From the NCBI GenBank assembly GCA_000432435.1, contig HF993133.1, forward strand, positions 55,428 through 119,427: a stretch of DNA of 64,000 bases, read 5' to 3'. Source of the stretch: Eubacterium sp. CAG:180. GTDB taxonomy: Bacteria; Bacillota; Clostridia; Oscillospirales; Acutalibacteraceae. The position numbers and the translations under genes are program-made. Positions within the stretch are counted from its first letter, which is position 1; each line of letters opens with the position of its first letter. The notes under the pieces are model-generated. The model had not been told where the DNA came from. It did not search any database and saw only the letters and a list, made by a program, of their open reading frames with translations. Of this stretch, positions 1 to 64,000 are shown piece after piece.

Positions 1-87
1 AGTACCCCCGACGACTTTGTTGCCGGCGCAAACATTGCAGGTTTCTTAAAGGTAGCCGACGCGATGATGGCACAGGGTATAGTATAA
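1..87 (+). CDS. 3' end of an unidentified CDS running in from upstream (ends ...FVAGANIAGFLKVADAMMAQGIV*)
   Basis: Open frame from the window edge to a TAA at about position 87; a strong terminator follows. Product not recognised. Confidence 0.3.
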   Translation, partial: STPDDFVAGANIAGFLKVADAMMAQGIV

Positions 88-182
88 TTTATACGCAAAA
101 ACCAACTGGAGCCGCAGTCTTGGCTGAGTGTTTATGAGGCAGTTTTGCTTCAAAATAACATCTTTTGCACAATAACAAATTA

Positions 183-231
183 ACCCCTCAGATGAGCCGG
201 TCTCATCCGAGGGGTTATCTATTTTTTGTAT
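183..231 (+). terminator. Rho-independent terminator (GC-rich hairpin cccctcagatgag/ctcatccgagggg followed by a T-run)
   Basis: Inverted repeat with a 4-nt loop followed by tctatttttt, read directly from the sequence. Confidence 0.7.
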
Positions 232-459
232 CAAAAATACATCAATACATCATTTTGAAGTGCTCCGCAGTTTCGTAGCCGTAAAAATTTTTTATGCCGA
301 AGTCAGGAAACGAAGCAAGGCTGTCGCCTTGCGAGGCTTTTTGACAAAAGCATAAGGAATTTTTATGCGAGAAACCGAACTTCCTTATGAACGCTCAGCC
401 TTGAACTGCGGCTCCTTTTTTCTGCCCGAATTTACATTCGGCATAAATTAAATCGAATT

Positions 460-870
460 TTAATTGTTGTTCTTTTTAAATGCCGTGCAAAGCTCGTATG
501 TTACAATACCTGCCGTACCGACCGCAAAAATAATCACGGAAGCTGTGCCGCCGGCCGTCATGTGCGCGACCCCTGCCGCGTCAAAATCGGCGCCTGTGCC
601 GAGAAAACCGGCGATCAAAAAAATCATCGGCATTGAAAATGCGGGTATAACATACGTCTTTGACGGCAAGTCACGCATTATGACCGCAAATGCGAATGTA
701 ACGACAAACAGCAAGACGAGCATCGATACTGCCGCCGGTAAATCATTTTCATTACAAAATATCTCTTTTCTCACAAGCATACGCAAAAAGCCGAAAATGC
801 CGAGTGCCGCCTGAAAAAGCGCAGTCAGAGAAATAAGAGCCTTATCTCTTGTCTTTAACATTGTTATCAT
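460..870 (-). CDS. Small integral membrane protein, about 4 predicted TM helices, function unknown; paralog of the next gene
   Basis: 136 aa, hydrophobic segments. N-terminus MITMLKTRDKALISLTALFQA parallels MVFMLNTRDKILISLTAVLQA of ORF 895..1311. Confidence 0.6.
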   Translation of the reverse strand: MITMLKTRDKALISLTALFQAALGIFGFLRMLVRKEIFCNENDLPAAVSMLVLLFVVTFAFAVIMRDLPSKTYVIPAFSMPMIFLIAGFLGTGADFDAAGVAHMTAGGTASVIIFAVGTAGIVTYELCTAFKKNNN

Positions 871-894
871 CTCCTGTTGTTATATTGCAATGCC

Positions 895-1311
895 TCATTT
901 ATCGGCTTTTTTAAGCACGTGACGAAGCTCAATTACTATCGTGCATACGGTAATGACCGCAAAAGCGATAATTGCAATTACGCCTGCCGCCGTAAAACGC
1001 ACGTTCCAATCGGAATCGTATGCGGAACCCGCGAAACCGCATACCGCCGCCAGCTGAAACAGCAGAGGACAGCAAAGAGCCGGCAGGCTGTATATTTTAG
1101 CCGGCAAATTACGCATTATAACAGAGAAAATAACGGTTACGGCAAACAGTGCCGCAAGGCTTATTTCAAGCTCAAGCAGGTCGCTTTCGCCACCCGCGAT
1201 AAGAGTTTTCCACGCAAACATACGGTAAATAAAAACCGCGCCGTACACCGCCTGCAAAACCGCAGTCAGAGAAATTAAAATTTTATCTCTCGTATTTAAC
1301 ATAAATACCAA
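895..1311 (-). CDS. Small integral membrane protein, tandem paralog of 460..870
   Basis: 138 aa with the same architecture and conserved N-terminal motif. Carries the conserved motif IMRNLP.K.Y (IMRDLPSK in the 460..870 paralog). Confidence 0.6.
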   Translation of the reverse strand: MVFMLNTRDKILISLTAVLQAVYGAVFIYRMFAWKTLIAGGESDLLELEISLAALFAVTVIFSVIMRNLPAKIYSLPALCCPLLFQLAAVCGFAGSAYDSDWNVRFTAAGVIAIIAFAVITVCTIVIELRHVLKKADK

Positions 1312-1381
1312 CTCCTTATTTTATATTGAAAGGGAGTAACGCTTTTTTTGATTCGCTTTCCGATCACCTCCCGAAAAACGC

Positions 1382-1414
1382 AAAAAGAGCTGTGGGCAAA
1401 GGGTCCACAGCTCT
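1382..1414 (-). terminator. Terminator hairpin downstream of tatD (gagctgtgg..ccacagctc plus U-run on the minus strand)
   Basis: Perfect 9-bp inverted repeat flanked by an A-run (plus strand) / T-run (minus strand). Confidence 0.6.
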
Positions 1415-1566
1415 AAATCCTTGTTTACATTACACCGCACAGACCGCATTTGCCCCGACACACTCTTCCGCTTAAAGGCGTGTCATCTGTCTGTAATGTA
1501 TCATATAAAATGTCAGTTGTCAATAACTTTTTTGTTAAATTTGCACATAAAGTGTTTTGCCGTCGG

Positions 1567-2343
1567 TTAAACCAACGAACCTATGCGAAAGAGAGTGCGC
1601 GCGTTTTTATCGGTCTCAAAAAGCAGCTCTTCTACCGCTTCGCCCCTCACCGCAGCTATTTTTTCCGCGGTATAAGGAATCAAGAGCGATGTGCATCGTT
1701 TACCCCTGTAAGGCACGGGCGACATATACGGCGCGTCGGTTTCAAGCAAAAGCCTGTCCTTCGGCACAAAAGCCGCGACCTCTGCCGGCTTTACCGCATT
1801 TTTAAATGTGACCGCTCCGCCGAGGCCTATATACATACCGAGCTTTATAATCTCCTTTGCCGTCTCCACGCTCCCCGAAAAGCAGTGCACGACTCCGCGC
1901 GGACGGTGCTTTTTAAGCAAATTCAGCGTGTCCTCATGCGCTTCGCGGTCGTGAACTATAACGGGCAGCGACAGCTCATTTGCAAGCACAAGCTGTTTTT
2001 CGAATACCTCGAGCTGTTTTTCGCGGCTGTCTCTTTCGTAGTGATAATCGAGCCCGATTTCACCGATTGCCACCACCTTTTTTTGCGCGGCAAGCTTTTT
2101 TATATCGCCGCACCAGTCGGCGGTCAACGAATCGAGATTCAGCGCGTGGAAACCGACGGCGGCATAGATAAACGGATATTTTTCCGCAAGAGCTATCGAC
2201 TTCTCGCTCGTTATTATGTCCGTACCGCAGGTGACGACGCCCGATATACCGTTTTCGGGAAACGAAGACAGCAGCTCATCGCGGTCGCAGTCAAACTGCT
2301 CGTCCTCATAGTGCGCGTGCGTATCAAATATATTTTTATACAT
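1567..2343 (-). CDS. tatD: TatD-family metal-dependent DNase/hydrolase
   Basis: 258 aa. HAHYED.. N-terminal His motif, GEIGLDYHY and LETDAPY TatD signatures. Confidence 0.85.
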   Translation of the reverse strand: MYKNIFDTHAHYEDEQFDCDRDELLSSFPENGISGVVTCGTDIITSEKSIALAEKYPFIYAAVGFHALNLDSLTADWCGDIKKLAAQKKVVAIGEIGLDYHYERDSREKQLEVFEKQLVLANELSLPVIVHDREAHEDTLNLLKKHRPRGVVHCFSGSVETAKEIIKLGMYIGLGGAVTFKNAVKPAEVAAFVPKDRLLLETDAPYMSPVPYRGKRCTSLLIPYTAEKIAAVRGEAVEELLFETDKNARTLFRIGSLV

Positions 2344-4307
2344 TATCTTATTTTTGAGCCGTTCGGCATACTCTTGTCAACGAACACAACTTTAACATCG
2401 TCCTCGGAGCAGTCTGCGGCAAGTATCATACCGTTTGATTCCACTCCGCACAGCACCGCAGGCTTTAAGTTTGCGACAACAACCACCTTTTTGCCTACAA
2501 GGTCCTCGGGCGCATACCATTTTGCGATACCGCTCGCCACGGTTCTGTCCTTGCCCGTGCCGTCATCGAGCGTGAGCTTTAACAGCTTTTTCGCTTTCGG
2601 AACCTTTTCGCACGACTTGACCTCGGCCACGCGAAGCTCAACCTTTGCGAAATCGTCAATGCCTATCTCGGCAACGCCCTCAAGCGAATTTATCATTTTC
2701 TTTTCGGCCTTCTGCTGCTCCTTCTGCTTGGCGGTCAGCTCCTCTATGAGCTTTTCACCGTCTATACGGTTAAACAGCGGCGTGGGAGTTCCCACTTTTT
2801 CACCAGACTTTAACGTGCCGAAGGCTTTGAGGCTCTCGTACGAGCGTTCGTTTGTGCCTATCTGCTCAAATATTTTTTCTGCCGTATCGGGCATAAACGG
2901 AGTTAAGAGCACCGCAAGGAAACGTATACCCTCAAGCAAATTGTAAAGCACCGTGCCGAGTCTGCCCTTTTTGCTCTCGTCCTTTGCGAGTGCCCAGGGC
3001 GTAGTCTCGTCGATATACTTATTAAGGCGGCGTGCAAGAGTGAGAATGTTCTCCGTAGCGTCGCTTATCTTGTATTCGTCAAAGCACCTGTCAACCTCAG
3101 CCACGGTCTTCAAAGCAAGCGATGATATTTCGTCGTCAAGCGGCTCTTTGTCGGCGGGAGCGGCAATTACGCCGTCAAAATATTTATTCTGCATGGCAAC
3201 GGTTCTGTTAACAAGGTTGCCTATGGTGTTGGCAAGGTCGGAATTGTATCTCTCGATAAGTGATTCGTACGTTATGGAGCCGTCCTGCGCGTGTGGCATC
3301 TCGGAGAGAAGATAGTAACGCACCGCGTCAACGCCGAAATCCTTTACAAGGTCGTCGGCATAAATGACGTTTCCGCGGGATTTTGACATTTTATCCTCGC
3401 CGAAAAGCAGCCACGGGTGACCGTATACCTGCTTCGGAAGAGGCTCGCCGAGAGCCATAAGCATAATCGGCCAGTAAATGGTGTGGAATCTCACAATATC
3501 CTTGCCTATGATATGAACATCGGCAGGCCAATACTTTTTATACATATCGCTTGAGCCGTCGGGATCGTAGCCGAGCGCCGTGATATAGTTTGAAAGTGCG
3601 TCTATCCAAACATAGATGACGTGATTCGGGTCAAACGTCACGGGAATGCCCCATTTAAATGACGTTCTCGAAACGCACAAATCCTGAAGTCCGGGTTTAA
3701 TAAAGTTGTTGAGCATCTCTTTTTTGCGAGCTTCGGGATAAATGAAATCGTCGTGGCTCTCGATGTAGTCCTCAAGCTGCTTCTGATATTTTGAAAGGCG
3801 CAGGAAATACGCCTCCTCTTTTGCCTTTTTAACCTCTCTGCCGCAGTCGGGGCACTTGCCGTCTACAAGCTGGCTCTCGGTCCAAAAGCTCTCGCACGGG
3901 GTGCAGTACATTCCCTCGTACTCGCTCTTGTATATATCGCCCTGTTCATAGAGCTTTTTGAAAATCTTTGCAACTATTTTTTCGTGGTACGGGTCGGTGG
4001 TTCTTATGAACTTATCATATGTGGTGTTAAGTACGTCGCAAATGGCGCGTATTTCGCCCGACACCTTATCGACATACTCCTTAGGAGACACACCGGCCTC
4101 TTTTGCATATTCTTCAATCTTCTGCCCGTGCTCGTCCGTTCCCGTAAGGAAAAACACATCGTAGCCCTGAAGTCTTTTGTATCTCGCTATTGCATCGGTC
4201 AAAACTATTTCATAGCTGTTGCCGATATGCGGCTTACGCGAAGTGTACGCAATAGCCGTAGTTATATAGAATTTAGGTTTTTCGCTCAAAGTACAAACCC
4301 CTTTCAA
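2343..4307 (-). CDS. metG: Methionyl-tRNA synthetase with C-terminal tRNA-binding (EMAPII-like) domain
   Basis: 654 aa. HIGNSY (HIGH) and KMSKSRGN (KMSKS) class-I motifs, CPDC zinc knuckle, C-terminal Trbp111-like domain. Confidence 0.95.
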   Translation of the reverse strand: MKGVCTLSEKPKFYITTAIAYTSRKPHIGNSYEIVLTDAIARYKRLQGYDVFFLTGTDEHGQKIEEYAKEAGVSPKEYVDKVSGEIRAICDVLNTTYDKFIRTTDPYHEKIVAKIFKKLYEQGDIYKSEYEGMYCTPCESFWTESQLVDGKCPDCGREVKKAKEEAYFLRLSKYQKQLEDYIESHDDFIYPEARKKEMLNNFIKPGLQDLCVSRTSFKWGIPVTFDPNHVIYVWIDALSNYITALGYDPDGSSDMYKKYWPADVHIIGKDIVRFHTIYWPIMLMALGEPLPKQVYGHPWLLFGEDKMSKSRGNVIYADDLVKDFGVDAVRYYLLSEMPHAQDGSITYESLIERYNSDLANTIGNLVNRTVAMQNKYFDGVIAAPADKEPLDDEISSLALKTVAEVDRCFDEYKISDATENILTLARRLNKYIDETTPWALAKDESKKGRLGTVLYNLLEGIRFLAVLLTPFMPDTAEKIFEQIGTNERSYESLKAFGTLKSGEKVGTPTPLFNRIDGEKLIEELTAKQKEQQKAEKKMINSLEGVAEIGIDDFAKVELRVAEVKSCEKVPKAKKLLKLTLDDGTGKDRTVASGIAKWYAPEDLVGKKVVVVANLKPAVLCGVESNGMILAADCSEDDVKVVFVDKSMPNGSKIR

Positions 4308-4314
4308 ATAATAT

Positions 4315-5169
4315 TTATATAAGACCGTTTTGCTGCTTTGCGGCGGTAACGGTGTTTTTAAGAAGTGTCGCTATTGTCATTGGGCCTACGCCGCCCGGAA
4401 CGGGAGTTATGTAAGACGCCTTTTTGCTTACCTCGGCAAAATCCACGTCGCCGCAGAGCTTGCCCTCGCTGTTTCTGTCCATACCTACGTCTATAACCAC
4501 CGCACCGTCCTTTACCATATCGGCGGTTACAAAGTACGGCTTACCGACGGCGGCAACAAGAATGTCGGCGCGACGTGTAACCTCTTTGAGATTTTTCGTC
4601 TTAGAGTGGCAAATCGTAACGGTGCCGTTCTGCTGAAGCAGCAGCATAGCCATCGGCTTACCCACAATATTGCTTCTGCCTACAACGACACATTCCTTGC
4701 CGCAGACATCGATATTGTAATATTTCAGCATTTCCATAATTCCGGCAGGCGTACACGGCAAAAACGTGTGGTCGCCTATCATAATATGCCCGACGTTTTC
4801 TGCGCTAAAGGCGTCAACGTCCTTTTTCGGCGAGATTGCCTTTATCACAAGCTCGTCAGAAAGTCCCTTCGGCAGCGGCAGCTGACAGAGTATGCCGTTT
4901 ACCTCTCTGTCATTATTAAGCTCGTCTATAAGTGCGAGCAGCTCCGCCATAGACGTATCTGCCGGCAAAGCATATTCGCGCGAGATTATACCTACGGCCT
5001 CGCACGCCTTTTTCTTATTGTTTACGTATGTCCTTGAGGCGGGATCGTCGCCCACTATTATAACAGCAAGGCAAACGGAAACGCCTTTTTCCTTTAATTC
5101 AAGGCACTCCTTTTTTATACCGTCCTTCAAAAAGGCAGAAACGGCTTTACCGTCAATTATCGTCGCCAT
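4315..5169 (-). CDS. folD: Bifunctional methylenetetrahydrofolate dehydrogenase/methenyl-THF cyclohydrolase
   Basis: 284 aa. MATIIDGKA... typical FolD N-terminus, GKPMAMLL..NGTVTICHSKT motif. Confidence 0.92.
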   Translation of the reverse strand: MATIIDGKAVSAFLKDGIKKECLELKEKGVSVCLAVIIVGDDPASRTYVNNKKKACEAVGIISREYALPADTSMAELLALIDELNNDREVNGILCQLPLPKGLSDELVIKAISPKKDVDAFSAENVGHIMIGDHTFLPCTPAGIMEMLKYYNIDVCGKECVVVGRSNIVGKPMAMLLLQQNGTVTICHSKTKNLKEVTRRADILVAAVGKPYFVTADMVKDGAVVIDVGMDRNSEGKLCGDVDFAEVSKKASYITPVPGGVGPMTIATLLKNTVTAAKQQNGLI

Positions 5170-6190
5170 CGTTTTTGCGCTCCTTTTGTCTCATCATCTC
5201 GCGGCGTTTTTCCGCGCTGATTTTATTTTTCTTTTTATCCTCCTTGCCGTCCTTTAACGCGTCCGATTTTTCGGCATCCTCGCGCACCTCTACGGGTGAA
5301 AACGGCTTGGGATGTTTTTTCAGCGAAACAAGCTTTGCCGTAAGTATCGCAAAGCAAACGACAGCTATAACCATTGACAAAAGCTGTGAAACACGAAGAT
5401 TTGACGAGCCTATATAAAGACTGTCCGTGCGAAGTCCCTCGACCACCGCTCTCTCCGCTCCGTATATAACGCCGTAGCAAAGTATGAGCTGCCCGCTGAA
5501 TTTGTAGAATTTGCGACAAATGATATATATTACCAAAAAGCCCAAAAGGCACCATACGGATTCATACAGGAACGTCGGGTGAACGGGAACATTCGGAGAC
5601 ATCTCTATGCCCTTTGCCCTGAACAGAGCCTGATTTGACACTATGTAATCGACAACCTTGGAGCTTGTCATGCCCCACGGCATTGTCGTATTTGTACCGA
5701 ACGCCTCTTGATTTGCATAATTGCCCCATCTGCCGATGCCCTGGCCTATCAAAAAGCTCATTCCGGCAAGGTCAAGCAGCTTTAAAAAGTCCATTTTATC
5801 AACCTTACAGGTTATGGCTGCGGCGATTATTCCGCCGATAAGTCCGCCGTAGATTGCAAGCCCGCCGTTCCAAATTTTCGGAATTTCCGAAAGATTTTGG
5901 CTGTAATAATCCCACTCAAAGGCTACATAGTAAAGCCTTGCGCCTATAATTCCGCCTATCGTTCCGTACAGCAGCACGTCAAGCATTTTGTTTAAATCCA
6001 TCTTCCACTTGTAAGCCATTCTGCCGCCGAAAAGCACCGCGAGCAAAAAGCCGAACGCTATAATAAGCCCGTAGAATTTAATACTGAACACGGAAGAACC
6101 GATATTGAACTCTACAAAGGTCGAATACACATTGAACGTGTGGTCTATTCCGGTAAATTTTACCGCCGTGCCGTCGGTCAAAAAAGTCAT
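5153..6190 (-). CDS. lgt: Prolipoprotein diacylglyceryl transferase with a lysine/glutamate-rich C-terminal tail
   Basis: 345 aa, multi-TM. Lgt signature G.RLYYV...NGGLAIYGGLIGG; about 55-aa charged C-terminal extension. Confidence 0.88.
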   Translation of the reverse strand: MTFLTDGTAVKFTGIDHTFNVYSTFVEFNIGSSVFSIKFYGLIIAFGFLLAVLFGGRMAYKWKMDLNKMLDVLLYGTIGGIIGARLYYVAFEWDYYSQNLSEIPKIWNGGLAIYGGLIGGIIAAAITCKVDKMDFLKLLDLAGMSFLIGQGIGRWGNYANQEAFGTNTTMPWGMTSSKVVDYIVSNQALFRAKGIEMSPNVPVHPTFLYESVWCLLGFLVIYIICRKFYKFSGQLILCYGVIYGAERAVVEGLRTDSLYIGSSNLRVSQLLSMVIAVVCFAILTAKLVSLKKHPKPFSPVEVREDAEKSDALKDGKEDKKKNKISAEKRREMMRQKERKNDGDDN

Positions 6191-6205
6191 ATCTTCTTTT
6201 CTCCT

Positions 6206-7483
6206 TTAATTGCTCTTTATAACCGAGAGCACGCAGTTTTCGGTGTCAACGGAGCTTAAAAGTCTCTTTTCAACATCTTCCTTGGTGAGATTTTCAAGCA
6301 CCTCCATTCCCGAGAAAACGGTCTCTCCGTTAAAGGTCGCCGATACCATCTCGTTGGCAATAGACTCTATATCGTTAAAATCGAACACCGCTCTGCCATA
6401 CAGCTTGCGGCGTATGCGCTCGAAGTCCTTTTCGTCCACGCCGTCCCTTTTAAGCTCGTTTATCTTACCGGAGATCAGCTCTCTAACTTTTTCGGGATCG
6501 CGGCTCTCGCCGGAATATATCTGGCAGGCATAGCCGTAGCCCTCAAAAAATTCAAAGCCGAATGCGGTGTTTATAAGCCCGTCGGAGAGCATATCGGAAT
6601 AAAGCTTTGACGTCTTGCCGACAACAAGCTCAAGAATTATATTACTGCATATAACGTCTTTAAGACTGCGCTCAGGGGTTTTAACATCCTCCTTGTAGCC
6701 GAGTGCAAAAACCGGCGTGGCTACGGGTAAATACTCCTCCACGTAGCTTTCGCAGACCTCTTTCGGCTCCTCGTGGAATTTTCTCTCAATCTTTTTTTCG
6801 GGCTGCTTTTTAAGCACCTTGTCAGCTACGGACAAAACCGTGTCAACATCAACATTGCCCGCGACGCAGAGCACCATATTCGAAAGATTGTAAAAGGTGC
6901 CGTAGCATTTGTAGAGCAGCTCCGCCGTTATGTGAGATATAGACTCCACGGTTCCGGCAATGTCTATTCTCACGGGATGCTTTTTGTACATTCCGCGGAG
7001 CATACCGAAGAGCACCTCCCAGGAGGGCTCGTCCTGACACATTTTAATTTCCTGACCGATTATGCCCTGTTCTTTTTCAACTGTTTCGGGCGTAAAATAC
7101 GGATGGGTTACAAAGTCGAGTAAAATTTCGAGAGAGCCCTTAAAGTCGCCCGAGCATGAAAACAGATAACAGGTCTTATCAAAGCTCGTATATGCGTTTG
7201 CGCTTGCACCCGTTGCGGCGTAACGCTGAAATGCGTCGAGATCCTCGCTCTCAAAAAGCTTGTGCTCAAGAAAATGCGCTATACCCTCAGGTACTTCGGT
7301 AAACTCTTTTTCGCCCGAAAGCTTAAACTGCGTATCTATGGAGCCGTAGCGCGTACCGAACATGGCATATGACGACGCATAGTTCTTTTTTGGATACACA
7401 AGAATTTTAAGCCCCGACTGATGTTTTATTTCGTAATAGCTCTCACCGAGCTTTTCGTTTTTGATTTCTGTGACGTTATTCAT
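6206..7483 (-). CDS. M16-family zinc peptidase (insulinase-like), catalytically competent subunit
   Basis: Inverted zinc motif HFLEH (HxxEH) near the N-terminus. Start placed at the internal MNNVTEIK, which abuts the stop of the upstream gene. Confidence 0.85.
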   Translation of the reverse strand: MNNVTEIKNEKLGESYYEIKHQSGLKILVYPKKNYASSYAMFGTRYGSIDTQFKLSGEKEFTEVPEGIAHFLEHKLFESEDLDAFQRYAATGASANAYTSFDKTCYLFSCSGDFKGSLEILLDFVTHPYFTPETVEKEQGIIGQEIKMCQDEPSWEVLFGMLRGMYKKHPVRIDIAGTVESISHITAELLYKCYGTFYNLSNMVLCVAGNVDVDTVLSVADKVLKKQPEKKIERKFHEEPKEVCESYVEEYLPVATPVFALGYKEDVKTPERSLKDVICSNIILELVVGKTSKLYSDMLSDGLINTAFGFEFFEGYGYACQIYSGESRDPEKVRELISGKINELKRDGVDEKDFERIRRKLYGRAVFDFNDIESIANEMVSATFNGETVFSGMEVLENLTKEDVEKRLLSSVDTENCVLSVIKSN

Positions 7484-8765
7484 CTGCGCCGTCCTCCTTA
7501 TCCGTTCCCGCAAGCATATAAACGGTATCGAGCGAGAGCGCGCAAGCCGTTTTCTTGACGTCGTCCCTTGTGACAGCAAGGAAGTTTTCTATTGCCTCAT
7601 CCGGTGTTACTATATCGCCCGTCAGCTGCGTGCCGTAATATATGTCAAGCGCATCGGGAGTATCGTTGAAGCTGCGGTATGCGTCGCATATGGCTTTTTT
7701 GGAGGCTTCAAAATCCTCGTCCGAAAATTCGCCGTTCTTCATAATGTCAAGCTGCCTGTTTATTTCATCAAGCACCTTTTGCCTGTTTTCTTTTTCGATT
7801 CCGCTCTGTATAACGATTATGCCCTTGCCTCTTATAAGCCTTGCCGAGCAATAATAGCAAAGGCTGAGCTTTTCGCGTACATTCATAAAAAGTCTCGAAT
7901 ACGGGCCGCCGCCGAAAACGTCCGTCATAATGCGGCGCGAATAAAAGTCGTCGTTTTCATCGGTCATACCGCCTCTGAAGCCGAGAACAAGCTTGCTCTG
8001 ATTCATGGTAAGCTCCTCGGTAAGCTCGGTTAAATCCTCCGCCTCTTCGACAAAAACGGTCTCCGGCTCATACGGCGTTCTCTCGCCGACGTCCGAAAAA
8101 GCCTCGCGTAATTTCTTTTTACAATCGTCCTCCGAAATATTGCCTATGGCGTTCAGCTGAATTATGCCGTTTTTCAGCATAAATTTCCACGCGGCAAGCA
8201 GCGATTGCGGAGTGACCTTTTTCACGTTTTCGAGAATTTCGTTTTTGGTAAGTCCGTAGATTTCGTCGGCACACATCGTCTCGAGCATACGAGTCATCGC
8301 ATATGAACGTTTATCGTTGATTTCACTCTCAATGTCCTCTGCGGTAAGACGTATTTCCGTTGACAGCTGCTCCGGTGAAAATCCGTTTTCGTCCGCCGAC
8401 GGTTTTGTAAGAAGCGACAAAAGCAACTCCAGCGACGCGCCCGTGACGCTCTTGCCGTCAAAGGTGAGACTGTCGTCTATGCAGGTTATCGAAAGCTGTA
8501 TACGATAATTCTCGCCGTGTCTTGAAATGCTGCCCGACAAAAGTGCGCCGTAAAGCTCCTCCAAGCGTGAGTTCAGCTTTATAAGCGAATCGTATTTTTT
8601 TGACGAATGCACCAAATACGATGACAGCACGGCATATTCGGCCGCATATTCACCCATCGGCACCAACACGTTAAGCGTAAGGCACGCCGTTTTGAACATA
8701 TCGGTTTTTACGGTCAAAAGCCTTATTTTATCTTCGGTAACAGAAAGCTTTGGAGTAATTTCCAT
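7476..8765 (-). CDS. M16-family peptidase-like protein lacking the HxxEH motif (likely non-catalytic partner subunit)
   Basis: M16 fold features without a zinc motif. Start placed at MEITPKL, preceded by a ggagg RBS. Paired with the adjacent M16 gene, as in YmfF/YmfH-type pairs. Confidence 0.75.
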   Translation of the reverse strand: MEITPKLSVTEDKIRLLTVKTDMFKTACLTLNVLVPMGEYAAEYAVLSSYLVHSSKKYDSLIKLNSRLEELYGALLSGSISRHGENYRIQLSITCIDDSLTFDGKSVTGASLELLLSLLTKPSADENGFSPEQLSTEIRLTAEDIESEINDKRSYAMTRMLETMCADEIYGLTKNEILENVKKVTPQSLLAAWKFMLKNGIIQLNAIGNISEDDCKKKLREAFSDVGERTPYEPETVFVEEAEDLTELTEELTMNQSKLVLGFRGGMTDENDDFYSRRIMTDVFGGGPYSRLFMNVREKLSLCYYCSARLIRGKGIIVIQSGIEKENRQKVLDEINRQLDIMKNGEFSDEDFEASKKAICDAYRSFNDTPDALDIYYGTQLTGDIVTPDEAIENFLAVTRDDVKKTACALSLDTVYMLAGTDKEDGADE

Positions 8766-9097
8766 ATTGCGAGAACGCCTCCGAAATAGTTTTTTGAAAG
8801 CACCTCGCCCCGAGTGCTGTTTTTCTCGCGGCAAGGCACGGCTTTTAAAGCCTATAATTATTTATTATTGTATCATATAAGCGTCAAAAATTCCACAGCT
8901 TTATAAAAAATTTAATTACCGCAATTCCAAAAATCCGCAGTATTTTTATTTTTTTCGCGACGGCAAACAAAATCAGCTTTTTGAAGTTAATAATCACATT
9001 GAACACGTGCGGCTTATGATGTTCAAGCAGACATTGTTAAAAAATAAACAAATGCGTGATAAAGTGTATTAAATCGGCGAAACAGGCTTAGTTCGGT

Positions 9098-9125
9098 TTA
9101 CAAAAAAATATATTTATGCTATAAT
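9098..9125 (+). promoter_or_regulatory. Sigma-A-type promoter for the radical SAM gene (TTTACA, 16-nt spacer, extended -10 TGcTATAAT)
   Basis: Read directly from the sequence. About 55-nt leader with a small hairpin (aatgcgg..ccgcatt) and ggagga RBS before the ATG at 9189. Confidence 0.55.
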
Positions 9126-9188
9126 TACGGCACAAAATGCGGCAAAATAATATTAACTATACCGCATTCCACGGAGGACTTACGAATT

Positions 9189-10676
9189 ATGTCAGATTCA
9201 CACAAGCTGCAAAGAGCAGCGGTTAAAGTAACGCTTGACAAGGTAATGAAATACATTGACAAGAATCCGCAGGAAAACATCTGCAAAATGCTGTCGGTGG
9301 CGGAAAAGCTAACCAAAAACATATTCCCCGCAGGCAATCTTAAAAAGATGAGGGAAGTCGTCCGGGATGATAATAATGTATGGACCAAGTACGCCCTCGG
9401 CATTTTAAACGACATTGACCGCGATGTAATCAAAAAAATGATTATGGCGTTCGGCTTTGACGCAGGATACTACGGCACAAAGACCGTTCGCAGAAATCGC
9501 GAAAAGCTTCACTGCAACGTGCCGTTCATAATCCTTTTTGACCCCACGAGCGCGTGTAACCTCCACTGCAAGGGCTGTTGGGCTGCGGAATACGGCCACA
9601 AGCAAAGCCTTACGAACGAAGAAATGCAGAGCATAGTCTCTCAGGGCAAGGCACTCGGCACCCATGTATATATGCTCACCGGCGGCGAGCCGCTCATACG
9701 CAAAAACGACATAATAGAGCTTGCCGCAAACAATCAGGATTGCGTATTTTTAATATACACAAACGCAACGCTTGTAGACCAAAAATTCTGTGATGACCTT
9801 AAAAGAGTCGGCAACGTCGCCCTTGCCATGAGCATTGAGGGCACGGAGGAGTCAAACGACTGGCGCCGCGGCGAGGGAGCTTACAATGCCACGCTCAAGG
9901 CGATGGAGCTTCTTAAAAAGAACAAATGCCTCTTCGGCATTTCGGTCTGCTACACGCGCAAAAACGACGAATACGTAACGAGCGACGATTTCATCGACAA
10001 GATGATAGAAAACGGCTCGAAATTCGCATTTTATTTCAACTATATGCCCGTGGGTCACGGTGCCGACAAGGAGCTTATCCCGACTCCCGACCAAAGGGAA
10101 TATATGTACCGCTGGCTTCGCAAAATGCGTAACGGCAAAACGGGTAAGCCGATGTTCGTTATGGATTTCCAGGACGACGGCGAATATGTCGGCGGCTGCA
10201 TAGCGGCAGGCAGAAACTATTTCCACATAAATTCCGCAGGTGACATAGAGCCGTGCGTATTTATACACTATTCCGATACAAATATACGCACTCACACGCT
10301 TCTCGAGGCACTCAAGAGTCCGCTCTTTACCGCATATTACAAGGGTCAGCCGTTTAACGACAATCATTTAAGGCCCTGTCCGATGCTTGAAAATCCCGAG
10401 CTTTTACGCAAAATAGTAAAGGAGAGCGGAGCGCATTCCTCGGACCTTTTAAATAAAGAGGATGTCGATGAGCTTTGCGATAAATGCGTAGACTTTGCAA
10501 AGGAATGGGCACCGCGCGCCGAAAAGCTTTGGAATTCCACAAAGCACCGCGATACGCACACACAGTACTACCGCGACACCGAAGAGGGCAAACGCGAATT
10601 CGGCTGCTCCGGCAACTGTGCCCTCTGTGCTTCGCACGCCGCAGAAGCTTCCGACTCGGAAAAGAAAACGGACTGA
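9189..10676 (+). CDS. Radical SAM enzyme with about 115-aa helical N-terminal extension and Cys-rich SPASM/twitch-like C-terminal region; function unknown
   Basis: 495 aa. CNLHCKGCW (Cx3Cx2C) followed by the GGEPL motif. C-terminal cysteines: C..(18)..C with G-x4-C, CPML, CDKC, CSGNCALC. Confidence 0.85.
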   Translation: MSDSHKLQRAAVKVTLDKVMKYIDKNPQENICKMLSVAEKLTKNIFPAGNLKKMREVVRDDNNVWTKYALGILNDIDRDVIKKMIMAFGFDAGYYGTKTVRRNREKLHCNVPFIILFDPTSACNLHCKGCWAAEYGHKQSLTNEEMQSIVSQGKALGTHVYMLTGGEPLIRKNDIIELAANNQDCVFLIYTNATLVDQKFCDDLKRVGNVALAMSIEGTEESNDWRRGEGAYNATLKAMELLKKNKCLFGISVCYTRKNDEYVTSDDFIDKMIENGSKFAFYFNYMPVGHGADKELIPTPDQREYMYRWLRKMRNGKTGKPMFVMDFQDDGEYVGGCIAAGRNYFHINSAGDIEPCVFIHYSDTNIRTHTLLEALKSPLFTAYYKGQPFNDNHLRPCPMLENPELLRKIVKESGAHSSDLLNKEDVDELCDKCVDFAKEWAPRAEKLWNSTKHRDTHTQYYRDTEEGKREFGCSGNCALCASHAAEASDSEKKTD

Positions 10677-10698
10677 AAACAATAGCTTTAAAAAGCAT

Positions 10699-10736
10699 AA
10701 AGACCGGCTGCAGCATTTTGTTACAGCCGGTCTTTC
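10699..10736 (+). terminator. Rho-independent terminator after the radical SAM gene
   Basis: agaccggctg / cagccggtct 10-bp stem followed by a T-run. Confidence 0.7.
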
Positions 10737-10861
10737 AATTAAGCACCTTTCTGTGCAAATCCGTATATCAAAAAAATCGCCCCGCAATCCTGTGAATAAC
10801 GAAAATGCCCCGCAAAAGGCAGGCGAAGAGTTTGGGCCTCTCTGCCTTTTCAATATACAGA

Positions 10862-10954
10862 AAAAAGGTACCGGGAAAAACCCGATACCTTTGTTGTCTG
10901 TGGGGTACAGAAAAGATGTTTTTATGTTTTTTGTGGATAGAGTTGAACTCTCGG
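10862..10954 (-). repeat. Repeat unit 1: terminator hairpin, about 35-nt conserved spacer, then a tRNA 3'-half-like segment (T-arm-like gagagttcaactct plus tccaca)
   Basis: Direct repeat of the 11137..11230 unit, about 80% identical over roughly 58 bp. The minus-strand reading resembles a tRNA T-arm/acceptor 3' end followed by a terminator. Confidence 0.5.
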
Positions 10955-11041
10955 AATTTTTAATGAAATCGTTCGCGTTGCTCACGATGAAATCAAAACC
11001 TACGGTTTTGATGAAATTTTCGGCTACGCAGAAAATGAAAT

Positions 11042-11132
11042 TAAATCCACCCATCGCCGCAGCGATTTCATACGCTGAAAGCGTATTTCATATTGCGAAG
11101 CAATATTTCACCCACCCGCAAGGGTGGATTTA
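11042..11132. other. Long-range inverted repeat (aaatccaccc ... gggtggattt) enclosing an internal hairpin, preceded by three (g/a)atgaaat(c/t) direct repeats spaced about 23 bp apart
   Basis: Read directly from the sequence; no convincing ORF here (the 58-aa frame lacks an RBS). Confidence 0.4.
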
Positions 11133-11136
11133 GTTG

Positions 11137-11230
11137 AAAAGGACAGATTTCTAACGAAATCTGTCCTTTTCTGTCTGTTGGGTACGAAAAAGATGTTTTT
11201 CCGTTTTTACAGGAGAGAGTTGAACTCTCG
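11137..11230 (-). repeat. Repeat unit 2: terminator hairpin aaaaggacagatttc..gaaatctgtcctttt, conserved spacer, then a tRNA 3'-half-like segment containing the palindrome gagagttgaactctc
   Basis: Second copy of the unit at 10862..10954. Lies immediately outside the island gene cluster, so it is a candidate att-site remnant. Confidence 0.5.
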
Positions 11231-11257
11231 AGCGACTTGCATTTACAAATGATATTT

Positions 11258-12645
11258 TCAGTTATGATCTAAAGCACATTTTATACAAAATCCATTACCG
11301 CCATCATTTTCAATATCAAGTGGAGTTCCACACGCTGGGCAGTAACCTAGCTCCCCAGGCGGTTCTGGTCTATCATTAAAATAGGTTTGCTCTAACTTTC
11401 CTTCACTTATAACTGCGGTTTCATAACTATTATCATCTTCGAAATCATAAAAAACTTCTGCTCCTCGCTCTACTTGCACAATAATCTGTCCTTCAAACAC
11501 ATGGTCTCTTCCATCAGAACGAATAATTTCTCTTGTGTCTTCATCTCTTCCCCAGTATTCATAAGATGTTCCTTCTACAGTTACTTTATAGACAAACTCA
11601 TAGATGGCCGTACTATCATCACGAGCAATTCTTTCTGCTCTAACAAACTCACTCTCAGTAATTTCAAACTCGTCAATTCCTTCGGAACCGATATTTGCTG
11701 ATTCTTCATCAATATACTCAGTAGCGTTATATATTAGTTCTTCTTCAACTGATTCAAAAACACTATTTGCAATCTTTACGCAATAATCATTATCTGTCAT
11801 TCGAAGAGCAATTTCAACTGCATCATTTTTTTCAATATCATAAGCCTCAGAAACATCTGAAAAAAAGTCTTTCGATGTCATAGGAACAATCTGTTGACCG
11901 GTTTTTTCAAATTCCTCGATAAGTTTTGTATGGAATTGTCTGTTTCCATCTATAACCTCCCACCAATCCGCCTTGACATCATCAGTAATAAAAATCAAAT
12001 TGGTTGATTCTTTTTTTGCATACCTTAAAGTTTCCTGCCAAAGTATCAAATCGCTATACATTCGAACGCCATCTTTATTCTTAGCATCTTTGAAGCCAGG
12101 CGGAATTTCGTTTTTATATCTTTTTTGACCTTCTTCACACCAACGATATATATCCTCTTGTGATGGTGCAATCATAACTTGTCCGTTAGTATCTATTGCT
12201 TCAATGAACTTTTCAAGAAAATCATTTCCAGCCCACGAATGTTGAATAAGTCCAAGAGCTGCATGGTCTTCGAAATAATTATCAAGTACAGATTTAACTG
12301 CATCTATTTTTTCTGATAGGTTAATCTTCAAGTCGTCAACATCTTGATACTGTAATCTTTCAAGGCTATGGCACGAATTAATTATCTTCGATTTTGCGGT
12401 TTCTATTTGCTTGGCCGTTTCTTTGCTCGCCTCTTCAATGCGTTTTTCCATTTTGGAAAACTCTCCGCGTTTGTGTTTTTCATACTCCAATCTCACGGTT
12501 GCAGGTAGAATTATATAATTTTTACAGCTTTTAAGCATTCAAGTGCAAACTCAGAGAATTCAGGAGAATACCTATAAATATTTAAAAGTACATTGGTATC
12601 TAAAATCACACGATATCCATTTTCAATCAACTCTTTTATAGTCAT
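11258..12645 (-). pseudogene. PIN-like (PIN_8/DUF4935-type) nuclease-domain protein with C-terminal zinc ribbon, disrupted by a 1-nt frameshift in an A/T homopolymer near 12519-12523
   Basis: A 43-aa frame MTIKELIENGYRVILDTNVLL...ECLKAVKII* has a good RBS (aaggaaag) and a PIN N-terminal motif. It continues in the -1 frame as the 426-aa ORF (NYIILPATVRLEYEKH...IFITDDVKADWW...CPACG..CIKC). One extra A would join the two frames. Confidence 0.6.
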
Positions 12646-12762
12646 TGTTTTCTTTCCTTTATATGTTCATTTACTTTTTTGTAAAATGCATAAAACAACT
12701 GAATTTTATTTTTTATATAAAATATATGTTGATATAATATCACAAAATTCTATTTTTTTCAA

Positions 12763-14430
12763 TTAGTTCAGCATCTGCTCAACTTTCAACCCGCCTACAA
12801 ATACTACCTTTATTTTTTCTTTGGATTCCACCACTACGCATTCGAGAATTTGGCGAATGATTTGATCGTCATAGGTTAGCGGATGATTTTTGAGTCCGTC
12901 AAGTATTGTGTATATTTCATCAAGACGGGATTTTGCGTTTTCTCTTTTCTGCTGTACCTCCGCATACTGAGCAAGCTGCTGTTCCAATCGGCTTTTTTCA
13001 TTCATCAGTTCCGTTGCCTTGGTTTCGTCAAAGCTTTCTACCGTATCGGCGGATATGGCTTTGAGCATTTTATGAAATTCCGCGTCTATTTCTGCTATGC
13101 GAATCTGTATATCAAGGCTTTTATCCTCTGTATCGTTTTGGTCTAGTCCCATACCGATGTGAAGTTTCAGCGTTTTAAGAATATCGGCATTGAGTTTTGC
13201 TGTATCTATAACGGCTGACATAATCGCATTTTGCAGTATGCTTTCTTCAATACTCGGCGAATGGTGGCAGTACTTTTTTCCGTAATCAAGACGGTTGATG
13301 CATCGCCATACGATTTTCTTTTTGCCTTTAGCAGTCCATGTACATCTGCGATACGGTGTTCCGCATTCTCCGCAGACAAGCAGTTCGGTTAAAGCGTATT
13401 TACCTGAATATTTGCCTTGCTCGGTTTTAGTACCAACTTGTTTGACTTTACGCTTGCCAGAACGCCGTGCCATTTCTTCCTGAACTCTGCCGAAAGTAGC
13501 GGAGTCTATAATCGCAGGATGATTGTTTTCTACATAATATTTCGGTCGCTCACCGTTATTGATTTTTACTTTTTTAGTAAGACAGTCCGATATATATGTT
13601 TTGTTAAGCACGGCATCGCCTTTATATTTTTCATTGGTGAGGATAGATTGTATTGTACCTCGAAGCCATGAGCCTTTGTCGGACGGTGTCGGCACACCGT
13701 CCGTATTTAAATCCTCTGCGATTTTTGCAAGGCTGTCGCCTGCGAGAAATCTTTCATATATTCGTTTAACGGTTTCAGCCTGTTCGGGATCAATTTCAGG
13801 TTTGCCGTCTGCACCTTTTCTATAGCCTAAAAACCGTTTGTATTGGAACGGTACATTGCCTTCTTTGGCGCTTTGTGCCTTACCCCATTTAACATTGGCG
13901 CTGATATTTTCCGATTCGCTCTGTGCGATACTGCCGTAGATGGTGATATAAAACTCTGCACCGGGATCGGTACTGTGGATGCCCTGTTCCTCGAAAAATA
14001 CATCTACGCCTAATTCTTTTAGCAATCTTGTGCTTTCAAGGCAGTCGACAGTATTTCGGGCAAAGCGTGATATGGATTTCGTAATAATCATATCAATCTT
14101 GCCACGTTTACACATTTTAATCATGCGTTTAAACTCATCACGTTTCTTAAGACTGGTGCCGGAGATTCCTTTATCAGCGAATATTTCTACCAAAGACCAT
14201 TTTGGCTCACTGTTAATTTTTTCGATGTAGTATTTTGTCTGCACTTCGTAACTATTCAGCTGTTCTTCCTCTTTGGTAGATACACGGCAGTAAGCAGCCA
14301 CCCGAAGCTGTCTGTATGCAGATTTGATTTCATCCTGAATATTAACCTGTGCAGGAATCACATGTACTGATTTCTGTGGTATTACTGCTGTTTGTGTCAT
14401 CGCTCTGCTCCTTTCCGATCTGCTGATCAT
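12763..14430 (-). mobile_element. Large serine recombinase (resolvase catalytic domain, recombinase domain, zinc ribbon, coiled-coil)
   Basis: 555 aa. Catalytic motif YCRVSTKEEEQ; Zn ribbon CGECG..C..C. Start overlaps the upstream recombinase gene by 89 bp. Confidence 0.9.
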
Positions 14431-15259
14431 TTAATAAAATTATGCTTACCGCACCGCCGGTGCTGAATTTAATTGCTTTAACGGTACGGTTGAATAAATC
14501 CATAGAAAATGCTGAAAGCGGACTCGCATTTGCAAAGTCCGCTTTTAATATTTTTGATGTATATTTTTGCGAATCTATATCCTTATATTTTAAAGATACA
14601 CATTCGAGTATCTTTTTCCGCAGGATATTTTTATCAAAGCTGTGACTGTCAAGCACCCTGCTGATTTCATTTTCAAATCTGCGAACATCCAAACTTGGGT
14701 CTTTATCAATATCTGTAATCATTTCAATTGCATCAGAATTGCTGATAACTGTATTTAAACATTGGGTAATACCATATATCAAATCGTTGTCTGATATGCT
14801 GATAATATTTTTACAGTTATCATTTTGACACAGCCACCAATCCTGACATTTTCGATTGCTGTCATGCCGCCTGCACATCTTACTGCAGCATTTTGGACAT
14901 AGTATCGGCACACCGAGATTAAATATATCTGATTTTCTGTCGATGTGCTTCTGCGTATTCTTTTCCGATTTTATCAGCATTAAGGTTTTATGCATATCTT
15001 CGTCTATAATCGGAGGATAGCTACTCGTACCGAGATAACGCTCATCCTCAATGATTCTTTTAATTCTTGATTTATTCCAACCACATACGCCGAGCATATA
15101 TTCAATCTGTTCATTGTTCAGATGTTCTGCAATTTTCAGCAGTGATAATCCGTTGAGGTATTCCGTAAAAATACGTTTGACGGTTTCAGTTTCTTTTTCT
15201 TGGATTGCTATACTGCCATTCTTGTATTGATAGCCGTATGGAATATTACGAATTTTCAC
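14342..15259 (-). mobile_element. Recombinase-domain/zinc-ribbon protein lacking the N-terminal serine catalytic domain (degenerate middle member of a three-recombinase cluster)
   Basis: 305 aa. Begins directly with the recombinase-domain motif (YGYQYKNGSIAIQEKETETVKRIF..), zinc ribbon CPKCCSKMC. No RVS catalytic serine motif. Overlaps both neighbours, indicating translational coupling. Confidence 0.75.
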
Positions 15260-16820
15260 GCCTGCGACACCGTCCTTTCAGTGGAATTTCTTCTGTAAGT
15301 TCAATATCACCGATGAGTTTAAATGTAAGATCTGCGTTGCTGTTCACAGTAATGCCGACTACAATTTTTTCGAACAGCTCTTCATCAAAATTGTTGCTCG
15401 GATCATAAGCTTCGAGGATCTCATTAAGACTGTTCAGCGTATCAAACCACGCATCATTTTCATCATCCGATAACTTTTTCCGTCTTTTTGTTCTGAGCGT
15501 GCTGATTTTATTATTTATCTCAGATGACTGTGCAGAGAATTCCGCAGAATTTATCACTCCGTTGGTATGAAGCCTTGCGATTACAAGATTTTGTGCGGCA
15601 AGGTCGGCAATTTTTTTGTCAATTCTGCGTATTACATCTATATTGTCTGATGTTCTGTTTTGCATTGCTTCAACTTGCCTGATTAAATCACCGAGTAAGG
15701 TTTTTCGATTATCCGTTAACTTTTGAACCAGCATTGTAAAGGTTTCATATACGGCAGTTTCTTTCAGCCTGAGTGGTCTGCAGTCCGTCATGCTTGCAGC
15801 TTTATTGCTGCATAACCAATATGCTGTACCTTTTACAATCTGCCGTCTGAAGGTCATTCCGCAGTCGGGACATCGCATAACTTTTGACAGCAAGTATTTG
15901 CCTTTGCTGTTACTGTAAACATTTTTTCTTGAATTTTGCAATGTCTGAACCGCTTGGTATATTTCGCGGCTTACAATCGGCGGATTGCTGTTTTCCACAT
16001 AGTATTTCGGCAGTTCGCCATGATTCATCTTTCTTTTGAACGGTAAAGTTTCAGTTGTATAGCTCTTTTGGAGCAGAGCATCACCCATATACCGTTCGTT
16101 ATTTAAGATATAGTGTACTGTGGACTCATACCATTTGTCTTTACCATATCTTCTGCTCACGCCTTCGTCATTGAGAATATTCGCAATACTTTGCTTTCCG
16201 ACTCCACTGAGATATAAATCGAATATGCGTCGGATGATGGCAGCTTGCGGTTCGTTAATCATCAATTGTCCGTCTTTTAAAATATATCCGTATGCAGGAT
16301 TGCAACAATTGAATTCACCTGATTCCATCCGCTTTTTATAGCTCCAACGCATATTCCCCGATATGGACTCGCTCTCTTGCTGAGCCGCCATACCGGGGAA
16401 TGTAACGATCATTTCCATATTCAGTTTATCAGTATCAATGCCTTGTTCCTCAAAATACACGCTGATACCGAGTTCCTTCAGCAGTCTGATACATACCAAT
16501 AGCTCCTGCGTATTTCTTGCAAATCGGGATACTGATTTTACAACGATACGATCGATTTTGCCTTTTTTGCAATCACGAATTAACCGATTCAGTTCATCGC
16601 GCTTTTCCATTGAAGTGCCTGTCAGACCTTCATCTGCATATATATCCACCAATTTGTATTCGGGATGCTTTTGCTCATAATCCTTGTAGTATCTGATTTG
16701 TGCGGCGAAGGAGTGCAACTGATCCGCAGAATCGCTTGACACACGGCAATAGGCTGCCAAACGAATGATTTTATTTTCTTCCTTACTCTTAGCCGTTATT
16801 TCTGTTACATTCATAAGCAT
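15246..16820 (-). mobile_element. Large serine recombinase
   Basis: 524 aa. YCRVSSDSADQ catalytic motif, recombinase domain, Zn ribbon CPDCG..C. Confidence 0.9.
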
Positions 16821-17073
16821 TTTCCTTTCCGCAGATTCTATCTGCTGTTGTCACCTTATCTTCGGTGCAACACCAACAATACCACAAGAGTTCACATACT
16901 TCCAGCGAAATTGAGCAGATTTAAAAATTTAGACACAATAAATTTTTGTGCTGTAGTATTCCGAACTTATACGCACGATTCTGTTATATTCATCTTCTGT
17001 AATCAGATTCATTTTCAGCAAATGCCTTAACATATTTACACTGTAATAAAATGCCGAATTATTTATATCTTCT

Positions 17074-17442
17074 TTATTTTTCATTTTGTAACCTCTCTAA
17101 ATAGTCAAGACCTAAACTGATTAAGATTGCTTTATCAATCCGTTTCATCTGCCTATCATCCATTTCACCGACAAATCTGCCGAGACGGGATTTGTCGATT
17201 GTTCTTATCTGTTCAAGTAGAACCATGGATTCTTTTTTCATGCAGTCTGATTTAAAAATAACATGTGTCGGAAGGTACGGCTTATCCAGTTCCCCTGTGA
17301 TCGGTGCTACAATTGTAGTTGTGCTATGAAGATTTCCTTTATCGTTCTGCAGGATAACCACAGGGCGGATACCGCCTTGCTCAGAACCCATAACCGGGCA
17401 TAAATTGGCGTAATATATTTCTCCTCGTTTTATTTGTTCCAT
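17074..17442 (-). CDS. mazF: MazF/PemK-family mRNA interferase toxin (type II TA toxin) with no recognisable antitoxin gene upstream
   Basis: 122 aa. GEIYYANL..GSEQGG.RPVVILQND PemK/MazF signature. ggagg RBS present. Upstream neighbour is an ORF-poor GC-rich stretch rather than a MazE/PemI gene. Confidence 0.85.
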   Translation of the reverse strand: MEQIKRGEIYYANLCPVMGSEQGGIRPVVILQNDKGNLHSTTTIVAPITGELDKPYLPTHVIFKSDCMKKESMVLLEQIRTIDKSRLGRFVGEMDDRQMKRIDKAILISLGLDYLERLQNEK

Positions 17443-17919
17443 TTTCCTTGCCTCCGTTAATAAGTAAAAGGCGATCGCTTATCAAAATTGGTAAACGACC
17501 GCCTGTAATTTTGTATCAATCGTTTTGTTATCCGATATTTGAACCACGCCACCCCTCGAATACACGGGAACGCACTTTCCGACCATGCATTTGGCCTCAT
17601 TGGAATTTCACCACTCCGAGGATCTCTCCGAGCCGCTCTCCTTTGTTGCGACGGTCTTATCACGCTCGACTTTAGGACTGAACGGAAGTATCATTATTGC
17701 CTCTGCCTGTCATCGCCTTCGTGCAGATTGCCTGTATCGTCTGAGTCCTGAAGGCACTGAAAATCAATGCGTTCGCTCATGTGGCTCGCCGGTTTTAGCC
17801 GACAGCAGAGGGAATGTAAAAAATGCGCTGTGATATTTACTTTTCAAGGAACAACAGAGGCAAAAGAAATGCCCCTCACTTTCCATGCCGAAAAGTAAGG
17901 GGGTTGATAACCAAAAATT

Positions 17920-18429
17920 TTAAATTTTCATCATTTTTTTAAGTTTTTCAAGAATTTTGACTTTTCTCTTATGTATTGCAACCTGCGAAATTCCGTATTT
18001 TTCTGCAAGCGTGCGTTCGGATAATTCTTCATAAAATATTTCACGAATAAGTTTTTGCTCATCTTCTGCAAGTAGAGGCAAAGCAGATTTTAGCTTGTCC
18101 GTCATTATTTTTCGAATAACTTGTTCGTCAAGAGGTTCGCTCTCATCCGCAAGAATATCCTCACCATTGAAATCATCGGTTGTGAGCATATCATAAGAGA
18201 AATCGTTGTTTTCTGCTGAACGTTCATCTATGTATTTTTGACGGCGTTTGGATTTATAGAAATTTCTATAAGTTTCTTCTGTTACTTCCATAAGCATTCC
18301 GTGCAGAGGGATAAATAACTTGTCCGCATAAGAAATATCGTTTTCTTTAAACGAGCAAAAATCCTCATAACTTAATTCTTTGTAATTACCGTTTTCTAAA
18401 ATAAATACTTTTTTCGGTGTATTTTTCAC
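17920..18429 (-). CDS. Sigma-70 region-4 (HTH) domain protein, ECF/Tn916-Orf7-like regulator typical of Firmicutes mobile elements
   Basis: 169 aa. C-terminal LSERTLAEKYGISQVAIHKRKVKILEKL helix-turn-helix. A 9-bp inverted repeat caatctaaa/tttagattg lies just upstream of the start. Confidence 0.7.
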   Translation of the reverse strand: MKNTPKKVFILENGNYKELSYEDFCSFKENDISYADKLFIPLHGMLMEVTEETYRNFYKSKRRQKYIDERSAENNDFSYDMLTTDDFNGEDILADESEPLDEQVIRKIMTDKLKSALPLLAEDEQKLIREIFYEELSERTLAEKYGISQVAIHKRKVKILEKLKKMMKI

Positions 18430-18667
18430 CGTTATTTCCTCCTATCAATCTAAATTTTTAGGTTTAGATTGGTTTGGAGGACTGCGGCAACCTACGCTAT
18501 AATAATTGATACAGCTATAGGCACAATAAAAAAGGCCAAATTTGCCCCTCGTTATGCAAAGGGTAAATTTGGCTTTATAGTTGGTATTTAAATTTTGAAT
18601 TTTTACATTTTTAATAGTCTATATTTACATAATAATATATTATCTCAATGAATAAAGTTTTTTCTTT

Positions 18668-19471
18668 TTATACTGTATTTTCATTTTTTAATTTTCTGAA
18701 TTTACCGGGAGAAACGCCTACATTTTTCGTAAAAACATAAATAAAATTAGCCTCGCTATTGAAACCTGTTTCATAGGCCACGGCAGTTATGGTTAATTCC
18801 GTACTTCTGAGCAGGTATTTTGCTTTTTTTATCCGCATTGCCATAACATAAGCGTACGGTGAATCGCCCGTATATTTTTGGAAAACCCTATTAAAATGAG
18901 AAACGCTCATTGGCATTTTGTCGGCAAGCTTTCTAACGCTAAGATTCTCATTCAGATTATCGGCAATATAATTTATAATCTTTTGAACACTGTCATTATA
19001 GTTGTTTTCACGGTCGTTTTTACTGTTGCTGAAACAGAATAATTTTTGCAATAATTTTTCTATATCTGTGCTTATACTTAGTTTAGAAAAAGGCTTTGTG
19101 CTATTGCAAATACTGTCATATATATGCAAAAACAGCTTTTTTTCGGAAGCGGTATTCTTGCACTTTGTAATACCTTTGTTTTTTTGAATCAGTTCAAAAT
19201 AATCTACTCCGCCGATTTGCATCCAAATAAGTTCCCCGCGGCTGTTCATGTCCGATTGAAGAGCTGACGGATTGTCACAATACAGCATATCACCTACGTG
19301 TGCGGAAATTTGCATACCGTTTTTTACAAATGTAAACGCACCATCCACAATATACATAATTAAAAAACTGTTGCTATTCGTATGAAACAGCGGTTGATTT
19401 TCTGCACAGCAAAAGCGCCCCGCACCGACAGGATAATACCTGTCGGTGCTTTTTATTGATTCCGTTTTCAT
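18668..19471 (-). CDS. AraC-family transcriptional regulator (cupin sensor plus AraC HTH), probable xylose regulator
   Basis: 267 aa. C-terminal AraC HTH signature (LSVRKLADK...YLLRSTELTITAVAYETGF). Adjacent to xylB-xylA. Confidence 0.85.
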   Translation of the reverse strand: MKTESIKSTDRYYPVGAGRFCCAENQPLFHTNSNSFLIMYIVDGAFTFVKNGMQISAHVGDMLYCDNPSALQSDMNSRGELIWMQIGGVDYFELIQKNKGITKCKNTASEKKLFLHIYDSICNSTKPFSKLSISTDIEKLLQKLFCFSNSKNDRENNYNDSVQKIINYIADNLNENLSVRKLADKMPMSVSHFNRVFQKYTGDSPYAYVMAMRIKKAKYLLRSTELTITAVAYETGFNSEANFIYVFTKNVGVSPGKFRKLKNENTV

Positions 19472-19485
19472 TGGTTATGTGAGAT

Positions 19486-20937
19486 TCATCTCCTTGTTTG
19501 AGATATACTGTTTGTCATTCTGTAAAGTTTTAAATACTCATTATACTTATTTTCATAAAACTGTGTAAATGTTTTATCCGGGATTATAGTTTCTTTTATA
19601 CTGTAAAAATTATCCGATACATTATTTCCGTTGCCCTTTGCGGCGAGCAGGCAGGCGCCCAGTGCACCTGCATCTTCAAAAGACGGTATTTCAAGCTGAA
19701 CATTAAGAATAGTTGCAATCAGTTTCAGCCACAGTCTGTTTTTTGTACCGCCGCCGCAGATTTTTGCTTTTGAAATATTTACGCCCTGTGATTTAATAAT
19801 TTCAATATTTTCTTTCAGAGAAAAGGCAACTCCCTCAAGCACTGCAAGGCTCATTTCCTCTCTCTTTGTGTGCATTGAAAGACCGGTAAACATTCCTCTT
19901 GCGTTTGTGTCATTCACAGGCGAGCGTTCGCCCATAAGGTAGGGCAGAAAAAGCACATCGCTTTTGCCCATATATTTTTCCGCATCTTTTTCGTAATCAT
20001 AGGAGCTTTTCAGAATATCCTCTATCCACCATTTCTGACTGCTTGCCGCCGTTAAGGTACAGGCAAGGTAATGGTATTTTCCGTTTGCAGAGCAAAAGGA
20101 GTGAATTGCATTTTTTCTGTCACAGTTATATTTTTCCGTGCAGGCAAAAATTGTTCCCGATGTGCCGAGAGAAATGTTGCAGTCGCCGTCATTCACCGTT
20201 CCTGTTCCGATTGCAGATGCGGCATTGTCCCCTGCACCGATGATAATTTTAGTATCTGGACAAAGCTCAAGCTCATCTGCAAGCTTTTCTTTTATACAGC
20301 CAACTGATTGACTGCTTTCATAAACAGCAGGCAAAAAACTTTCGTCAATATGCAGTAATTGAAGCATTGGCTTTGACCAGCAGCGATGCTCAGTATCAAA
20401 ATACAATGTGCCTGCGGCGTCGGAAACATCGGTTGCAAACACGCCTGAAAGCATAAAAGCAACATAATCCTTCGGAAGCAGTATTTTTGAAATGCGTTTG
20501 AAATTGTCAGGCTCGTGATTATAAACCCAAAGGAGCTTCGGAGCGGTAAAGCCTGCAAAGGCGATATTCCCTGTGTTGTCGAGCAGAAAATCTTTGCCGA
20601 TTTTGTTGTTCAGGTAATCGACCTCTTTTTCACTTCTGCCGTCGTTCCAAAGTATGGCAGGGCGAATAACCTCGTCCTTTTCGTCCAGCAGAACAAGACC
20701 GTGCATCTGACCGCAAAAGCCAATGGCTTTTACCTCGCTCTTGTCAACATCACGCAAAAGTTCTTTCATTGCAAGCATGCTCTGCCTGTACCAATCCTCG
20801 GGATTCTGCTCTGCATAATTGCCGTTTGAAAGGTAAATCGGATAATCCTTAGATATTGTATTTTGGATTTCATTTTCATTTATCAGCATCGCCTTAACAG
20901 ACGAAGTGCCGATATCTATACCGATATAATAACTCAT
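19486..20937 (-). CDS. xylB: Xylulokinase (FGGY carbohydrate kinase)
   Basis: 483 aa. FGGY N-terminal [26 protein letters not shown] motifs. Overlaps the xylA stop. Confidence 0.88.
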
Positions 20938-22256
20938 AATTCTCTGCCTGCCGAAATGATATATTGATTGACAAGTGCTTCTAAATATTCCTGTTTTCCG
21001 CTTTCTGCTGTCGGCTCTCCGTTTGTAAGTGTGTACTGCTCAAGCTCTGCAAGGGAGGTTTGCTTATCAGCAATTTTTTTGCCGATGCCCTCGGTATATG
21101 AGCTGTATCTGTTTTCAACGAACTTATCCATAACGCCGTCTGAAATGATTTTGTCGGCAACGATAAGACCGTAAGCGAAAGCGTCCATACCTGCAATATA
21201 GGAAAGGAAAACATCCTCATATGTATTGCTTGCACGTCTTGCTTTTGCATCAAAATTAAGTCCTCCGTTTGTAAAGCCGCCCTGCTTAAGCACTTCGTAC
21301 ATACACATGGTTGTGCTATATAAATCCGTGGGGAACTGGTCGGTGTCCCAACCTAAAAGCATATCGCCCTGGTTGGCGTCTATGGAACCGAAAACGCCAT
21401 TATCCCTTGCAACTCTCAGCTCGTGCTGGAAAGTATGCCCTGCAAGCGTTGCGTGATTGGCTTCAATATTCATTTTAAAATCTTTATCTAAATCGTATTT
21501 TCTCAAAAATGCAAGAACGGTTGACACATCAAAATCATATTGATGCTTTGTTGGCTCCTTCGGCTTTGGTTCTATATAAAAATCACCCGTAAATCCGATG
21601 CTCCTGCCGTAATCCACAGCCATACGCATAAGATATGCCATATTATCCTGCTCTTTTGCCATATCGGTATTCAGGATCGTATCATAGCCCTCTCTGCCAC
21701 CCCAGAACACATAGCCCTGACCACCAAGTTCTACGGTGATTTCAATGGCTTTTTTAATTTGCGCCGCCGCATAAGCAAACACATCGGCACTCGGAGCAGT
21801 GCCTGCGCCACACATATATCTCGGATGGTTAAAACAGTTTGCCGTTCCCCAAAGAAGCTTTATGCCTGTTCTTTTCATTTCCGACTTGATAATCGGAACG
21901 ATTCTCTCAAGATTCTCGTTTGTTTCTTTTAAGGTTGCGCCCTCGGGAGCAATATCACGATCGTGAAAACAAAAGTATTGCATACCCAACTTTTCCATAA
22001 GCTCAAATGCGGCATATACCTTGTGCTCATAAATCTCTATAGCCGTTTTTCCGCCGAAGGATTTGTTGATTGTTCCTCTGCCGAACATATCTGTTCCGTC
22101 GGCACACATTGTGTGCCAGTAGCTCATAGCAAATTTTAAATGCTCGCTCATTTTTTTACCTGCTATAATTCTATCTGCATCGTAGTACTTGAAAGCAAGA
22201 GGATTTTTTGAATTTACGCCCTCAAATTTGATTTTTTCGATATTATTGAAATACAT
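20934..22256 (-). CDS. xylA: Xylose isomerase
   Basis: 440 aa. Typical XylA N-terminus ([28 protein letters not shown]) and metal-binding region (FHD.D, EPKP). Confidence 0.93.
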
Positions 22257-22272
22257 TTTTTCTTACCTCTGT

Positions 22273-24519
22273 TTATTTTCTGCCGATTTCATTAAAAGGA
22301 ATTTCTTTGAAATCGGAACATTCTTTTGAAATTTTACTGTCTGCCTTGATTCTGTAATCGCCGTTTTCATAATCCTCAAAGGAGCTTTTTGCACCGTTTA
22401 AGGTAAAGGTCTGATTGTTTTCAACGACAGAATATTTTTTGACTGTCTTTGCGATTTCACCGACCTTGTTTTGCTTTGAAATAATGATGTTATTTTGAAC
22501 AGATGAGCCTGACGGATTAACTGCAAAGCCCTCGTCCTCTTCTCTTTCATAATCCTGATGCATACGCTCAATGCCGTCATACTTATTGCCGATTGAAGCG
22601 TTAAACTCCTTTGCCTCATTCATAAGCTGCCATAAACGGCTGTCAGGCGTTTTACAATTTTTTGCATACCAGCCGTCATTGTGATAACCGTCATATGCTC
22701 GGTCATCATAGAGTATCTGCTTTCCTGCATTGATTACTAAATTGTTTTCAATCATATTATCTCTGCCGCCGCCGACAAGGAAAGCGTAACCCGGGATATT
22801 GATAAGCACATTTCCGTATGCCGTCTGCCCTGAAGAATTATCGTCAAAGTAAATGCCGCTTGGTGTAAAAGTGCCCGAGCCGATATTGCTGATACAGTTA
22901 TAGCGGACAACATTGCCGTAGGTGCTGTAGCTGTATCCCGTATAAATCGCACCTGCATCTGAGGATTGTAAAACTACATCGTGAATGTAATTGTATTCCA
23001 CTACATTTTCATTGCCTGTATAGTAAACACCCATATGCGGTGCATTATAGATTTCGTTGTGAGAAACAACGTTGCCGATACCGCTTAAATTAACACCTGC
23101 TATATATGTTTTCTGAATTTCGCCGTAATCGTGCAGGCTGTTGTTGGTGACGGTGTTACTGCCATAGACAAAGCCCTCTGCACTGCCGCCCGAAAGCACA
23201 ACCGCATCTTTTCCGATAAAAGCGACCTCGCAGTTTTCCACAAGATTATTTTTGCCGCTGACATTGATTCCGCAATCCGCCGCATTTTTAACCGTGCAGT
23301 TCACGATTTTGCAGTTTTCGCCTGCAACGTTAAGGGCATCGGCTCTTGTGCCCTGCAAGGTAAGACCATCAACGGTAATATTGGACGCTTTTTCTGTGAT
23401 ACTGATTATATTTTCATTGCTTGTTGAAAGCATAATTTTGCTGTTCTCATTTTCATCAGGAGGGTAAAAATACAATATACCGCTATCACGGTCTATGTAA
23501 TATTCGCCCGGTGCATCAAGTTCCTCAAGAACATTGAAAAAATAATAATATCCGCCCTCCTTAAAGCCGTATTTACTGCAATATTCAGTAGTGATTGTCT
23601 TATCGTCATTTATACTTTTTATCGGTGTGGACATATCTGCCCAATCCCAGTAAAAGTAACCGAACGCCCACAAATCATTGGTATTTTGCCAGCTTTTTAC
23701 TCTTGAATAAGTATCCTCGTCAAGGGCAAATGTGCCGCCTCTTTGATTGCGTCTTTCGAGCCACGATTCATCAACAGGTGCGGGAGCATTCGGCTCATAG
23801 CAGTCGCCGATGTCGCTTACTTTACCTACGGTTATATACGAATCGTTGGGATAGCGTGCAATTGTCATTCTTTTATCATTAAAGAACAATTCACAAGGAT
23901 TTTCAGTTGCCGCATTGTCATAATACTCTTCCGTATTAAATCCGCCTGTCGCCTTGATTTTACCGTAATCCGATTTTGTAAGACCGTATTTTTTCAAATC
24001 AAGCATCTTAACCTTATCCGCTGCCTGACTGCTGAGCCTTTTTGCGGTTTCACCGTTGACAGAGGAAAAATCGGCAGGAGTTAAAATTTTGCCGCCGCAG
24101 AGGATAACCTCACCATCACCGTAGGAAGTGTAGGTAACGGATGTGCTTTTTGAAGAATCTCTTTCGTCAAACGCGATACCCGTTTCATAATATGTGCCCG
24201 CCATTATTGCAACGGTAAGGGATGCTTTATTTTCTTCAGAATTTGCAATAGCTTCACGCACAGCCTGCTGTGCTCTTTTGATTGTCTGAAACGGCTTTTC
24301 AAGTGTGCCGTCGCCATTGTCATCACCGTTTACGGATACATAGAAATCCGCATTTTTAACAAGCGCTTTCTGTCTGTCCGATTTTGTGTAAGCAAGTGCC
24401 GTTGGGGAAGCTATCGGTTCATATTTATTTATGTACGACATATATGTACCTACCGATGCTCCGATTACGGCAAGAGCCAAACCGACAGACACTGCTGAAA
24501 TTATGATTTTCTTTTTCAT
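22273..24519 (-). CDS. Secreted or anchored right-handed parallel beta-helix repeat protein (pectate-lyase-fold carbohydrate-active enzyme or binding protein)
   Basis: 748 aa. N-terminal signal anchor; many N/G-rich beta-helix rungs (NVVSHNEIYN..GVYYTGNENVVEYNYIHD..). Confidence 0.6.
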   Translation of the reverse strand: MKKKIIISAVSVGLALAVIGASVGTYMSYINKYEPIASPTALAYTKSDRQKALVKNADFYVSVNGDDNGDGTLEKPFQTIKRAQQAVREAIANSEENKASLTVAIMAGTYYETGIAFDERDSSKSTSVTYTSYGDGEVILCGGKILTPADFSSVNGETAKRLSSQAADKVKMLDLKKYGLTKSDYGKIKATGGFNTEEYYDNAATENPCELFFNDKRMTIARYPNDSYITVGKVSDIGDCYEPNAPAPVDESWLERRNQRGGTFALDEDTYSRVKSWQNTNDLWAFGYFYWDWADMSTPIKSINDDKTITTEYCSKYGFKEGGYYYFFNVLEELDAPGEYYIDRDSGILYFYPPDENENSKIMLSTSNENIISITEKASNITVDGLTLQGTRADALNVAGENCKIVNCTVKNAADCGINVSGKNNLVENCEVAFIGKDAVVLSGGSAEGFVYGSNTVTNNSLHDYGEIQKTYIAGVNLSGIGNVVSHNEIYNAPHMGVYYTGNENVVEYNYIHDVVLQSSDAGAIYTGYSYSTYGNVVRYNCISNIGSGTFTPSGIYFDDNSSGQTAYGNVLINIPGYAFLVGGGRDNMIENNLVINAGKQILYDDRAYDGYHNDGWYAKNCKTPDSRLWQLMNEAKEFNASIGNKYDGIERMHQDYEREEDEGFAVNPSGSSVQNNIIISKQNKVGEIAKTVKKYSVVENNQTFTLNGAKSSFEDYENGDYRIKADSKISKECSDFKEIPFNEIGRK

Positions 24520-24553
24520 AGAACTTCCTCTGTTTTAACTGTAATAAAGATAT

Positions 24554-26068
24554 TTACTTCACCGTAAATTCTGTCGTTAAATATTCATCGCTGACCTTAT
24601 TAAACGAATTTACTGCATACACATGCAAAAAGTATTTACCTTTCTCCAAGCCTCTTATTTTATTCTGTTCGGTATACATTATATCATTTCCCAGAATATA
24701 ATTCTTTCCGAAAAAACGCACATAAGTTTTTTGACCGATTTCATTTCCAATTTCATAAATATAATACTTTATCGGGACATTTTGACAAGCACAATCAAAG
24801 CTTACTACAGCACCGTCTGATGTGCTTTCAGCAGAAATTTCAGCGTCACCAAAGGTCGGAGTAACGCCACTCCCTAATTTTTCGGCAGTTCTTGTAAATG
24901 AACTTTTCTCAAAAGAACGCATTATAAATTCTTCGCCGAATTCAATTCCGGTATTTAAGTTTACTTTTTTCAATGTGAACGAATTGCTTTGCGTATCTAC
25001 ATACATCAAATATCCGTTATTCACATTATTTCTGTCAGGTACATCTTCGAGTTTGTAAATACCGATAAGCTGAGGATTTACCATATAATCCTTTTTATCA
25101 AGTAGTCCCTGACTTTGAAAGACAAGATTTTTTTGTGAAATATCCGCCGGAAAGTCGTTTGCTTCATTTTCATCTTCATTATCAAGCCAGTCAAAATCGA
25201 AATAGCTTGTTGTTCCCGTATTGATAACGGTAAAATCTTTTTGCATAATTGCTCTTTCATCGCTCATGCAATAATGAGAATGTCCTGTAAATACAACCGC
25301 CTGCGGATATTCTTTTAAAATACTATATATTTCTTCATATTGCGGTGTTGCCCAATGTCCGCCATTCACAATATTGCTGATGGGCATATGGATAAAAACA
25401 AAAATAGGCTTGTTTGGATCTTCTGTATTTGCGGCAGCAAGTTGTTCTTTTAAAAATTCTATTCTTTTCTCATTATATGTTCCATCTGCAAGTGTATCGT
25501 TGCTTTCGGCAAGTTCTTCATCTCCTTTTTCAAGTTTTGAATTAGAAATGGAGATAAAGCTATAGCCGTTAACAATCGTTCTTGTGTTGAGAGGAAGACC
25601 GGTTGACTTGTAAAAATTGTGTTCCTGGTTGCCGCCGTAAAATTCATGATTACCCATAGGATAAATAATGTGCGGTGCTTCTGCTCTGTCCTCACCGTAA
25701 ACATAGTCTAAAATTTTGTTATATGCGCTGTATGCAGCATAATCGCCGGTAGCGTTGACCATATCTCCGTTAAATACTATCATATCGACATTTTGACTTT
25801 TATAGTATTTTAATGCTTTTATAAGATGATCTGCACCATTCATAACAGTAGCATAATCCCAACCGTAAAGATTTTTTTCTTCCTGTGGAAGCTGTGCGTC
25901 TGAAATAATGCCGACTTTTATATAGCCTTTTGAATTTGCTTCTATGGTTTCAACAACATATTTCTTACTTTTAGGAACGGTGAGAGCCTTATAAGTAATT
26001 ACTGTTGCCGTAATTATTATTGCCGATGTCAAAAATAAAGACAATATAATTAAATGTGTTTTCTTCAT
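24554..26068 (-). CDS. Membrane-anchored calcineurin-like metallophosphoesterase with a C-terminal Ig/FN3-like domain
   Basis: 504 aa. Signal anchor; GDMVNATGD, GNHEF, GHSH metallophosphatase motifs. Confidence 0.8.
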   Translation of the reverse strand: MKKTHLIILSLFLTSAIIITATVITYKALTVPKSKKYVVETIEANSKGYIKVGIISDAQLPQEEKNLYGWDYATVMNGADHLIKALKYYKSQNVDMIVFNGDMVNATGDYAAYSAYNKILDYVYGEDRAEAPHIIYPMGNHEFYGGNQEHNFYKSTGLPLNTRTIVNGYSFISISNSKLEKGDEELAESNDTLADGTYNEKRIEFLKEQLAAANTEDPNKPIFVFIHMPISNIVNGGHWATPQYEEIYSILKEYPQAVVFTGHSHYCMSDERAIMQKDFTVINTGTTSYFDFDWLDNEDENEANDFPADISQKNLVFQSQGLLDKKDYMVNPQLIGIYKLEDVPDRNNVNNGYLMYVDTQSNSFTLKKVNLNTGIEFGEEFIMRSFEKSSFTRTAEKLGSGVTPTFGDAEISAESTSDGAVVSFDCACQNVPIKYYIYEIGNEIGQKTYVRFFGKNYILGNDIMYTEQNKIRGLEKGKYFLHVYAVNSFNKVSDEYLTTEFTVK

Positions 26069-26139
26069 TGTTTTTCTATATCCTTTTTAATATTTAGTAT
26101 TACTGAAATTGTTTCTAAAACAATTTTCATTATTTTTTC

Positions 26140-27192
26140 TTAATTTTCAACATATATATGCTCCACTGTTATTTTATCACCCATTGTTATAAGTGTACCG
26201 CCATTCTGACCGGGTGTCTGATTGCATCTGTCGCCGGTTTTCATTGCATAAGTCAGTCTTACTCCCTCATACATCACACTATAATTATTCAAATGGTCAT
26301 GACCGGCAAATACATATTTTGTACTGTCAAACTCCTTGATTGCATTGAACATACCTGTATTTATATATGACGGGCATTCCTCTTCACCTTTAATGCCGAA
26401 GTTTTCACCTTCTGCACCACCTTCTTGCTGCCATAAATCATAGGCTGTTTTAAATTCAGGAATAGGAATATGCATAAATATCATAGAATCTGTTTTGGAA
26501 TTGTTATATTCATTAATTCCGTTTATTGCCCATTTATACCACTCAATCTGACTGTCAAAAATAAAATCATAATGCATATTTTCATCGTCCTTATCGTAGT
26601 AACGGCTTGCATGCGTATCCATCATAATGAGACTCTGCACGATTTTATCATTTTCTCTGATATTTATTATGTAATTTCCGATTCCACCGATATTATCGGG
26701 GCCTTGCTTAAACAAACAATTTTCTGCTTCTTCGTATTTATTTGCTATCCATGCCAAATCAACATTTCCCTCACCGTCGTGATTGCCGTTAATCGGTGCC
26801 CATGGAATACCGTAGCTGTCTATTTTATTAATTGCTTTAATCACAGAAAATTTAGTGAATTTTGCCCAAACCAAATCTCCTGTGATAACTATTAAATCGG
26901 GCTTTTGCTTTGTAACAAGCGTATCAACCGTTTCATATACATTATCGGCTTTTCCGCACAAATCTAAAGCATCGTTAAATTGCAAATCGGTAATAATAAG
27001 AATTTTGAAATCCTTATTTTCTTCCTTTTCAAGAACAATCGTATCATTTATATCATAAGGTTTGTCTCTGTACCAATAGTCGTAATCGTATGTTTTTCCT
27101 TTCAAAGGAAACATCAATATTGATACGGTTATTAAAACGATAACTAAAAATACGCTTATACCTATAATCAGACCTTTAATTGTTTTACTCAT
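26140..27192 (-). CDS. Membrane-anchored calcineurin-like metallophosphoesterase
   Basis: 350 aa. Signal anchor; ITGDLV, NGNHDGEG, GHDH motifs. Confidence 0.8.
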   Translation of the reverse strand: MSKTIKGLIIGISVFLVIVLITVSILMFPLKGKTYDYDYWYRDKPYDINDTIVLEKEENKDFKILIITDLQFNDALDLCGKADNVYETVDTLVTKQKPDLIVITGDLVWAKFTKFSVIKAINKIDSYGIPWAPINGNHDGEGNVDLAWIANKYEEAENCLFKQGPDNIGGIGNYIINIRENDKIVQSLIMMDTHASRYYDKDDENMHYDFIFDSQIEWYKWAINGINEYNNSKTDSMIFMHIPIPEFKTAYDLWQQEGGAEGENFGIKGEEECPSYINTGMFNAIKEFDSTKYVFAGHDHLNNYSVMYEGVRLTYAMKTGDRCNQTPGQNGGTLITMGDKITVEHIYVEN

Positions 27193-27757
27193 TTTTCTTT
27201 TTCTCCGTTTCTATATATGAATTTAATAAAGCACAAGCAAGCGACAAGCCGCCTGCGGTATACAGTATGGGCTCATAGCTGATAAGTGCGGGCATAAATC
27301 TGCTTAAAGCAAAAATTCCCACAGCAAAAAGTACAAGCAATATATAATGAATCACACCGTTTTTTACTGTTGCACCAAACGACAGACCGATAAACAGTCC
27401 CGTTAAACCGCCCATAATTCTTGCTATCCACATAACGGCTAAGGTTATTGAATTAGTTTTCATTAAGGGCATAAGCATTTGCAGATGATAAATATTTAAG
27501 TATGTAAGCAGTATTATAAAAATGCCCGAAAACAAAAGTCCTAATGTAAGAAGCTTTTGCCTGTCAAATTTTTTCGGCAGTAAAACAGAAAGCAAAGTAC
27601 CAACTGCAAAAAGAGGTGCAAATAAGGCTATCAAAATCGTAAATATTTCGTGTTCCTTCATTGCAGAATCATACACATAATCCTTAATCAAAAAAATGAC
27701 CGAAGACAAGGAAATGCCTATGCTTGCAGATGTTAAAAACTTTGTAAGCTTTTTCAT
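27185..27757 (-). CDS. Integral membrane protein (5-6 TM), unknown function
   Basis: 190 aa, hydrophobic. Overlaps both neighbours in the secreted-enzyme operon. Confidence 0.55.
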   Translation of the reverse strand: MKKLTKFLTSASIGISLSSVIFLIKDYVYDSAMKEHEIFTILIALFAPLFAVGTLLSVLLPKKFDRQKLLTLGLLFSGIFIILLTYLNIYHLQMLMPLMKTNSITLAVMWIARIMGGLTGLFIGLSFGATVKNGVIHYILLVLFAVGIFALSRFMPALISYEPILYTAGGLSLACALLNSYIETEKKKNE

Positions 27758-29247
27758 TTTGTTACCTCCTGTAAGTAATCAGATATTGCCTTTGTCAGCG
27801 AGCGTTCATCGTCTGACGGCAAATCGCAGTACTGACTGAATATCATAACGCCGCCGTAGCCTTTTAAGTAAGCGTAGGCTGTTTTGTCACGGATAATTGC
27901 CTGCGAATTGAAATATGTGTATCTGTCTTCCTTTGTGTCGCTTTTCTTCATTGTATAAAAATTATTGAACGGAGATATTTCTTCACTTATTGCGTTATAC
28001 GCATATTGCTCCATTCTACCGCCCTCCCATGTTCCGTAGAACGGGAAACCGATGTTTATCTGCTCTTTTGAAAAGCCTTGAATTTCAATGTAATCCGCCG
28101 CCTGAACACAGCTGCTGAAAAATGAAGAATGCTGTCCGTCCTGATCAAGAATGTCATAGCCCATAACATTCACATAATCAATACATTCGATTGTTTCCGG
28201 CGTGTATTTTAATGCCCATGTGGCAAGGGCTAATGAAAGCGTTGCGTCCTCTTTATTCCACATTTCAGTTTTCATTCTTGCTTTCAGTTCCTGCAAAAAG
28301 CTGTTGTATGCGTCAAATTCGTCCTGCGACAATGGGAATTCCCAGTCAAGGTCAATGCCGTCAAATTCATATTTGTTGGCAAAAGCAATCATATTAGTAA
28401 TTAGGGTATCCCTGTTTTCCGTAATGGATTTCATAACCCTCTGATTACCGTTTTCGCCCGATGGATTAAGAATAGTAATAACAAGATTTACACCCTTTTC
28501 GTCGAGTACCTCGTGGAGATTTCTCATCATTACGGCATAGTATTTGTCCTCGTCACGCTCTATACCGTCCCAACCGTCTGTATGAATTATTCCTTCCTCA
28601 TCCCAACGAACATTGCCGATGTCAATATAATCGGTTACGGTATCGTAATAATCTGCATCTATAAGCTCCTTGATTTTTGCGTCTTTTTCAGCATCGGACA
28701 GCGTTGTGTCATCAATGATTCCGAATACGGAACCACCCAAGGTACTGTATGTTGAAACACGAAAATCATTCTTCTTTTCGGGAACGGCATTATATATTTC
28801 CATTTCACGGATTTTTGGCAGGTTGTCGCTTTTCTCCACCGTCAGCTTTACATAACGAGCCTTGACCGTATCAAAGGTGCAAAGGCGGTGAAACTCAATT
28901 TTATCGTTAGCATAAATTTGCGTAAAGTTTTCGTTATCGTCCGATACCGATATAGAGAATTTCTGCACATTAAGTCCTTTTTCTTTTAGAATAACAGAGT
29001 TAAAATCACAGCTTTCGCCAAGGTCAATAATCGATTCGCCACCGTTTCTTGTCTTAAAGCGGCAAACAGAGCTGTCTTTTCCGTCAGTCATTTTATTGCT
29101 TTTATCTCTGAGTGCAAGGTTTTCACTTTGTATGTAGTCCTGATTGGACGCATATTTTGAGCTTGTGCCCATAGCCTCGCCGACCGCCGAAAGCGAGATC
29201 AGCAGCACCATAAACAGGCTTATTACAGTAATTGTAAATTTTTTCAT
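27754..29247 (-). CDS. Secreted GH18 glycoside hydrolase (endo-beta-N-acetylglucosaminidase/chitinase-like) with an N-terminal F5/8 type C (discoidin) domain
   Basis: 497 aa. Signal peptide; GH18 catalytic motif DGIDLDWEFP; discoidin-like N-terminal region. Confidence 0.8.
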   Translation of the reverse strand: MKKFTITVISLFMVLLISLSAVGEAMGTSSKYASNQDYIQSENLALRDKSNKMTDGKDSSVCRFKTRNGGESIIDLGESCDFNSVILKEKGLNVQKFSISVSDDNENFTQIYANDKIEFHRLCTFDTVKARYVKLTVEKSDNLPKIREMEIYNAVPEKKNDFRVSTYSTLGGSVFGIIDDTTLSDAEKDAKIKELIDADYYDTVTDYIDIGNVRWDEEGIIHTDGWDGIERDEDKYYAVMMRNLHEVLDEKGVNLVITILNPSGENGNQRVMKSITENRDTLITNMIAFANKYEFDGIDLDWEFPLSQDEFDAYNSFLQELKARMKTEMWNKEDATLSLALATWALKYTPETIECIDYVNVMGYDILDQDGQHSSFFSSCVQAADYIEIQGFSKEQINIGFPFYGTWEGGRMEQYAYNAISEEISPFNNFYTMKKSDTKEDRYTYFNSQAIIRDKTAYAYLKGYGGVMIFSQYCDLPSDDERSLTKAISDYLQEVTK

Positions 29248-32201
29248 TATCGTTTTACCTCCAATGTTTTAATTTCAAACGGCTTGAATGTCATTGCATC
29301 TAAATCAACATCATTCGGATTTTCAAAAAGCATATCCGTTTGCTTTACGCTGTTAAAGTTAATATTTGCTTTGACCCTTGCAACCGTTTTTATACCGGCT
29401 GTTTCATACATTCTTACCGCAATATTTCCTTTATCGTTCACAAATACCGTTTCAATAATTATGTTTGAATTATCGCAGTTAAATATAGGCTTAATATCCA
29501 AACTGCCCTTGTAAATTCTTAACGGATTATTCAGCTCGTAGCCGATTTTTACAAGTTCGCTTTCCATAGGCTTTTTGCTGTGAGGATAAATTGCGTAGGT
29601 AAAGAAGTGCTCTCCTCTGTCGGCAGTTTTGTCGGGATAAACCGGACTTCTCAAACAGTTAAGACTGATTAAACCGTCCTTTACCCTGTGTCCGTATTTG
29701 CAGTCGTTGAGTATTGCAACGCCGTACTTGCCATCGTAAACATCGACCCATTTATGAGCAGGAATTTCAAACTGTGCATAGTCAATTTTGTTGTCGGTTT
29801 TTGTACTGCGTTCAATGTTACCGAACTGAATGTCGCACAAAACCTTGTCGCTGAAATTTTTCGGATAAGCGTCAATACGAAGCATTTTATGTGTTTCGTG
29901 CCAGCTCACCTCATTTTCAACCTTTATGTACGGACTGTTTTGAGTCAAAATAATTTTTTGTTTTAATGAGGACTTGTTGTATGAAAATTCATTTTCACGG
30001 ATAACGCTGTTGCCGTCAATATATGCACGGCTTTTTACAAGCTGCATATCCTTTGGCTTATGCTTTGTATAATTTATATCAATATCCCATGCGTTATATG
30101 GGCGGACATTTCTGTCCTTATAAATTCTGACTGCGTTGAAGCTTGATGAAACGCAGTTGTAATCATTGTGCGTATCAAGTAATTTTTCTATCTGTCCCTT
30201 GTTATTAAACACAACCTTTAAGTTTTCGTTTTCAAGCGTATTTTCGGAAAAATGCAACGAAACAGGCGACTTTGCTTTTTCCAATTTACACGATGAATAG
30301 GGCGCAAGGGAATATCTGTACCATTCGCCATTATGTTTTGTGTAGCCTGAACGTTCAAAATCAATGGGATTTACCGCAAAATAAGCATTTTCGTCATTGC
30401 TCAAATAAGAAACGGCTTCATCAATAATGCTGTTCAGATTTGTCTTTAAGATTTCATACCGTGCGTTACATTCCTCATAAACCCTGTGGATGGATGAGCC
30501 GGGAAGAATATCGTGAAACTGATAGAGCAAAACCTCTTTCCAAATTTCCTCTAATTCTTTATGCGGATATGCCTCACCTTGCATATATGCCATAGTACAA
30601 ATCCACTCGGCAAAATGAAGCAGACGCTCGCACTCTCTGTTGTTCTTTTTTACTTTGCCCTGTGTGGTATATGTGCCTTGATGCTTTTCTAAATAAAGCT
30701 CGCCCTTGTATTCGGGATAATTTGATACATCTTTTTTGAGTTTATCAAAAAAGCTTTCGGATGAGGACATTTTGACATTAGGAATATAACGCAAATTCTC
30801 GCACCTTTTTACCATATTGATATGGTATTCGCCCGGTCCTCCTCCGCCGTCTCCGATACCAAATGACATAAGCGCAATATCACTAACTTGCTTTTCCTTA
30901 TACTTCTGATATGTTTTTTCAAAAGCATAAGGTGTGGCATTTGAATTATAGTCGCCCTCCGGTGGCATATGAACAAGCACCTTACTGTCGTCAAGTCCGT
31001 TCCAAATAAATGTGTGGTGTGGAAAATCATTTATGTTGTTCCAGCTAAGCTTAATTGTCATAAATGTATCCATACCGCATTTTTTGATTATTTGCGGTAA
31101 AGCTGCCGTGTATCCGAAAACATCGGGAAGCCAAAGTGTTTTAACATCCTTTTGAAATTCTTCTCTGAAATATTTTTTACCATAAAAGCACTGACGGATA
31201 AGGCTTTCTCCGCAAGGCAGATTTGTATCGGATTCAGCCCACATACCGCCCTGTGGCTCTATATTTCCTCGTTGAACAGACTGCTTTATTCTTTCAAAAA
31301 ACTCGGGAGATATTTCTTTTATGAATTCATATTGCTGTGGCTGACTGCCGTTGAAAACATAACTTGGACATTGTTCGCTTTCATAAACTGCATTTGAGAA
31401 TGTTCTTATCGCTTTTCTTTTTGTTTCACGAACAGGCCACAGCCAAGCAAGGTCAAGGTGACCGTGTCCGACAGCATAAACGGTAAAATTTTGTTTATAT
31501 TTACCGTCAAACATTTTTGATAAAGCATTTCTTGCATTCAAAACACTTTGTGAATCTGTATTGTGTGCAAGTGATATTGCCTTGTTTATATGAGCCTTAA
31601 TTTCTCTTTTCTGTGCATTATCATTTACTGCACTGAGGAGCTGATAGCAGGCTAAAATATCGTAATACAAATCTAATATATCCTGTCTAAAGACACAAAT
31701 ATCAGCTCTTTTAAAGCGTGCCTGACCGCTGCTTTTTCCACCTCTGCCGTTATTGCCACAGTCGGCATAAAATAATACTTTACCGTCCTTAAATGTATCT
31801 ATTCGGTCTAAAGGAATTACCGCTTTGCCTTTGACAGTCTGAAAATTATCCACCATTCCAAGCACATTTGTTATGCCTTGGATAACTTCACCGTCCTTAT
31901 TATAGATACAACCCTCGCCGCCGACATCAATTACAGCAACAAGATTTTTCTGCATATTCTCTATATCCGCCGTGAATTTGAACCATGCACAGTCAAAAAA
32001 TCCGCCCCAACTGTCGCCGATTTTTATATTATCGAAACGCTCGTTTTTCATATCTTCAAAGCATAACGGTTCGGTTGATTTATGCACAAACGCATTTAAC
32101 TGAGCAATAGGAGTGTAAATGCTCTGCTTTAATTTTTTCAAAAAAAGCGAATATTTCATATTACTGTGATGCTGTAAAAATGTTCGTAAATTCTCGTCCA
32201 T
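29247..32201 (-). CDS. GH38 alpha-mannosidase
   Basis: 984 aa. HGHLDLAWLW N-terminal GH38 signature; length and domain order typical of bacterial alpha-mannosidases. Confidence 0.85.
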   Translation of the reverse strand: MDENLRTFLQHHSNMKYSLFLKKLKQSIYTPIAQLNAFVHKSTEPLCFEDMKNERFDNIKIGDSWGGFFDCAWFKFTADIENMQKNLVAVIDVGGEGCIYNKDGEVIQGITNVLGMVDNFQTVKGKAVIPLDRIDTFKDGKVLFYADCGNNGRGGKSSGQARFKRADICVFRQDILDLYYDILACYQLLSAVNDNAQKREIKAHINKAISLAHNTDSQSVLNARNALSKMFDGKYKQNFTVYAVGHGHLDLAWLWPVRETKRKAIRTFSNAVYESEQCPSYVFNGSQPQQYEFIKEISPEFFERIKQSVQRGNIEPQGGMWAESDTNLPCGESLIRQCFYGKKYFREEFQKDVKTLWLPDVFGYTAALPQIIKKCGMDTFMTIKLSWNNINDFPHHTFIWNGLDDSKVLVHMPPEGDYNSNATPYAFEKTYQKYKEKQVSDIALMSFGIGDGGGGPGEYHINMVKRCENLRYIPNVKMSSSESFFDKLKKDVSNYPEYKGELYLEKHQGTYTTQGKVKKNNRECERLLHFAEWICTMAYMQGEAYPHKELEEIWKEVLLYQFHDILPGSSIHRVYEECNARYEILKTNLNSIIDEAVSYLSNDENAYFAVNPIDFERSGYTKHNGEWYRYSLAPYSSCKLEKAKSPVSLHFSENTLENENLKVVFNNKGQIEKLLDTHNDYNCVSSSFNAVRIYKDRNVRPYNAWDIDINYTKHKPKDMQLVKSRAYIDGNSVIRENEFSYNKSSLKQKIILTQNSPYIKVENEVSWHETHKMLRIDAYPKNFSDKVLCDIQFGNIERSTKTDNKIDYAQFEIPAHKWVDVYDGKYGVAILNDCKYGHRVKDGLISLNCLRSPVYPDKTADRGEHFFTYAIYPHSKKPMESELVKIGYELNNPLRIYKGSLDIKPIFNCDNSNIIIETVFVNDKGNIAVRMYETAGIKTVARVKANINFNSVKQTDMLFENPNDVDLDAMTFKPFEIKTLEVKR

Positions 32202-32263
32202 AATGTTCTCCGTTCTCGTGCACGATAATATGTAAAAATAAAATGCAATGGCGTTGCATTTTA

Positions 32264-33274
32264 TTAAAGTGATTTATCAACCTTTATATACAGTTGTGAA
32301 TACTGATACTCGGGCACGGCTGTTTTTGCAACAACCGTTTCAAACACGCTTTTCACTGCGTTATATCCCTGCTCAAAGGGCTGCTGATAAACGGTTGCCA
32401 ATATATCTCCGTTTAGCATAGCTTTTCTTGTTGTTTCGGTATCGTCAAATGAGCAGACCTTTATATTCCGTTCGCTTTCTTTAATTGCTTTCAGCGTTCC
32501 TGTAACGCCGCCTGCGGTTATGCACACAAAATCAATGTTTTTGTTTTTTCCCAGCACGATTTTCATTGCCGTGTAGGCTTTTTCGTTATCATCGTTATTC
32601 TCTATTACATCTGCAATTTGAATATTTTTGTATTCTTTAATAACATTGGAAACGCCCTCAACTCTCTGCTTGTGTCCTTTGTGCGCCAGGCTACCCGTAA
32701 CAATACAAAGATTTGCTTTTCCGCCCGAGAGCAGACCGACAAGACGACCTGCCGTTTCGCCACTTTTCAGATAGTCACAGCCCACATATGTAAGACGCTT
32801 TGAGTCGGATATATCGCTTGAAAGCGTGATTACATTTATGCCGCTGTCAGTCATTTCGTCAATCTTTTTGCAAAGTGCATCGTCCTCAACAGGAGTCAGA
32901 ATTACATTTTTTGTGTCCTCGGGCAAATCGGAAACAGCCTGAATAATATCACAAGCGTTATATCCTTTTATTTCCTTTATATTCAGTTTTATACCGTAAT
33001 CCGAATATTCACGCTCGGCGGCAAGCATTCCCTTTTTTACATCGTCAAAAAAGGAATTGCCGATACTGTTCATAATAACCGCAACAGGCACAGAGCGGTT
33101 GGAATATACCAATGCCTTTCCGATAAGATTCGGCTTATAGTTGTTCTCCTCTGCGATTTTTAGTATTCTTTCCTTGGTTTTGGGATTTACGCCTTCTCTC
33201 CCCTTCAAAGCACGGTCAACCGTACCTCTGCTGACCCCTGCAAGCTCTGCAATTTCTTTTGAGGTTATTGCCAT
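32264..33274 (-). CDS. LacI-family transcriptional regulator
   Basis: HTH ITSKEIAELAGVSRGTVDRAL plus a periplasmic-binding-protein-like sugar-binding domain. Start placed at MAITSK. Confidence 0.8.
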   Translation of the reverse strand: MAITSKEIAELAGVSRGTVDRALKGREGVNPKTKERILKIAEENNYKPNLIGKALVYSNRSVPVAVIMNSIGNSFFDDVKKGMLAAEREYSDYGIKLNIKEIKGYNACDIIQAVSDLPEDTKNVILTPVEDDALCKKIDEMTDSGINVITLSSDISDSKRLTYVGCDYLKSGETAGRLVGLLSGGKANLCIVTGSLAHKGHKQRVEGVSNVIKEYKNIQIADVIENNDDNEKAYTAMKIVLGKNKNIDFVCITAGGVTGTLKAIKESERNIKVCSFDDTETTRKAMLNGDILATVYQQPFEQGYNAVKSVFETVVAKTAVPEYQYSQLYIKVDKSL

Positions 33275-33393
33275 AAATTCCTCCGCTTGACATTTTATTT
33301 CAAATATTATATAGTAAATATTGTTATGCTCGTGCTCGTGCACGGCTATAATGATTGTAATTCATTAAGTTAAGAAAGTCAAGAGGTATTTCT

Positions 33394-34710
33394 ATGACAG
33401 AAGGAAATTACATACATCATAAAGAAAAAGGAAAGCATATTGCAGGGCAGATGACTCTGACAGAATTAGCGTCACAGATGCGCAATTCATCAAAAGCAAT
33501 AGAGCGACTGAATATTAAACAGTACAACTGGTGGAACGAAGGTTTACACGGTGTTGCAAGAGCCGGTGTTGCAACCGTATTTCCCCAAGCTATATGCATG
33601 GCTTCAACCTTTGATGAAAAGGCTGTAAAAAAATGTGCAGATATTATTGCAACAGAGGTAAGGGCAAAATTCAATGAGAGTCAAAAGAACGAGGATTACA
33701 GTATATACAAAGGACTTACGCTTTGGTCTCCTAATATAAATATTTTTAGGGATCCACGCTGGGGCAGAGGTCACGAAACCTATGGCGAAGACCCGTATTT
33801 AACCTCCATTCTCGGCTGTGCCTTTATTGAGGGAATACAGGGTGATGACGAAAAATATATGAAAGCCTCTGCATGTGCAAAGCACTTTTGCGTGCACAGC
33901 GGTCCCGAGGGATTAAGGCACACTTTTAATGCCGAAGTGTCCAAAAAGGATTTTTATGAAACTTATATTCCTGCGTTTGAAGCCGCCATTAAAAAAGCAA
34001 AGGTCAGCGGTGTTATGGGAGCATATAACATGGTGAACGGTGAAAGCTGTTGTGCCTCTAACAAGCTTATTGATAAGCTATTAAGAAAAGAATGGGGCTT
34101 TGACGGTTACTATGTTTCGGATTGCTCTGCAATATTAGATGTTATATATAAACACAAGAAAACATTAAATCCAGCAAAAGGCGCCGCGATGGCAGTAAAT
34201 GCAGGTTGCGACCTTGAATGCGGAGTAGTATATTCATTATTGCCTGTATCCGTTAAGTTGGGATATACAAATAAAGAAGCCTTAAAAAAGTCTGTATCGA
34301 GGCTGATGGCAATTCGCAGTGCTCTCGGAATGTTTGATAAGGATTGCCCTTATAACGAAATAAGTATTAGTGATAATGCAACACCCGAGCACGAAAGCGA
34401 AGCAGTTAGAATGGCAGAAAAAGGAATTGTACTTTTAGAAAATGACGGTATACTTCCCCTTAAAGAAAACGCACAGAAAATCTTGATCACAGGATTTAAT
34501 GCTGATAACAAGTTGGCTTACCTCGGAAATTATTTTGGAGATCCGTCGCATTTTGTTATGGTTACAGAAGCTATTTCACAATATAACATTGATACTGAAT
34601 TTATAAGAGGCATACATCTTTATAATCAAAGCACAAAACATGACAAGGAAACAGCATTAAAATCTGCAGCAGAATCGGATATTATCATTATGTGCACAGG
34701 GCAGACATAA
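33394..34710 (+). pseudogene. GH3 glycoside hydrolase (beta-glucosidase/beta-hexosaminidase family), N-terminal catalytic domain only, truncated at a rearrangement junction
   Basis: 438 aa. Contains the GH3 motifs RDPRWGRGHETYGEDPYL and KHF..HSGPE, but ends abruptly where GH3 enzymes normally continue for about 300 more residues. Confidence 0.7.
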
Positions 34711-35302
34711 AAAGCAGAGCGGCGGACACGGTCAGTTCGGCGATGTATTTATTGAATTTGAACCTTGCCAAAGCGAAGAACTTGAGTTTGCAGAAAGAGT
34801 TGTCGGCGGCTCCGTTCCCAAAAACTTCTTCCCTGCCGTTGAAAAAGGCTTGAGAGAGTCTATACAAAAAGGTGTAGTTGCAGGCTATCCTATGGTTGGA
34901 ATAAAAGCAACTCTTTACGACGGCTCATATCACCCTGTTGACTCATCGGAAATGAGTTTTAAAATTGCGGCAAGTCTTGCTTATAAAAACGGTATTCCTC
35001 AGGCAAATCCTGTTTTACTTGAGCCTGTCGGCACACTTAAAGCACTTTGCAATGACGAAGCAATGGGCGATATTATCGGCGACATCAACAAAAGACGAGG
35101 CAGAGTTCTCGGTATGACTCCTCAAGGCAACGGAATGCAGGAAATTTTGGCTGAAGTTCCTATCGGAGAAATGGCGTCGTTCCCGACTTCCATGCGTCAG
35201 ATTACTCAAGGCAGAGGCAGTTTTGAAATTGAATTTGCACGCTACGAAAAAGTGCCTGAACACATTGCTCAAAAAATTATTGAAGACTCAAAAGAAGAAT
35301 AA
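34691..35302 (+). pseudogene. 3' fragment of an EF-G-like (fusA-type) translation factor gene (domains IV-V), with no start codon
   Basis: Frame open from 34661. AQGRHKKQSGGHGQFGDV..VVAGYPMVGIKATLYDGSYHPVDSSEMSFKIAASLA..VLLEPV..AEVP..QGRGSFEIEF matches the EF-G C-terminal third. Begins out of frame exactly at the GH3 truncation point. Confidence 0.7.
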
Positions 35303-35360
35303 AATCGTCAAAAAAAATATTTTCTTGCTTGATTTTTTCATTGTAAGCCTTCTTTTAAAA

Positions 35361-35406
35361 AACAACAGACCTTTGTTTAAACAAAGGTCTGTTGTTTTAT
35401 TTTTTG
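35361..35406 (+). terminator. Strong rho-independent terminator (aacaacagacctttg..caaaggtctgttgtt plus T-run)
   Basis: 15-bp perfect stem followed by ttatttttt. Confidence 0.8.
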
Positions 35407-35449
35407 TAATTTATTTTTTATAGTTATATCAATTCAAAATGTATCAACA

Positions 35450-35773
35450 TCAAAAATTCGTTTCAATCACTTTGCTTGCAACAGCGCTTGTCGCATAGTC
35501 AAAAATCAGCCGGCCGAAATACTTGTCTTCAAGTTCCGACTGCAAAAATCTTTCATTCATTTTCTTTGCAAAAAAGTACGAGTGTCCGACGGGAAGCGAG
35601 CCTTTCGTACTTGCGAAATTGATGAAAACATCATTTTTATTTGCAACTGTTTCGGCATCTTCAAGCGACTTTTCAATAGCATTTTGTTTATCTGCAAGTC
35701 CGTACTCAAATCTGTCCTGAACAAAAAGAGAACCGTCGCTGACTTTCAATTCTGCTTTTGTATGGCATAACAA
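35450..35773 (-). pseudogene. Unidentified gene fragment (107-aa frame opening with TTG; no ATG until the final third)
   Basis: The ORF-track 'M' corresponds to a TTG codon 5 codons after an in-frame stop. Sits in the same scar region as the GH3 and EF-G fragments. Confidence 0.35.
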
Positions 35774-35871
35774 ATAAAATAATTACAAGGGGTATATGTG
35801 TTATGCCATAGCAATTTATAATACATTGCAAAGCAATGTCATTATACTGAAACAAACTATGATTCTAAAAT

Positions 35872-37215
35872 TTATGCTTTTGCCTCTGCCTGTGCCTTAA
35901 TTTTTTTGTTGCTCGGGTAAATCAATGCGCCGACAACTGTCAACACACCTGCAAGACACATCATACTTGTAGCGTTTTGCATGCCCATATTTTTCTGCAA
36001 AGCATTGAATACAAACGGCATTGCAAGAGAAAGCGCATTGCCGAGAAGAGTCCAGCAACCGTTTGCCGCTGCGAAAACTTTTGAAGTCATACCTGCAGCT
36101 GTCATAATGCTGATATTTACAACAGGAACAAATACCGAAAATGATACGCCTACCAAAATTACCATTATTTTGAGCAAGAGTTCAGATTTAACATTGATTG
36201 CTCCGAAGCAAGCAAGAGGTAAAATTACCATAAGTGCAATATAAACAATTTTGTAGTTTTTGATTTTTCCGATGAAAAGTCCTGAAACAACACACGAAAT
36301 CAAACCTGCCAAACTGATGAGACCTGTAATTTGGCTTGATTCCTGAGGTTCCATTTGGTGAACTTTCTGCAAAATTGTAGGAAGATATGTTTGGAACATC
36401 ATGTAGAGCCATGTTGCACCTGCAAAGCAAATCATTGCGCTCCAAACAGAACGAAATTTCAACGCTTTAAGAATACTGTTACCGGATTTTTCTTCAGCTT
36501 GAGCACCGACATTATTTTGTGCATTTTGAGAATTATATTCAATAAAGAATTTGTTTGGTTTGTAATCGGCAATTGCCCAAACAATGCCGATAGCTAAACA
36601 GGAAGCGCCCCATATCATAAACATCTTGTTCCAACTTTGACCTAAAGAAGTGTACATAGGAATAGTGATACTGAACGCCGCCGTAGTCGTCAATGAGTTT
36701 GTTGCCTGTACCAAACTTGAACACATACCTCTTGCATTGTTGCTTGTAAAACGCTCCGAAACAAGAGTGGTAATACAAACTATTACAAAACCGTTGCAAA
36801 GGCCTGTAATTAAACGCGCAATGAGCATAGGTGTGAAAGACTGTGCTGTGTATCCCAGGATACCTGCAATGAAGTAACCTACCATACCTATTGTCATTGA
36901 CTTACTTGTACCGATACGGTCAATAAACAAACTAACTAAAAGACTGCCTACGCCCATCATAAGAGTTGCAGATGTCTGCAATGTTCCGCCGAGACCCAAG
37001 TCTATGCCCAAATCGCTTGTGATTGGCTGCATAAGGGGCGGTACCATAAAGGAAATTTGTGAACGGAAGAAAGAAATTATGACCTGAAATATCATAAAAA
37101 CTACCGCTAAAGTGAACGCTTTTTTAGCTAAAGGATTTTCCTTTTTCATAGTAGGAGATTTGTCCAAAAAATTCGCCTGCTTTCTATTTAGATTTTGCAC
37201 GGGCAGTTTTTTCAA
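35872..37215 (-). CDS. MFS transporter (12 TM)
   Basis: 447 aa, multi-TM with MFS-like loops. Confidence 0.75.
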   Translation of the reverse strand: MKKLPVQNLNRKQANFLDKSPTMKKENPLAKKAFTLAVVFMIFQVIISFFRSQISFMVPPLMQPITSDLGIDLGLGGTLQTSATLMMGVGSLLVSLFIDRIGTSKSMTIGMVGYFIAGILGYTAQSFTPMLIARLITGLCNGFVIVCITTLVSERFTSNNARGMCSSLVQATNSLTTTAAFSITIPMYTSLGQSWNKMFMIWGASCLAIGIVWAIADYKPNKFFIEYNSQNAQNNVGAQAEEKSGNSILKALKFRSVWSAMICFAGATWLYMMFQTYLPTILQKVHQMEPQESSQITGLISLAGLISCVVSGLFIGKIKNYKIVYIALMVILPLACFGAINVKSELLLKIMVILVGVSFSVFVPVVNISIMTAAGMTSKVFAAANGCWTLLGNALSLAMPFVFNALQKNMGMQNATSMMCLAGVLTVVGALIYPSNKKIKAQAEAKA

Positions 37216-37297
37216 CTGCCCTTTTGCAATGATAATTAAAATTGATAATCAAAATAATAGTATTTATAAAACAGATAAAAGTAAAATATTCGGTCAA

Positions 37298-38287
37298 TTA
37301 TTCCAAAATTTCACGAATTGCTTTTTTAATACCCTCAGGGTCATAGCCCAAATGAGCGTACAATTCATAGCTGTCGCCAAGCGGAGGGAACTCGTCGTTC
37401 GGAATACCCAAACGCTTAAATTTAGCCTGTAACCCCTCGTCTGCCATAAGGTCTGAAACTGCACTTCCGAGACCATTGATTACAAAAGCGTCTTCTGCCG
37501 TAATGATTTTTCCCGTATCTTTGATTGCGTCGCGAATTGCCTGCTTGTCAAGAGGACGAACTGTGTGCATATCTAAAACACGAACACCTATACCCTCTTT
37601 TTCAAGAGCGTTTGCCGCAGATACTGCAAAAGCAACAGTACAACCACACGCTACAACTGTAACATCATTGCCTTCGTGTGCAATTATCGCTTTGCCTATT
37701 TCATAGTCATAGTCTTCTGTATAAACAAGCGGTTCTGCACCACGTGCAATTCTTATACACATCGGACCCGGGTAGTCAACACTTTTACTGATCAACTTCA
37801 CGCACTGATTTGCGTCTGCGGGAATAACATAGGTCATATTCGGTAAAGTACGCATTATAGCGATGTCCATAATATTATAGTGGGTAGGGCCGCTTGCCGA
37901 AGTCAAACCTGAGTGAGTATTTACAATACGAACAGGCAAGTTCGGATAGCACACATTTGTATGTACCTGGTCAAGTGTACGCAAAGCAAGGAAAGGTCCA
38001 AAACCGTTAATGTACGGAATTTTTCCGCAAAGAGCAAGTCCCGAAGCAATACCTACCTGGTCCATCTCTGCAATACCTACGGGCAGCATACGGTCGGGGT
38101 GTTTTAAACGAAACTCATTTTCTTTGCCTGCATATCCGCCGTCCGCCGTAACGAACACTATACGCTCATCTGTTTCTGCCAATTCCTGCAATTCTTCTAC
38201 CCACATATCACGGGCAGAAGCTGCAACCAACATATCTAAATGTCCGAGTTCAAGTTCGCCTTCAAATGTTTTAACTGTCTTGTTCAT
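37298..38287 (-). CDS. Transketolase, C-terminal (pyrimidine-binding/C-terminal domain) subunit
   Basis: 329 aa. Matches the transketolase Pyr and C domains. Follows the N-terminal subunit gene (split tkt). Confidence 0.85.
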   Translation of the reverse strand: MNKTVKTFEGELELGHLDMLVAASARDMWVEELQELAETDERIVFVTADGGYAGKENEFRLKHPDRMLPVGIAEMDQVGIASGLALCGKIPYINGFGPFLALRTLDQVHTNVCYPNLPVRIVNTHSGLTSASGPTHYNIMDIAIMRTLPNMTYVIPADANQCVKLISKSVDYPGPMCIRIARGAEPLVYTEDYDYEIGKAIIAHEGNDVTVVACGCTVAFAVSAANALEKEGIGVRVLDMHTVRPLDKQAIRDAIKDTGKIITAEDAFVINGLGSAVSDLMADEGLQAKFKRLGIPNDEFPPLGDSYELYAHLGYDPEGIKKAIREILE

Positions 38288-38292
38288 ATTAT

Positions 38293-39162
38293 TCAGCTCC
38301 TTTCAATTTCCTGTTCAATTTCGTCCAAACGGGCAAGGCACTTCTCGAGAAGTTGAGGCGGCATGGGACGAAGATGACAGTTAGGTGTGTTTTCAAGGTC
38401 CGGAATAGTTTCCGCTTTTCTTGTATTTGAAATGATAGCAATCGGTTTACGGCGAATTTGAGAGTCTGACGCCGGTAACGAGTGCAATGTCTTCAATATT
38501 TCTTCCATATTGTGTCCGTCAATGCTGATGACATCCCAACCGAATGCTTCTAACTTCTTGTCCAACGGGTCAATATTCATAATATCTTTTGTCCAGCCTG
38601 TTGCTTCAATTTGGTTCTTGTCAGTAATCATAACGATATTGCCGAGTTGATAATGACCTGCCGCCATAATTGCTTCCCAGTTTGAACCTTCCTGCAATTC
38701 GCCGTCGCCTGTCATACAGAAAACTCTATAATCTTTTTTGTCAATTCTGCCTGCAAGAGCCATACCTACTGCAAGAGCCATACCCTGACCGAGAGAACCT
38801 GTTGAAGCGTCGATACCCGGCAAATACAGATAGTTCGGGTGCATACCGAAACGACCGTGAATTTGGTTGTACTCCGACCACAATTCTTCTTTCGTATAGA
38901 GCCCCAAATCTACCAAAACATTGTAAAGCACATGAGCGCAGTGTCCTTTTGAAAGAACAAATCTGTCTCGGTCGGGGTTACGAGGGTCTTTCGGGTCAAA
39001 GTTCAACACATCGTAATACAACGCCGTAACCATATCTGTCATTGACATACCTCCGCCTAAATGTGCGTAAGGCAGTTTGGATGTTGTGATACAAATATCT
39101 CTGCGTATTTGATTTGCTTTGAGTCTGAGTTCTTTTACAAGCTCAGGACTTAATTCTTTCAT
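38293..39162 (-). CDS. Transketolase, N-terminal (thiamine-diphosphate-binding) subunit
   Basis: 289 aa. SKGHCAHVLY.., GSLGQG.., MTGDGELQEG TPP-binding motifs. Confidence 0.85.
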   Translation of the reverse strand: MKELSPELVKELRLKANQIRRDICITTSKLPYAHLGGGMSMTDMVTALYYDVLNFDPKDPRNPDRDRFVLSKGHCAHVLYNVLVDLGLYTKEELWSEYNQIHGRFGMHPNYLYLPGIDASTGSLGQGMALAVGMALAGRIDKKDYRVFCMTGDGELQEGSNWEAIMAAGHYQLGNIVMITDKNQIEATGWTKDIMNIDPLDKKLEAFGWDVISIDGHNMEEILKTLHSLPASDSQIRRKPIAIISNTRKAETIPDLENTPNCHLRPMPPQLLEKCLARLDEIEQEIERS

Positions 39163-39247
39163 AATAAAAACCTCCTGTATTTATTGAAATTTATATAATT
39201 AAAAGTCTTTTAATTTATTGACTATAATTACCGAAAATTTATTTAAT

Positions 39248-40666
39248 TTAATCGACAATATACTCTCCGCGTTCTTTTAAATCATCTATGATTTTAGCGT
39301 GAAGTTTGTCGTCCAATTTATAGAAAAAGAAAATCACAAAACTCAAAAGAGCAAGACCTGCAGGAATTAAATTCATTGTGATATTGATAGCGTTCAACGC
39401 TCCGTCTGTCTGAGTCTGAGCGCCTGCTGCATAGCCATTCACTTCCAACAGCGAAAGCAACATTGTCGGGGCAATAGCTCCGCCGAGTTTCATCATAAAA
39501 CTTGTACCCGAAGAACTCAGTCCGTCCGCTCTTGCACCTGTTTTCCACTGACCATACTCTACCGTATCGCCTATCATTCCGTACAGAATTGATGTACAAA
39601 ATCCATTCATGACACCTGCACAGAAAAGCAAAGCAATGACAACCGAAGGAGATGAGTTTGACGGATTTAAGAAAAATAAAATACTGTTCAGGACAAAACT
39701 TGTGCCGTAGCAAAACAGCAACGCACCTCTTTTGCCTCTGCAAAGTTTAATAATGTATCCGCTGAAGAAAGCCGAAACTGCACAAATGATGCCGTTAATC
39801 GGAGCATATATTGAAAACAGTCCTGTATCGCCCCAAAAATATGTGAAGTAGTACATACCCGCCGTCATTCTGCCGTAGTTTAAGAATCCATAAACTAAAA
39901 ATGCTGTGCAAACTATCAGCAACGGCGGATTTTTAAAGAAATTGCCCAAAACTTGTTTTGTGCCCATCTTTTGAGACGGTGGCGCTTTCACAACCTCTTT
40001 CGTCCCCAAAATACTTGTAAATATGAACGGCACTGTTAAAAGACAAATTGTGAGAGCCGCCATTGAATAGCCCTGTGTTTTGCCTCCCTGTTCTGAAAAA
40101 CGATTTACAAGCGGAAGAAACATTGCATTTGTTGCTGCACAGGCTATTGAAGAAACAAAAATGCGGTGGCTTGAAAACGAAGCTCTTTCATTCGGATACG
40201 GAGAAATGACTCCGTTGAGTGCCGAGAAAGGAATATTCCACGCAGTCGCCGCAATGACTGCCAAAGCGTAAAGCACACAAGCGTATGTCGTGCGCGCTCC
40301 TACACTCCAAGACGGGTGCGCCGTAAAAAGCAGTACCACTATCGGCATCAAACAAACAGCTCCGCCGAGCATCCACGGACGGTATCGTCCCATCTTGCTT
40401 TTTGTTCGGTCCGCCATTGAACCAATCATAGGGTCGTTTACTGCGTCCCAAATTCGACAAACCAAAAACAAAATCGCTACCGTCTGAGCAGGAATCAGTG
40501 CAATGTCTGTCATAAAAAACGCCAAAAACGAACTTATGAGCATCCAAGGCAGGTTGTAAACAAGTTCGCCCGACGCAAACGCCCATTTTCTGACTTCCGC
40601 GGTTTTTCCTTTGTAATAAGTCTGTTCTTTTATTGAATTTGCAATAGGTTTATTTTCATTGCTCAT
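39248..40666 (-). CDS. Glycoside-pentoside-hexuronide (GPH):cation symporter family sugar transporter
   Basis: 472 aa, 12 TM. MelB/GPH-type motifs (DAVNDPMIGSMADRT, RYRPWML). Confidence 0.8.
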   Translation of the reverse strand: MSNENKPIANSIKEQTYYKGKTAEVRKWAFASGELVYNLPWMLISSFLAFFMTDIALIPAQTVAILFLVCRIWDAVNDPMIGSMADRTKSKMGRYRPWMLGGAVCLMPIVVLLFTAHPSWSVGARTTYACVLYALAVIAATAWNIPFSALNGVISPYPNERASFSSHRIFVSSIACAATNAMFLPLVNRFSEQGGKTQGYSMAALTICLLTVPFIFTSILGTKEVVKAPPSQKMGTKQVLGNFFKNPPLLIVCTAFLVYGFLNYGRMTAGMYYFTYFWGDTGLFSIYAPINGIICAVSAFFSGYIIKLCRGKRGALLFCYGTSFVLNSILFFLNPSNSSPSVVIALLFCAGVMNGFCTSILYGMIGDTVEYGQWKTGARADGLSSSGTSFMMKLGGAIAPTMLLSLLEVNGYAAGAQTQTDGALNAINITMNLIPAGLALLSFVIFFFYKLDDKLHAKIIDDLKERGEYIVD

Positions 40667-41005
40667 TGCAATTTCCTCTCATTTTTTATATGCTATGTAC
40701 AATTCGTGAATTATCTGTTAGAATAAATAAAAGCGAAAATCAATTTCTGTTTTTATTTAATTGGTTTTTTATTATTAACATTAAATTAAGTTCATAATAA
40801 ATTCTAAATTGTAAATATTGAGCATAATAGATAAAATTGTTTTAATTTTTCTTTCGTTTTCATTCTTATTATATAATGCAAAATTGATTTAATCAAATAT
40901 CAATACTTGATACTGAGGATATTCATAAAATGAATATTTGTCAAAAATTCCAATTTAATACGCAATTTTTTATATATTTTTCACAAAGAAAAAAGGTGTT
41001 TTAAG

Positions 41006-41941
41006 ATGCAGTTAAAAGAACTCGAATATTTACTGAAAACTGTTGAATGCGGTTCTATCACAAAAGCCGCAGAACAGATGTTTATCAGTCAGCCGACGCT
41101 GACTAAAAACATACAAAGTTTAGAAAACGAATATAATATAAAGATTTTTCAGCGTGTAGCGTCGGGTGTAGAGTTAACCGAGCAAGGAAAAGACTTTGTA
41201 TATTACGCGCGCGAAGTAGTGGCGGCAGCAGAATCGCTGAACAACAACTTTTTCGGTGGAAATGCAAAACCCTCTGCTCGTCTTTATGTTGCATCTCAAT
41301 GTTTTGACTTTACCCATGATATTTTTTTGAAAATCTATAAACAAAACGAAGGCAAAAACATAAGCGGCAGTTTGACTGAGACCGACAGGGACAATGTTGT
41401 TTCTATGGTAATTCAAAACGCCGCCGATTTGGGACTTTTCATTCGTACAAACTCTGACGGAAAAAGTTTTTTGTGGAAAACTCAGGCAAACCTGATTGAT
41501 ATTCATCACATTGCAACGGACCAAATTTTCATTTGCGTAGGTCCTGATTCTCCTCTATATGACAAAAAAGAAGTAACGATTGAAGATGCAAAAAAGTACT
41601 CGTCTTTTGCTCTTGACATGAAAAACGCGTACAAACAAAACACCTATGTTGACAGCGGATTAAAACGCAAAAAGCAACAAAAAGTTTTCTTTTTCAATTC
41701 AATAGACGCCTGCAAGCACTTTTTGCTCAACACCGACATGGTTTTGTATATCAACAAATGGACTGCGGGATGTTTTGACAACTCTCAAATTCATGTTATC
41801 CCCATAGTTGACAACAATTCAAACCCGTATAACAACGAGCTTGTTTGGTGCAAACGCGTTGGCGAACCGCTTTCTGCCGTTGACAGACAATTTTTGACAA
41901 ATCTTTACAATCACTTCGGAATTATCTGCCGAGATTTTTAA
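41006..41941 (+). CDS. LysR-family transcriptional regulator, divergent from the transporter-transketolase operon
   Basis: 311 aa. N-terminal LysR HTH (LEYLLKTVECGSITKAAEQMFISQPTLTKNIQSLE). Followed by a terminator at about 41950-41985. Confidence 0.85.
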   Translation: MQLKELEYLLKTVECGSITKAAEQMFISQPTLTKNIQSLENEYNIKIFQRVASGVELTEQGKDFVYYAREVVAAAESLNNNFFGGNAKPSARLYVASQCFDFTHDIFLKIYKQNEGKNISGSLTETDRDNVVSMVIQNAADLGLFIRTNSDGKSFLWKTQANLIDIHHIATDQIFICVGPDSPLYDKKEVTIEDAKKYSSFALDMKNAYKQNTYVDSGLKRKKQQKVFFFNSIDACKHFLLNTDMVLYINKWTAGCFDNSQIHVIPIVDNNSNPYNNELVWCKRVGEPLSAVDRQFLTNLYNHFGIICRDF

Positions 41942-42144
41942 CTACACATAAAAAACCTCTTGATGAATAAACATCAAGAGGTTTTTATTGTATGTCTGTA
42001 CGACAAAAAATTATTTAGTTATATAGTACAATAATTTGCATTATTTCATATATAGATACTGCATTTAGTTCAATCCCAAACGCTTTCTAAAAAAATATTT
42101 TTTCAAAAATTTGCCGTCATTTTCGGCTTTTTATTCTTTTATTC

Positions 42145-42384
42145 TCAAACTTCATCAAGATTGCTTCCTTTAGTGATTGCAAGTGCTTCAATAACTCCAA
42201 TAATATATGCAAGTTCATCTATACTGTTATCCGCTAAATATTCTTTTGTTTCTTCTTTTAATTCTTCATTTAAAGCAGATACATATTTTAAGTCGTCAAG
42301 TTCCCTAAACTTAGACTTTTGATTGTTTGAAATACATATATCGGGGATATTGTCCCTGACAAGTCTGTTGTATATATTTTCCAC
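42145..42384 (-). CDS. Small MazG-like nucleoside triphosphate pyrophosphohydrolase-domain protein (possibly C-terminally truncated)
   Basis: 79 aa. YN.LVRDNIPDI ... EEL.EE..EYL....I.ELADI pattern typical of about 100-aa MazG-like proteins. Confidence 0.5.
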   Translation of the reverse strand: MENIYNRLVRDNIPDICISNNQKSKFRELDDLKYVSALNEELKEETKEYLADNSIDELAYIIGVIEALAITKGSNLDEV

Positions 42385-42603
42385 TTCAATTGCCTGATTT
42401 TAAATTTATTAAGTCGCACAATCATTATTCATCCGCAGATATTTTTATTAAAAAAATATGAATTTAACTTTGAGTTTTGATAAAACAACAATATCAAAAT
42501 CTTTTTCTTTGCTTGGCGTTCGCTCCCATCAGTGCGTTCGAATCCACTTTTTAAAATTGCACATATAAAAGAAAAAAGACACTGCAAAAAGCAATGTCTT
42601 TTT

Positions 42604-42679
42604 TGGTGGACCTGAAGAGATTCGAACTCTCGACTTCTACAATGCGAATGTAGCACTCTCCCAGCTGAGCTACAGGCCC
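42604..42679 (-). tRNA. tRNA-Ala (anticodon CGC) with encoded CCA, followed by a terminator hairpin
   Basis: The minus strand reads GGGCCTGTAGCTCAGCTGGGAGAGTGCTACATTCGCATTGTAGAAGTCGAGAGTTCGAATCTCTTCAGGTCCACCA. This folds as a cloverleaf with the G3:U70 alanine identity pair and anticodon loop TTCGCAT. Terminator at 42575..42603. Confidence 0.85.
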
Positions 42680-42848
42680 GTGAACCTAATTATTATAACA
42701 CGCGGCGGGTAGTAGAGCAAGAGCTTTTTGAAATTTCTCGCATTAAAAATGCTGTTTTAAATTTTACGCCGCAAAGCAGACTCCTTTATCGGCGGTTTGT
42801 CAAGCCGACAAAGTCCCGTGCAAAGTGATTTTGCACGGGACAGCTTTT

Positions 42849-45113
42849 TTATTTCTGCTTTTTCTTAATCTTGTTAAGGCTTGCGTTGATTTCAAGGATT
42901 TGTTCCTTTGTAAACAAGCCGCCTGCCATCATACATACGCGCTTGACGCTGAAGCCCTTGCCCATTTCTATCATACTCTTGTTGATTTTCATACCCTTTG
43001 CCATATCCGCCATACCGCCTGTGGACTTGCCCTTGTTCTTTTTCATATTGGCACGAACCATTTTGAGAATTTTCAAAGCGAGCAATTTGCCCTTTGCGGT
43101 AGCCAAAATATCGCCTATGGTGTCGTTTACGCTCATATATCCCGGCGGAGTCTCGATTTCAAACCAGTTGATAACCGCGCCCTCCTCCTGCAATACATAG
43201 TCGGGATTCGCCTTATCGACCTTGCGTATGCGGCTCTCGTCGGTACAGTCGCCCGCCTTTGCCGTAAGCACGGTTTCGCCCTCGTTCGGTACCGAGAAGT
43301 AAAAGAACGGAAATTCCCCGCGCTTTTGCACGCCGATGCTCTTGCCGTTTGCAAAAAGCTCAACGGACGGCTCGTTTGTATAAACCGTGACGCTCGTCAC
43401 GCTTTCGGGGCGGTCAATATAGCGTTTACCGCAGATGTGCACAAACGGTTCATCCGACAACCACGCCTTATATGCATAAAAAGAGTCCTTTTTATATTTC
43501 CTGTCGAACGTAACAAGGCCCTTGTGATTCATTCCGTTCTCGCCGCCCTCGCTGCGTGCGTCTGCGGCAAAGTCAAACATATTCCAGACGTGAGTTGACC
43601 AAAGCCACGGGCGAACGGCAATCTGACGAATTACATCCTCGTGATATTTTGCCTGGTATTCTTCGGTGTAATCGCCCTGCTGCGGGTCGGAGGTATGCCA
43701 ATTAAGAGCCTCACAGCCGTATTCGCTCATACCGACGGCACGGTCGGGATATTTTTTATGGAACTTATCGAACCACGGCCCGTACATATCGGTCTTGCCG
43801 CCGTACCAACCGAAATAGTGATTGTAAGACAAAACGTCGGGAATCCTGACATACTCCTCGCCCGGGTCGCACATACTGAGCACCGCTATTGTGGTGGGGC
43901 GCGTCGGGTCGATTTTATGCACCAAATCATTGAGCATACGGTGATTTTCGATAAGCGACGAATCAGACGCACCGTTCATGGTAATTTCATTTGACAAGCC
44001 CCAAACTATTATGCTCGGATGATTTATATTCTGATAAATCAGCTCCTTCATCTGGCTTACGGTATTTTCTCTGCCGCCCGGCATATGCCGCGAAATGTAC
44101 GGTATCTCGGCCCAAACCGCCATACCGCGCTCATCGCATAGGTCATAAAAGACTCTACTGTGCTGATAATGTGCAAGCCGTATGGTATTAGCACCCAATT
44201 CGCATATCAAATCCATATCCTCACGGTGTTCTTTTTCGGTGAGCGCGTTGCCTATGCCTGGTCTGTCCTGATGCCTCGAAACACCGCGCAGAGGGCAAGG
44301 CTTACCGTTGAGGATAAATCCCTTTTGCGGGTCTATGGAAAAGCTGCGGCAGCCGAACCTTACCGAAATTTCGTCTGTTTTTTCTCCGTCCTTCAAAAGC
44401 TCCGCTGTAAGAGAGTAAAGATACGGGTCCTGAGTGCCGTTCCACAGATGCGCGTTTTCGATTTCTATAACCGTCTTTCCGTCGGACGCATCGACGCTCT
44501 TTTCGCCCACGGGCTTTTTATCCGCGTCCGTCACGACAAAACGAACGGAGCAGTCCTGCGGATTTGTGACCCTCGCGGTTATATTGACAGCTGCGGACAA
44601 GCCGGTTACCTTCGGGGTTATCATAATTCCCGACGAGCCGTAAAACTCAAGGTCAAAGTGGCTTTCATCGACTCCGATAACCGTTACGTCGCGGTAAATT
44701 CCGCCGTAAAACGTAAAGTCGGCAACCTGCGGATACACCGTGTCGTTCGGGCTGTTATCGGCGTAAACCGTGAGTATGTTTTCATCCGAAATTTCCGGAA
44801 TCCTTACACGGAATGCAGAATATCCGCCGTCGTGTGAACCTATTTTTTCGCCGTTCCACCAGACCTCGGCACTGCTGTTTACACCGTCAAACTGAATGTA
44901 GTGCACGGGCTTTTCGCCCAATTCCGCTTTTTTAAGCAGCTTTACATAGCAGCATTTGCCCCTGTAATAATCGTTTCCGCCGTCCTGACCGTCGGTGCCG
45001 TTCCAGGTGTGCGGCAGGTTGACGCTTTCCCAATCCTCCGGCAGAGTTTTAGGCACAGGCTGCTCTTTTTTTGAAAAAAGCCAATTTTTGTTTATATTTA
45101 TTACTTCTCGCAT
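42849..45113 (-). CDS. GH2 family glycoside hydrolase (beta-galactosidase/beta-mannosidase/beta-glucuronidase type) with a Lys/Met-rich C-terminal tail
   Basis: 754 aa. GH2 TIM-barrel signatures (WSTHVWNMFDFAADARSEGGENGMNHKGLVTFDRK, acid/base NE, nucleophile E regions). Confidence 0.8.
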   Translation of the reverse strand: MREVININKNWLFSKKEQPVPKTLPEDWESVNLPHTWNGTDGQDGGNDYYRGKCCYVKLLKKAELGEKPVHYIQFDGVNSSAEVWWNGEKIGSHDGGYSAFRVRIPEISDENILTVYADNSPNDTVYPQVADFTFYGGIYRDVTVIGVDESHFDLEFYGSSGIMITPKVTGLSAAVNITARVTNPQDCSVRFVVTDADKKPVGEKSVDASDGKTVIEIENAHLWNGTQDPYLYSLTAELLKDGEKTDEISVRFGCRSFSIDPQKGFILNGKPCPLRGVSRHQDRPGIGNALTEKEHREDMDLICELGANTIRLAHYQHSRVFYDLCDERGMAVWAEIPYISRHMPGGRENTVSQMKELIYQNINHPSIIVWGLSNEITMNGASDSSLIENHRMLNDLVHKIDPTRPTTIAVLSMCDPGEEYVRIPDVLSYNHYFGWYGGKTDMYGPWFDKFHKKYPDRAVGMSEYGCEALNWHTSDPQQGDYTEEYQAKYHEDVIRQIAVRPWLWSTHVWNMFDFAADARSEGGENGMNHKGLVTFDRKYKKDSFYAYKAWLSDEPFVHICGKRYIDRPESVTSVTVYTNEPSVELFANGKSIGVQKRGEFPFFYFSVPNEGETVLTAKAGDCTDESRIRKVDKANPDYVLQEEGAVINWFEIETPPGYMSVNDTIGDILATAKGKLLALKILKMVRANMKKNKGKSTGGMADMAKGMKINKSMIEMGKGFSVKRVCMMAGGLFTKEQILEINASLNKIKKKQK

Positions 45114-45139
45114 AGCTTTCCTCCGTGGAAATTATAAAA

Positions 45140-46537
45140 TCACTCTTGTGTTTTTTCTTTTTTATCTTTACCGTCTTTGCCGTTTTCCTGTGCGTTATCG
45201 TCAAGAGTATACAAAAACAGCATACTTAAAAAGCTGATAATCGCACCGATAAAAGGAAGAAATGCGGTTACGAAATATATTTTTTCTGGAACGCCCGGTG
45301 CCTGCTCAAGCGCGCCGAGGTTCTGATTGTAGCCGGTTGCGCCTATTGCGTAGCTTACTACCGCGGCTCCTACGCCCTGCGCGATTTTACGGAAAAGAGA
45401 ATAGGTTGCATATATGGAGCTTTCCTCACGACGCCCCGTTTTTTGCTCCTGATAGTCAATGCAATCCGCAACGAGTGCCCACATAAGTGTGAGGTAAAAC
45501 GCCGCGCCGAACATTGAAACGGCTACGAGGGCTATCCAGACATAGGGATTTTTTATTCTTACAAACGCCGCAATCCCTGCCGAAAGAGCCGACAGTAAAA
45601 ACGGGTATGTGCAAAGCTGCTTTTTGCTGAATTTTTTAAGCATGGGCTTTGCAAGGACTATTCCGAGTGCTATGGGGCAGCCCGCAAGCATGGAGGCAAT
45701 CGTTATAAGCTTCGTGTTTTGAAAATAGCACATAAACACGTACGGCATTGATGTGGTTACGGTCATCATAAGTGCTAAGTAAGCGACGGTGCTTATGGTG
45801 GCGCCCATCATCGGCTTATTCTTAAAGAATGACTTCAAAGTGGCAAAATAGTTGAATTTCTGCTTTTCCGAAGCGACGGCAGGTGCCAAGCGCTCGGTTG
45901 TCATACGTCTGAGCAGCCAGAATGAAACAAGCCCTATGGCTCCCATAACGCCTACAAAAACGATAAACAGCTCACCTCTGGGGTTATCGTTTTTATCATA
46001 GACCAAGAGGGGCAGTAATATCATAATCGGAATCTGAGCACACATAGCGCCGATACTGCGCCACGTTGACAGCGCGGAACGACCGTCGGGGTCGTTTGTG
46101 ATACAGCTCTGCATAGAGCCGTAAGGCACGTTTACGCTTGTGTAGGCAACGCTCCAAAGGCAGTATATACCGAGGCACATAGCAACTTTTACTCCGTACG
46201 GGGCATTCGGAGCATAGATAAACAAAGCTATGCTTGAAAGAAGTAGTACGGGGCTTGCCCATTTTATCCACGGCTTAAATTTACCGTCTTTTCCCGGCTT
46301 TGTCGCATCGCAAAGACCGCCTATAATGGGGTCGTTTATCGCGTCGAAAATTTTACCGAGCAAAATGAGAATCGCAAAATGCTTCGGGTTTATCTTCATA
46401 CAAGTAACATAGAACAGCATAAGATAGCTGTTTATGAACGCAAAGCTCATATTACAGCCGAAGTCACCGAAAGCATAGCCGATTTTGTCGCGCATGCCGA
46501 ACGGGCGCAGGGTTTTGCCGTTGTCCATAAGGGACAC
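45140..46537 (-). CDS. GPH/MFS-family glycoside:cation symporter
   Basis: 465 aa, 12 TM. GPH-like N-terminal motif (DAINDPIIGGLCD). Confidence 0.75.
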   Translation of the reverse strand: MSLMDNGKTLRPFGMRDKIGYAFGDFGCNMSFAFINSYLMLFYVTCMKINPKHFAILILLGKIFDAINDPIIGGLCDATKPGKDGKFKPWIKWASPVLLLSSIALFIYAPNAPYGVKVAMCLGIYCLWSVAYTSVNVPYGSMQSCITNDPDGRSALSTWRSIGAMCAQIPIMILLPLLVYDKNDNPRGELFIVFVGVMGAIGLVSFWLLRRMTTERLAPAVASEKQKFNYFATLKSFFKNKPMMGATISTVAYLALMMTVTTSMPYVFMCYFQNTKLITIASMLAGCPIALGIVLAKPMLKKFSKKQLCTYPFLLSALSAGIAAFVRIKNPYVWIALVAVSMFGAAFYLTLMWALVADCIDYQEQKTGRREESSIYATYSLFRKIAQGVGAAVVSYAIGATGYNQNLGALEQAPGVPEKIYFVTAFLPFIGAIISFLSMLFLYTLDDNAQENGKDGKDKKEKTQE

Positions 46538-46712
46538 CTCCGAATTCTCTGTGTCTTTCGGACAATGTGACTTGCGCCGAGTCTTTTATGAATTACCGTC
46601 CTTCGGTGCAAAACGATTTTGTCCTTATTTTATATAACACTATTATATATGATATCCAAAAAAAATCAATATAAAGCAGAGACGTTAGGCTAATTTGTCA
46701 GCTTTTAAGGCG

Positions 46713-46752
46713 AAAAAAGGAACCGTTTTGGGTAAAAGCCCATTGCGGTTCC
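46713..46752 (-). terminator. Rho-independent terminator downstream of the esterase gene
   Basis: ggaaccg..cggttcc stem with a T-run on the minus strand. Confidence 0.7.
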
Positions 46753-46758
46753 GTTTAT

Positions 46759-48081
46759 TTATGAATGTGCTTCAAAAAACGCGAGCATTTCATCGATTGT
46801 TTCCGCGCTTTCGGGAAGATCGGGATAGGCGACGCTCGTTATATGCCCCGACGAACGGTTCACGGTAAGCTGCCAATCGTGATACATATGTTCCTTGCCC
46901 TTTTCCGTCAAAAGCTTATCGAGGTCATCCGAAGCAGAGTGCAAAAAGTCCTTGACGCTCGTCACAATATATGCCGGCGGAATGTCGGATTTATCAATTA
47001 TCTCCTCGGGCTGCAAATACGGATAATACGGCGAATTTTTATAATCGTAGCCGAGATAGCACGACAAAAGCGCGCTGTTAACGCCGTTTTTCATATCAAA
47101 CATTCCGGAAATCAACCCTATCGCTTTTATGTTGAGTCCGGTGTCCGAAACGCCGTAAAGCGATTTTAATTCGTCGCTCGTATTTACCGCCGCGGTGTAA
47201 AATGCAAGCTGACCACCGGCAGAATCACCTGCAACAAAGACTCTGTCAAGGTCAAAGCCATAAGCCTCGCCGTTTTCCGCCACCCAGCGGTACGACGCCA
47301 TAACATCGCTCACCTGCGTCGGATATGTTACGTCGGGACACAGAGAATAATTTATACACACAACTATATATCCTCTTTTCGCAAGACGTGACGCATAGAC
47401 GCGATTAACCTCTTTTTCCGCATACATAAGTCCGCCGCCGTGTATGTCGATTATCACCGGCAGCTTTTCTGCGGCATTTTCGGGATAATAAATATCAAGA
47501 AGATGATATTTGTTGCCGTCCGAAATATAAGGTATATCCTTTTTCACCGTCACGCCTGCGGATTCCGTCTGTTTTTTCAGCCTGTTTGTGTCGTAATAAT
47601 CCATATAATTCCACAGCACCTCGGCGGCAGACGCCACAAAGCCGTCGTTTTTAAGCACGCCGTCGGCGGTTGGGTCGGTTTTTACGGTATCCGCATCCAA
47701 TTTAAACAGCCCGTCAAATATATTTTTAAATCTGACTTCAAGCTCGCCCGTGTCAACATCGTTTCCCGACAAAACGTCCCCCACAAGGCCGTAAAGGTCG
47801 GTAAACAGCGCGGTAAGTTCATTTTTGACATCTATACCGGCATTTTCGGAAGCGTTGATTTTATTGTCAACGGCAGCCTTCGGCGACTCCACGCTTTCGC
47901 GAAAAAATCCGTCTGGAGGCATTTTATTGCACGAAGAGGAAGCGTCGGCACGTAAAAGTGCTGCCGCTTCCTCTTTTTTTGCTATTGAGCCGCACTGCAA
48001 AGCGACAAGCAAGGTTGCCGCCGCCAGCAGTATAACGGCCGTAATTCTTTTTAAACTGTCCTTCATATAAGCATTTGTCAT
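46759..48081 (-). CDS. Secreted lipoprotein alpha/beta-hydrolase (carbohydrate esterase/lipase-like) with a long N-terminal domain
   Basis: 440 aa. Lipobox LVALQC; HGGG oxyanion motif and GDSAGG nucleophile elbow. Confidence 0.8.
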   Translation of the reverse strand: MTNAYMKDSLKRITAVILLAAATLLVALQCGSIAKKEEAAALLRADASSSCNKMPPDGFFRESVESPKAAVDNKINASENAGIDVKNELTALFTDLYGLVGDVLSGNDVDTGELEVRFKNIFDGLFKLDADTVKTDPTADGVLKNDGFVASAAEVLWNYMDYYDTNRLKKQTESAGVTVKKDIPYISDGNKYHLLDIYYPENAAEKLPVIIDIHGGGLMYAEKEVNRVYASRLAKRGYIVVCINYSLCPDVTYPTQVSDVMASYRWVAENGEAYGFDLDRVFVAGDSAGGQLAFYTAAVNTSDELKSLYGVSDTGLNIKAIGLISGMFDMKNGVNSALLSCYLGYDYKNSPYYPYLQPEEIIDKSDIPPAYIVTSVKDFLHSASDDLDKLLTEKGKEHMYHDWQLTVNRSSGHITSVAYPDLPESAETIDEMLAFFEAHS

Positions 48082-48190
48082 TTACCGAGCGCCGAAAACA
48101 GCGAACCTATAAACATAAAGAAGTCCGCAATGCGCGCGCTTTTGTATTTTTGTGACAGCTTATCCGCAAAAATCGAAAAACGATATATCA

Positions 48191-50599
48191 TTATTTAGCG
48201 ACAATATTGACAAGCTTGCCCTTTACATAGATTTCCTTGATGATATTTTTACCCTCAAGAGCGGCAGCTATGCCTTCGTCCTTCTTTGCGAGAGCTATTG
48301 CCTTATCACTTTCAATGTCGGTGGGAACAGAGAGTCTCGCTCTTATCTTACCGTTTATCTGGACTACTATTTCAACGGTGCTGTCAACACATTTAGCCTC
48401 GTCAAAGCTCGGCCACTTTGCATCCTTTGCAAGCATTTCGCCGTAACCGCAATTCGCCCACATCTCCTCTGTGACGTGCGGTGCAAACGGGTTCACGAGA
48501 ATAATAAGCGTTTTGAGCTCGGCACGGTTGATTTTACCGTTTTCGTAAATTTTGTTGAGCAGCGTCATAAGAGCGGCTATTGCCGTGTTATACTTCATCT
48601 GCTCTATGTCCTCGGAAACCTTTTTGACGGTCTTGTGCATAGCGCTCATAAGCTCTTTTGAATACTCGTCGCCGTCCGTCAGGATTTCCTGAAGATTAAA
48701 TACTCTGTCGATAAATCTCTTGCAGCCCTTAACGCTCGATTCGCTCCACGGAGCAGCCTGCTCATAGTCGCCCATAAACAGAACGTAGGTGCGCAGTACA
48801 TCGGCGCCGTATACATCAACTACCTCGTTGGGGTCTATTACGTTGCCGCGCGATTTACTCATTTTAACTCCGTCCGGTCCTAAGATAAGACCCTGAGCTG
48901 TGCGCTTTTGATACGGCTCCTCATACGGCACTACGCCGAGGTCATAGAGGAATTTATACCAGAATCTTGAATATATCAGGTGGCGTGTAACGTGCTCCAT
49001 ACCGCCGTTGTACCAGTCTACCGGCATCCAGTATTTAAGCTTGTCATAGTCGGCAAAGGTCTTATCGTTGTGCGGGTCAACATATCTTAAGAAGTACCAC
49101 GAGGAGCCTGCCCACTGAGGCATGGTGTCCGTCTCGCGCTTTGCGTCGCCGCCGCAGACGGGGCACTTGCAGTTTACAAACGAGTCAATCTTTGCAAGCG
49201 GACTCTCGCCGTCCTGACCGGGTTCAAAGTTTTCAACATTCGGAAGCTTCAGCGGAAGCTCGTCATACGGAACGGGAACCATTCCGCACTTCGGACAGTA
49301 GATAATCGGAATAGGCTCGCCCCAGTAGCGCTGACGGTTAAATGCCCAATCCTTCATCTTATACTGAACTCCGCCCTCACCGATGCCTTTTTCGGTGAGA
49401 TAATCTATCATCTTTTTGATGGAATCCTTTTTATTGTCCATACCGTTAAGGAAGCCGGAATTTACCATTTCGCCGTCGCCGGTATATGCCGCCTCATCGA
49501 TATTTCCGCCCTTTATGACTTCGATAATGTCTATACCGAATTTCTTGGCGAAATCGTAGTCGCGGTCATCGTGAGCCGGCACAGCCATTATTGCGCCCGT
49601 GCCGTAGCCCATCATTACGTAGTCGGAAATATAAACCGGTATTTCCCTGCCGTTTACGGGGTTTATCGCGGTAAGACCGTCAATTTTGACGCCCGTCTTA
49701 TCCTTGACGAGCTGAGTGCGCTCAAACTCTGTCTTTTTACTGCATTCTGTGCGGTAATCGACTATCGCATCCATATTGCGGATTTTATCCTTATACTTGT
49801 CGATTATCGGGTGCTCCGGAGCAATTACCATAAATGTAACGCCGAAGAGAGTGTCGGGCCTAGTTGTGTATATCCTAAGCTTTTCGGGAATATCTTTAAG
49901 AGAGAAATTGACGAACGCGCCGCGGCTCTTGCCTATCCAATGCTCCTGCTGAGCCTTGATGTTTGGGAGATAGTCAACGTGCTTGAGGCCCTCCAAGAGC
50001 TTATCGGCATACTCGGTAATGCGAAGATACCAAACGTCCTTTGACTTTTGTACGACTTCGCTGTGGCAGATATCGCACTTGCCGCCCTGAGAATCCTCAT
50101 TTGACAAAACGACCTTGCAGGAGGGGCAATAGTTTACGAGAGTCTTGTCGCGGAACGCAAGACCGTTTTCAAACATCTTGAGGAATATCCACTGGGTCCA
50201 CTTGTAGTAGCCCTCTTCGGTTGTGTCTATAACTCTTGTCCAGTCGAACGAAAATCCCACGCGCTTTAACTGACTTGTAAACTTCTTTATATTCATATCG
50301 GTGACCTTGCGCGGATGTATGCCCGTTTTAATGGCATAGTTTTCCGTCGGCAGACCGTATGCGTCAAAGCCTATCGGGAAAAGCACGTTGTAGCCCTGAA
50401 GTCTTCTCTTGCGAGATACCACCTCAAGACCCGAATATGCCTTGATGTGACCTACGTGCATACCGGCTCCGCTCGGATAGGGAAATTCCACAAGTCCGTA
50501 AAATTTAGGCTTATCGGAATTGTCAACGGCGTGGAAAACGCCCTCCTCTTCCCATTTTTCCTGCCACTTGCTTTCAATATGCTTAAAATCGTATTCCAT
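48191..50599 (-). CDS. leuS: Leucyl-tRNA synthetase
   Basis: 802 aa. HVGH (HIGH) and KMSKS motifs, CP1 editing domain, zinc-knuckle cysteines. Confidence 0.95.
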   Translation of the reverse strand: MEYDFKHIESKWQEKWEEEGVFHAVDNSDKPKFYGLVEFPYPSGAGMHVGHIKAYSGLEVVSRKRRLQGYNVLFPIGFDAYGLPTENYAIKTGIHPRKVTDMNIKKFTSQLKRVGFSFDWTRVIDTTEEGYYKWTQWIFLKMFENGLAFRDKTLVNYCPSCKVVLSNEDSQGGKCDICHSEVVQKSKDVWYLRITEYADKLLEGLKHVDYLPNIKAQQEHWIGKSRGAFVNFSLKDIPEKLRIYTTRPDTLFGVTFMVIAPEHPIIDKYKDKIRNMDAIVDYRTECSKKTEFERTQLVKDKTGVKIDGLTAINPVNGREIPVYISDYVMMGYGTGAIMAVPAHDDRDYDFAKKFGIDIIEVIKGGNIDEAAYTGDGEMVNSGFLNGMDNKKDSIKKMIDYLTEKGIGEGGVQYKMKDWAFNRQRYWGEPIPIIYCPKCGMVPVPYDELPLKLPNVENFEPGQDGESPLAKIDSFVNCKCPVCGGDAKRETDTMPQWAGSSWYFLRYVDPHNDKTFADYDKLKYWMPVDWYNGGMEHVTRHLIYSRFWYKFLYDLGVVPYEEPYQKRTAQGLILGPDGVKMSKSRGNVIDPNEVVDVYGADVLRTYVLFMGDYEQAAPWSESSVKGCKRFIDRVFNLQEILTDGDEYSKELMSAMHKTVKKVSEDIEQMKYNTAIAALMTLLNKIYENGKINRAELKTLIILVNPFAPHVTEEMWANCGYGEMLAKDAKWPSFDEAKCVDSTVEIVVQINGKIRARLSVPTDIESDKAIALAKKDEGIAAALEGKNIIKEIYVKGKLVNIVAK

Positions 50600-50643
50600 T
50601 TATTTCACCCTTTTGCAGTATAGTCAATTTTTAACTAAGGATA

Positions 50644-50997
50644 TTATTCGCTTATCCACTCGGAAACGTCAACCTCCTCGGCGTCGCCCCAGAGCTTTTC
50701 GAGATTAAAGTTTTCACGGCTTTCCTTTGTAAATACGTGAACTATAACCGTGCCGTAATCAAGAAGTATCCAACCCGTAGCCTTACCCTCAACGCTCTTT
50801 GCGTTTTTGCCCTTTTCGGCGAGCTTGTCCTCAAGATCGTCCGAAAGAGCCTTTATATGAGTCGGCGACGTGCCGGTGACTATCACGAAATAGTCGGCAA
50901 TAACGGTAAGGTCCGTTACCTTGAGAGCCTTTATATCCATACCCTTTTTTCTGTCGAGAGTTTCGACCGTCAATTTGAGTAATTCCTCTGTCGTCAT
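50644..50997 (-). CDS. rsfS: Ribosome silencing factor RsfS (Iojap family)
   Basis: 117 aa. Iojap/DUF143 pattern. Conserved yqeI-nadD-yqeK-rsfS order. Confidence 0.85.
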   Translation of the reverse strand: MTTEELLKLTVETLDRKKGMDIKALKVTDLTVIADYFVIVTGTSPTHIKALSDDLEDKLAEKGKNAKSVEGKATGWILLDYGTVIVHVFTKESRENFNLEKLWGDAEEVDVSEWISE

Positions 50998-51581
50998 AAC
51001 TTTTTCCTTTCGTAAGAAATTGCGATAAAATTATATGCTTTAACGCTGTCCTCATGAATGGGGAAGCCTTTTTTTACATTTTCGATAACGGTGAACTGAA
51101 GCCCCTCAAGCATTGCCTCGTCAAGACTTCGGTATGCTTTTTCACGCATACGCTCTACTCCCGGATATTTTCTGTCCGCCGAGATATAGTCTGCTATGTA
51201 GACCACCTTTTCGAGAAGAGTCATATTTTCTCTGCCCGTGGTGTGATACCGCACCGCCGAAATTATATCCTCATCTTTTACGCCGAGATATTTTTTTATG
51301 TATACGGCGCCCGATAACTGATGCCACGTCTTTGTGCTGCTTTTCTCCGTAGGCGTTAGAATTATACCATCATCGGTGATTATTTTCAACTGCTCCTGCT
51401 TCGGAGTGTCCTTCATAATATCATGCAAAAGCCCTGCCGTAAACGCCTTTTCCCTGTCGGCTTTGTAAATTCCGGCAAGACGATACGCCTCATACGCAAC
51501 ATTCAGCGAATGGTAAAAACGCGAGGGCGTAAGATGCTTTTTAATTTCATAAAAGAACTCTTCATTTCTTTGCGTATCCAT
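50994..51581 (-). CDS. yqeK: HD-domain bis(5'-nucleosyl)-tetraphosphatase YqeK
   Basis: 195 aa. HD motif (H..HS..VA, LLHDI). Immediately downstream of nadD. Confidence 0.85.
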   Translation of the reverse strand: MDTQRNEEFFYEIKKHLTPSRFYHSLNVAYEAYRLAGIYKADREKAFTAGLLHDIMKDTPKQEQLKIITDDGIILTPTEKSSTKTWHQLSGAVYIKKYLGVKDEDIISAVRYHTTGRENMTLLEKVVYIADYISADRKYPGVERMREKAYRSLDEAMLEGLQFTVIENVKKGFPIHEDSVKAYNFIAISYERKKL

Positions 51582-52188
51582 ACATACCTCTTTCCTTTAT
51601 GAATTCATACGCCTCTTTCGTCAGAACGTCGGACACATCCTCACCCGCGGATATTTTTTGCCTTATTTCGGTAGACGAAATTTCGAGAGGGCTGCTCGGA
51701 GAAATTATAATACCGTTCGCCTCATTCGACGGCATATATATGTGCAAGGTCGAAAAAGCATATGAGCGCAGTGCCTTTACGGTGTCTTCGTCCTCGCGCG
51801 ACATAACGCACAGGGTACACTTTTTCATTATTTCACGGTATTTATACCACTTATGAAACGACAAAAACATATCCGAGCCTATTATCAAAAACAGCTGCGC
51901 GTCCTTGTATTTGCTCAAAATCTCGTTCACCGTGAATATCATATAGCTGTCGGTGTCACGGTCGATCTCCATGGTGCTGACCTCGTAATTTTTGCCCGTA
52001 AACGTGCGGCGGCAAAGCTCCGCCCTGTCGGAGTCAAGTGCCAGGTCCTCACAAATCTTGTGAACCGGCCGCTTATCGGGAATTACGAGCACCTTGTCAA
52101 GCTCCAATTTATCGGCAAAGGTCTCGATTAATCTCAAATGCCCATTGTGCGGCGGATTGAATGTACCGCCGAAAATTCCGATTTTCAT
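51562..52188 (-). CDS. nadD: Nicotinate-nucleotide adenylyltransferase
   Basis: 208 aa. GGTFNPPHNGH (HxGH) nucleotidyltransferase motif. Confidence 0.9.
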   Translation of the reverse strand: MKIGIFGGTFNPPHNGHLRLIETFADKLELDKVLVIPDKRPVHKICEDLALDSDRAELCRRTFTGKNYEVSTMEIDRDTDSYMIFTVNEILSKYKDAQLFLIIGSDMFLSFHKWYKYREIMKKCTLCVMSREDEDTVKALRSYAFSTLHIYMPSNEANGIIISPSSPLEISSTEIRQKISAGEDVSDVLTKEAYEFIKERGMYGYAKK

Positions 52189-52493
52189 TTCTTCTTCTTT
52201 TTATTTTCGTGAAGCTTTTTGCTGTAACGGTAAAATATCATACTTCCGCCGATAACCGCCACAACCTCGCTGCCCGTTGCCTCGGCTATCCTGTTCGCCG
52301 CCTCGCGCGGAGTAAGCGGAGAAGTGTCGCGAAGCACCTTGACCTTTATAAGCTCTCTTGCGGTCAGCGCGTCGTCAACCTGCTTTATCAGCGCGTCGGA
52401 CATACCGCCCTTACCGAGCTGGAATAACGGCTCCATATTGTTTGCCTGAGCTCTTTTTTCGGCTCTTTCTTTACTTGTCATATTGTATATCAA
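52185..52493 (-). CDS. yhbY: YhbY/CRS1-type RNA-binding ribosome assembly protein
   Basis: 102 aa. CRM domain, GKGG motif. Confidence 0.8.
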   Translation of the reverse strand: MIYNMTSKERAEKRAQANNMEPLFQLGKGGMSDALIKQVDDALTARELIKVKVLRDTSPLTPREAANRIAEATGSEVVAVIGGSMIFYRYSKKLHENKKKKK

Positions 52494-52503
52494 TGCCTTT
52501 CGG

Positions 52504-53094
52504 TTATTTTAAATATTCGGGAAGCTCCTTTGCGAGCTTGCGCAGAGCATTTCCTCGGTGGCTCACGGCGTCCTTTTCTTCGGGTGAAAATTCCGCAAAC
52601 GAGCGGTCGCCCACATAGAAGAGAGGGTCATACCCGAAACCGCCGTCGCCGCGCTTTTCATAGCCTATTACTCCGTGACATTCGCCGCGGACAGTAAAAT
52701 GCCTGCCGTCCGGGAAAACACAGCACACCGCCGAAACGAACGATGCAGTACGCTTTTCGGGCGGAACGTCCCGGAGCTTTTCAAGAAGCTTTCGGTTGTT
52801 TTTATCGTCATTGCCATGCTCTCCGGCATACCTTGCCGAATATACACCCGGTTCGCCGCCGAGCGCGTCCACGGACAGTCCCGAATCGTCGGCTATACAC
52901 GGCATACCGCTCTCACGGCAGCCCGAATCCGCCTTTAAAAATGCGTTTTCTTCAAACGTTGTTCCCGTCTCTTCAACATCGGTAAGAACTATACCCGCTT
53001 CATCGGCGGTCAGTACGTTAACTCCGAGCGGCGAGAGTATTCTCTGAAGCTCGGCGCGTTTTTTCATATTATGAGTGGCGATTAAAAAATCCAA
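52504..53094 (-). CDS. rdgB: Non-canonical purine NTP pyrophosphatase (RdgB/HAM1)
   Basis: 196 aa. ATHN.KK, ENA..KA, FGYDP.F motifs. Confidence 0.88.
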   Translation of the reverse strand: MDFLIATHNMKKRAELQRILSPLGVNVLTADEAGIVLTDVEETGTTFEENAFLKADSGCRESGMPCIADDSGLSVDALGGEPGVYSARYAGEHGNDDKNNRKLLEKLRDVPPEKRTASFVSAVCCVFPDGRHFTVRGECHGVIGYEKRGDGGFGYDPLFYVGDRSFAEFSPEEKDAVSHRGNALRKLAKELPEYLK

Positions 53095-54280
53095 AGCGCT
53101 TTTTCTCCTTTTTCTTTTTGGGCTCCTCTGCGTCGGACGGAGCGTCTTCTATATCTTTCTCACTCTGTTCCAGTCCATGAACTCCGCTTTCATCTGCTGC
53201 GTCGGCGTCAGCTTTGACTTTGCCCTCTTCTTTTTTATCTTCGTCTTTGCCGCTTTGTTCATCCTTATCAGTATGTCCGATCTGTTGTGATCCATCAGCT
53301 TGAATAATTTGCCCGTCAGGCGCCACATCTTCTTGCGAAATTCCATCTTTTTCGTCCTCCTCGTTGTAATCTATTTTTTCAAACAGACCATCGGCAAAAG
53401 CCCTGGGGTTAAACGGCTGCAAATCATCAATCTGCTCGCCCACGCCTATAAATTTAACGGGAATCCCAAGCTCGTTTTTAATAGTGAGAACAACTCCGCC
53501 TCGAGCCGTACCGTCAAGCTTTGTTAAAACTATGCCGGTGATTTCGGCGGCGTTCATAAATTCGCGCGCCTGATTTACGGCATTCTGTCCCGTTGTGGCG
53601 TCAAGCACCAACAGCACCTCGCGGTCCGAATACGGAAGCTCGCGGTCTATAATGCGGTACATTTTGGCGAGCTCATCCATAAGGTTCTTTTTATTGTGAA
53701 GTCTTCCCGCGGTGTCAATTATGACAATGTCGCAGTTTCTTGCCTTTGCGGCATTTATCGTGTCAAAAACAACAGCCGCCGGGTCTGCTCCCTCGGAGTG
53801 CTTTACTATATCAACACCGGCTCTGTCCGCCCAAATCTGAAGCTGGTCGATTGCCGCGGCACGGAATGTGTCGGCCGCTCCTAAAATGACCTTTTTGCCC
53901 TCGGACTTGTACATAGCCGCCAATTTGCCTATGGTCGTGGTTTTACCTACGCCGTTGACGCCTATTACAAATATGATGGACGGTATTGTTATAAGCCCCA
54001 TATCCTCGCCGCCGTATAGCTTTTCGGCGACAATCTCCTTGATTTCATCCTTAACCATTGTCGGATTTTTGATTTTTTTCTCCGGCACGCGCTTGCGAAG
54101 CTCCTCGATTATCTCAAGCGAGGTCTGCACTCCGACATCGTGCATAACGAGCAGCTCTTCAAGCTCGGTGTAAAGGTCGTCGTTTATCTCGCCGACGCTG
54201 TCGAGCAAATCATCAATCGCTCCCGCCATTTTATTTCGGGTCTTTGTAAGGCCGAAATTTATTTTGCTGAAAATTCCCAT
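53069..54280 (-). CDS. ftsY: Signal recognition particle receptor FtsY, carrying an about 100-aa acidic C-terminal tail that ends in a basic KKKKEKKRFGFF motif
   Basis: NG domain with GVNGVGKTTT, DTAGR, TKLDG motifs at the N-terminus (start placed at MGIFSKINFG). The acidic low-complexity domain is C-terminal rather than in the usual N-terminal position. Confidence 0.85.
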   Translation of the reverse strand: MGIFSKINFGLTKTRNKMAGAIDDLLDSVGEINDDLYTELEELLVMHDVGVQTSLEIIEELRKRVPEKKIKNPTMVKDEIKEIVAEKLYGGEDMGLITIPSIIFVIGVNGVGKTTTIGKLAAMYKSEGKKVILGAADTFRAAAIDQLQIWADRAGVDIVKHSEGADPAAVVFDTINAAKARNCDIVIIDTAGRLHNKKNLMDELAKMYRIIDRELPYSDREVLLVLDATTGQNAVNQAREFMNAAEITGIVLTKLDGTARGGVVLTIKNELGIPVKFIGVGEQIDDLQPFNPRAFADGLFEKIDYNEEDEKDGISQEDVAPDGQIIQADGSQQIGHTDKDEQSGKDEDKKEEGKVKADADAADESGVHGLEQSEKDIEDAPSDAEEPKKKKEKKRFGFFNRHS

Positions 54281-54420
54281 TTGTTTATTCCTTTCGGATA
54301 AGAAATTTTTGATTTCAATCAAATAGATTATGCGAATATTTTAAGCACAGCCACAGTATCGCCGCGTTTTTCGCCGCAAATAAAGCTCCGAGCGGCGTGT
54401 AGTTAATTTTTGTCTATCCT

Positions 54421-54464
54421 GAGTTCGGGTGAACAAAAGCCGCATCGTGCGCAAGATTTACGCC
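54421..54464. repeat. 44-bp direct repeat, copy 1, in the smc-ftsY intergenic region
   Basis: gagttcgggtgaacaaaagccgcatcgtgcgcaagatttacgc. Differs from copy 2 (54555..54598) by 3 C/T transitions. Confidence 0.6.
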
Positions 54465-54554
54465 GTAATTTTTGGTTTTATATATCAATGCCGTTTAGCT
54501 TAAAGATTGTGTACAAGGTGGTTTTTGCGAACCCCGACGCGTACTACGGTACGC

Positions 54555-54598
54555 GAGTTTGGGTGAACAAAAGCCGCATTGTGCGCAAGATTTATGCT
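54555..54598. repeat. 44-bp direct repeat, copy 2 (its last 7 nt overlap the smc stop codon)
   Basis: gagtttgggtgaacaaaagccgcattgtgcgcaagatttatgc; preceded by hairpin cgcgtac-tacg-gtacgcg. Confidence 0.6.
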
Positions 54599-57500
54599 AA
54601 ACCGAGTTTCTTCGCCATTTCGGCTGTCTTTAACTCAAGTAATTTGGATACACCCTTTTCCTGCATGGTCACACCGTACAGTACGTCGGCTTCTTCCATG
54701 GTGCCGCGACGATGGGTAATTAAGATGAACTGGGTGTTTTTAGTCATACGGCGAACATACTGAGCGTAACGCGAAACGTTGACGTCGTCAAGTGCCGCTT
54801 CAACCTCGTCGAAAATACAGAACGGCGCAGGGGTTACCTTGAGTATCGCAAAAAGAAGCGCAATGGCGGAAAGTCCCTTTTCACCGCCGGAGAGCAAGTT
54901 GATGTTCTGAACGTTTTTGCCGGGCGGCTGAACCTTGATTTCAATGTCGCTGCCAAGCACGTCGCGCTCGTCCTCGAGTCGAAGCTCCGCCTTACCTCCG
55001 CCAAACAGCTCAATAAAGGTCTGCCCGAAGCATGAGTTAATGCGATTAAACTGCTCGCGAAACTGCTCTGCCATTTTACCGGTCAAATCATCTATCATCT
55101 TATTAAGCTCCGCGCGCGAGGTTTCGACATCATTTATCTGCCCCGATAAGAATTCGTAACGCTCGGATACCTCTTTGTATTCCTCTATTGCGGAGACGTT
55201 TACGGAGCCGAGAGCGCGGATTTGCGATTTAAGCTCTGCGAGACGCTTTGCCGCAAGGGAGTAATCGTCAATTTCTATTTCGAGAGCCGCAGCCTCGCGA
55301 CGGGTGAGCTGATACTCGTCGTAAAGCTTGCTCGTCAGATTGTCATATTCGTTGCGCATTGCTATTTTGCGCTCTTCAAGACGTGCTATGTCGCCGCTGA
55401 GACGTTCGCGCTCCTCGGATTTTGCGCGCTCGTGAAGCCTTAAGTCATTCGCCTGCTTTTCAAGCTCGTCACGCTGTGAAATCAGCTCGTTTATCTGATT
55501 TTGCGCGTCGCCGTGATTTGCTTTAAGAGCCTTTTCATCAGCCGAAAGCCGCTCGGTCAAGGCTCTGAGCTCGTCGTTTTTCTCTTCGATTTCGCGTATT
55601 TCTTCGTCAAGCTCCGAGAGACGGTCAAGGTGACCGGTCTTACGATTTTTAAGCCTTGTAATCTCGTCCGTGTTCGCCTCAACATCCTTTTGGAGTGAAA
55701 CTATGCGAAGTCTTATTTCAGCCGCTTTTGACGCGACCTCTTCGCGATTCTTTTGAAGAGTTTTGCTGTCGCCGGTTATACTCTCAAGCTCTTTTTCCTT
55801 GTTTTCCAGCGTTTCTTTAAGCTCGTCGATTTGCGAACGAGCCGCCTCGGCACCCGAGCTTACGGACTCGATTCTCTTTTCGAGAGTCTCCTTTTCCTCC
55901 AAAAGCTCTTTAACGCCCGAGGAAACGGACGCGAGCTTGTCGCTTGCAAGCTTCAATTCGCCCTCGCGGCGGATATTTTCTTCTTTAGCTCTTAAAAGGT
56001 CGCCCTCGGCGCCCTCAAGCTCCGCCTTTGCGGCAGAGGCGTCCTCCAACAAAAGCTTGTAATCCGAGAGCATCCCGTCAAGCTCTTTTTGCATTGAAGC
56101 AAGAGAACCTTTAAGTCTTTCAATCTCATTGCCTCGGCTGAGTATGCCTGCATTTTGAACGCGAGAGCCGCCCGTCATGGAGCCGCCGGCATTTATAACC
56201 TGACCGTCAAGCGTGACTATGCGGAAGCGATACGAATATTTTTTTGCGATAGCTATGGCGGAATCTATGTCCTCGGCAACTGCCGTGCGCCCCAAAAGCC
56301 AGCGGATTATCTCCGAATATTTGTTGTCATACGACACAAGGTCGGAGGCAATGCTTACAAAGCCGTATTGGTCGTCGAGCCCCTGCTCTGAGAGAACTCT
56401 GCCCTTAATTGCGGTTATCGGCAAAAATGTGGCTCTGCCTGCGCGGTGCTCCTTTAAGAAGCCCATGGCGCGCTTTGCGTCGGTTTCATTATCTACAACA
56501 ATGTTCTGCACAGCCGCTCCGAGAGCCGTCTCGATAGCAGCCGAATACTTATCCTTAACCGTTATGAGCTGAGATACGGGACCGTATATGCCCCTGAGCG
56601 CACCTCTGCCCGACTCCTTCATAACGGCTTTTACCGCGCCGAAGTAGCCCTCCATATTTTTTTCGAGATCCTCAAGAAGGCGGACCCTGTCCTGCCCCTT
56701 GTGAAGCTCGCGCTGTTTTTCGTCTATGGCAAGTTTTACGCTGTCTGCCTTTTTGCCGCGGTTTTCAAATCGCAGAGTATAGCCGTCTATCGCGTTTTTG
56801 ACGGAAACTATCTCGTCCTGTATTTCCTTGAGTGATGCTTCCGCGTCGGCTTTGCGTTTTAAAAGCGCGTCGTAATCGTCCTTGCGCGTTCCCATGGACT
56901 CGTCTATCGCGGAAATTCTCGACCTTATCTCCTCTATGGAGGAATTTGCGGTTTCCGCCGTAACTCGGCAATCCGCAAGCCTTACGGAAAGTGCCGATAT
57001 TTCACCCGAAAGAGCTGCCGCCATATCGGAAAACTCGGAGCTGCTCAGGCGATAAGTCTCCTCCTGCTTTGAGAGCTCGTCCATCTGCCTTGTTGCGTCG
57101 GCTATTTGCTCCTCTGCCTTTTGTATGCATTCTATCGCAGCGGAAACGGCGGCGTCAATATTTTGCTCCGTCTCATTCTCCGCAGCCTTGTCACGGTTTA
57201 TACGCTCTATTGTCTCGTTGTTATGTAAAATCGAGTTTTCGGCAACCTTTATCTGCGAATCTATATCCGAAAGCTTTTCCTCAAAGCCCGAAGCCGAATT
57301 TCTGATTTCCTCCAATTTAATGTTTATGTCTCTTGTGCCGTCCGCCGCCTTGTCAATCATCTCGCCGATTTTTGAAAGCTCATCCTGAGCCTCCTTGTGC
57401 GACGCCTCGGCAATTTCTATTTTATGCTCCTGATCGCGCATTTTTTCGCCGGTCTTGTCTATCGTGTTGAGCCAAATACCTATTTCGAGATTTTTTCGCT

Positions 57501-58161
57501 CACCGGCAAGCACTATGAATTTCTGTGCCTTTTCGCTCTGCGCCTTTAAAGGACCTACTCTGCTCTCAAGCTCCGAGAGTATGTCGCGAAGCCTTACGAG
57601 ATTTTCCTCCGCCTGCGCGAGTCTTTTAATCGCGTCACCGCGTCTGTAACGAAAATGCGAAATTCCCGCCGCTTCCTCAAGCATATCGCGGCGCTCGCTC
57701 GCCTTGGGCGACACCATATCGGCGATTTTGCCCTGACCGACAATGGAGTAACCGTCCCTGCCGAGGCCCGTATCCATAAACAGCTCGTTTACGTCGCGAA
57801 GACGCGCAGATTCGCCGTTCACGAGATATTCGCTGTCGCCCGAACGGTAATAACGCCTTGTAACCGACACCTCGTCGCTGTCTTTATTAAGCGAACGGTC
57901 GGTGTTGTCAAGGCGCAGCGTTACCTCCGCAAAGCCCTTTGCCTTGCGGACGTTCGTTCCCGAAAAAATAACGTCCTCCATTTTTGAGCCGCGAAGCGTT
58001 TTTGTGGACTGCTCGCCGAGAACCCAGCGCACGGCGTCGGAGATGTTGCTCTTTCCGCTTCCGTTGGGTCCTACTACGGCTGTAATGCCCTTATTAAATT
58101 CAAGTACCGTTTTATCGGGGAAGGATTTAAACCCCTGCATTTCCAGCGCTTTTAAAATCAT
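54592..58161 (-). CDS. smc: Chromosome segregation protein SMC
   Basis: 1189 aa. N-terminal Walker A GPNGSGKSN, long coiled coils, hinge, C-terminal LSGGEK signature and Walker B. Confidence 0.95.
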   Translation of the reverse strand: MILKALEMQGFKSFPDKTVLEFNKGITAVVGPNGSGKSNISDAVRWVLGEQSTKTLRGSKMEDVIFSGTNVRKAKGFAEVTLRLDNTDRSLNKDSDEVSVTRRYYRSGDSEYLVNGESARLRDVNELFMDTGLGRDGYSIVGQGKIADMVSPKASERRDMLEEAAGISHFRYRRGDAIKRLAQAEENLVRLRDILSELESRVGPLKAQSEKAQKFIVLAGERKNLEIGIWLNTIDKTGEKMRDQEHKIEIAEASHKEAQDELSKIGEMIDKAADGTRDINIKLEEIRNSASGFEEKLSDIDSQIKVAENSILHNNETIERINRDKAAENETEQNIDAAVSAAIECIQKAEEQIADATRQMDELSKQEETYRLSSSEFSDMAAALSGEISALSVRLADCRVTAETANSSIEEIRSRISAIDESMGTRKDDYDALLKRKADAEASLKEIQDEIVSVKNAIDGYTLRFENRGKKADSVKLAIDEKQRELHKGQDRVRLLEDLEKNMEGYFGAVKAVMKESGRGALRGIYGPVSQLITVKDKYSAAIETALGAAVQNIVVDNETDAKRAMGFLKEHRAGRATFLPITAIKGRVLSEQGLDDQYGFVSIASDLVSYDNKYSEIIRWLLGRTAVAEDIDSAIAIAKKYSYRFRIVTLDGQVINAGGSMTGGSRVQNAGILSRGNEIERLKGSLASMQKELDGMLSDYKLLLEDASAAKAELEGAEGDLLRAKEENIRREGELKLASDKLASVSSGVKELLEEKETLEKRIESVSSGAEAARSQIDELKETLENKEKELESITGDSKTLQKNREEVASKAAEIRLRIVSLQKDVEANTDEITRLKNRKTGHLDRLSELDEEIREIEEKNDELRALTERLSADEKALKANHGDAQNQINELISQRDELEKQANDLRLHERAKSEERERLSGDIARLEERKIAMRNEYDNLTSKLYDEYQLTRREAAALEIEIDDYSLAAKRLAELKSQIRALGSVNVSAIEEYKEVSERYEFLSGQINDVETSRAELNKMIDDLTGKMAEQFREQFNRINSCFGQTFIELFGGGKAELRLEDERDVLGSDIEIKVQPPGKNVQNINLLSGGEKGLSAIALLFAILKVTPAPFCIFDEVEAALDDVNVSRYAQYVRRMTKNTQFILITHRRGTMEEADVLYGVTMQEKGVSKLLELKTAEMAKKLGLA

Positions 58162-58174
58162 TCTTTAAATTCCT

Positions 58175-59176
58175 TTAAATATCTTCTGTTATCTTTATAT
58201 CGTAATCGTTTAAAAATTCGTTACCCTTTATTTTACACTGAAATCCGTTGTTTAGCAATGCTTTTTCATTTCTTTTGTTCTGTCCCTTTGCTTTCCCGAT
58301 CGATTTTTCGGGGACTTCTATAACATACGGCATATCCTTAGGCAGCTTTGACAGCTCGGAGAGCATTTTTTCAAGGTAAATCTTGCCCTCGCAAAGCTCG
58401 CGGAATGCCGGATGGTATGCGCCGGCAAGGTAACCCTCATCTACATTTCCGCCGCTGTGAAGACCGAGACGGATTACCTTTATGTTGTTTTCTCGGAACA
58501 TTAAAAGCAGCCTTGCGCAGAGACTCACAGCCTCATTCAGGGTTTCGGCTCTGTAGCTGCCGTCGCGAAGATAATCCGCCAAAGGTGTGTTTTCAAGAAC
58601 TATCGTCGGGTAGATTCTGACCGTGTCGGGCGAGAGGGCTATCAGCCTTTCGGCGGTTTTAATACATTTCTCGTCGGTGTCGCCCATAAGCCCTGTCATC
58701 ATCTGAAGTCCGAGCGAAAAGCCGTAGCTTTTTATAAGGCGCGAGGCGTTTTCGACGTCCTTTGCCGTGTGGCCGCGTCGGTTTATTTTAAGCACATCGT
58801 CGTCCATACTCTGCGCGCCGAGCTCGATTGACGTCACGTGATAATTCTTTAATATCTCAAGTCTTTCGTCGTCAATTGCGTCGGGACGCGTGGAAATTCT
58901 TATTCCGCCGAAATATCCTCCGTCGATATACGGCTTTGCCGCCTCTAAAAGAGACACCATATAATCTCTGTCAACCGCGGTAAACGAGCCGCCGAAAAAC
59001 GCTATTTCCGAGGTTTCCCTTGTTACACCGCCGTTTTTGGCAATATCACAAGCCGCTGTCACATCCTCCGGTGTCAGCGGCTTTATACTGCCCGATATTG
59101 TTTTTTGATTGCAGAAGCTGCACTGATGAGGGCAGCCCGCGTGAGGCACAAAAAGAGCCACGTTTATGTGTTTCAA
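58175..59176 (-). CDS. Radical SAM domain protein (Elp3/HemN-like fold) conserved between rnc and smc
   Basis: 333 aa. FVPHAGCPHQCSFCNQ (Cx3Cx2C) motif. Overlaps the rnc stop. Confidence 0.8.
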   Translation of the reverse strand: MKHINVALFVPHAGCPHQCSFCNQKTISGSIKPLTPEDVTAACDIAKNGGVTRETSEIAFFGGSFTAVDRDYMVSLLEAAKPYIDGGYFGGIRISTRPDAIDDERLEILKNYHVTSIELGAQSMDDDVLKINRRGHTAKDVENASRLIKSYGFSLGLQMMTGLMGDTDEKCIKTAERLIALSPDTVRIYPTIVLENTPLADYLRDGSYRAETLNEAVSLCARLLLMFRENNIKVIRLGLHSGGNVDEGYLAGAYHPAFRELCEGKIYLEKMLSELSKLPKDMPYVIEVPEKSIGKAKGQNKRNEKALLNNGFQCKIKGNEFLNDYDIKITEDI

Positions 59177-59853
59177 ATTCCCATCAGCTCCAACGCTTCT
59201 TTTGCCGCCGCCTGCTCGGCCTTTTTCTTGCTGCTGCCGACGCCCGCTCCTATAACATTGCTGTTTAAATGCACCTCAACCTTAAAGTGCTTATCGTGGT
59301 CGGGGCCGCTCTCGCTGACAAGAACATACTTTAAGCTCTCGCCTTGATTTTTTTGAACGACCTCCTGAAGTATGGTCTTGTAATCCTTAAAGGACGGCTT
59401 TGCCTCAACATACGGCTCGACGAAGCGCAAAACGAATTTTTTTGCCTCGCCTATGCCACCGTCGATATAAATTGCGGCAATTACAGCCTCAAATGCGTCC
59501 GACACAACCGACGGCCTTGTTCTGCCGCCCGTCATCTCCTCACCCTTACCGAGCAAGAGCCTGTCGCCGAGGTCTATTTCCTTGGCATACTCAAAAAGCG
59601 ATTTTTCGCACACGGCATAAGAACGCAGGCGCGTCAGCTCGCCCTCGGGAAAATTTCTGTGGTGCGAAAAAAGATATTCAGCCGTTATAAAGCCGAGAAC
59701 CGAGTCGCCCAGAAACTCAAGTCGCTCATTGTCGCCCGTAGTAAGATGCTTTTCGTTTGCATACGACGAATGTGTGACCGCTCTTTCCAAAAGCGATATA
59801 TTTTTAAATCTATATTGTATTTTTTCCTGTAATTCGTTAAGTCCGTTATCCAT
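59173..59853 (-). CDS. rnc: Ribonuclease III
   Basis: 226 aa. ERLEFLGDSVLG catalytic signature plus a C-terminal dsRBD. Confidence 0.93.
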   Translation of the reverse strand: MDNGLNELQEKIQYRFKNISLLERAVTHSSYANEKHLTTGDNERLEFLGDSVLGFITAEYLFSHHRNFPEGELTRLRSYAVCEKSLFEYAKEIDLGDRLLLGKGEEMTGGRTRPSVVSDAFEAVIAAIYIDGGIGEAKKFVLRFVEPYVEAKPSFKDYKTILQEVVQKNQGESLKYVLVSESGPDHDKHFKVEVHLNSNVIGAGVGSSKKKAEQAAAKEALELMGI

Positions 59854-59871
59854 TTTAAAGTCCTTTCACTC

Positions 59872-61182
59872 TCACAGCCCGAGACTTTTAAGATATTCCT
59901 CGAGATCTCTCATGCCTCTTTCGGCGATTGCCGTATAACGCTCGCTCTTGTCCCTTATCTTTTCGGGGAGCGGCGGAAGCATACCGAAATTGGCCCCCAT
60001 AGGCTGAAAATTCGTCACGGTTTCATCGCTTATATATCTCGCGAGAGCACCTGTGACGGTGGTATTCGGAAGCACAAGCGGCTCTTTTCCCAAAAGGTAC
60101 CTTGCGGCGTTCAGCCCCGCCATAATTCCGGAGGAGGCCGATTCCATATAGCCCTCTACTCCGGTTATCTGACCGGCAAAAAATATTCTTTTGTCCGAGC
60201 GCAGAGAATATGAGGCGTTTAAAAGCCGCGGTGAATTTATAAACGTGTTTCTGTGCATAACTCCGTAGCGGAGAAATTCCGCATCGTGAAGTGCCGGAAA
60301 CATGGAAAACACTCTTTTTTGCTCGCCGAATTTGAGATTTGTTTGAAATCCGACAAGATTATACATCGTACCGCCGCTGTTTTCACGGCGAAGCTGAAGA
60401 TTTGCCCACGGTCTGTGTCCCGTTCTCGGGTCGCGAAGCCCTACGGGCTTTAACGGTCCGAAGCGCATGGTGTCTTTTCCGCGCGACGCCAAAACCTCAA
60501 TAGGCATACAGCCCTCATACACATCGTGCCGCTTGTCAAAGGAGTGCGTTTCGGCACTCTCGGCATTTATAATTGCTTCGTAAAACGCTTCATACTGCTC
60601 TTTATTCATTGGGCAGTTAATGTAATCGTCGCTGCCGCCGCGGTCATATCTCGACTGTGTAAAGGCATATTCCATATCGACGCTGTCCGCCGAAACTATC
60701 GGTGCCGCCGCATCGTAGAATGATAATCCGTCGCCGCAGAGAGCGTGTATTGTACCTGTCAGCGCGTCGCTCGCGAGCGGCCCTGCCGCCACTATAACAA
60801 CATCGGCATCGGGTAAGACGGAAACCTCCTCGTTTATGACAGTTATGTTCTTATCGCTTTTTATATTTTCCGTTATAAGAGCCGAAAATCTGTCTCTGTC
60901 AACCGAAAGTGCGCCTCCTGCCGGAACTCTTGTCCTTTTGGCAGCCCCGACGCACACGGAAGAAAGCATCTCCATCTCCGCCTTTAAAAGCCCTGCCGCG
61001 GAATTGAGCCGCTCCGCCTTCAGTGAATTTGAGCATACAAGCTCCGCAAAATTTTCGTTTTTATGCGCCGGAGAAAATTTCTTCGGCTTCATTTCATAGA
61101 GATATGTGGGTATTCCCGCCCTCGACAGCTGCTTTGCCGCCTCACATCCGGCGAGACCCGCACCGATTACCGCTGCTTTCAT
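59872..61182 (-). CDS. trmFO: Methylenetetrahydrofolate--tRNA-(uracil54-C5)-methyltransferase TrmFO (Gid)
   Basis: 436 aa. FAD-binding GAGLAG N-terminus, SNSLK, conserved TrmFO core. Confidence 0.9.
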   Translation of the reverse strand: MKAAVIGAGLAGCEAAKQLSRAGIPTYLYEMKPKKFSPAHKNENFAELVCSNSLKAERLNSAAGLLKAEMEMLSSVCVGAAKRTRVPAGGALSVDRDRFSALITENIKSDKNITVINEEVSVLPDADVVIVAAGPLASDALTGTIHALCGDGLSFYDAAAPIVSADSVDMEYAFTQSRYDRGGSDDYINCPMNKEQYEAFYEAIINAESAETHSFDKRHDVYEGCMPIEVLASRGKDTMRFGPLKPVGLRDPRTGHRPWANLQLRRENSGGTMYNLVGFQTNLKFGEQKRVFSMFPALHDAEFLRYGVMHRNTFINSPRLLNASYSLRSDKRIFFAGQITGVEGYMESASSGIMAGLNAARYLLGKEPLVLPNTTVTGALARYISDETVTNFQPMGANFGMLPPLPEKIRDKSERYTAIAERGMRDLEEYLKSLGL

Positions 61183-63320
61183 CAGTCGTCCTCTTGAGTC
61201 TTTGTGCTTTTCTTTTTGCGCTCCGCTTTTTTCTCAAAGCCGCAGTTTTCGTCAAGGCAAGCTAAGATTCCGCCTTTTTTCTTGAAGAGCGACTTGCCGC
61301 ACTTGGGACATTTTTCGTCCGTCGGCTTATCCCACGTCATAAAGTTGCATTCGGGATAATTTTCGCAGCCGAAGAACGTATATCCTTTTTTGCTCTTTTT
61401 CTGAATCACCTTGCCTCCGCACACCGGGCAGGTGGCGGTTGTCTCTATTACGTACGGCTTTGTGTTTTTGCACTCCGGATAACCCGGGCACGCGAGGAAT
61501 TTACCGAATCTGCCGGTTTTTATAACCATCATTCTTCCGCACTTTTCGCACGGAATATTTGTCTCGTCCTCCTTAAGCTTTATCTTAACGCCCTCCATAT
61601 CGGCTTTTGCCTTTTCAAGCGTTTTGTCAAAGCCGTCATAAAACGTATGAAGCATTGCTATATAATCTATTTCGTGATGCTCCACCTTATCGAGATCGCT
61701 CTCCATGGAGGCCGTAAATTTTACGTTAACTATATTCGGGAAATGCTCCTTTAAGAGCTTGACGACCGCTTCTCCGAGCTCCGTGGGCTTAAGCTGCTTC
61801 TGCTCGCGGACAACATATTCGCGCGAGGTAATGGTTGACACTATTGATGCGTACGTACTCGGTCTGCCGACGCCCGTTTCCTCAAGCATCTTAATGAGCG
61901 AGCCCTCGGTATAGCGCGCAGGCGGCTGTGTGAAGTGCTGATTTCCGAGCATTTCCTTGAGCTTTAATGCATCGCCCGCCTTGATTTCGGGTAGCTTGCC
62001 CTCGTCCTCGTCCTCATCTGTTGCGGCTTCGTAAAGGCGTGTATAACCGTCAAAACGAACCGTATAACCGCTCGCATTAAACGTGCAATATCTGTCGGTG
62101 TTTTTGTCACTCTCGCCGACTGCCTTTATTTCTATCTTTACCGTATCCTGTATACAATTTGACATAAGACTTGCCATAAAGCGCTTCCAAATAAGGCTGT
62201 AAAGCTTGAACTGCTCCGGAGTAAGACTCTTTTTGGCAATTTCGGGTGTGATTGCCGGAACAGTGGGGCGAATTGCCTCGTGGCCGTCCTGTGCGCTCGC
62301 CTTAGTTTTAAAATAGCGCGGCTTTTCGGGCAAATACTGCTTGCCGTAATTCTCCTCGATAAAGGCGTTGCCCTCCTGCCTTGCCTCTTCCGATATACGG
62401 AGCGAGTCGGTTCTCATATATGTTATAAGACCTGTTGCGCCGAAGCCCTCTACCTCCATACCTTCATAAAGCTCCTGCGCTATTTTCATAGTGCGCTTAG
62501 CCTGGAATCCGAGCTTTCTGGAGGCGTCCTGCTGCATTGTGGAGGTTGTAAACGGCGGCGCCGGAGAACGTCTGCGCGTTCCTTTTTTGACCGACGACAC
62601 GGAGTATTCCGCATCCTGAAGTCTCGCTAAAATCGCGTCGGTCTCCTCTTTTGTCTTGAGCTTTATCTTGCCGGTTTCGTCGCCCGTAAACGCTGCCTTA
62701 AACGCTTTTTTTGAGGACGGCGCGGTGAATTTTGCGTCAAGTGACCAATATTCTTCGGGAACGAATTTGCGGATTTCCTCTTCGCGGTCAACGACGAGCC
62801 TTACGGCAACGGACTGAACTCTGCCTGCCGAAAGTCCTCTGTGTATCTTTTGCGATACGAACGGGCTGAGCTTATAGCCGACAAGTCTGTCGAGAATTCT
62901 TCTCGCCTGTTGAGCGTCAACAAGGTCCATATCGATTTTTTCGGGGCTTGCTATGCCCTTTCTGACCGCGTTTTCATTTATCTCGTTAAATTTAACTCTG
63001 TTCTTTTCATCAAGCGGCAGCCCGAGAACCGTGGCAAGATGCCAGGAAATAGCCTCTCCCTCTCGGTCGGGGTCGGTTGCGAGCAGAACCTCATCTGCAT
63101 TTGCTGCTTTTTCCTTTAATTCCTTGACAAGCTTCTCCTTGCCCTTAACTATTGCGTATTTCGGTGCAAAGTCGTTTTTGATGTCAACCGAGAGCTTTGC
63201 CGCCGGCAAATCCCTTATATGCCCTACGGACGCGGTTACATCGTAACTTTTTCCGAGATATTTTTTAATCATTGTCGCCTTGTGCGGCGACTCCACTATA
63301 ACAAGCTTTGACATAAACAA
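61182..63320 (-). CDS. topA: DNA topoisomerase I with C-terminal C4 zinc-ribbon repeats
   Basis: 712 aa. TOPRIM (VESP.KA), active-site Tyr region (YMRTDS), three CxxC...CxxC zinc ribbons. Confidence 0.95.
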   Translation of the reverse strand: MFMSKLVIVESPHKATMIKKYLGKSYDVTASVGHIRDLPAAKLSVDIKNDFAPKYAIVKGKEKLVKELKEKAANADEVLLATDPDREGEAISWHLATVLGLPLDEKNRVKFNEINENAVRKGIASPEKIDMDLVDAQQARRILDRLVGYKLSPFVSQKIHRGLSAGRVQSVAVRLVVDREEEIRKFVPEEYWSLDAKFTAPSSKKAFKAAFTGDETGKIKLKTKEETDAILARLQDAEYSVSSVKKGTRRRSPAPPFTTSTMQQDASRKLGFQAKRTMKIAQELYEGMEVEGFGATGLITYMRTDSLRISEEARQEGNAFIEENYGKQYLPEKPRYFKTKASAQDGHEAIRPTVPAITPEIAKKSLTPEQFKLYSLIWKRFMASLMSNCIQDTVKIEIKAVGESDKNTDRYCTFNASGYTVRFDGYTRLYEAATDEDEDEGKLPEIKAGDALKLKEMLGNQHFTQPPARYTEGSLIKMLEETGVGRPSTYASIVSTITSREYVVREQKQLKPTELGEAVVKLLKEHFPNIVNVKFTASMESDLDKVEHHEIDYIAMLHTFYDGFDKTLEKAKADMEGVKIKLKEDETNIPCEKCGRMMVIKTGRFGKFLACPGYPECKNTKPYVIETTATCPVCGGKVIQKKSKKGYTFFGCENYPECNFMTWDKPTDEKCPKCGKSLFKKKGGILACLDENCGFEKKAERKKKSTKTQEDD

Positions 63321-63355
63321 ACTCCTGTTTCTCGATAATAACGGCTTTTGCCGTA

Positions 63356-64000
63356 TCAGACCTTATAATAATGCTTTCCCTCAGAGAGGGCGACGAGCGA
63401 ATACAGCTCGAGTTCGGTAAGAGCGGCAAGTGTATCGGCGGAGGAGAGCTTCGCTTCCTCGCTCAAATCATCAATATGCCGCGGCTCGGTTGTTAAGACC
63501 GAATACAGCTTTTTCGCGTTTTCCGTAAGCGAGTCGGGCAACTCCCTCGGCGCGCTCTTCTGCGGAGTCTTATTCTCCGCCGCTTTTCTCTGTGCCGTCT
63601 TTGATTTTTGCCTTACGGCACGATGAGCGGCTTCCGGAACGGAGACTTCCTCAATCGGCATATTTTTAAGAGCCTCGCCGAGCGGCTTATCCGCTCCGCT
63701 TAAATCAATCTTATCCGGGTAAGTATAATAATATTCTTCCAAAACGTCAAGTGCCGTAAATACGGGCTTTGCTCCGTCGTGTATCAGGCGGTTGGTTCCG
63801 GTGAACGCAGAGGTTATGACTTCGCCCGGGACGGCAAACACGTCTCTGCCCTCCGAGAGAGCAAGCCTTGCCGTAATAAGCGAGCCGCTCCTCTCGCCGG
63901 CCTCAACCACTATTGTGCCGAGGCTCATCCCCGAAATTATCCTGTTTCTCATCGGGAATGTTGTTCTCGACGCAGGAGTAAACGGAAAATACTCCGTTAT
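63356..64000 (-). CDS. dprA: DNA processing protein DprA (C-terminal portion; the gene continues beyond the window edge)
   Basis: DprA Rossmann-like motifs (GMSLGTIVVEAGERSGSLITA, FAVPG). The N-terminus lies upstream of position 64000 on the minus strand. Confidence 0.8.
   Translation of the reverse strand: MTEYFPFTPASRTTFPMRNRIISGMSLGTIVVEAGERSGSLITARLALSEGRDVFAVPGEVITSAFTGTNRLIHDGAKPVFTALDVLEEYYYTYPDKIDLSGADKPLGEALKNMPIEEVSVPEAAHRAVRQKSKTAQRKAAENKTPQKSAPRELPDSLTENAKKLYSVLTTEPRHIDDLSEEAKLSSADTLAALTELELYSLVALSEGKHYYKV

Follow-up and report, generated by a model that had tools for sequence, protein, structure and literature searches.

This locus raises the question of whether a block of mobile-element genes lying between a radical-SAM gene and a set of xylose genes is an island in its own right or one part of a larger element. 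The DNA analysed, referred to here as the window, is a stretch of 64,000 nucleotides from Candidatus Fimenecus sp. (Acutalibacteraceae), a very common, uncultured species of the human gut. A sequence-only reading had proposed a compact, AT-rich island of ∼7.5 kb between the radical-SAM gene and araC. Comparisons with sister contigs and related loci (designated by L numbers) make it likely that this block is not a separate island but serves an integrated island of 31.4 kb (window positions 11174 to 42605) as its recombination and control module, located at the far end.

Extent and boundaries of the island

The empty site that had been anticipated between the radical-SAM gene and araC was found in a sister contig (L013), but it extends to a tRNA-Ala gene and not to araC. 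L013 aligns to the window up to position 10896 and resumes at 42598, with 31.7 kb missing between these points. The radical-SAM flank is joined straight to tRNA-Ala(cgc) at window position 42604, the junction consisting of ...cccgatacctttgtTG fused to GTGGACC... of the tRNA. The variable segment is, therefore, 10897 to 42605 and includes the xylose genes, contrary to the claim of a compact island. The AT-rich block was also said to end at 18.7 kb, but low GC runs on to 42.6 kb, with values of 0.38 for 11175 to 18667 and 0.39 for 18668 to 42603 versus values of 0.47 and 0.485 for the flanking regions. What was observed directly comprises the gene content, the boundaries, the junction sequences, the presence/absence polymorphisms and the conservation of the module.

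The tRNA-Ala(cgc) gene was located by ARAGORN at 42604..42679 on the minus strand, with the crossover at the terminal CA of the CCA that it encodes. On the chromosomal side, the left junction consists of the original intrinsic terminator of this tRNA (10864..10896, minus strand, detected in a terminator scan), which now lies 31.7 kb from the tRNA, while in L013 the hairpin directly follows the tRNA-Ala CCA. Copies of the crossover dinucleotide TG are present at 10895-10896, 11172-11173 and 42604-42605. This TG, which reads as CA in the tRNA-encoded CCA end, is the only sequence common to all junctions. All of the junctions read had a 2-bp crossover without long direct repeats, which is a serine-recombinase-type exchange and points to the two large serine recombinases of the module, LSR_E and LSR_I, as the probable catalysts.

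The island starts with a conserved left-end motif (11174..11239; TCTGTTGGGTAC..AGATGTTTTTCCGTTTT..TTGAACTCTCG) containing a T-arm-like hairpin, which is presumably a recombinase-binding arm. The same motif terminates related elements in L025, L029, L038 to L041, L047 and L053 and was found joined to three different flanks, each time after TG, so that left junctions read TG and then TCTGT. In L010, the terminator hairpin of the radical-SAM flank is joined directly to the island left end, without the mini-element described below. In L003 and L006, the left end adjoins the flank of tRNA-Arg(ccg) of the same species; the empty tRNA-Arg site is seen in L060 (...tttaagtTG/GCGCGCC, the slash marking the join), a contig whose DnaK is named Candidatus Fimenecus sp. 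The right end of the island (42575..42605, minus strand) provides the tRNA with a terminator hairpin that belongs to the island and is followed by TG (42604-42605). It adjoins tRNA-Ala in the window as gtcttttttG/G, and in L058 and L059 it is joined to tRNA-Tyr(gta). In L025, a second triple-recombinase element, related to the first, is inserted exactly at window position 42605, the same tRNA-Ala position.

The empty site and the TG junctions uphold the earlier view of the locus as a serine-recombinase-driven integrative element. Of the two attachment sites expected to flank the block, the left boundary near 10.9 to 11.2 kb is a real junction, but there is none at ∼18.6 kb. The attP junction predicted for an excised circle (gtcttttttG/TCTGTTGGG) was not observed. 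Only the left junction is visible in L003 and L006, and whole-island transposition and site-specific chromosomal rearrangement look alike there.

Cargo of the island

The cargo (18668..42574) is absent as a whole block from L013. The genes are, in order, araC, xylB, xylA, a gene for a 748-amino-acid beta-helix protein, two metallophosphoesterase genes, GH18, GH38, LacI, a truncated GH3, a C-terminal fragment of EF-G, MFS, a split transketolase, MFS_2 and LysR. A deletion scar is present at ∼34693 to 34850, where the truncated GH3 abuts the EF-G fragment. No conjugation module (T4SS, coupling protein or relaxase) and no phage genes were detected among the Pfam-scanned ORFs between 18.7 and 42.6 kb; the conjugation module that defines an ICE is thus absent from the island but present in the relatives L040 and L047. 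A relaxase and/or an oriT would also mark an integrative mobilisable element (IME); no relaxase domain was seen in these ORFs. The lack of transfer genes and the deletion scar suggest that the island may be decaying. The island was present in ∼22 of 23 long contigs with the radical-SAM gene and is therefore nearly fixed, a distribution that would also fit an immobile remnant.

Linkage of the cargo to the module was apparent in L003, L006 and L010, in which araC and the xylose genes are still attached to the module at 99.97 to 100% identity. For L003 and L006, identity was 100% over 11.4 kb across the module to the araC/xylose genes, while the other flank had changed.

The 24-kb sugar-gene block could alternatively be chromosomal DNA shuffled between tRNA loci (Ala, Arg and Tyr) by recombinase-mediated exchange between element junctions, the module and mini-element being real but the system mainly driving rearrangement and the module being a stranded remnant. 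The cargo does consist of metabolic genes only, with an internal scar, and L059 has the right 7.9 kb beside tRNA-Tyr, preceded by an intact EF-G2-like gene together with a flavoprotein gene. The uniformly low GC of the whole segment, unlike both flanks, argues against shuffling, and L013 is a base-precise join of chromosomal halves at TG, as integration or excision of one unit predicts. Near fixation in the species and the swapping of only the left flank in L003 and L006 would be accommodated by shuffling; the presence of related modules at the termini of genuine conjugative elements and of a prophage speaks against it. Shuffling is, on balance, considered unlikely, though it retains some weight, and integration of a 31.4-kb island is the preferred reading.

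The recombinase triplet

Three adjacent, co-oriented recombinase-family genes occupy 12763 to 16820, ∼1.6 kb from the left junction, at the extremity of the element. The outer genes encode an external large serine recombinase, LSR_E (545 amino acids; 12763..14400, minus strand), and an internal one, LSR_I (524 amino acids; 15246..16820, minus strand). The longest LSR_E ORF is 12763 to 14430 (minus strand), but 14400 is the start backed by homologues. Both are intact ORFs with Pfam Resolvase (PF00239), Recombinase (PF07508) and Zn_ribbon_recom (PF13408) domains, and the motifs AAYCRVST (LSR_E) and AAYCRVSS (LSR_I) are seen in the translations. LSR_E is 41% identical to LSR_I and 70 to 94% identical to relatives.

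Between them lies the gene for a middle protein, M (305 amino acids; 14342..15259, minus strand), in which Pfam detected the Recombinase domain (E value of 7.7e-12) but no Resolvase domain; a zinc ribbon is also present. The start of M falls within the stop region of LSR_I, leaving no room upstream for a catalytic domain. The LSR_I and M genes overlap by 14 nt and the M and LSR_E genes by 59 nt (start at 14400) or 89 nt (longest ORF). Hence, the domains and the YCRVST/YCRVSS motifs bear out the sequence-only description of two full large serine recombinases around a middle protein lacking the catalytic domain, with all three genes overlapping. The M family comprises >500 sequence clusters. Among the 120 matches listed, lengths were 182 to 317 amino acids (∼285 to 317 for full-length proteins) and none had a Resolvase domain, the entries having PF07508 only or, in 3 truncated entries, no Pfam match. 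M thus forms a stable family, and its structure model matches the DNA-binding C-terminal parts of the solved serine integrases 4kis, 9y66 and 9dxh, indicating a predicted serine-integrase C-terminal fold.

The putative control module

The first gene of the conserved module (17920..18429, minus strand) encodes a small sigma-70-like protein with a Pfam Sigma70_r4 domain and an ECF-type superfamily match. It is followed by a conserved leader of ∼480 nt (17443..17919, minus strand), in which a terminator downstream of the sigma gene is followed by the pemK RNA motif and, directly before the PemK ribosome-binding site, by a last hairpin with TTTTAC. The pemK RNA (Rfam RF02913; 17597-17697, minus strand) scored 73.5 bits against a gathering score of 34.8 and lies ∼150 nt upstream of the PemK gene. 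The latter (17074..17442, minus strand) encodes a PemK/MazF-family endoribonuclease (Pfam PemK_toxin, E value of 3.7e-30), and its stop codon is overlapped by 11 nt by a gene for a 51-amino-acid SHOCT_2 protein (16929..17084, minus strand; PF20612, 28.4 bits). Most related modules retain both genes, with PemK in the same position.

Gene order (sigma, pemK-RNA leader, PemK, SHOCT_2, recombinase, M, recombinase) is kept in ∼15 species-level Clostridia genomes, in conjugative elements and one prophage. Upstream of the sigma gene, L040 has a T4SS coupling protein, L047 has TrbL and L029 has phage lysis genes. On this conservation of gene order, PemK belongs to the recombinase module rather than to the cargo. 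The pemK RNA was present in every related module scanned that spans the region, including L029 and L044, from which the PemK gene is missing; PemK is thus dispensable for the module. No conserved MazE/PemI-like ORF was found in the 480-nt region upstream of PemK in nine related loci, in agreement with the earlier report of a toxin with no antitoxin gene.

The PIN_8 gene and the accessory slot

The gene with PIN_8 (Pfam E value of 1.4e-35) and C-terminal zinc-ribbon (CPAC...CIKC) domains, at 11258..12645 (minus strand), is frameshifted at an A5 run near 12520. The true start is at 12645, and the gene is split into ORFs 12511-12645 and 11258-12538, with the first 44 codons, including the VILDTN motif of the catalytic N terminus, in another frame. 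Intact homologues have 461 to 468 amino acids. The domain content ascribed to this gene was correct, but the gene is a frameshifted copy; Pfam searches also backed the recombinase, PemK and Sigma70_r4 assignments, while the SHOCT_2 gene, the pemK RNA and the Gut-1 RNA (see below) had been missed.

PIN_8 lies in a slot for accessory genes, flanked by the outer recombinase gene on one side and the end of the element on the other; in relatives, this slot holds an SpbK-like TIR protein (231 bits; L038 and L039), a preQ0/queuosine cluster or PIN_8 with DUF8310. Homologues of PIN_8 lie beside Shedu and restriction-modification genes in L032 to L034 and in Tn7-like cargo with an SLFN-TIR protein in L035 to L037. 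The suggestion of a defence payload of PIN plus orphan MazF may hold in part, since PIN is plausibly defence-type cargo, but PemK is a conserved module member. A search of PADLOC-DB 2.0 with seven island proteins gave no match at E < 0.001 and only two chance-level matches (E values of ∼0.007 to 0.009, 14 bits), so that the defence-system check returned no known system.

These neighbours raise the possibility that PIN_8/zinc-ribbon and PemK together make up an anti-phage or addiction system as the functional core, with the recombinases as a mere vehicle. Such a system is very unlikely, as the PIN gene is frameshifted, PADLOC found no match, most related modules lack PIN while PemK stays with the recombinases, PemK itself is absent from L029 and L044 with the leader RNA retained, and the two genes largely never co-occur outside this lineage. 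A self-contained island of ∼7.5 kb (10700 to 18670), running from the radical-SAM gene to araC with its own attL and attR, would explain the low GC of the block, the clustering of all mobile-element-type genes within it and the genuine left junction, but is already contradicted and scarcely tenable, given that junctions near 18.6 kb are absent from all contigs, no partner of the left-end motif exists there, low GC and the segment missing from the empty site both extend far beyond, the araC and xylose genes stay with the module when the other flank changes, and PemK is not payload.

A 277-bp mini-element containing Gut-1 RNA

Between the radical-SAM flank and the island lies a miniature, gene-less element of 277 bp (10897..11173); its left end resembles that of the large element, and it contains two convergent Gut-1-type arrays. 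To our knowledge, gut metagenomes have been the only source of Gut-1 RNA since it became known in 2010, and neither context nor function has been assigned to it. The motif at 11060..11136 (minus strand, the strand of the tRNA) matched RF01706 at full length (92.3 bits versus a gathering score of 50; model positions 1 to 77), with three hairpins spaced by GUGAAAU, and begins right after a terminator hairpin. The opposing array (10961..11046, plus strand) is weak, with hairpins spaced by AUGAAAU and an RF01706 score of 33 bits, which does not reach the gathering score of 50. The right end (11136..11173) has a bidirectional terminator hairpin with a 16-bp stem, followed by CTG, and a 66-nt direct repeat of the mini-element is 83% identical to 11165 to 11230.

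In L061 and L062, the mini-element occurs alone (276/277 identical) between an ABC-transporter terminator and tRNA-Arg(ccg). It is absent at tRNA-Arg in L060 and between flank and island in L010; hence, its presence or absence concerns the whole unit, both at tRNA-Arg and beside the island. Gut-1 was not found at the island's own right end and is therefore not needed in cis for the large island.

A model for integration and its implications

In the scheme proposed here, for which the assignment of catalytic roles, any present-day activity and the functions of M, PemK, SHOCT_2, the leader and Gut-1 are inferred from sequence, the recombinases would be expressed as a single operon behind the sigma-like regulator and the structured, terminator-containing pemK RNA leader. 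LSR_I and LSR_E, both predicted to be catalytic, would act jointly with M, which has only the DNA-binding parts, in an arrangement that may resemble the heteromeric CcrA/CcrB pair. Strand exchange inside TG (the CA of CCA) would place the island right after the CCA end of tRNA-Ala(cgc), leaving the tRNA intact and with a replacement terminator supplied by the island's tRNA-proximal end. As the tRNA-side junction would still resemble an empty target, further elements could insert there and arrays build up. The 277-bp Gut-1 unit would be one such stacked element and, without genes, would need recombinases supplied in trans. PemK is probably a stabilising toxin, perhaps paired with SHOCT_2.

More tentatively, and with somewhat less than even confidence, we suggest that triple-recombinase modules, with two catalytic large serine recombinases and a DNA-binding paralogue lacking the catalytic domain, form a distinct class whose target is the last CA of the CCA encoded by several different tRNA genes. 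Gut-1 would be the signature cargo of gene-less mini-elements and of the tRNA-proximal ends of larger elements, moved in trans. On this view, Gut-1 and pemK RNAs would belong to mobile elements, with ties to tRNA-end integration and recombinase-operon control, and would not be host regulatory RNAs.

The literature considered here describes serine integrases as inserting into protein-coding genes. An integrase family able to use the CCA ends of three or more tRNA genes through a defined 2-bp crossover would offer a natural multi-site system of practical use and would also account for the tandem build-up of elements at tRNA loci. Gut-1 RNA gains a concrete, testable setting as part of a 277-bp hitchhiker element right after tRNA CCA ends, while pemK RNA gains a new reading as a recombinase-operon leader. 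The locus is also a case in which island calling can be led astray by a recombinase cassette, as the 7.5 kb that looks mobile is only the engine of a 31-kb sugar-utilisation island.

Comparison with known systems

Three-recombinase cassettes are, as had been noted for this locus, a known hallmark of Firmicute integrative elements, the streptococcal ICEs having serine-integrase triplets (external/middle/internal) at element ends and direct repeats of 2 to 8 bp (Ambroset et al. 2016, PMC4701971). Shared features are three adjacent, co-oriented serine-recombinase-family genes at one extremity, very short repeats, accessory genes sometimes located between triplet and target, and modules shuffled between element families. 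In the streptococcal triplets, however, a Resolvase domain is reported in all three proteins, whereas M and its 120 listed relatives lack it. The streptococcal elements are conjugative and disrupt protein genes (mutT, traG and hsdM), while the present island has no conjugation module and uses a tRNA CCA end, with the tRNA left intact.

The end module of Clostridioides difficile 023_CTn2 contains a serine recombinase, a hypothetical protein, PemK and sigma-70 (PMC6814731, Table 1). This element and other CTn-type elements have the same order as seen here, a likeness of gene order alone; one recombinase is listed for 023_CTn2 as against the triplet, and PMC6814731 reports no leader RNA or att-site analysis. 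A clear PemK/MazF-fold toxin on a mobile element is reminiscent of type II MazEF/PemIK, but a conserved structured leader RNA upstream and an overlapping SHOCT_2 gene are found here instead of a MazE/PemI gene.

The locus resembles SCCmec in having two different large serine recombinases side by side, as for CcrA/CcrB, that are probably needed together, in integration at the 3′ terminus of a housekeeping gene that is conserved and in the tandem accretion of cassettes, including recombinase-less ones. The best NCBIfam matches were CcrB for LSR_E and LSR_I (126 to 132 bits) and CcrA for M (44 bits), all of which are sub-threshold, falling far short of Ccr equivalog cut-offs of 700 to 900 bits. 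Unlike SCCmec, the module has a third, non-catalytic protein, and the target is a tRNA rather than rlmH/orfX.

CIMEs are cis-mobilisable elements found beside ICESt1/ICESt3 of Streptococcus thermophilus, a tyrosine-recombinase system; they are gene-poor units bounded by the att-type ends of the neighbouring autonomous element and stacked in tandem at its site. The mini-element is likewise gene-poor, shares att-type ends with the neighbouring large element and is stacked in tandem, but differs in being only 277 bp, in carrying a structured RNA motif, in also occurring alone at another tRNA and in belonging to a serine-recombinase system.

Extent of the island and its integration site

Exact copies of the window's proteins were looked up in public assemblies, in which the host is labeled Candidatus Fimenecus sp. 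/ Acutalibacteraceae and is very common in the human gut. One contig (L013) carried an empty site, with the radical-SAM flank extending up to window position 10896 and continuing directly at 42598, the 3′ end of a tRNA-Ala(cgc) gene annotated at 42604-42679 (−). Because this contig passes straight from 10896 to 42598, the inserted DNA was assigned to 10897-42605 (31.7 kb). Within it lie araC, xylB, xylA, a GH18/GH38 N-glycan cluster, a split transketolase, transporters and regulators. The GC content was 0.38 to 0.39 across the whole island versus 0.47 to 0.485 in both flanks. The sequence-only reading had proposed a compact 7.5-kb island (10700-18670) between the radical-SAM gene and araC. An integrative element of a known general kind is indeed present, and its boundaries had been misplaced in that reading: the empty site lacks all 31.7 kb and ends at tRNA-Ala rather than araC, no junction near 18.6 kb was present in any contig compared, and the low GC content persists throughout the island. 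The stretch that separates the radical-SAM gene from the tRNA-Ala terminator holds a unit of ∼100 nt (aatccctccgagttgccttaacg.ggcccacctccctttacaagggaggc) twice in L013 (11617-11829) and once in another contig, L010 (about 11440-11560); no copy lies between positions 10805 and 10817 of the window. This unit is possibly a small repeat or a structured RNA.

The empty tRNA-Ala site reads ...cccgatacctttgtTG|GTGGACCTGAAGAGATTCGAAC (L013), the left junction ...cctttgtTG|TCTGTTGGGTACGAAAAAGATG (L010) and the right junction ...gcaatgtcttttttG|GTGGACC (window). These junctions have only TG in common, which corresponds, on the tRNA strand, to the last two nucleotides (CA) of the encoded CCA. Judged from the sequences, sharing of TG alone is the trace that would be expected of a serine recombinase with a 2-bp crossover. 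The tRNA-Ala gene is left whole and is supplied with a replacement terminator hairpin by the island, while its original terminator is now stranded at 10864-10892. An excised island circle would read ...GCAATGTCTTTTTTG|TCTGTTGGGTACG at its junction, and the site restored after excision would read CCTTTGTTG|GTGGACC; no circular junction was seen in the contigs compared. The conserved left end of these elements, at 11214-11230 and 10937-10953 in the window and also in related loci L029 and L038 to L041, contains a hairpin (tRNA-strand sequence, GAGAG TTCAACT CTCTC) that resembles the T-arm of the tRNA next to the target.

Occurrence at other tRNA genes and stacking

The left end of the island followed TG on a different flank in contigs L003, L006 and three similar contigs, which shared 100% identity with the window across 11.4 kb, xylA included. 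In L003 and L006, where the left junction alone is visible, the new flank belongs to tRNA-Arg(ccg) of the same species, on its terminator side, and the corresponding empty site was present in L060 (...tttaagtTG|GCGCGCC). A metagenome scan for right ends of the island without tRNA-Ala next to them yielded two contigs in total, in both of which tRNA-Tyr(gta) adjoins the right end, again at TG|G. The tRNA-Arg and tRNA-Tyr junctions were taken as evidence for movement or site-specific exchange.

In contig L025, a related element (identities to the window of 70% for the external recombinase LSR_E, 42% for the middle protein M and 60% for the internal recombinase LSR_I) separated the island from the tRNA, its insertion point being precisely window 42605. 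The junction of the island with the tRNA has, therefore, remained usable as a target, explaining tandem stacking. Another contig, L026, contained at 11461-18361 (corresponding to window 42454-42465) a separate 6.9-kb tyrosine-integrase mobilizable element inside the right-end region of the island, with genes for TnpV, a sigma-70 region 2 protein, a MobA/MobL relaxase, HTH_17 and an integrase; the tRNA-Ala neighborhood is, therefore, a general hotspot.

The cargo contains a scar near 34693-34850, where a 3′-truncated GH3 gene (33394-34710) meets a 5′-truncated EF-G2-like fragment (34850-35302); this scar is a deletion or fusion. In contig L059, the right 7.9 kb of the island follows an intact EF-G2-like gene (L059 1821-3500), itself preceded by a flavo-diiron-type protein, and the island is therefore a mosaic. 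Some of its DNA may have been brought together through exchange between tRNA loci. A reverse self-match by BLAST detected a 40-bp perfect palindrome at 35359-35398, downstream of the EF-G fragment.

Composition and conservation of the recombinase module

A Pfam domain search bore out every gene that had been called by eye between 10700 and 18670, and the recombinase genes overlap as described then. Read along the minus strand (18.4 to 11.3 kb), these genes encode a small sigma-70 region-4 protein (17920-18429), a PemK/MazF toxin (17074-17442), a 51-aa SHOCT_2 protein absent from the earlier call (16929-17084), LSR_I, a full large serine recombinase with the motif AAYCRVSS (15246-16820), the 305-aa M with a Recombinase domain only (14342-15259), LSR_E, a second full large serine recombinase with AAYCRVST (12763-14400), and a PIN_8 protein with a terminal four-cysteine zinc ribbon (11258-12538). 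Rfam detected a pemK RNA (73.5 bits) between the sigma gene and PemK. An inverted repeat (aatctaaa-tttttagg-tttagatt, 18440-18470) lies just upstream of the sigma-like gene start and is a possible operator.

A scan for the M family, with one genome per species, yielded 20 loci, all in species other than the host. The order sigma, PemK, SHOCT_2, LSR_I, M, LSR_E was observed in ∼15 of these; PemK is thus part of a conserved module and not the payload that had been proposed. Upstream of the sigma gene were a T4SS coupling protein (L040), TrbL (L047), holin, M23 peptidase and tail genes (L029) or, in the other loci, unrelated cargo. These differing neighbors indicated that the module is common to conjugative elements, a prophage and the transfer-less island of the window.

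The pemK RNA was present between the sigma gene and the PemK position in every scanned locus covering this region. Two loci, L029 (5654-5772) and L044 (7601-7729), lacked the PemK gene and retained the RNA upstream of SHOCT_2 and the recombinases. Alignment showed the 480-nt spacer to be conserved throughout, ending in a hairpin and TTTTAC immediately ahead of the ribosome-binding site. We read this spacer as a putative attenuator-type leader of the SHOCT_2/recombinase operon rather than as a PemK-specific element. No discussion of the function of pemK RNA was found in the literature searched. The description of the toxin as an orphan MazF held, as six-frame inspection and an alignment of 9 homologous spacers detected no protein antitoxin upstream of PemK; peptides seemingly shared among these spacers are the conserved RNA read in frame, not an antitoxin.

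The M family comprises more than 500 sequence clusters, with lengths of ∼285 to 305 aa and PF07508 only among the matches listed, in agreement with the initial observation that this protein lacks the catalytic domain. Against LSR_I, M aligns over residues 174-339 of the recombinase, with a gap of 29 residues. A structure model (mean pLDDT, 62.6) was confident for the recombinase domain and zinc ribbon only, not the C-terminal third, and matched the C-terminal, DNA-binding portions of the solved serine integrases 4kis, 9y66 and 9dxh (Foldseek probability, 1.0). The PF07508-only family and these matches indicated that M is a conserved, noncatalytic, predicted DNA-binding paralogue. Such a paralogue may act in site selection or as a directionality factor. 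Phage and plasmid collections contained only distant relatives (≤35% identity). The 90%-identity cluster holding M also lists 758-aa Faecalibacterium "hydratase" proteins, which looks like a database clustering artifact.

A 277-bp mini-element carrying Gut-1 RNA

The first 277 bp of the inserted DNA (10897-11173) form a separate unit, which is not present in L010. This mini-element occurred alone at tRNA-Arg in contigs L061 and L062 (276/277 identical), between the same TG dinucleotides, and was absent from that site in L060. Its parts are a left end that shares 83% identity with the island's left end, two convergent Gut-1-type arrays and a bidirectional terminator hairpin followed by CTG; Rfam detected a Gut-1 RNA at 11060-11136 (92.3 bits) and a weak inverted Gut-1-like copy at 10961-11046. 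The mini-element contains no ORF, and any movement must, therefore, rely on recombinases in trans. As the end motif is shared, the neighboring triple-recombinase family is the obvious candidate, and we infer from this likeness that it may move the mini-element. An excised mini-element circle would read ...TCTGTCCTTTTCTG|TCTGTGGGGTAC at its junction. Five short-read contigs (L018, L019, L020, L063 and L064) end inside or at the 277-bp element, as expected if it is multicopy in these genomes.

Gut-1 was given as "human gut only," without context, in the discovery paper (PMC2864571). Rfam confirmed 4 of 120 matches of a loose Gut-1 pattern in viral contigs, the rest being mostly chance matches. 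These four copies had the same layout of a tRNA 3′ end or fragment, CCA, terminator hairpin and Gut-1; one adjoins a single large serine recombinase gene and one a tyrosine integrase gene. In every copy examined (window 11060-11136, L061 12112-12188, L100 9790-9866, L145 361-437, L111 425-499 and L109 6873-6948), Gut-1 begins directly after the tRNA-end terminator hairpin, leaving no space for a promoter of its own on that strand. A single-stranded UGAAAU is shared by the Gut-1 linkers and the last pemK RNA hairpin loop; speculation that this is a PemK target or RNA antitoxin was weakened because most related leaders carry UGAGAU at that loop. The roles suggested for PemK, SHOCT_2, the leader RNA and Gut-1 follow from their positions only.

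The PIN gene and the accessory slot

The PIN gene is frameshifted: it truly begins at 12645, and an A5 run near 12520 has put the first 44 codons, with the VILDTN active-site strand, out of frame with the remainder. The repaired protein (462 aa) aligns end to end with homologues of 461 to 468 aa, and the homologue search found no close intact copy of the window's gene. The slot between LSR_E and the element end was empty in L025, L047 and L053 and contained PIN_8 and DUF8310 in the L029 prophage, an SpbK-like TIR protein (PADLOC, 231 bits) and two unknown proteins in L038 and L039, and a preQ0/queuosine gene set in L040 and L041. Elsewhere, PIN_8 homologues adjoin Shedu and restriction-modification genes or are present in Tn7-like cargo with an SLFN-TIR protein. 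The suggestion of a defense payload is reasonable for the PIN family; the copy in this island, however, is frameshifted, no close intact counterpart of it was found, and PADLOC recognized nothing among the island proteins.

Comparison with known systems

Four features of this element are unusual: a triple serine-recombinase module that targets the CCA end of a tRNA, a noncatalytic middle subunit, a Gut-1-bearing miniature element with the same ends, and a pemK RNA as the apparent leader of a recombinase operon. Clostridioides difficile 023_CTn2 lists a serine recombinase, a hypothetical protein, PemK and sigma-70, the same order as in the module (PMC6814731). In streptococci, serine-integrase triplets are present at ICE ends with 2- to 8-bp repeats, and catalytic domains were reported in all three proteins (PMC4701971), whereas M has none, which is a real difference between the two systems.

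Follow-up and report, generated by a model that had tools for sequence, protein, structure and literature searches.

Tandem insertions at the CCA end of a tRNA-Ala gene and a 277-bp mini-element that carries the Gut-1 RNA motif

What are the two similar repeat units that lie at the edge of a genomic island in this window (the whole stretch of DNA analysed, 64 kb), and what brought them there? They are located in the region 10677-11257 between two convergent genes, encoding a radical-SAM/SPASM protein (9189-10676, plus strand) and a PIN_8-domain protein (11258-12538, minus strand). The units and the hairpins reported in the preliminary description are indeed present: a repeat search recovers a 66-nt direct repeat (10888-10953 and 11165-11230, 83% identity, spacing 277), and on the minus strand each unit is followed by a terminator-like hairpin (11136-11171, with 16 perfect pairs, and 10864-10892). 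The terminator scan found seven terminator-like sites in total, against 0.6 in shuffles. The inner block AAAAACATCTTTTNNGTACCCNACAGACA occurs exactly twice in the 64 kb (0.00 expected), and the inner 24-mers of the two units, called A and B here, are identical at 21 of 24 positions.

The resemblance of the units to a tRNA 3' end is also real. The T-arm-like 14-mer GAGAGTTCAACTCT is found without mismatch in both units and nowhere else in the window; when up to two mismatches are allowed there are five matches in the window, against 0.26 expected, and the T-arm of tRNA-Ala(CGC) is among them. The best local alignment of unit A with the 3' end of this tRNA is identical at 16 of 18 positions, a score equalled in at most 1 of 2000 shuffles. 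No tRNA or pseudo-tRNA is called within the units by ARAGORN, and the Rfam tRNA model gives no match at E<=10 in 10000-12000.

Occupancy of the tRNA-Ala site and the boundaries of the elements

Read in the direction of the tRNA gene (minus strand), the order is tRNA-Ala CCA, island, unit A, mini-element, unit B and native tRNA terminator. The features are as follows, with a slash at each junction.

42604..42679, minus strand: tRNA-Ala(CGC), the sole tRNA in the window (ARAGORN; Rfam tRNA model, 62.7 bits; empty site L024); its 3' CCA is the integration point (left half of attB, at present in attL)
42571..42603, minus strand: left end (P' arm) of the island, aaaaagacattgctttttgcagtgtcttttttc (junction comparison)
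11172..42603, minus strand: genomic island, 31.4 kb (one block absent from L024; GC content; Pfam)
11172..11230, minus strand: unit A, right-end (P) arm of the island, with the T-arm-like block at 11216-11230 and then an A-rich stretch
11172-11195, minus strand: inner 24-mer of unit A, CATCTTTTTCGTACCCAACAGACA, with the junction just after its terminal CA
10895..11171, minus strand: non-autonomous mini-element, 277 bp (missing in L010; alone at tRNA-Ala in L100)
10895..10953, minus strand: unit B, right-end (P) arm of the mini-element, with the T-arm-like block at 10939-10953
10895-10918, minus strand: inner 24-mer of unit B, CATCTTTTCTGTACCCCACAGACA
10864..10894, minus strand: native tRNA-Ala terminator, right half (B') of attB, acaaaggtatcgggtttttcccggtacctttttt (L024 junction; terminator scan)
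Island ends as joined in a circle: ...CCCAACAGACA/AAAAAGACATTGC
tRNA-Ala site as restored: tRNA-Ala...CCA/ACAAAGGTATC

Loci are given as L numbers, and the state of the site was compared with that in further assemblies of this species. Thousands of gut assemblies contain the PIN, radical-SAM and GH2 proteins, and the assembly collection has 15,720 indexed blocks with the PIN protein. The island-free relative L024 has an empty site, in which tRNA-Ala ends in ...tccacca and continues directly with acaaaggtatcggg..., the sequence found after unit B in the window. At this junction the tRNA (...cttcaggtccacca) abuts acaaaggtatcgggtttttcccggtacctttttt, and the GH2 gene (window 42849-45113) adjoins the radical-SAM region. 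In the window, tRNA-Ala is followed by aaaaagacattgctttttgcagtgtctttttt instead of the native terminator. Because the native terminator stands directly after tRNA-Ala in L024, positions 10895-42603 are inserted DNA. The insert has a GC content of 38.7%, compared with 47.0% and 48.5% in the flanks (recombinase module 38.4%, mini-element 39.4%, remainder 38.8%). The left end of the island, an element-supplied terminator hairpin in place of the native tRNA terminator, is found directly after the CCA of tRNA-Ala in 11 loci.

Intermediate states separate the two insertions. In L010 (island only), unit A is joined straight to the native terminator and 277 bp are precisely missing, and in L100 (mini-element only), the 277-bp mini-element stands between tRNA-Ala and the native terminator and the island is absent. 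The window and seven other loci contain both, so that all four occupancy states (empty, mini-only, island-only, both) occur in public assemblies. Unit A breaks off at one and the same nucleotide in the window, L010 and L003/L006. What comes after it in L003/L006 (GCA_964261755.1) is a flank that follows a mini-element at tRNA-Arg(CCG) in L118 (the two flanks are 99.3% identical over 2 kb), a state that may reflect a second integration or else a chromosomal rearrangement. These breakpoints and occupancy states identify unit A as the right arm of the island and unit B as the right arm of the 277-bp element, and the boundaries of both elements are exact. Several earlier proposals are thus borne out: the units at the edge of the island are att sequences, the opposite boundary has a full tRNA (tRNA-Ala, 42604-42679) whose T-arm matches, and the two copies correspond to two sequential integrations, with L010 and L100 as intermediate states and L024 as the island-free relative.

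The exact nature of the junctions differs from what was first proposed. The attB site reads tccacCA/acaaagg, attL reads tccacCA/aaaaaga, the island-mini junction reads aacagaCA/gaaaagg and the mini-flank junction (attR) reads cacagaCA/acaaagg. The dinucleotide CA is the sole identity between tRNA end and element end at all junctions, and more than 20 different right flanks have only CA in common. With so little shared sequence, and with the arms carried by elements at many tRNA loci, the idea that the units are partial tRNA copies created by target duplication does not hold. The palindrome GAGAGTTgAACTCTC, present in unit A and suggested before as a crossover core, does not mark the exchange point either, as every breakpoint is some 45 nt beyond it, at the CA that ends ...ACAGACA. 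Likewise, the two terminators are not parts of the repeat units: the first is the left end of the mini-element and the second is the native terminator of tRNA-Ala.

The T-arm-like block sits 45 nt from the junction. Its sequence CGAGRGTTCRAHTC is kept in the arms of every lineage aligned, and the block is also found in a diverged Gut-1 subfamily, at a tRNA-like distance from a terminal ACA. We infer that it is a mimic of a tRNA 3' end or a fossil of an older tRNA-Ala junction rather than a fresh duplication. In unit B, ...tccaCAaaaaacat resembles the present attL (...tccaccaaaaaagacat).

We also searched for joined element ends. The circular island junction (arm/aaaaagacattgc) was found in none of the fetched loci except in the tandem of L041. 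The only attP-like junctions are those of unit B with terminator 1, the left end of the mini-element, in L062 and L080, which could be tandem copies, not circles. A search for the arm in inverted orientation at the opposite end of the island (up to three mismatches) gave only three 3-mismatch window matches elsewhere, which is at chance level. A dyad symmetry of attP was considered as well: a 9-bp inverted repeat, CTTTTCTGT...ACAGAAAAG, spans the joined ends of the mini-element and is centred some 8 nt to the left of their junction. The absence of ACAGACA from the empty site rules this repeat out as the mark of the crossover.

The 277-bp mini-element and the Gut-1 RNA motif

The interval between the units is no mere spacer: it contains a full-length Gut-1 RNA motif. 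From its left end, the mini-element consists of terminator 1, Gut-1, an inverted Gut-1-like half and unit B, and it has no credible ORF.

11136..11171, minus strand: terminator 1, left end (P' arm) of the mini-element, hairpin of 16 perfect pairs flanked on either side by A/T tracts
11060..11136, minus strand: Gut-1 RNA motif, RF01706 (cmscan 92.3 bits, gathering score 50, E=4.6e-19)
10961..11046, plus strand: inverted Gut-1-like half (cmscan 33 bits, E=4.3e-4, under the gathering score)

A metagenome scan for terminator 1 preceded by anything except unit A returned 84 loci, and terminator 1 is found directly after CCA in at least 75 loci. The mini-element lies directly 3' of tRNA-Arg(ACG) (29), tRNA-Leu(GAG) (9), tRNA-Arg(CCG) (9) and tRNA-Ala(CGC) (1), as well as at tRNA-Arg(CCT), where it follows 14 full genes and approximately 16 partial 3' halves left by other elements. 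The host tRNA's own terminator comes after 277 bp in nearly every measurable copy; the exceptional lengths are 253 (one), 269 (one) and 278 (two), and a minority of mini-elements have a variant terminus such as ACAGCCA. The 62 full copies, mostly with 0-3 mismatches, represent 29 distinct sequences, of which 24 have 0-5 differences from the window copy over the 277 positions. Three copies are encoded on one 464-kb contig, and two stand in tandem after tRNA-Leu in L080. Some tRNA/flank combinations are swapped across mini-elements, which may be due to assembly mis-joins across the 277-bp repeat. The mini-element is therefore a multi-copy, near-identical, ORF-less element whose copies abut the CCA of at least five tRNA species. 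It lacks a recombinase, shares its ends with another element, is polymorphic for presence and absence and occupies multiple sites, as is the case for non-autonomous elements of the CIME or pseudo-SCC kind. The reservation that the repeats might belong to a widespread intergenic family unrelated to island boundaries was right in its first part, given that they are widespread, and wrong in its second, given that they are always at tRNA or island boundaries.

The Gut-1 match covers model positions 1-77 of 77 and has three hairpins separated by UGAAAU, and the inverted half, on the tRNA-sense strand, has hairpins spaced by AUUUCA. The forward and inverted heptamers vary jointly between subfamilies (GUGAAAU with AUUUCAC, GUGAUAU with AUAUCAC). 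The predicted fold of the 277 nt beats shuffled sequences on both strands (z = -7.4 and -6.8). Gut-1 stands directly behind a strong bidirectional terminator, and no promoter-like site is predicted in 10650-11320. A Gut-1 match is likewise found in L087, L113 and L116.

In its original description, Gut-1 was a free-standing candidate sRNA with no assigned function, seen in human-gut metagenomes only (Weinberg et al. 2010, PMC2864571). The seed alignment of that study, taken with its flanks, contains the mini-element of the window together with an island-mini junction of the window type, and in 17 of the 43 seed sequences, some of them from diverged subfamilies that follow other tRNAs, CCA/(G/A)GAAAA precedes the left terminator. 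The position after CCA, the inverted second half and the att-like ends are not remarked on there (PMC2864571). Our literature search for Gut-1 and RF01706 found nothing beyond the 2010 paper.

For the subfamily in this window, it is nearly shown that Gut-1 forms the core of a mini-element at tRNA ends, and the 17 of 43 seed sequences support the view that it may be the core in diverged subfamilies too. A more tentative idea, which we rather doubt, is that Gut-1, rather than being a free-standing sRNA gene, is the conserved cis-acting core of a family of tRNA-CCA miniature integrative elements and that its hairpin array, in which the heptamer spacers come first in forward and then in inverted orientation, is needed for their propagation. 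The hairpins might provide an origin or a transfer signal for single strands of either polarity, or help a segment of only 277 bp to synapse and circularise as an architectural module. Gut-1 may thus work as RNA, as single-stranded DNA or in an architectural role. Gut-1, without context since 2010, travels in a small mobile element of human-gut metagenome assemblies, and the question of what it does becomes testable, both for a cis requirement in excision, integration or transfer and for transcription.

The recombinase triplet and a proposed mechanism of integration

The genes of the island include three adjacent serine recombinases next to the arm.

12763..16820, minus strand: three adjacent serine recombinase genes (Pfam)
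15246-16820, minus strand: serine recombinase, 524 aa, PF00239+PF07508+PF13408 (Resolvase, Recombinase, Zn_ribbon_recom)
14342-15259, minus strand: middle recombinase, 305 aa, PF07508 alone, catalytic domain absent
12763-14430, minus strand: serine recombinase, 555 aa, PF00239+PF07508+PF13408
11258..12538, minus strand: PIN_8-domain protein (Pfam)

By Pfam, the island encodes proteins for carbohydrate use, a sigma factor, a PemK toxin, the three serine recombinases and PIN_8. The carbohydrate-use genes extend from 18.6 to 42 kb, and the PemK toxin, with a pemK RNA motif, and a small sigma-like protein are found further upstream of the triplet (minus strand). The 524-aa and 555-aa proteins can be classed as large serine recombinases, with catalytic motifs AAYCRVSS and AAYCRVST. 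The NCBIfam models nearest to the triplet are CcrB, CcrC and XisF, all far below cut-off; for the Ccr models the scores are 126-132 bits against a cut-off of 900. No further recombinase, tyrosine recombinases included, was detected among the island ORFs of at least 100 aa, and the island has no conjugation or phage genes. Between the last recombinase gene and the end of the island is a slot for variable cargo, here occupied by the PIN_8 gene; elsewhere the same slot contains TIR (L014/L016), DUF4062 and a kinase (L011) or EAD9 (L012). PADLOC gave no match for the PIN, recombinase, PemK and sigma proteins.

The triplet adjoins the arm in the window, L014, L041 and L113, and the more diverged triplets have arms that are diverged as well. 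L014 has the same triplet (84-94% amino acid identity) with the arm 2.9 kb downstream. The triplets of L041 and L113 are diverged (42-72%), as are their arms, which still end in CA. In L041, a second triplet element separates tRNA-Ala from the left end of the island, with the junction ...cttcaCA/aaaaagacattgc, and in L113 the diverged arm abuts the left end of a mini-element. A genome-collection scan detected the arm 24-mer in 11 MAG loci of diverse Clostridia, with a different terminator after each; none of these has the flanks of the window, and in L012 the sequence upstream of the arm is masked. In one MAG, a micro-element of approximately 97 nt, consisting of a terminator and the 24-mer only, is present at two tRNAs, which suggests that the 24-mer is a functional half-site.

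Overall, the units are very probably the P arms of two attR sites, formed by elements in tandem at the CCA of tRNA-Ala(CGC). Adjacency and co-variation with the arm suggest that the three-gene serine recombinase set of the island would catalyse the integration, with strand exchange at the 2-bp CA of the tRNA's CCA. The finding that only CA is common at the junctions fits the crossover of a serine recombinase: as at serine-integrase att sites, only a central dinucleotide is shared, the junctions are clean hybrids and there is no longer target duplication. As the inner 24-mer arm is common to island and mini-element, the recombinase-less mini-element could be mobilised in trans by the triplet. 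Each element starts with a terminator of its own, so that the tRNA gene stays intact and terminated.

The main determinant of specificity would be the tRNA segment from T-arm to CCA, and a loosely defined, A-rich terminator start may suffice on the other side. The target tRNAs have GTTCRARTC in common at a fixed distance from CCA, and among the right-hand partners, both native terminators and left ends of elements, nothing but an A-rich start is common. If specificity lies mainly on the tRNA side, the tRNA-proximal junction stays a target and arrays would grow beside the tRNA; arrays next to the tRNA are found in the window, L041, L080, L087, L113 and L116. To our knowledge, attL is not a target of canonical serine integrases, so that array growth on the tRNA side would require relaxed specificity.

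Other explanations were weighed against this tandem integration by a serine recombinase. A classic tRNA-targeting island with a tyrosine-type integrase, in which the units are tRNA 3' segments duplicated at attR, would account for a tRNA-Ala with a near-identical T-arm at the far boundary, and classic partial tRNA-Arg(CCT) 3' halves do occur in metagenome loci. We consider it very unlikely: junction identity is limited to CA, the T-arm-like block is 45 nt off and matches at 16 of 18 positions, the same units are found at five unrelated tRNAs, no tyrosine recombinase is present among the island ORFs, and the comparison with the empty site largely refutes it. The 277-bp unit could also be a transposase-driven MITE or an IS200/IS605-type palindromic element with a preference for tRNA ends, unrelated to the serine recombinases, whose end was captured by the islands. 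Being multi-copy, short, hairpin-rich and ORF-less, and inserted behind a short target (CCA) of which 2 bp are repeated, the mini-element has some of the expected traits. However, terminal inverted repeats are absent (the ends GAAAAGGACAG... and ...CCCCACAGACA, read from the sequence, are not mutual inverted repeats), the genes that neighbour the arms at the loci examined yielded no transposase, and triplet islands of three diverged lineages make use of an identical inner arm and of the CA junction, their arms having diverged along with the recombinases. This makes a transposase origin unlikely.

Two further explanations dispense with site-specific integration. The units would be functional RNA modules (a 3'-UTR or sRNA seed with a variable terminator) duplicated in place, as might be thought from the varying terminator hairpin that always comes after the 24-mer. 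The presence/absence breakpoints fall exactly after ACAGACA, the seemingly variable terminators are the native terminators of different tRNAs, and no promoter is predicted, which leaves this reading highly improbable. The remaining one, local tandem duplication or homologous recombination between dispersed repeats, involves no site-specific enzyme; direct repeats that are 83% identical can recombine, and the swapped tRNA/flank combinations suggest either repeat-mediated exchange or assembly mis-joins. Yet the deletion end-point in L010 lies in the last 7 identical nucleotides and not in the longer runs of 13-15 nt, the five unrelated tRNAs have no common flank, and nearly every copy is 277 bp long. 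We give such a process almost no credence.

Relation to known mobile elements

In SCC and SCCmec elements, large serine recombinases of the Ccr type integrate at the 3' end of rlmH and the gene is kept active. SCC arrays include pseudo-SCC elements without recombinase genes, which have the same att repeats and are movable in trans. The elements of the window resemble SCC in their location at the 3' end of a conserved gene, their tandem arrays, the recombinase-less passenger and the best scores of the recombinases against CcrB and CcrC. They differ in that they target the CCA of several tRNA genes and not rlmH, in that they have three recombinase genes, one of which lacks a catalytic domain, and in that the passenger is a multi-copy, ORF-less element of 277 bp with a junction identity of 2 bp, compared with the longer core of SCC. 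CIMEs, found with ICESt1 and ICESt3, are kb-sized deletion derivatives that depend on a tyrosine recombinase and a single locus (fda). Like the mini-element, they are non-autonomous, have the att sites of an autonomous element and stand in tandem with it; CIMEs can be excised alone or jointly. Unlike them, the passenger described here is 277 bp long, is present in high copy number and has a conserved structured core.

Serine integrase triplets are known from streptococcal ICEs, which insert into and disrupt mutT, traG and hsdM (Ambroset et al. 2016, PMC4701971). As in these ICEs (PMC4701971), three adjacent serine recombinase genes form a conserved set at the extremity of the element, but here the target is the intact 3' end of a tRNA and a conjugation module is absent. 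tRNA genes are integration hot spots at which tandem arrays and site restoration have been described (Mageeney et al. 2020, PMC7192596; tycheposons, bioRxiv 10.1101/2020.12.28.424599). The tandem presence of unrelated elements at tRNA genes is common to those arrays (PMC7192596; bioRxiv 10.1101/2020.12.28.424599) and to the loci analysed here. However, those arrays are overwhelmingly formed by tyrosine integrases with duplication of a tRNA segment, whereas here the junction follows the last base of the tRNA with an identity of 2 bp. Features of known systems are thus combined in a new way, and Gut-1 gains a genomic identity.

Several tRNA genes appear to be targeted at their T-arm-to-CCA end, and to be left undamaged, by a serine recombinase system of three genes. 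This type of target differs from those reported for known triplets and is of possible interest for multi-site or programmable integrases. The mini-elements constitute 277-bp repeats at several tRNA loci and the islands bring variable, defence-like cargo beside the arm; both are likely to drive differences between strains of this bacterium. As a separate observation, an unrelated element occupies the same tRNA-Ala in L033/L036.

tRNA-Ala and its downstream flank

Directly behind the CCA end of tRNA-Ala, two loci from other assemblies, L033 and L036 (from 6511), carry an unrelated element with the junction cca|atttaatcgcagg and with genes for SprT-like, HTH, DUF6273 and N6-methyltransferase proteins. 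At a further locus (L042), the first ~140 nt of the island are replaced by a TnpV/sigma/MobA element. Elements from several families insert at tRNA-Ala, making it a hot spot.

A ~100-nt repeat (gcctcccttgtaaagggaggtgg...ggcaactcggagggatt...) is present in one or two copies at the empty tRNA-Ala site L024 (7620-7850) and at L010 (11420-11545), which has the island without the 277-bp element, and is absent from the window. In some strains, the order at this site is the native tRNA-Ala terminator, the repeat and the radical-SAM gene. This repeat is a separate small repeat family.

Genes and motifs carried by the island

Between the right arm of the island and the last recombinase gene lies a slot with defence-like cargo that varies by lineage.

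Cargo of the slot beside the island right arm
Window 11258-12538: PIN_8 protein with a C-terminal zinc-ribbon-like CxxC...CxxC
L014 3498-6195: TIR protein and two unknown proteins
L011 1101-3031: DUF4062 and protein kinase
L012 47-586: EAD9-domain protein

The same slot is without any gene in L041 and L113, which have diverged versions of the recombinase triplet. PADLOC gave no match among the window's proteins, which include the PIN, recombinase, PemK and sigma proteins.

Within the recombinase module of the window, we found a pemK RNA motif with a toxin gene downstream of it. Elsewhere in the island, a 150-aa ORF matches only domains IV-V of EF-G (212 bits, aligned to positions 541-687 of a 692-position model of an EF-G subfamily), and this ORF and the adjoining GH3 gene look like gene fragments.

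Features of the window
17597-17697 (-): pemK RNA motif, 73.5 bits
17074-17442 (-): PemK/MazF toxin gene
34850-35302 (+): EF-G-like ORF, C-terminal domains only
33394-34710 (+): GH3 gene whose C-terminal domain match ends early

The diverged module of L113 also has a pemK RNA motif (5958-6076), together with a sigma-like gene.

Ends and tRNA contexts of the 277-bp element

The loop of terminator 1, the left end of the ORF-less 277-bp element, reads GUUA in the window (11136-11171) versus UAAC in the Weinberg 2010 seed BAAY01000734. The perfect 16-bp stem is constant while the loop orientation differs among copies, and thus the hairpin has been flipped. Where two ends of the element are joined (unit B and terminator 1), as in the tandem copies of L080 (7010-7045), they are bridged by an inverted repeat of 9 bp, CTTTTCTGT...ACAGAAAAG, with its centre ~8 nt left of the junction. 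We rejected this repeat as the crossover point because the empty site lacks ACAGACA. Joined island ends would have a similar inverted repeat, TCTTTTT...AAAAAGA.

Inverted tRNA-like fragments (gtggattcgaacgcac; gggattcgaacccgtgagg) occur at the left end of the island (window ~42515-42550) and in L012 (~1340-1370), on the strand opposite to the target tRNA and just inside or beside element ends.

In L096, copies of the 277-bp element follow both a full tRNA-Arg(CCT) (12566) and, 1.7 kb further along, a partial copy of this tRNA that comprises its 3' half (14282), and therefore these elements also stand behind partial tRNA copies that other integrated elements left behind. At a few metagenome loci, one tRNA is paired across the element with the downstream flank of another, for example tRNA-Arg(CCT) with that of tRNA-Arg(ACG). 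These combinations reflect either chromosomal rearrangements between tRNA loci via the 277-bp repeats or short-read assembly mis-joins there.

Follow-up and report, generated by a model that had tools for sequence, protein, structure and literature searches.

In the DNA window analysed here (a stretch of 64 kb in all, to which every coordinate below refers), a gene for a MazF/PemK endoribonuclease lies within the recombination module of a mobile element. All genes of the module are on the minus strand and, together with a structured RNA that precedes mazF, they follow the order usual for such loci: sigma-like gene, RNA, mazF, SHOCT_2 and serine recombinase. The genes, with the start signals of mazF, are listed from upstream to downstream.

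17920–18429, minus strand: sigma-70-family-like gene, 169 aa, with a C-terminal region 4 helix-turn-helix (Pfam Sigma70_r4, E=1.2e-7)
17443–17919: gap of 477 nt between the sigma-like gene and mazF
17440–17455, minus strand: mazF ribosome-binding site GGAGG (17455–17451) and ATG (17442–17440), read from the sequence
17074–17442, minus strand: MazF/PemK endoribonuclease gene, 122 aa (Pfam PemK_toxin, PF02452), without an adjacent protein antitoxin
16929–17084, minus strand: SHOCT_2 small ORF, 51 aa (Pfam SHOCT_2, E=1.9e-6), with an 11-nt overlap with the mazF stop
15246–16820, minus strand: large serine recombinase, 524 aa, the first of three recombinase ORFs (Pfam Resolvase, Recombinase and Zn_ribbon_recom)
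14342–15259 and 12763–14430: further recombinase ORFs, downstream of the module

MazF proteins are textbook examples of type II toxins and depend on a protein antidote. The ORF in the window matches PF02452 with an E-value of 3.7e-30 over 108 of 109 profile positions, is also MazF-like by NCBIfam and has as its nearest solved relatives in the PDB Staphylococcus aureus MazF, Bacillus anthracis PemK and Bacillus subtilis EndoA (E-values of 1e-32 to 1e-34). Its residues R26 and T49, invariant in alignment A1, are the equivalents of the catalytic Arg and Thr, as assigned via the published MazF residues Arg29/Thr52 (PMC10893535). The locus thus shares with the type II MazEF/EndoA–EndoAI systems of Bacillus, Staphylococcus and Clostridioides a MazF/PemK toxin in which the catalytic positions are kept; however, it has no adjacent co-oriented mazE, RHH or AbrB gene, and its toxin sits in a mobile-element recombination module rather than beside alr. 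Upstream of mazF, Pfam searches of the tested leader ORFs and frame conservation gave no MazE/RHH/AbrB antitoxin gene. Among the six-frame ORFs of the 64-kb window there was likewise no MazE homologue (best E-value of 0.6), as judged with a profile made from MazE-type ORFs adjoining the MazFs of related loci L035, L039, L069 and L076; the two of these that were tested, from L035 and L069, both match Pfam RHH_1. The description of the toxin as an orphan with a good ribosome-binding site, given in the first-pass annotation, is therefore borne out: the 477-nt gap holds no antitoxin gene, and GGAGG stands 8 nt ahead of the ATG and is kept in both the 7-locus and the 49-locus alignments described below.

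The gap itself does not look like a gene. That annotation had named an arginine-rich 68-aa frame as the sole frame in the region, with no resemblance to antitoxins. The frame exists, at 17457–17663 on the minus strand, and gives no match to Pfam or to antitoxin HMMs, but it is not alone, as three longer mechanical ORFs of 70, 75 and 82 aa lie on the plus strand; the 75-aa and 82-aa frames also lack any Pfam match. Across 49 homologues the gap keeps neither a reading frame nor a start codon nor a frame length in common, and the codon-position variability of the leader (0.62/0.62/0.78) has a non-coding pattern. The lack of a Pfam match among the tested frames, together with the lack of a conserved frame, led us to reject the 68-aa frame and the other ORFs of the gap as coding sequence. 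The GC content of 17443–17900, which had been called markedly higher than that of its surroundings, is indeed raised (0.469, versus 0.391 for the remainder of the island and 0.434 for the window), but the rise is modest, for the region reaches only the 65th percentile of 458-nt windows, with its structured core going up to 0.51. The minimum free energy of the region has a z-score of -3.4 relative to shuffles, and over 100 related loci conserve the region with compensatory changes, which is more than chance would give. Tandem Repeats Finder, at a minimum score of 30, reported no tandem repeats in 17300–18000.

What the gap does hold is a member of a known RNA family, pemK RNA, on the mazF strand and inside a larger conserved leader. 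Its features are given in order of transcription, all on the minus strand.

17862–17902: T1, a terminator-like hairpin CCCCUUACUUUUCGGCAUGGAAAGUGAGGGG with a U-rich tail (terminator scan; 14 pairs at 17902–17872)
17830–17847: conserved element UUGAAAAGUAAAUAUCAC (consensus UUGAMAAnUGAAUAGnAC), directly 5' of P1, in columns 188–205 of alignment A3
17569–17829: P1-closed multi-stem domain of 261 nt (RNAalifold and pair counts)
17829–17818 with 17580–17569: P1, a 12-bp long-range helix (98.3 % paired; 9 of 12 pairs changed on both sides)
17811–17805 with 17706–17700: P2 (99.1 % paired)
17803–17788: hairpin P2a (RNAalifold)
within the P1 domain: P3/P3a (RNAalifold)
17739–17720: hairpin P3b (RNAalifold)
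17699–17686: invariant junction CAAUAAUGAUACUU (alignment)
17597–17697: match to Rfam RF02913, pemK RNA (cmscan), comprising the three-hairpin core P4–P6 and a 5' single-stranded AUAAUGAUACUUC
17685–17633: P4, an Rfam core hairpin
17632–17614: P5, an Rfam core hairpin (100 % paired)
17613–17601: P6, an Rfam core hairpin
17596–17581: P7 hairpin (100 % paired; 4 of 4 pairs covarying)
17529–17562: P8 hairpin, UAUUCGA ... UCGGAUA, with a conserved loop GGGGUGGCGUGGUUCAAAUA (the same hairpin on RNAfold of each homologue)
17512–17526: invariant single-stranded box AAAACGAUUGAUACA, also given as AAAACGAUUGAUAC (invariant in the 7-locus alignment)
17461–17503: T2, a terminator-type hairpin GGCGGUCGUUUAC...GAUAAGCGAUCGCC, then UUUUACUUA (hairpin at 17503–17470, about -20 kcal/mol)

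The identity of the core comes from the Rfam cmscan that the first-pass annotation had proposed. When 16500–19000 was scanned permissively, RF02913 matched over model positions 1–61 of 61 with 73.5 bits (gathering score 34.8; E=9e-13), and the match was recovered again in an Rfam scan of the whole window. Apart from a chance match to a miRNA model (E=0.62), no other Rfam family reached E<=1 in the region. The match ends 155 nt ahead of the mazF ATG, on the same strand, and its first hairpin holds a 38-nt insertion relative to the model. The three hairpins of the family (helices 11–15) are 99–100 % paired across the 49 homologues, with compensatory changes. RF02913 stems from a comparative-genomics set of 224 candidate structured RNAs (PMC5737381), a paper that, in its main text at least, does not mention pemK. 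The literature yielded no experimental work on the family, the later mentions being database updates and benchmarking. The authors of the 224-RNA set reportedly view pemK RNA as a candidate cis-regulator of pemK genes, in agreement with the 'Cis-reg' type that Rfam assigns to the family. With its core already named in Rfam, the locus is a further member of the family. Like the family at large, it has a full-length, above-threshold match, the three-hairpin core, the conserved 5' AUAAUGAUACUUC and the GGUGAAAUUCC hairpin, and it lies ahead of pemK/mazF, on the same strand, in Clostridia-type genomes. It differs in extent: the Rfam model has 61 positions and the match 101 nt, whereas the conserved, covarying RNA here is about 370 nt long and adds to the RF02913 core a 5' domain (P1–P3), P7, P8, the box and T2. 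We found neither this larger architecture nor any tested function described in the literature compared, which included the main text of the discovery paper, and the extended form of about 370 nt appears to be undescribed so far. The Rfam model covers only about a quarter of the conserved RNA, so that P1–P8 with the box and T2 offers a better search model as well as mutational targets.

The extended structure was derived from alignments of whole gaps, a first one with 7 loci and a larger one with 49 non-redundant loci (<93 % mutual identity, 46–92 % identity to the window). In both, the leader is conserved from T1 to the mazF ATG, and RNAalifold, another analysis suggested at the outset, gave a consistent structure on the 7 and on the 49 sequences. 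Over the 49 leaders, in a MAFFT alignment made without fitting to any structure, 93.6 % of cells in the whole structure are paired, compared with 85.0 % in shuffles and 39–47 % in slid controls, and 58 pairs carry compensatory (two-sided) changes, a number equalled by none of 500 shuffles. Covariation is seen in P1, P2, P5, P7 and T2 alike. Divergent members on viral contigs keep P1 despite unrelated sequence (e.g. AGUACCGGAAA/UUUCCGGUAUU in L090). P8 compensates likewise when its stems are compared by eye (UAUUCGA/UCGGAUA, UGAUCGA/UCGGUUA, UGUUCG/CGGACA, UGUCCA/UGGACA, UGGCCGA/UCGGUCA and UAUCUGA/UCAGAUA), and is missing from the L007 subgroup. The box occurs as ACGAUUGAUAC in 36 of the 49 non-redundant leaders and as ACGAUUGAUAU in 5 more, and shares the motif UGAUAC with the invariant junction at 17699–17686. 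The conserved element just 5' of P1 may be single-stranded RNA, or else it may be a promoter read by a non-standard sigma factor. One helix proposed by RNAalifold on 7 sequences was set aside, namely an anti-Shine–Dalgarno pairing of GCCUC, just after T1, with the mazF ribosome-binding site; this helix 4 has no two-sided changes in the 49 sequences, a count to be read with the fact that its Shine–Dalgarno side cannot vary. Two of the readings first offered for the region, a long structured 5' leader and an ncRNA, thus hold, in that a conserved, covarying RNA structure lies on the mazF strand, whereas the word 'unrecognised', applied to the ncRNA, does not, given the match of the core to RF02913.

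The leader is bracketed by two terminator-like hairpins. T1 follows the sigma-like gene, in keeping with the earlier statement that the gap runs up to the terminator of that gene, and is retained in most of the 49 leaders (85–88 % of cells paired, with some compensatory changes in helices 1–2); it either terminates the sigma-like gene or is the leader's own 5' hairpin. T2, the U-run of which ends about 6 nt ahead of the mazF GGAGG, was not listed by a simple terminator scan. Nonetheless, when the 49 homologues are folded one by one with RNAfold, nearly all have a strong GC-rich hairpin and U-run at the T2 site, with very different stem sequences, and all nine of the counted T2 pairs (helix 20) have changed on both sides; such free variation of stem sequence is as expected of a terminator selected for its shape. 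Between T1 and P1 no convincing sigma-A promoter was found, and the only recurrent match, TTGAMA-16-CATYTT, was rejected because its start would fall inside the covarying P1 helix. Nor was an alternative antiterminator structure found, the single candidate pairing examined being that of AAACGA in the box with UCGUUU in the 5' arm of T2; it was discarded because the box is invariant in loci where the T2 arm changes (e.g. L111, L133, L135, L147, L223 and L224).

Two samples of related loci show how closely the RNA is tied to its neighbours. A scan with a MazF profile, taking one genome per species, gave 80 loci, of which 7 (L001–L005, L007 and L021) have pemK RNA by Rfam and 73 do not; in the 7, the match is always on the mazF strand and ends 131–192 nt before the ATG. 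Scans of viral and metagenome contigs with a DNA pattern gave 123 motif-bearing loci, mostly from the human gut, and because that pattern was taken from this subfamily the association counts from them, which include near-duplicates, are biased. Among the 109 of these loci with at least 700 nt downstream, mazF starts 220–340 nt after the junction GAUACUU in 91 and at 341–800 nt in 5, some of these (e.g. L132 and L180) after an extra ORF; it lies beyond a later insertion in 2 and is absent from 11. The extra ORF, of about 131 aa and without a Pfam family, precedes mazF in L099, L109, L132 and L180. Where mazF is lacking, the RNA domain is followed by SHOCT_2 and recombinase genes (L136 and L212) or by other ORFs (L114 and L128), and a position ahead of non-mazF genes fits a leader for whatever follows better than it fits a dedicated antitoxin. 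On the upstream side, a sigma70_r4-type gene ends 100–300 nt ahead of the RNA in 88 of the 96 loci with enough upstream sequence, although these genes belong to several divergent families; the one in the window also matches NCBIfam TIGR02937 (50.1 bits, cut-off 42.9). SHOCT_2 follows mazF in most loci, stays beside the recombinase when a gene is inserted or mazF is absent, and is missing from variants with a tyrosine integrase; in short, it tracks the recombinase and not MazF. Even loci with MazF proteins of just 46–60 % identity share the conserved RNA, and the leader gave no match in the plasmid collection. On the question of whether RNA-linked toxins form one clade, a MazF tree separates its tips cleanly, with deep branches that are too short to tell. 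A whole antidote-less MazF lineage, distributed over integrative elements of human-gut Clostridia, always carries a large conserved RNA instead.

The specificity of the toxin offers one possible connection between the two. The closest characterised MazFs have a U^ACAU-type cleavage specificity, and the MazF of the window, judging by its sequence, probably has a UAC-type preference as well. Four conserved single-stranded sites in the leader, near 17818, 17690, 17515 and 17466, contain UAC, in 45, 49, 36 and 45 of the 49 leaders, and fit such a specificity. However, UAC shows no overall enrichment in the 49 leaders (6.6 per leader versus 6.6 expected), so that it is the position of the sites that would mark them as MazF targets.

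Our best explanation, to which we give a probability of about one-half, is that the mazF/recombinase operon is attenuated in cis by its RNA leader, which might respond to MazF. The leader would act upon the mazF, SHOCT_2 and serine-recombinase genes, with most transcripts ending by default at T2 and thereby freeing a stable structured RNA; this stop would keep expression of the antitoxin-less toxin and of the recombinase genes low. For read-through to occur, the folded domain or the invariant single-stranded elements would have to recognise some factor, and the most economical candidate for it is MazF, a nuclease that binds single-stranded RNA. Were MazF the factor, the operon would be under feedback control, and excess terminated RNA would also soak up the toxin. 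Support for the attenuator comes from the match to the full RF02913 model, the covariation of 58 pairs, the fixed strand and position, the T2 hairpin before the ribosome-binding site, the retention of the domain ahead of non-mazF genes, the 'Cis-reg' type in Rfam and the four conserved UAC sites. Against it stand the failure to find an antiterminator, the lack of a convincing sigma-A promoter between T1 and P1, the lack of UAC enrichment and the size of the domain, which at about 260 nt is large for a protein-binding attenuator. Among terminator-based leaders (riboswitches, T-boxes and protein-binding attenuators) the layout is familiar, i.e. a conserved folded 5' domain and then an intrinsic-type terminator right before an ORF; the difference is that neither an antiterminator alternative nor a ligand has been identified here. 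The role of the RNA, be it to throttle transcription, to soak up the nuclease or both, would show how a cell can live with an antidote-less RNase, and it might also show how excision of the element is timed, since recombinase genes lie downstream of the same terminator.

The same terminated RNA might instead take the place of MazE, i.e. a non-repetitive leader transcript would bind and neutralise MazF in a layout resembling that of type III toxin–antitoxin systems. We regard this as unlikely, albeit the most credible of the alternatives. The order of RNA, Rho-independent terminator and endoribonuclease gene, with no protein antitoxin, is that of the type III loci ToxIN, CptIN, TenpIN and AbiQ, the terminator here being the predicted T2 hairpin and U-run, and such a terminator is believed to ensure an excess of antitoxin in type III loci (PMC5086642). 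Type III toxins, moreover, share the MazF/Kid fold (PMC5086642). The kinship is at the level of fold only, however, for the toxin here belongs to PemK_toxin (PF02452) and not to ToxN/AbiQ, CptN or TenpN, and the RNA is a single large folded domain rather than a tandem array of short repeats, which is the defining feature of type III antitoxins. In favour of an antitoxic RNA, no protein antitoxin came to light: no leader ORF is conserved, the tested leader ORFs have no Pfam match, and the 64-kb window has no homologue of the MazE-type ORFs (best E-value of 0.6). In the genome-derived loci the RNA (7 of 80) is never found together with a protein ORF abutting mazF; the linkage of RNA and MazF holds over 46–100 % protein identity; and the invariant single-stranded UGAUAC elements could mimic a substrate. 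Conversely, the RNA domain persists without MazF in 11 of 109 loci, and some loci carry an additional ORF directly before mazF. The missing antitoxin neighbour is itself weak evidence, because the sample includes 58 chromosomal MazFs of Clostridia that lack MazE and the RNA alike. That the terminated leader neutralises or gates a type II-family MazF as a folded MazF-binding RNA is, on this balance, a doubtful proposition; if true, it would amount to a new toxin–antitoxin arrangement, a type II/III hybrid, on integrative elements of gut Clostridia.

Less probable again is an RNA that belongs to the mobile element in its own right, with MazF as its commonest passenger and with a role in trans or as a scaffold, perhaps involving the sigma-like factor and the recombinases, in the control of excision or transfer. 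The RNA sits at the regulatory/recombination end of integrative elements, where relatives have ImmA-like and Zn-ribbon genes upstream, and its linkage to the sigma-like gene (88/96) is at least as tight as that to MazF (98/109). Its persistence where MazF is absent points in the same direction, and T2 would release a discrete RNA. However, there is no variable unpaired segment of the kind a guide would have, the variable parts being paired stems; no target complementarity was identified; and the fixed strand and position right before the ribosome-binding site are more typical of a leader.

It is improbable that a neighbouring protein is the real antitoxin and that the RNA has nothing to do with toxin control. 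Both the SHOCT_2 peptide and the sigma-like DNA-binding protein could be put forward. SHOCT_2 is translationally coupled, with its 11-nt overlap of the mazF stop, and databases hold proteins that fuse PemK and SHOCT_2 domains (P0002 and P0005); these fusions may, however, be frameshift artefacts, and SHOCT_2 follows the recombinase, is split from mazF by another gene in several loci, is absent from the tyrosine-integrase variants that keep both RNA and MazF, and is present without MazF in L136 and L212. The sigma-like gene is found upstream in 92 % of loci, but a terminator hairpin and about 450 nt separate it from mazF and it comes in several divergent families. There is precedent for a surrogate transcription factor in MrpC, which reportedly neutralises the solitary MazF-mx of Myxococcus xanthus (PMC4803016). 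That toxin, like the present one, has no adjacent MazE and is part of another regulatory programme (PMC4803016); its partner, however, is a distant protein and no conserved RNA is involved, whereas here a structured RNA is the constant neighbour.

Least probable by far is that the gap is a decayed antitoxin gene or functionless sequence, an origin allowed for in the first-pass annotation and for which mechanical ORFs of 68–82 aa might be adduced; it is contradicted by ORF starts, ends, lengths and frames that are inconsistent across the 49 homologues, by codon-position variability without coding periodicity, by strong two-sided changes that preserve pairing in stems throughout, by the match to an RNA covariance model and by conservation of the region in homologous modules, including those whose MazFs are only 46–60 % identical.

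In related loci drawn from viral and metagenome contigs, a conserved ORF of approximately 131 aa lies 3' of the pemK RNA and 5' of mazF, overlapping the mazF start. Its coordinates, counted within the extracted stretch of each locus, are as follows:

L099, 365-760
L109, 732-1127
L132, 709-1089
L180, 705-1103
L164, 709-1242, mazF being absent from this locus

The ORF, with the conserved residues …GYAYIYP…TPENIANF…TDMLDRLILDT.GGF…CPDQ.LC…, matches no Pfam family, and its product may be a protein partner of the neighbouring MazFs. A different arrangement is seen in a large chromosomal mazF clade of Oscillospiraceae and Ruminococcus MAGs (L008, L030, L047, L062, L080 and about 50 further genome loci). 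There, mazF (at about 2992-3345 in each locus) sits 100-190 nt downstream of alanine racemase and is followed by a gene for a membrane-anchored protein of approximately 200 aa, with neither a MazE-like ORF nor a pemK RNA in these loci. Because this large clade is without a MazE-like ORF, MazF lacking an antitoxin seems to be common in Clostridia. Among database proteins that are 97-100 % identical to the window MazF, P0002 (170 aa) and P0005 (145 aa) are single polypeptides in which Pfam recognises a PemK as well as a SHOCT_2 domain. They represent either genuine fusions or artefacts of a frameshift where mazF and the SHOCT_2 ORF overlap by 11 nt.

Within the leader, a further conserved element adjoins P1, the long-range helix that closes the leader's domain:

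17830-17847, minus strand, UUGAMAAnUGAAUAGnAC, directly 5' of P1

The element is kept in most leaders, including those of the distant loci L090 and L093, and fits neither a sigma-A promoter nor a predicted helix.

The island itself, bounded by an AraC-type regulator (18668-19471) on one side and radical-SAM and housekeeping genes on the other, spans only about 7.5 kb and lacks conjugation genes, and could represent either a small integrative element or a remnant. Its recombinases and a second structured RNA are located thus:

12763-16820, minus strand, three consecutive serine-recombinase ORFs of 524, 305 and 555 aa
11060-11136, minus strand, full-length Gut-1 RNA (Rfam RF01706; score 92.3 bits, gathering threshold 50)

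The 305-aa ORF has the Recombinase domain only and is probably truncated. In five related elements (L111, L116, L138, L208 and L214), the sigma-like gene is preceded by genes for an ImmA/IrrE-like protein with a metallopeptidase motif (HEISH/HEAGH) and a zinc-ribbon protein of approximately 104 aa, both 1-2 kb upstream of the RNA, which suggests a control region of the repressor/anti-repressor type; the window is without this region. The recombinase ORFs are followed by a 426-aa PIN_8-domain gene (11258-12538) and, approximately 120 nt downstream of it, by the Gut-1 RNA, which lies at the far end of the small island that it shares with the pemK RNA.
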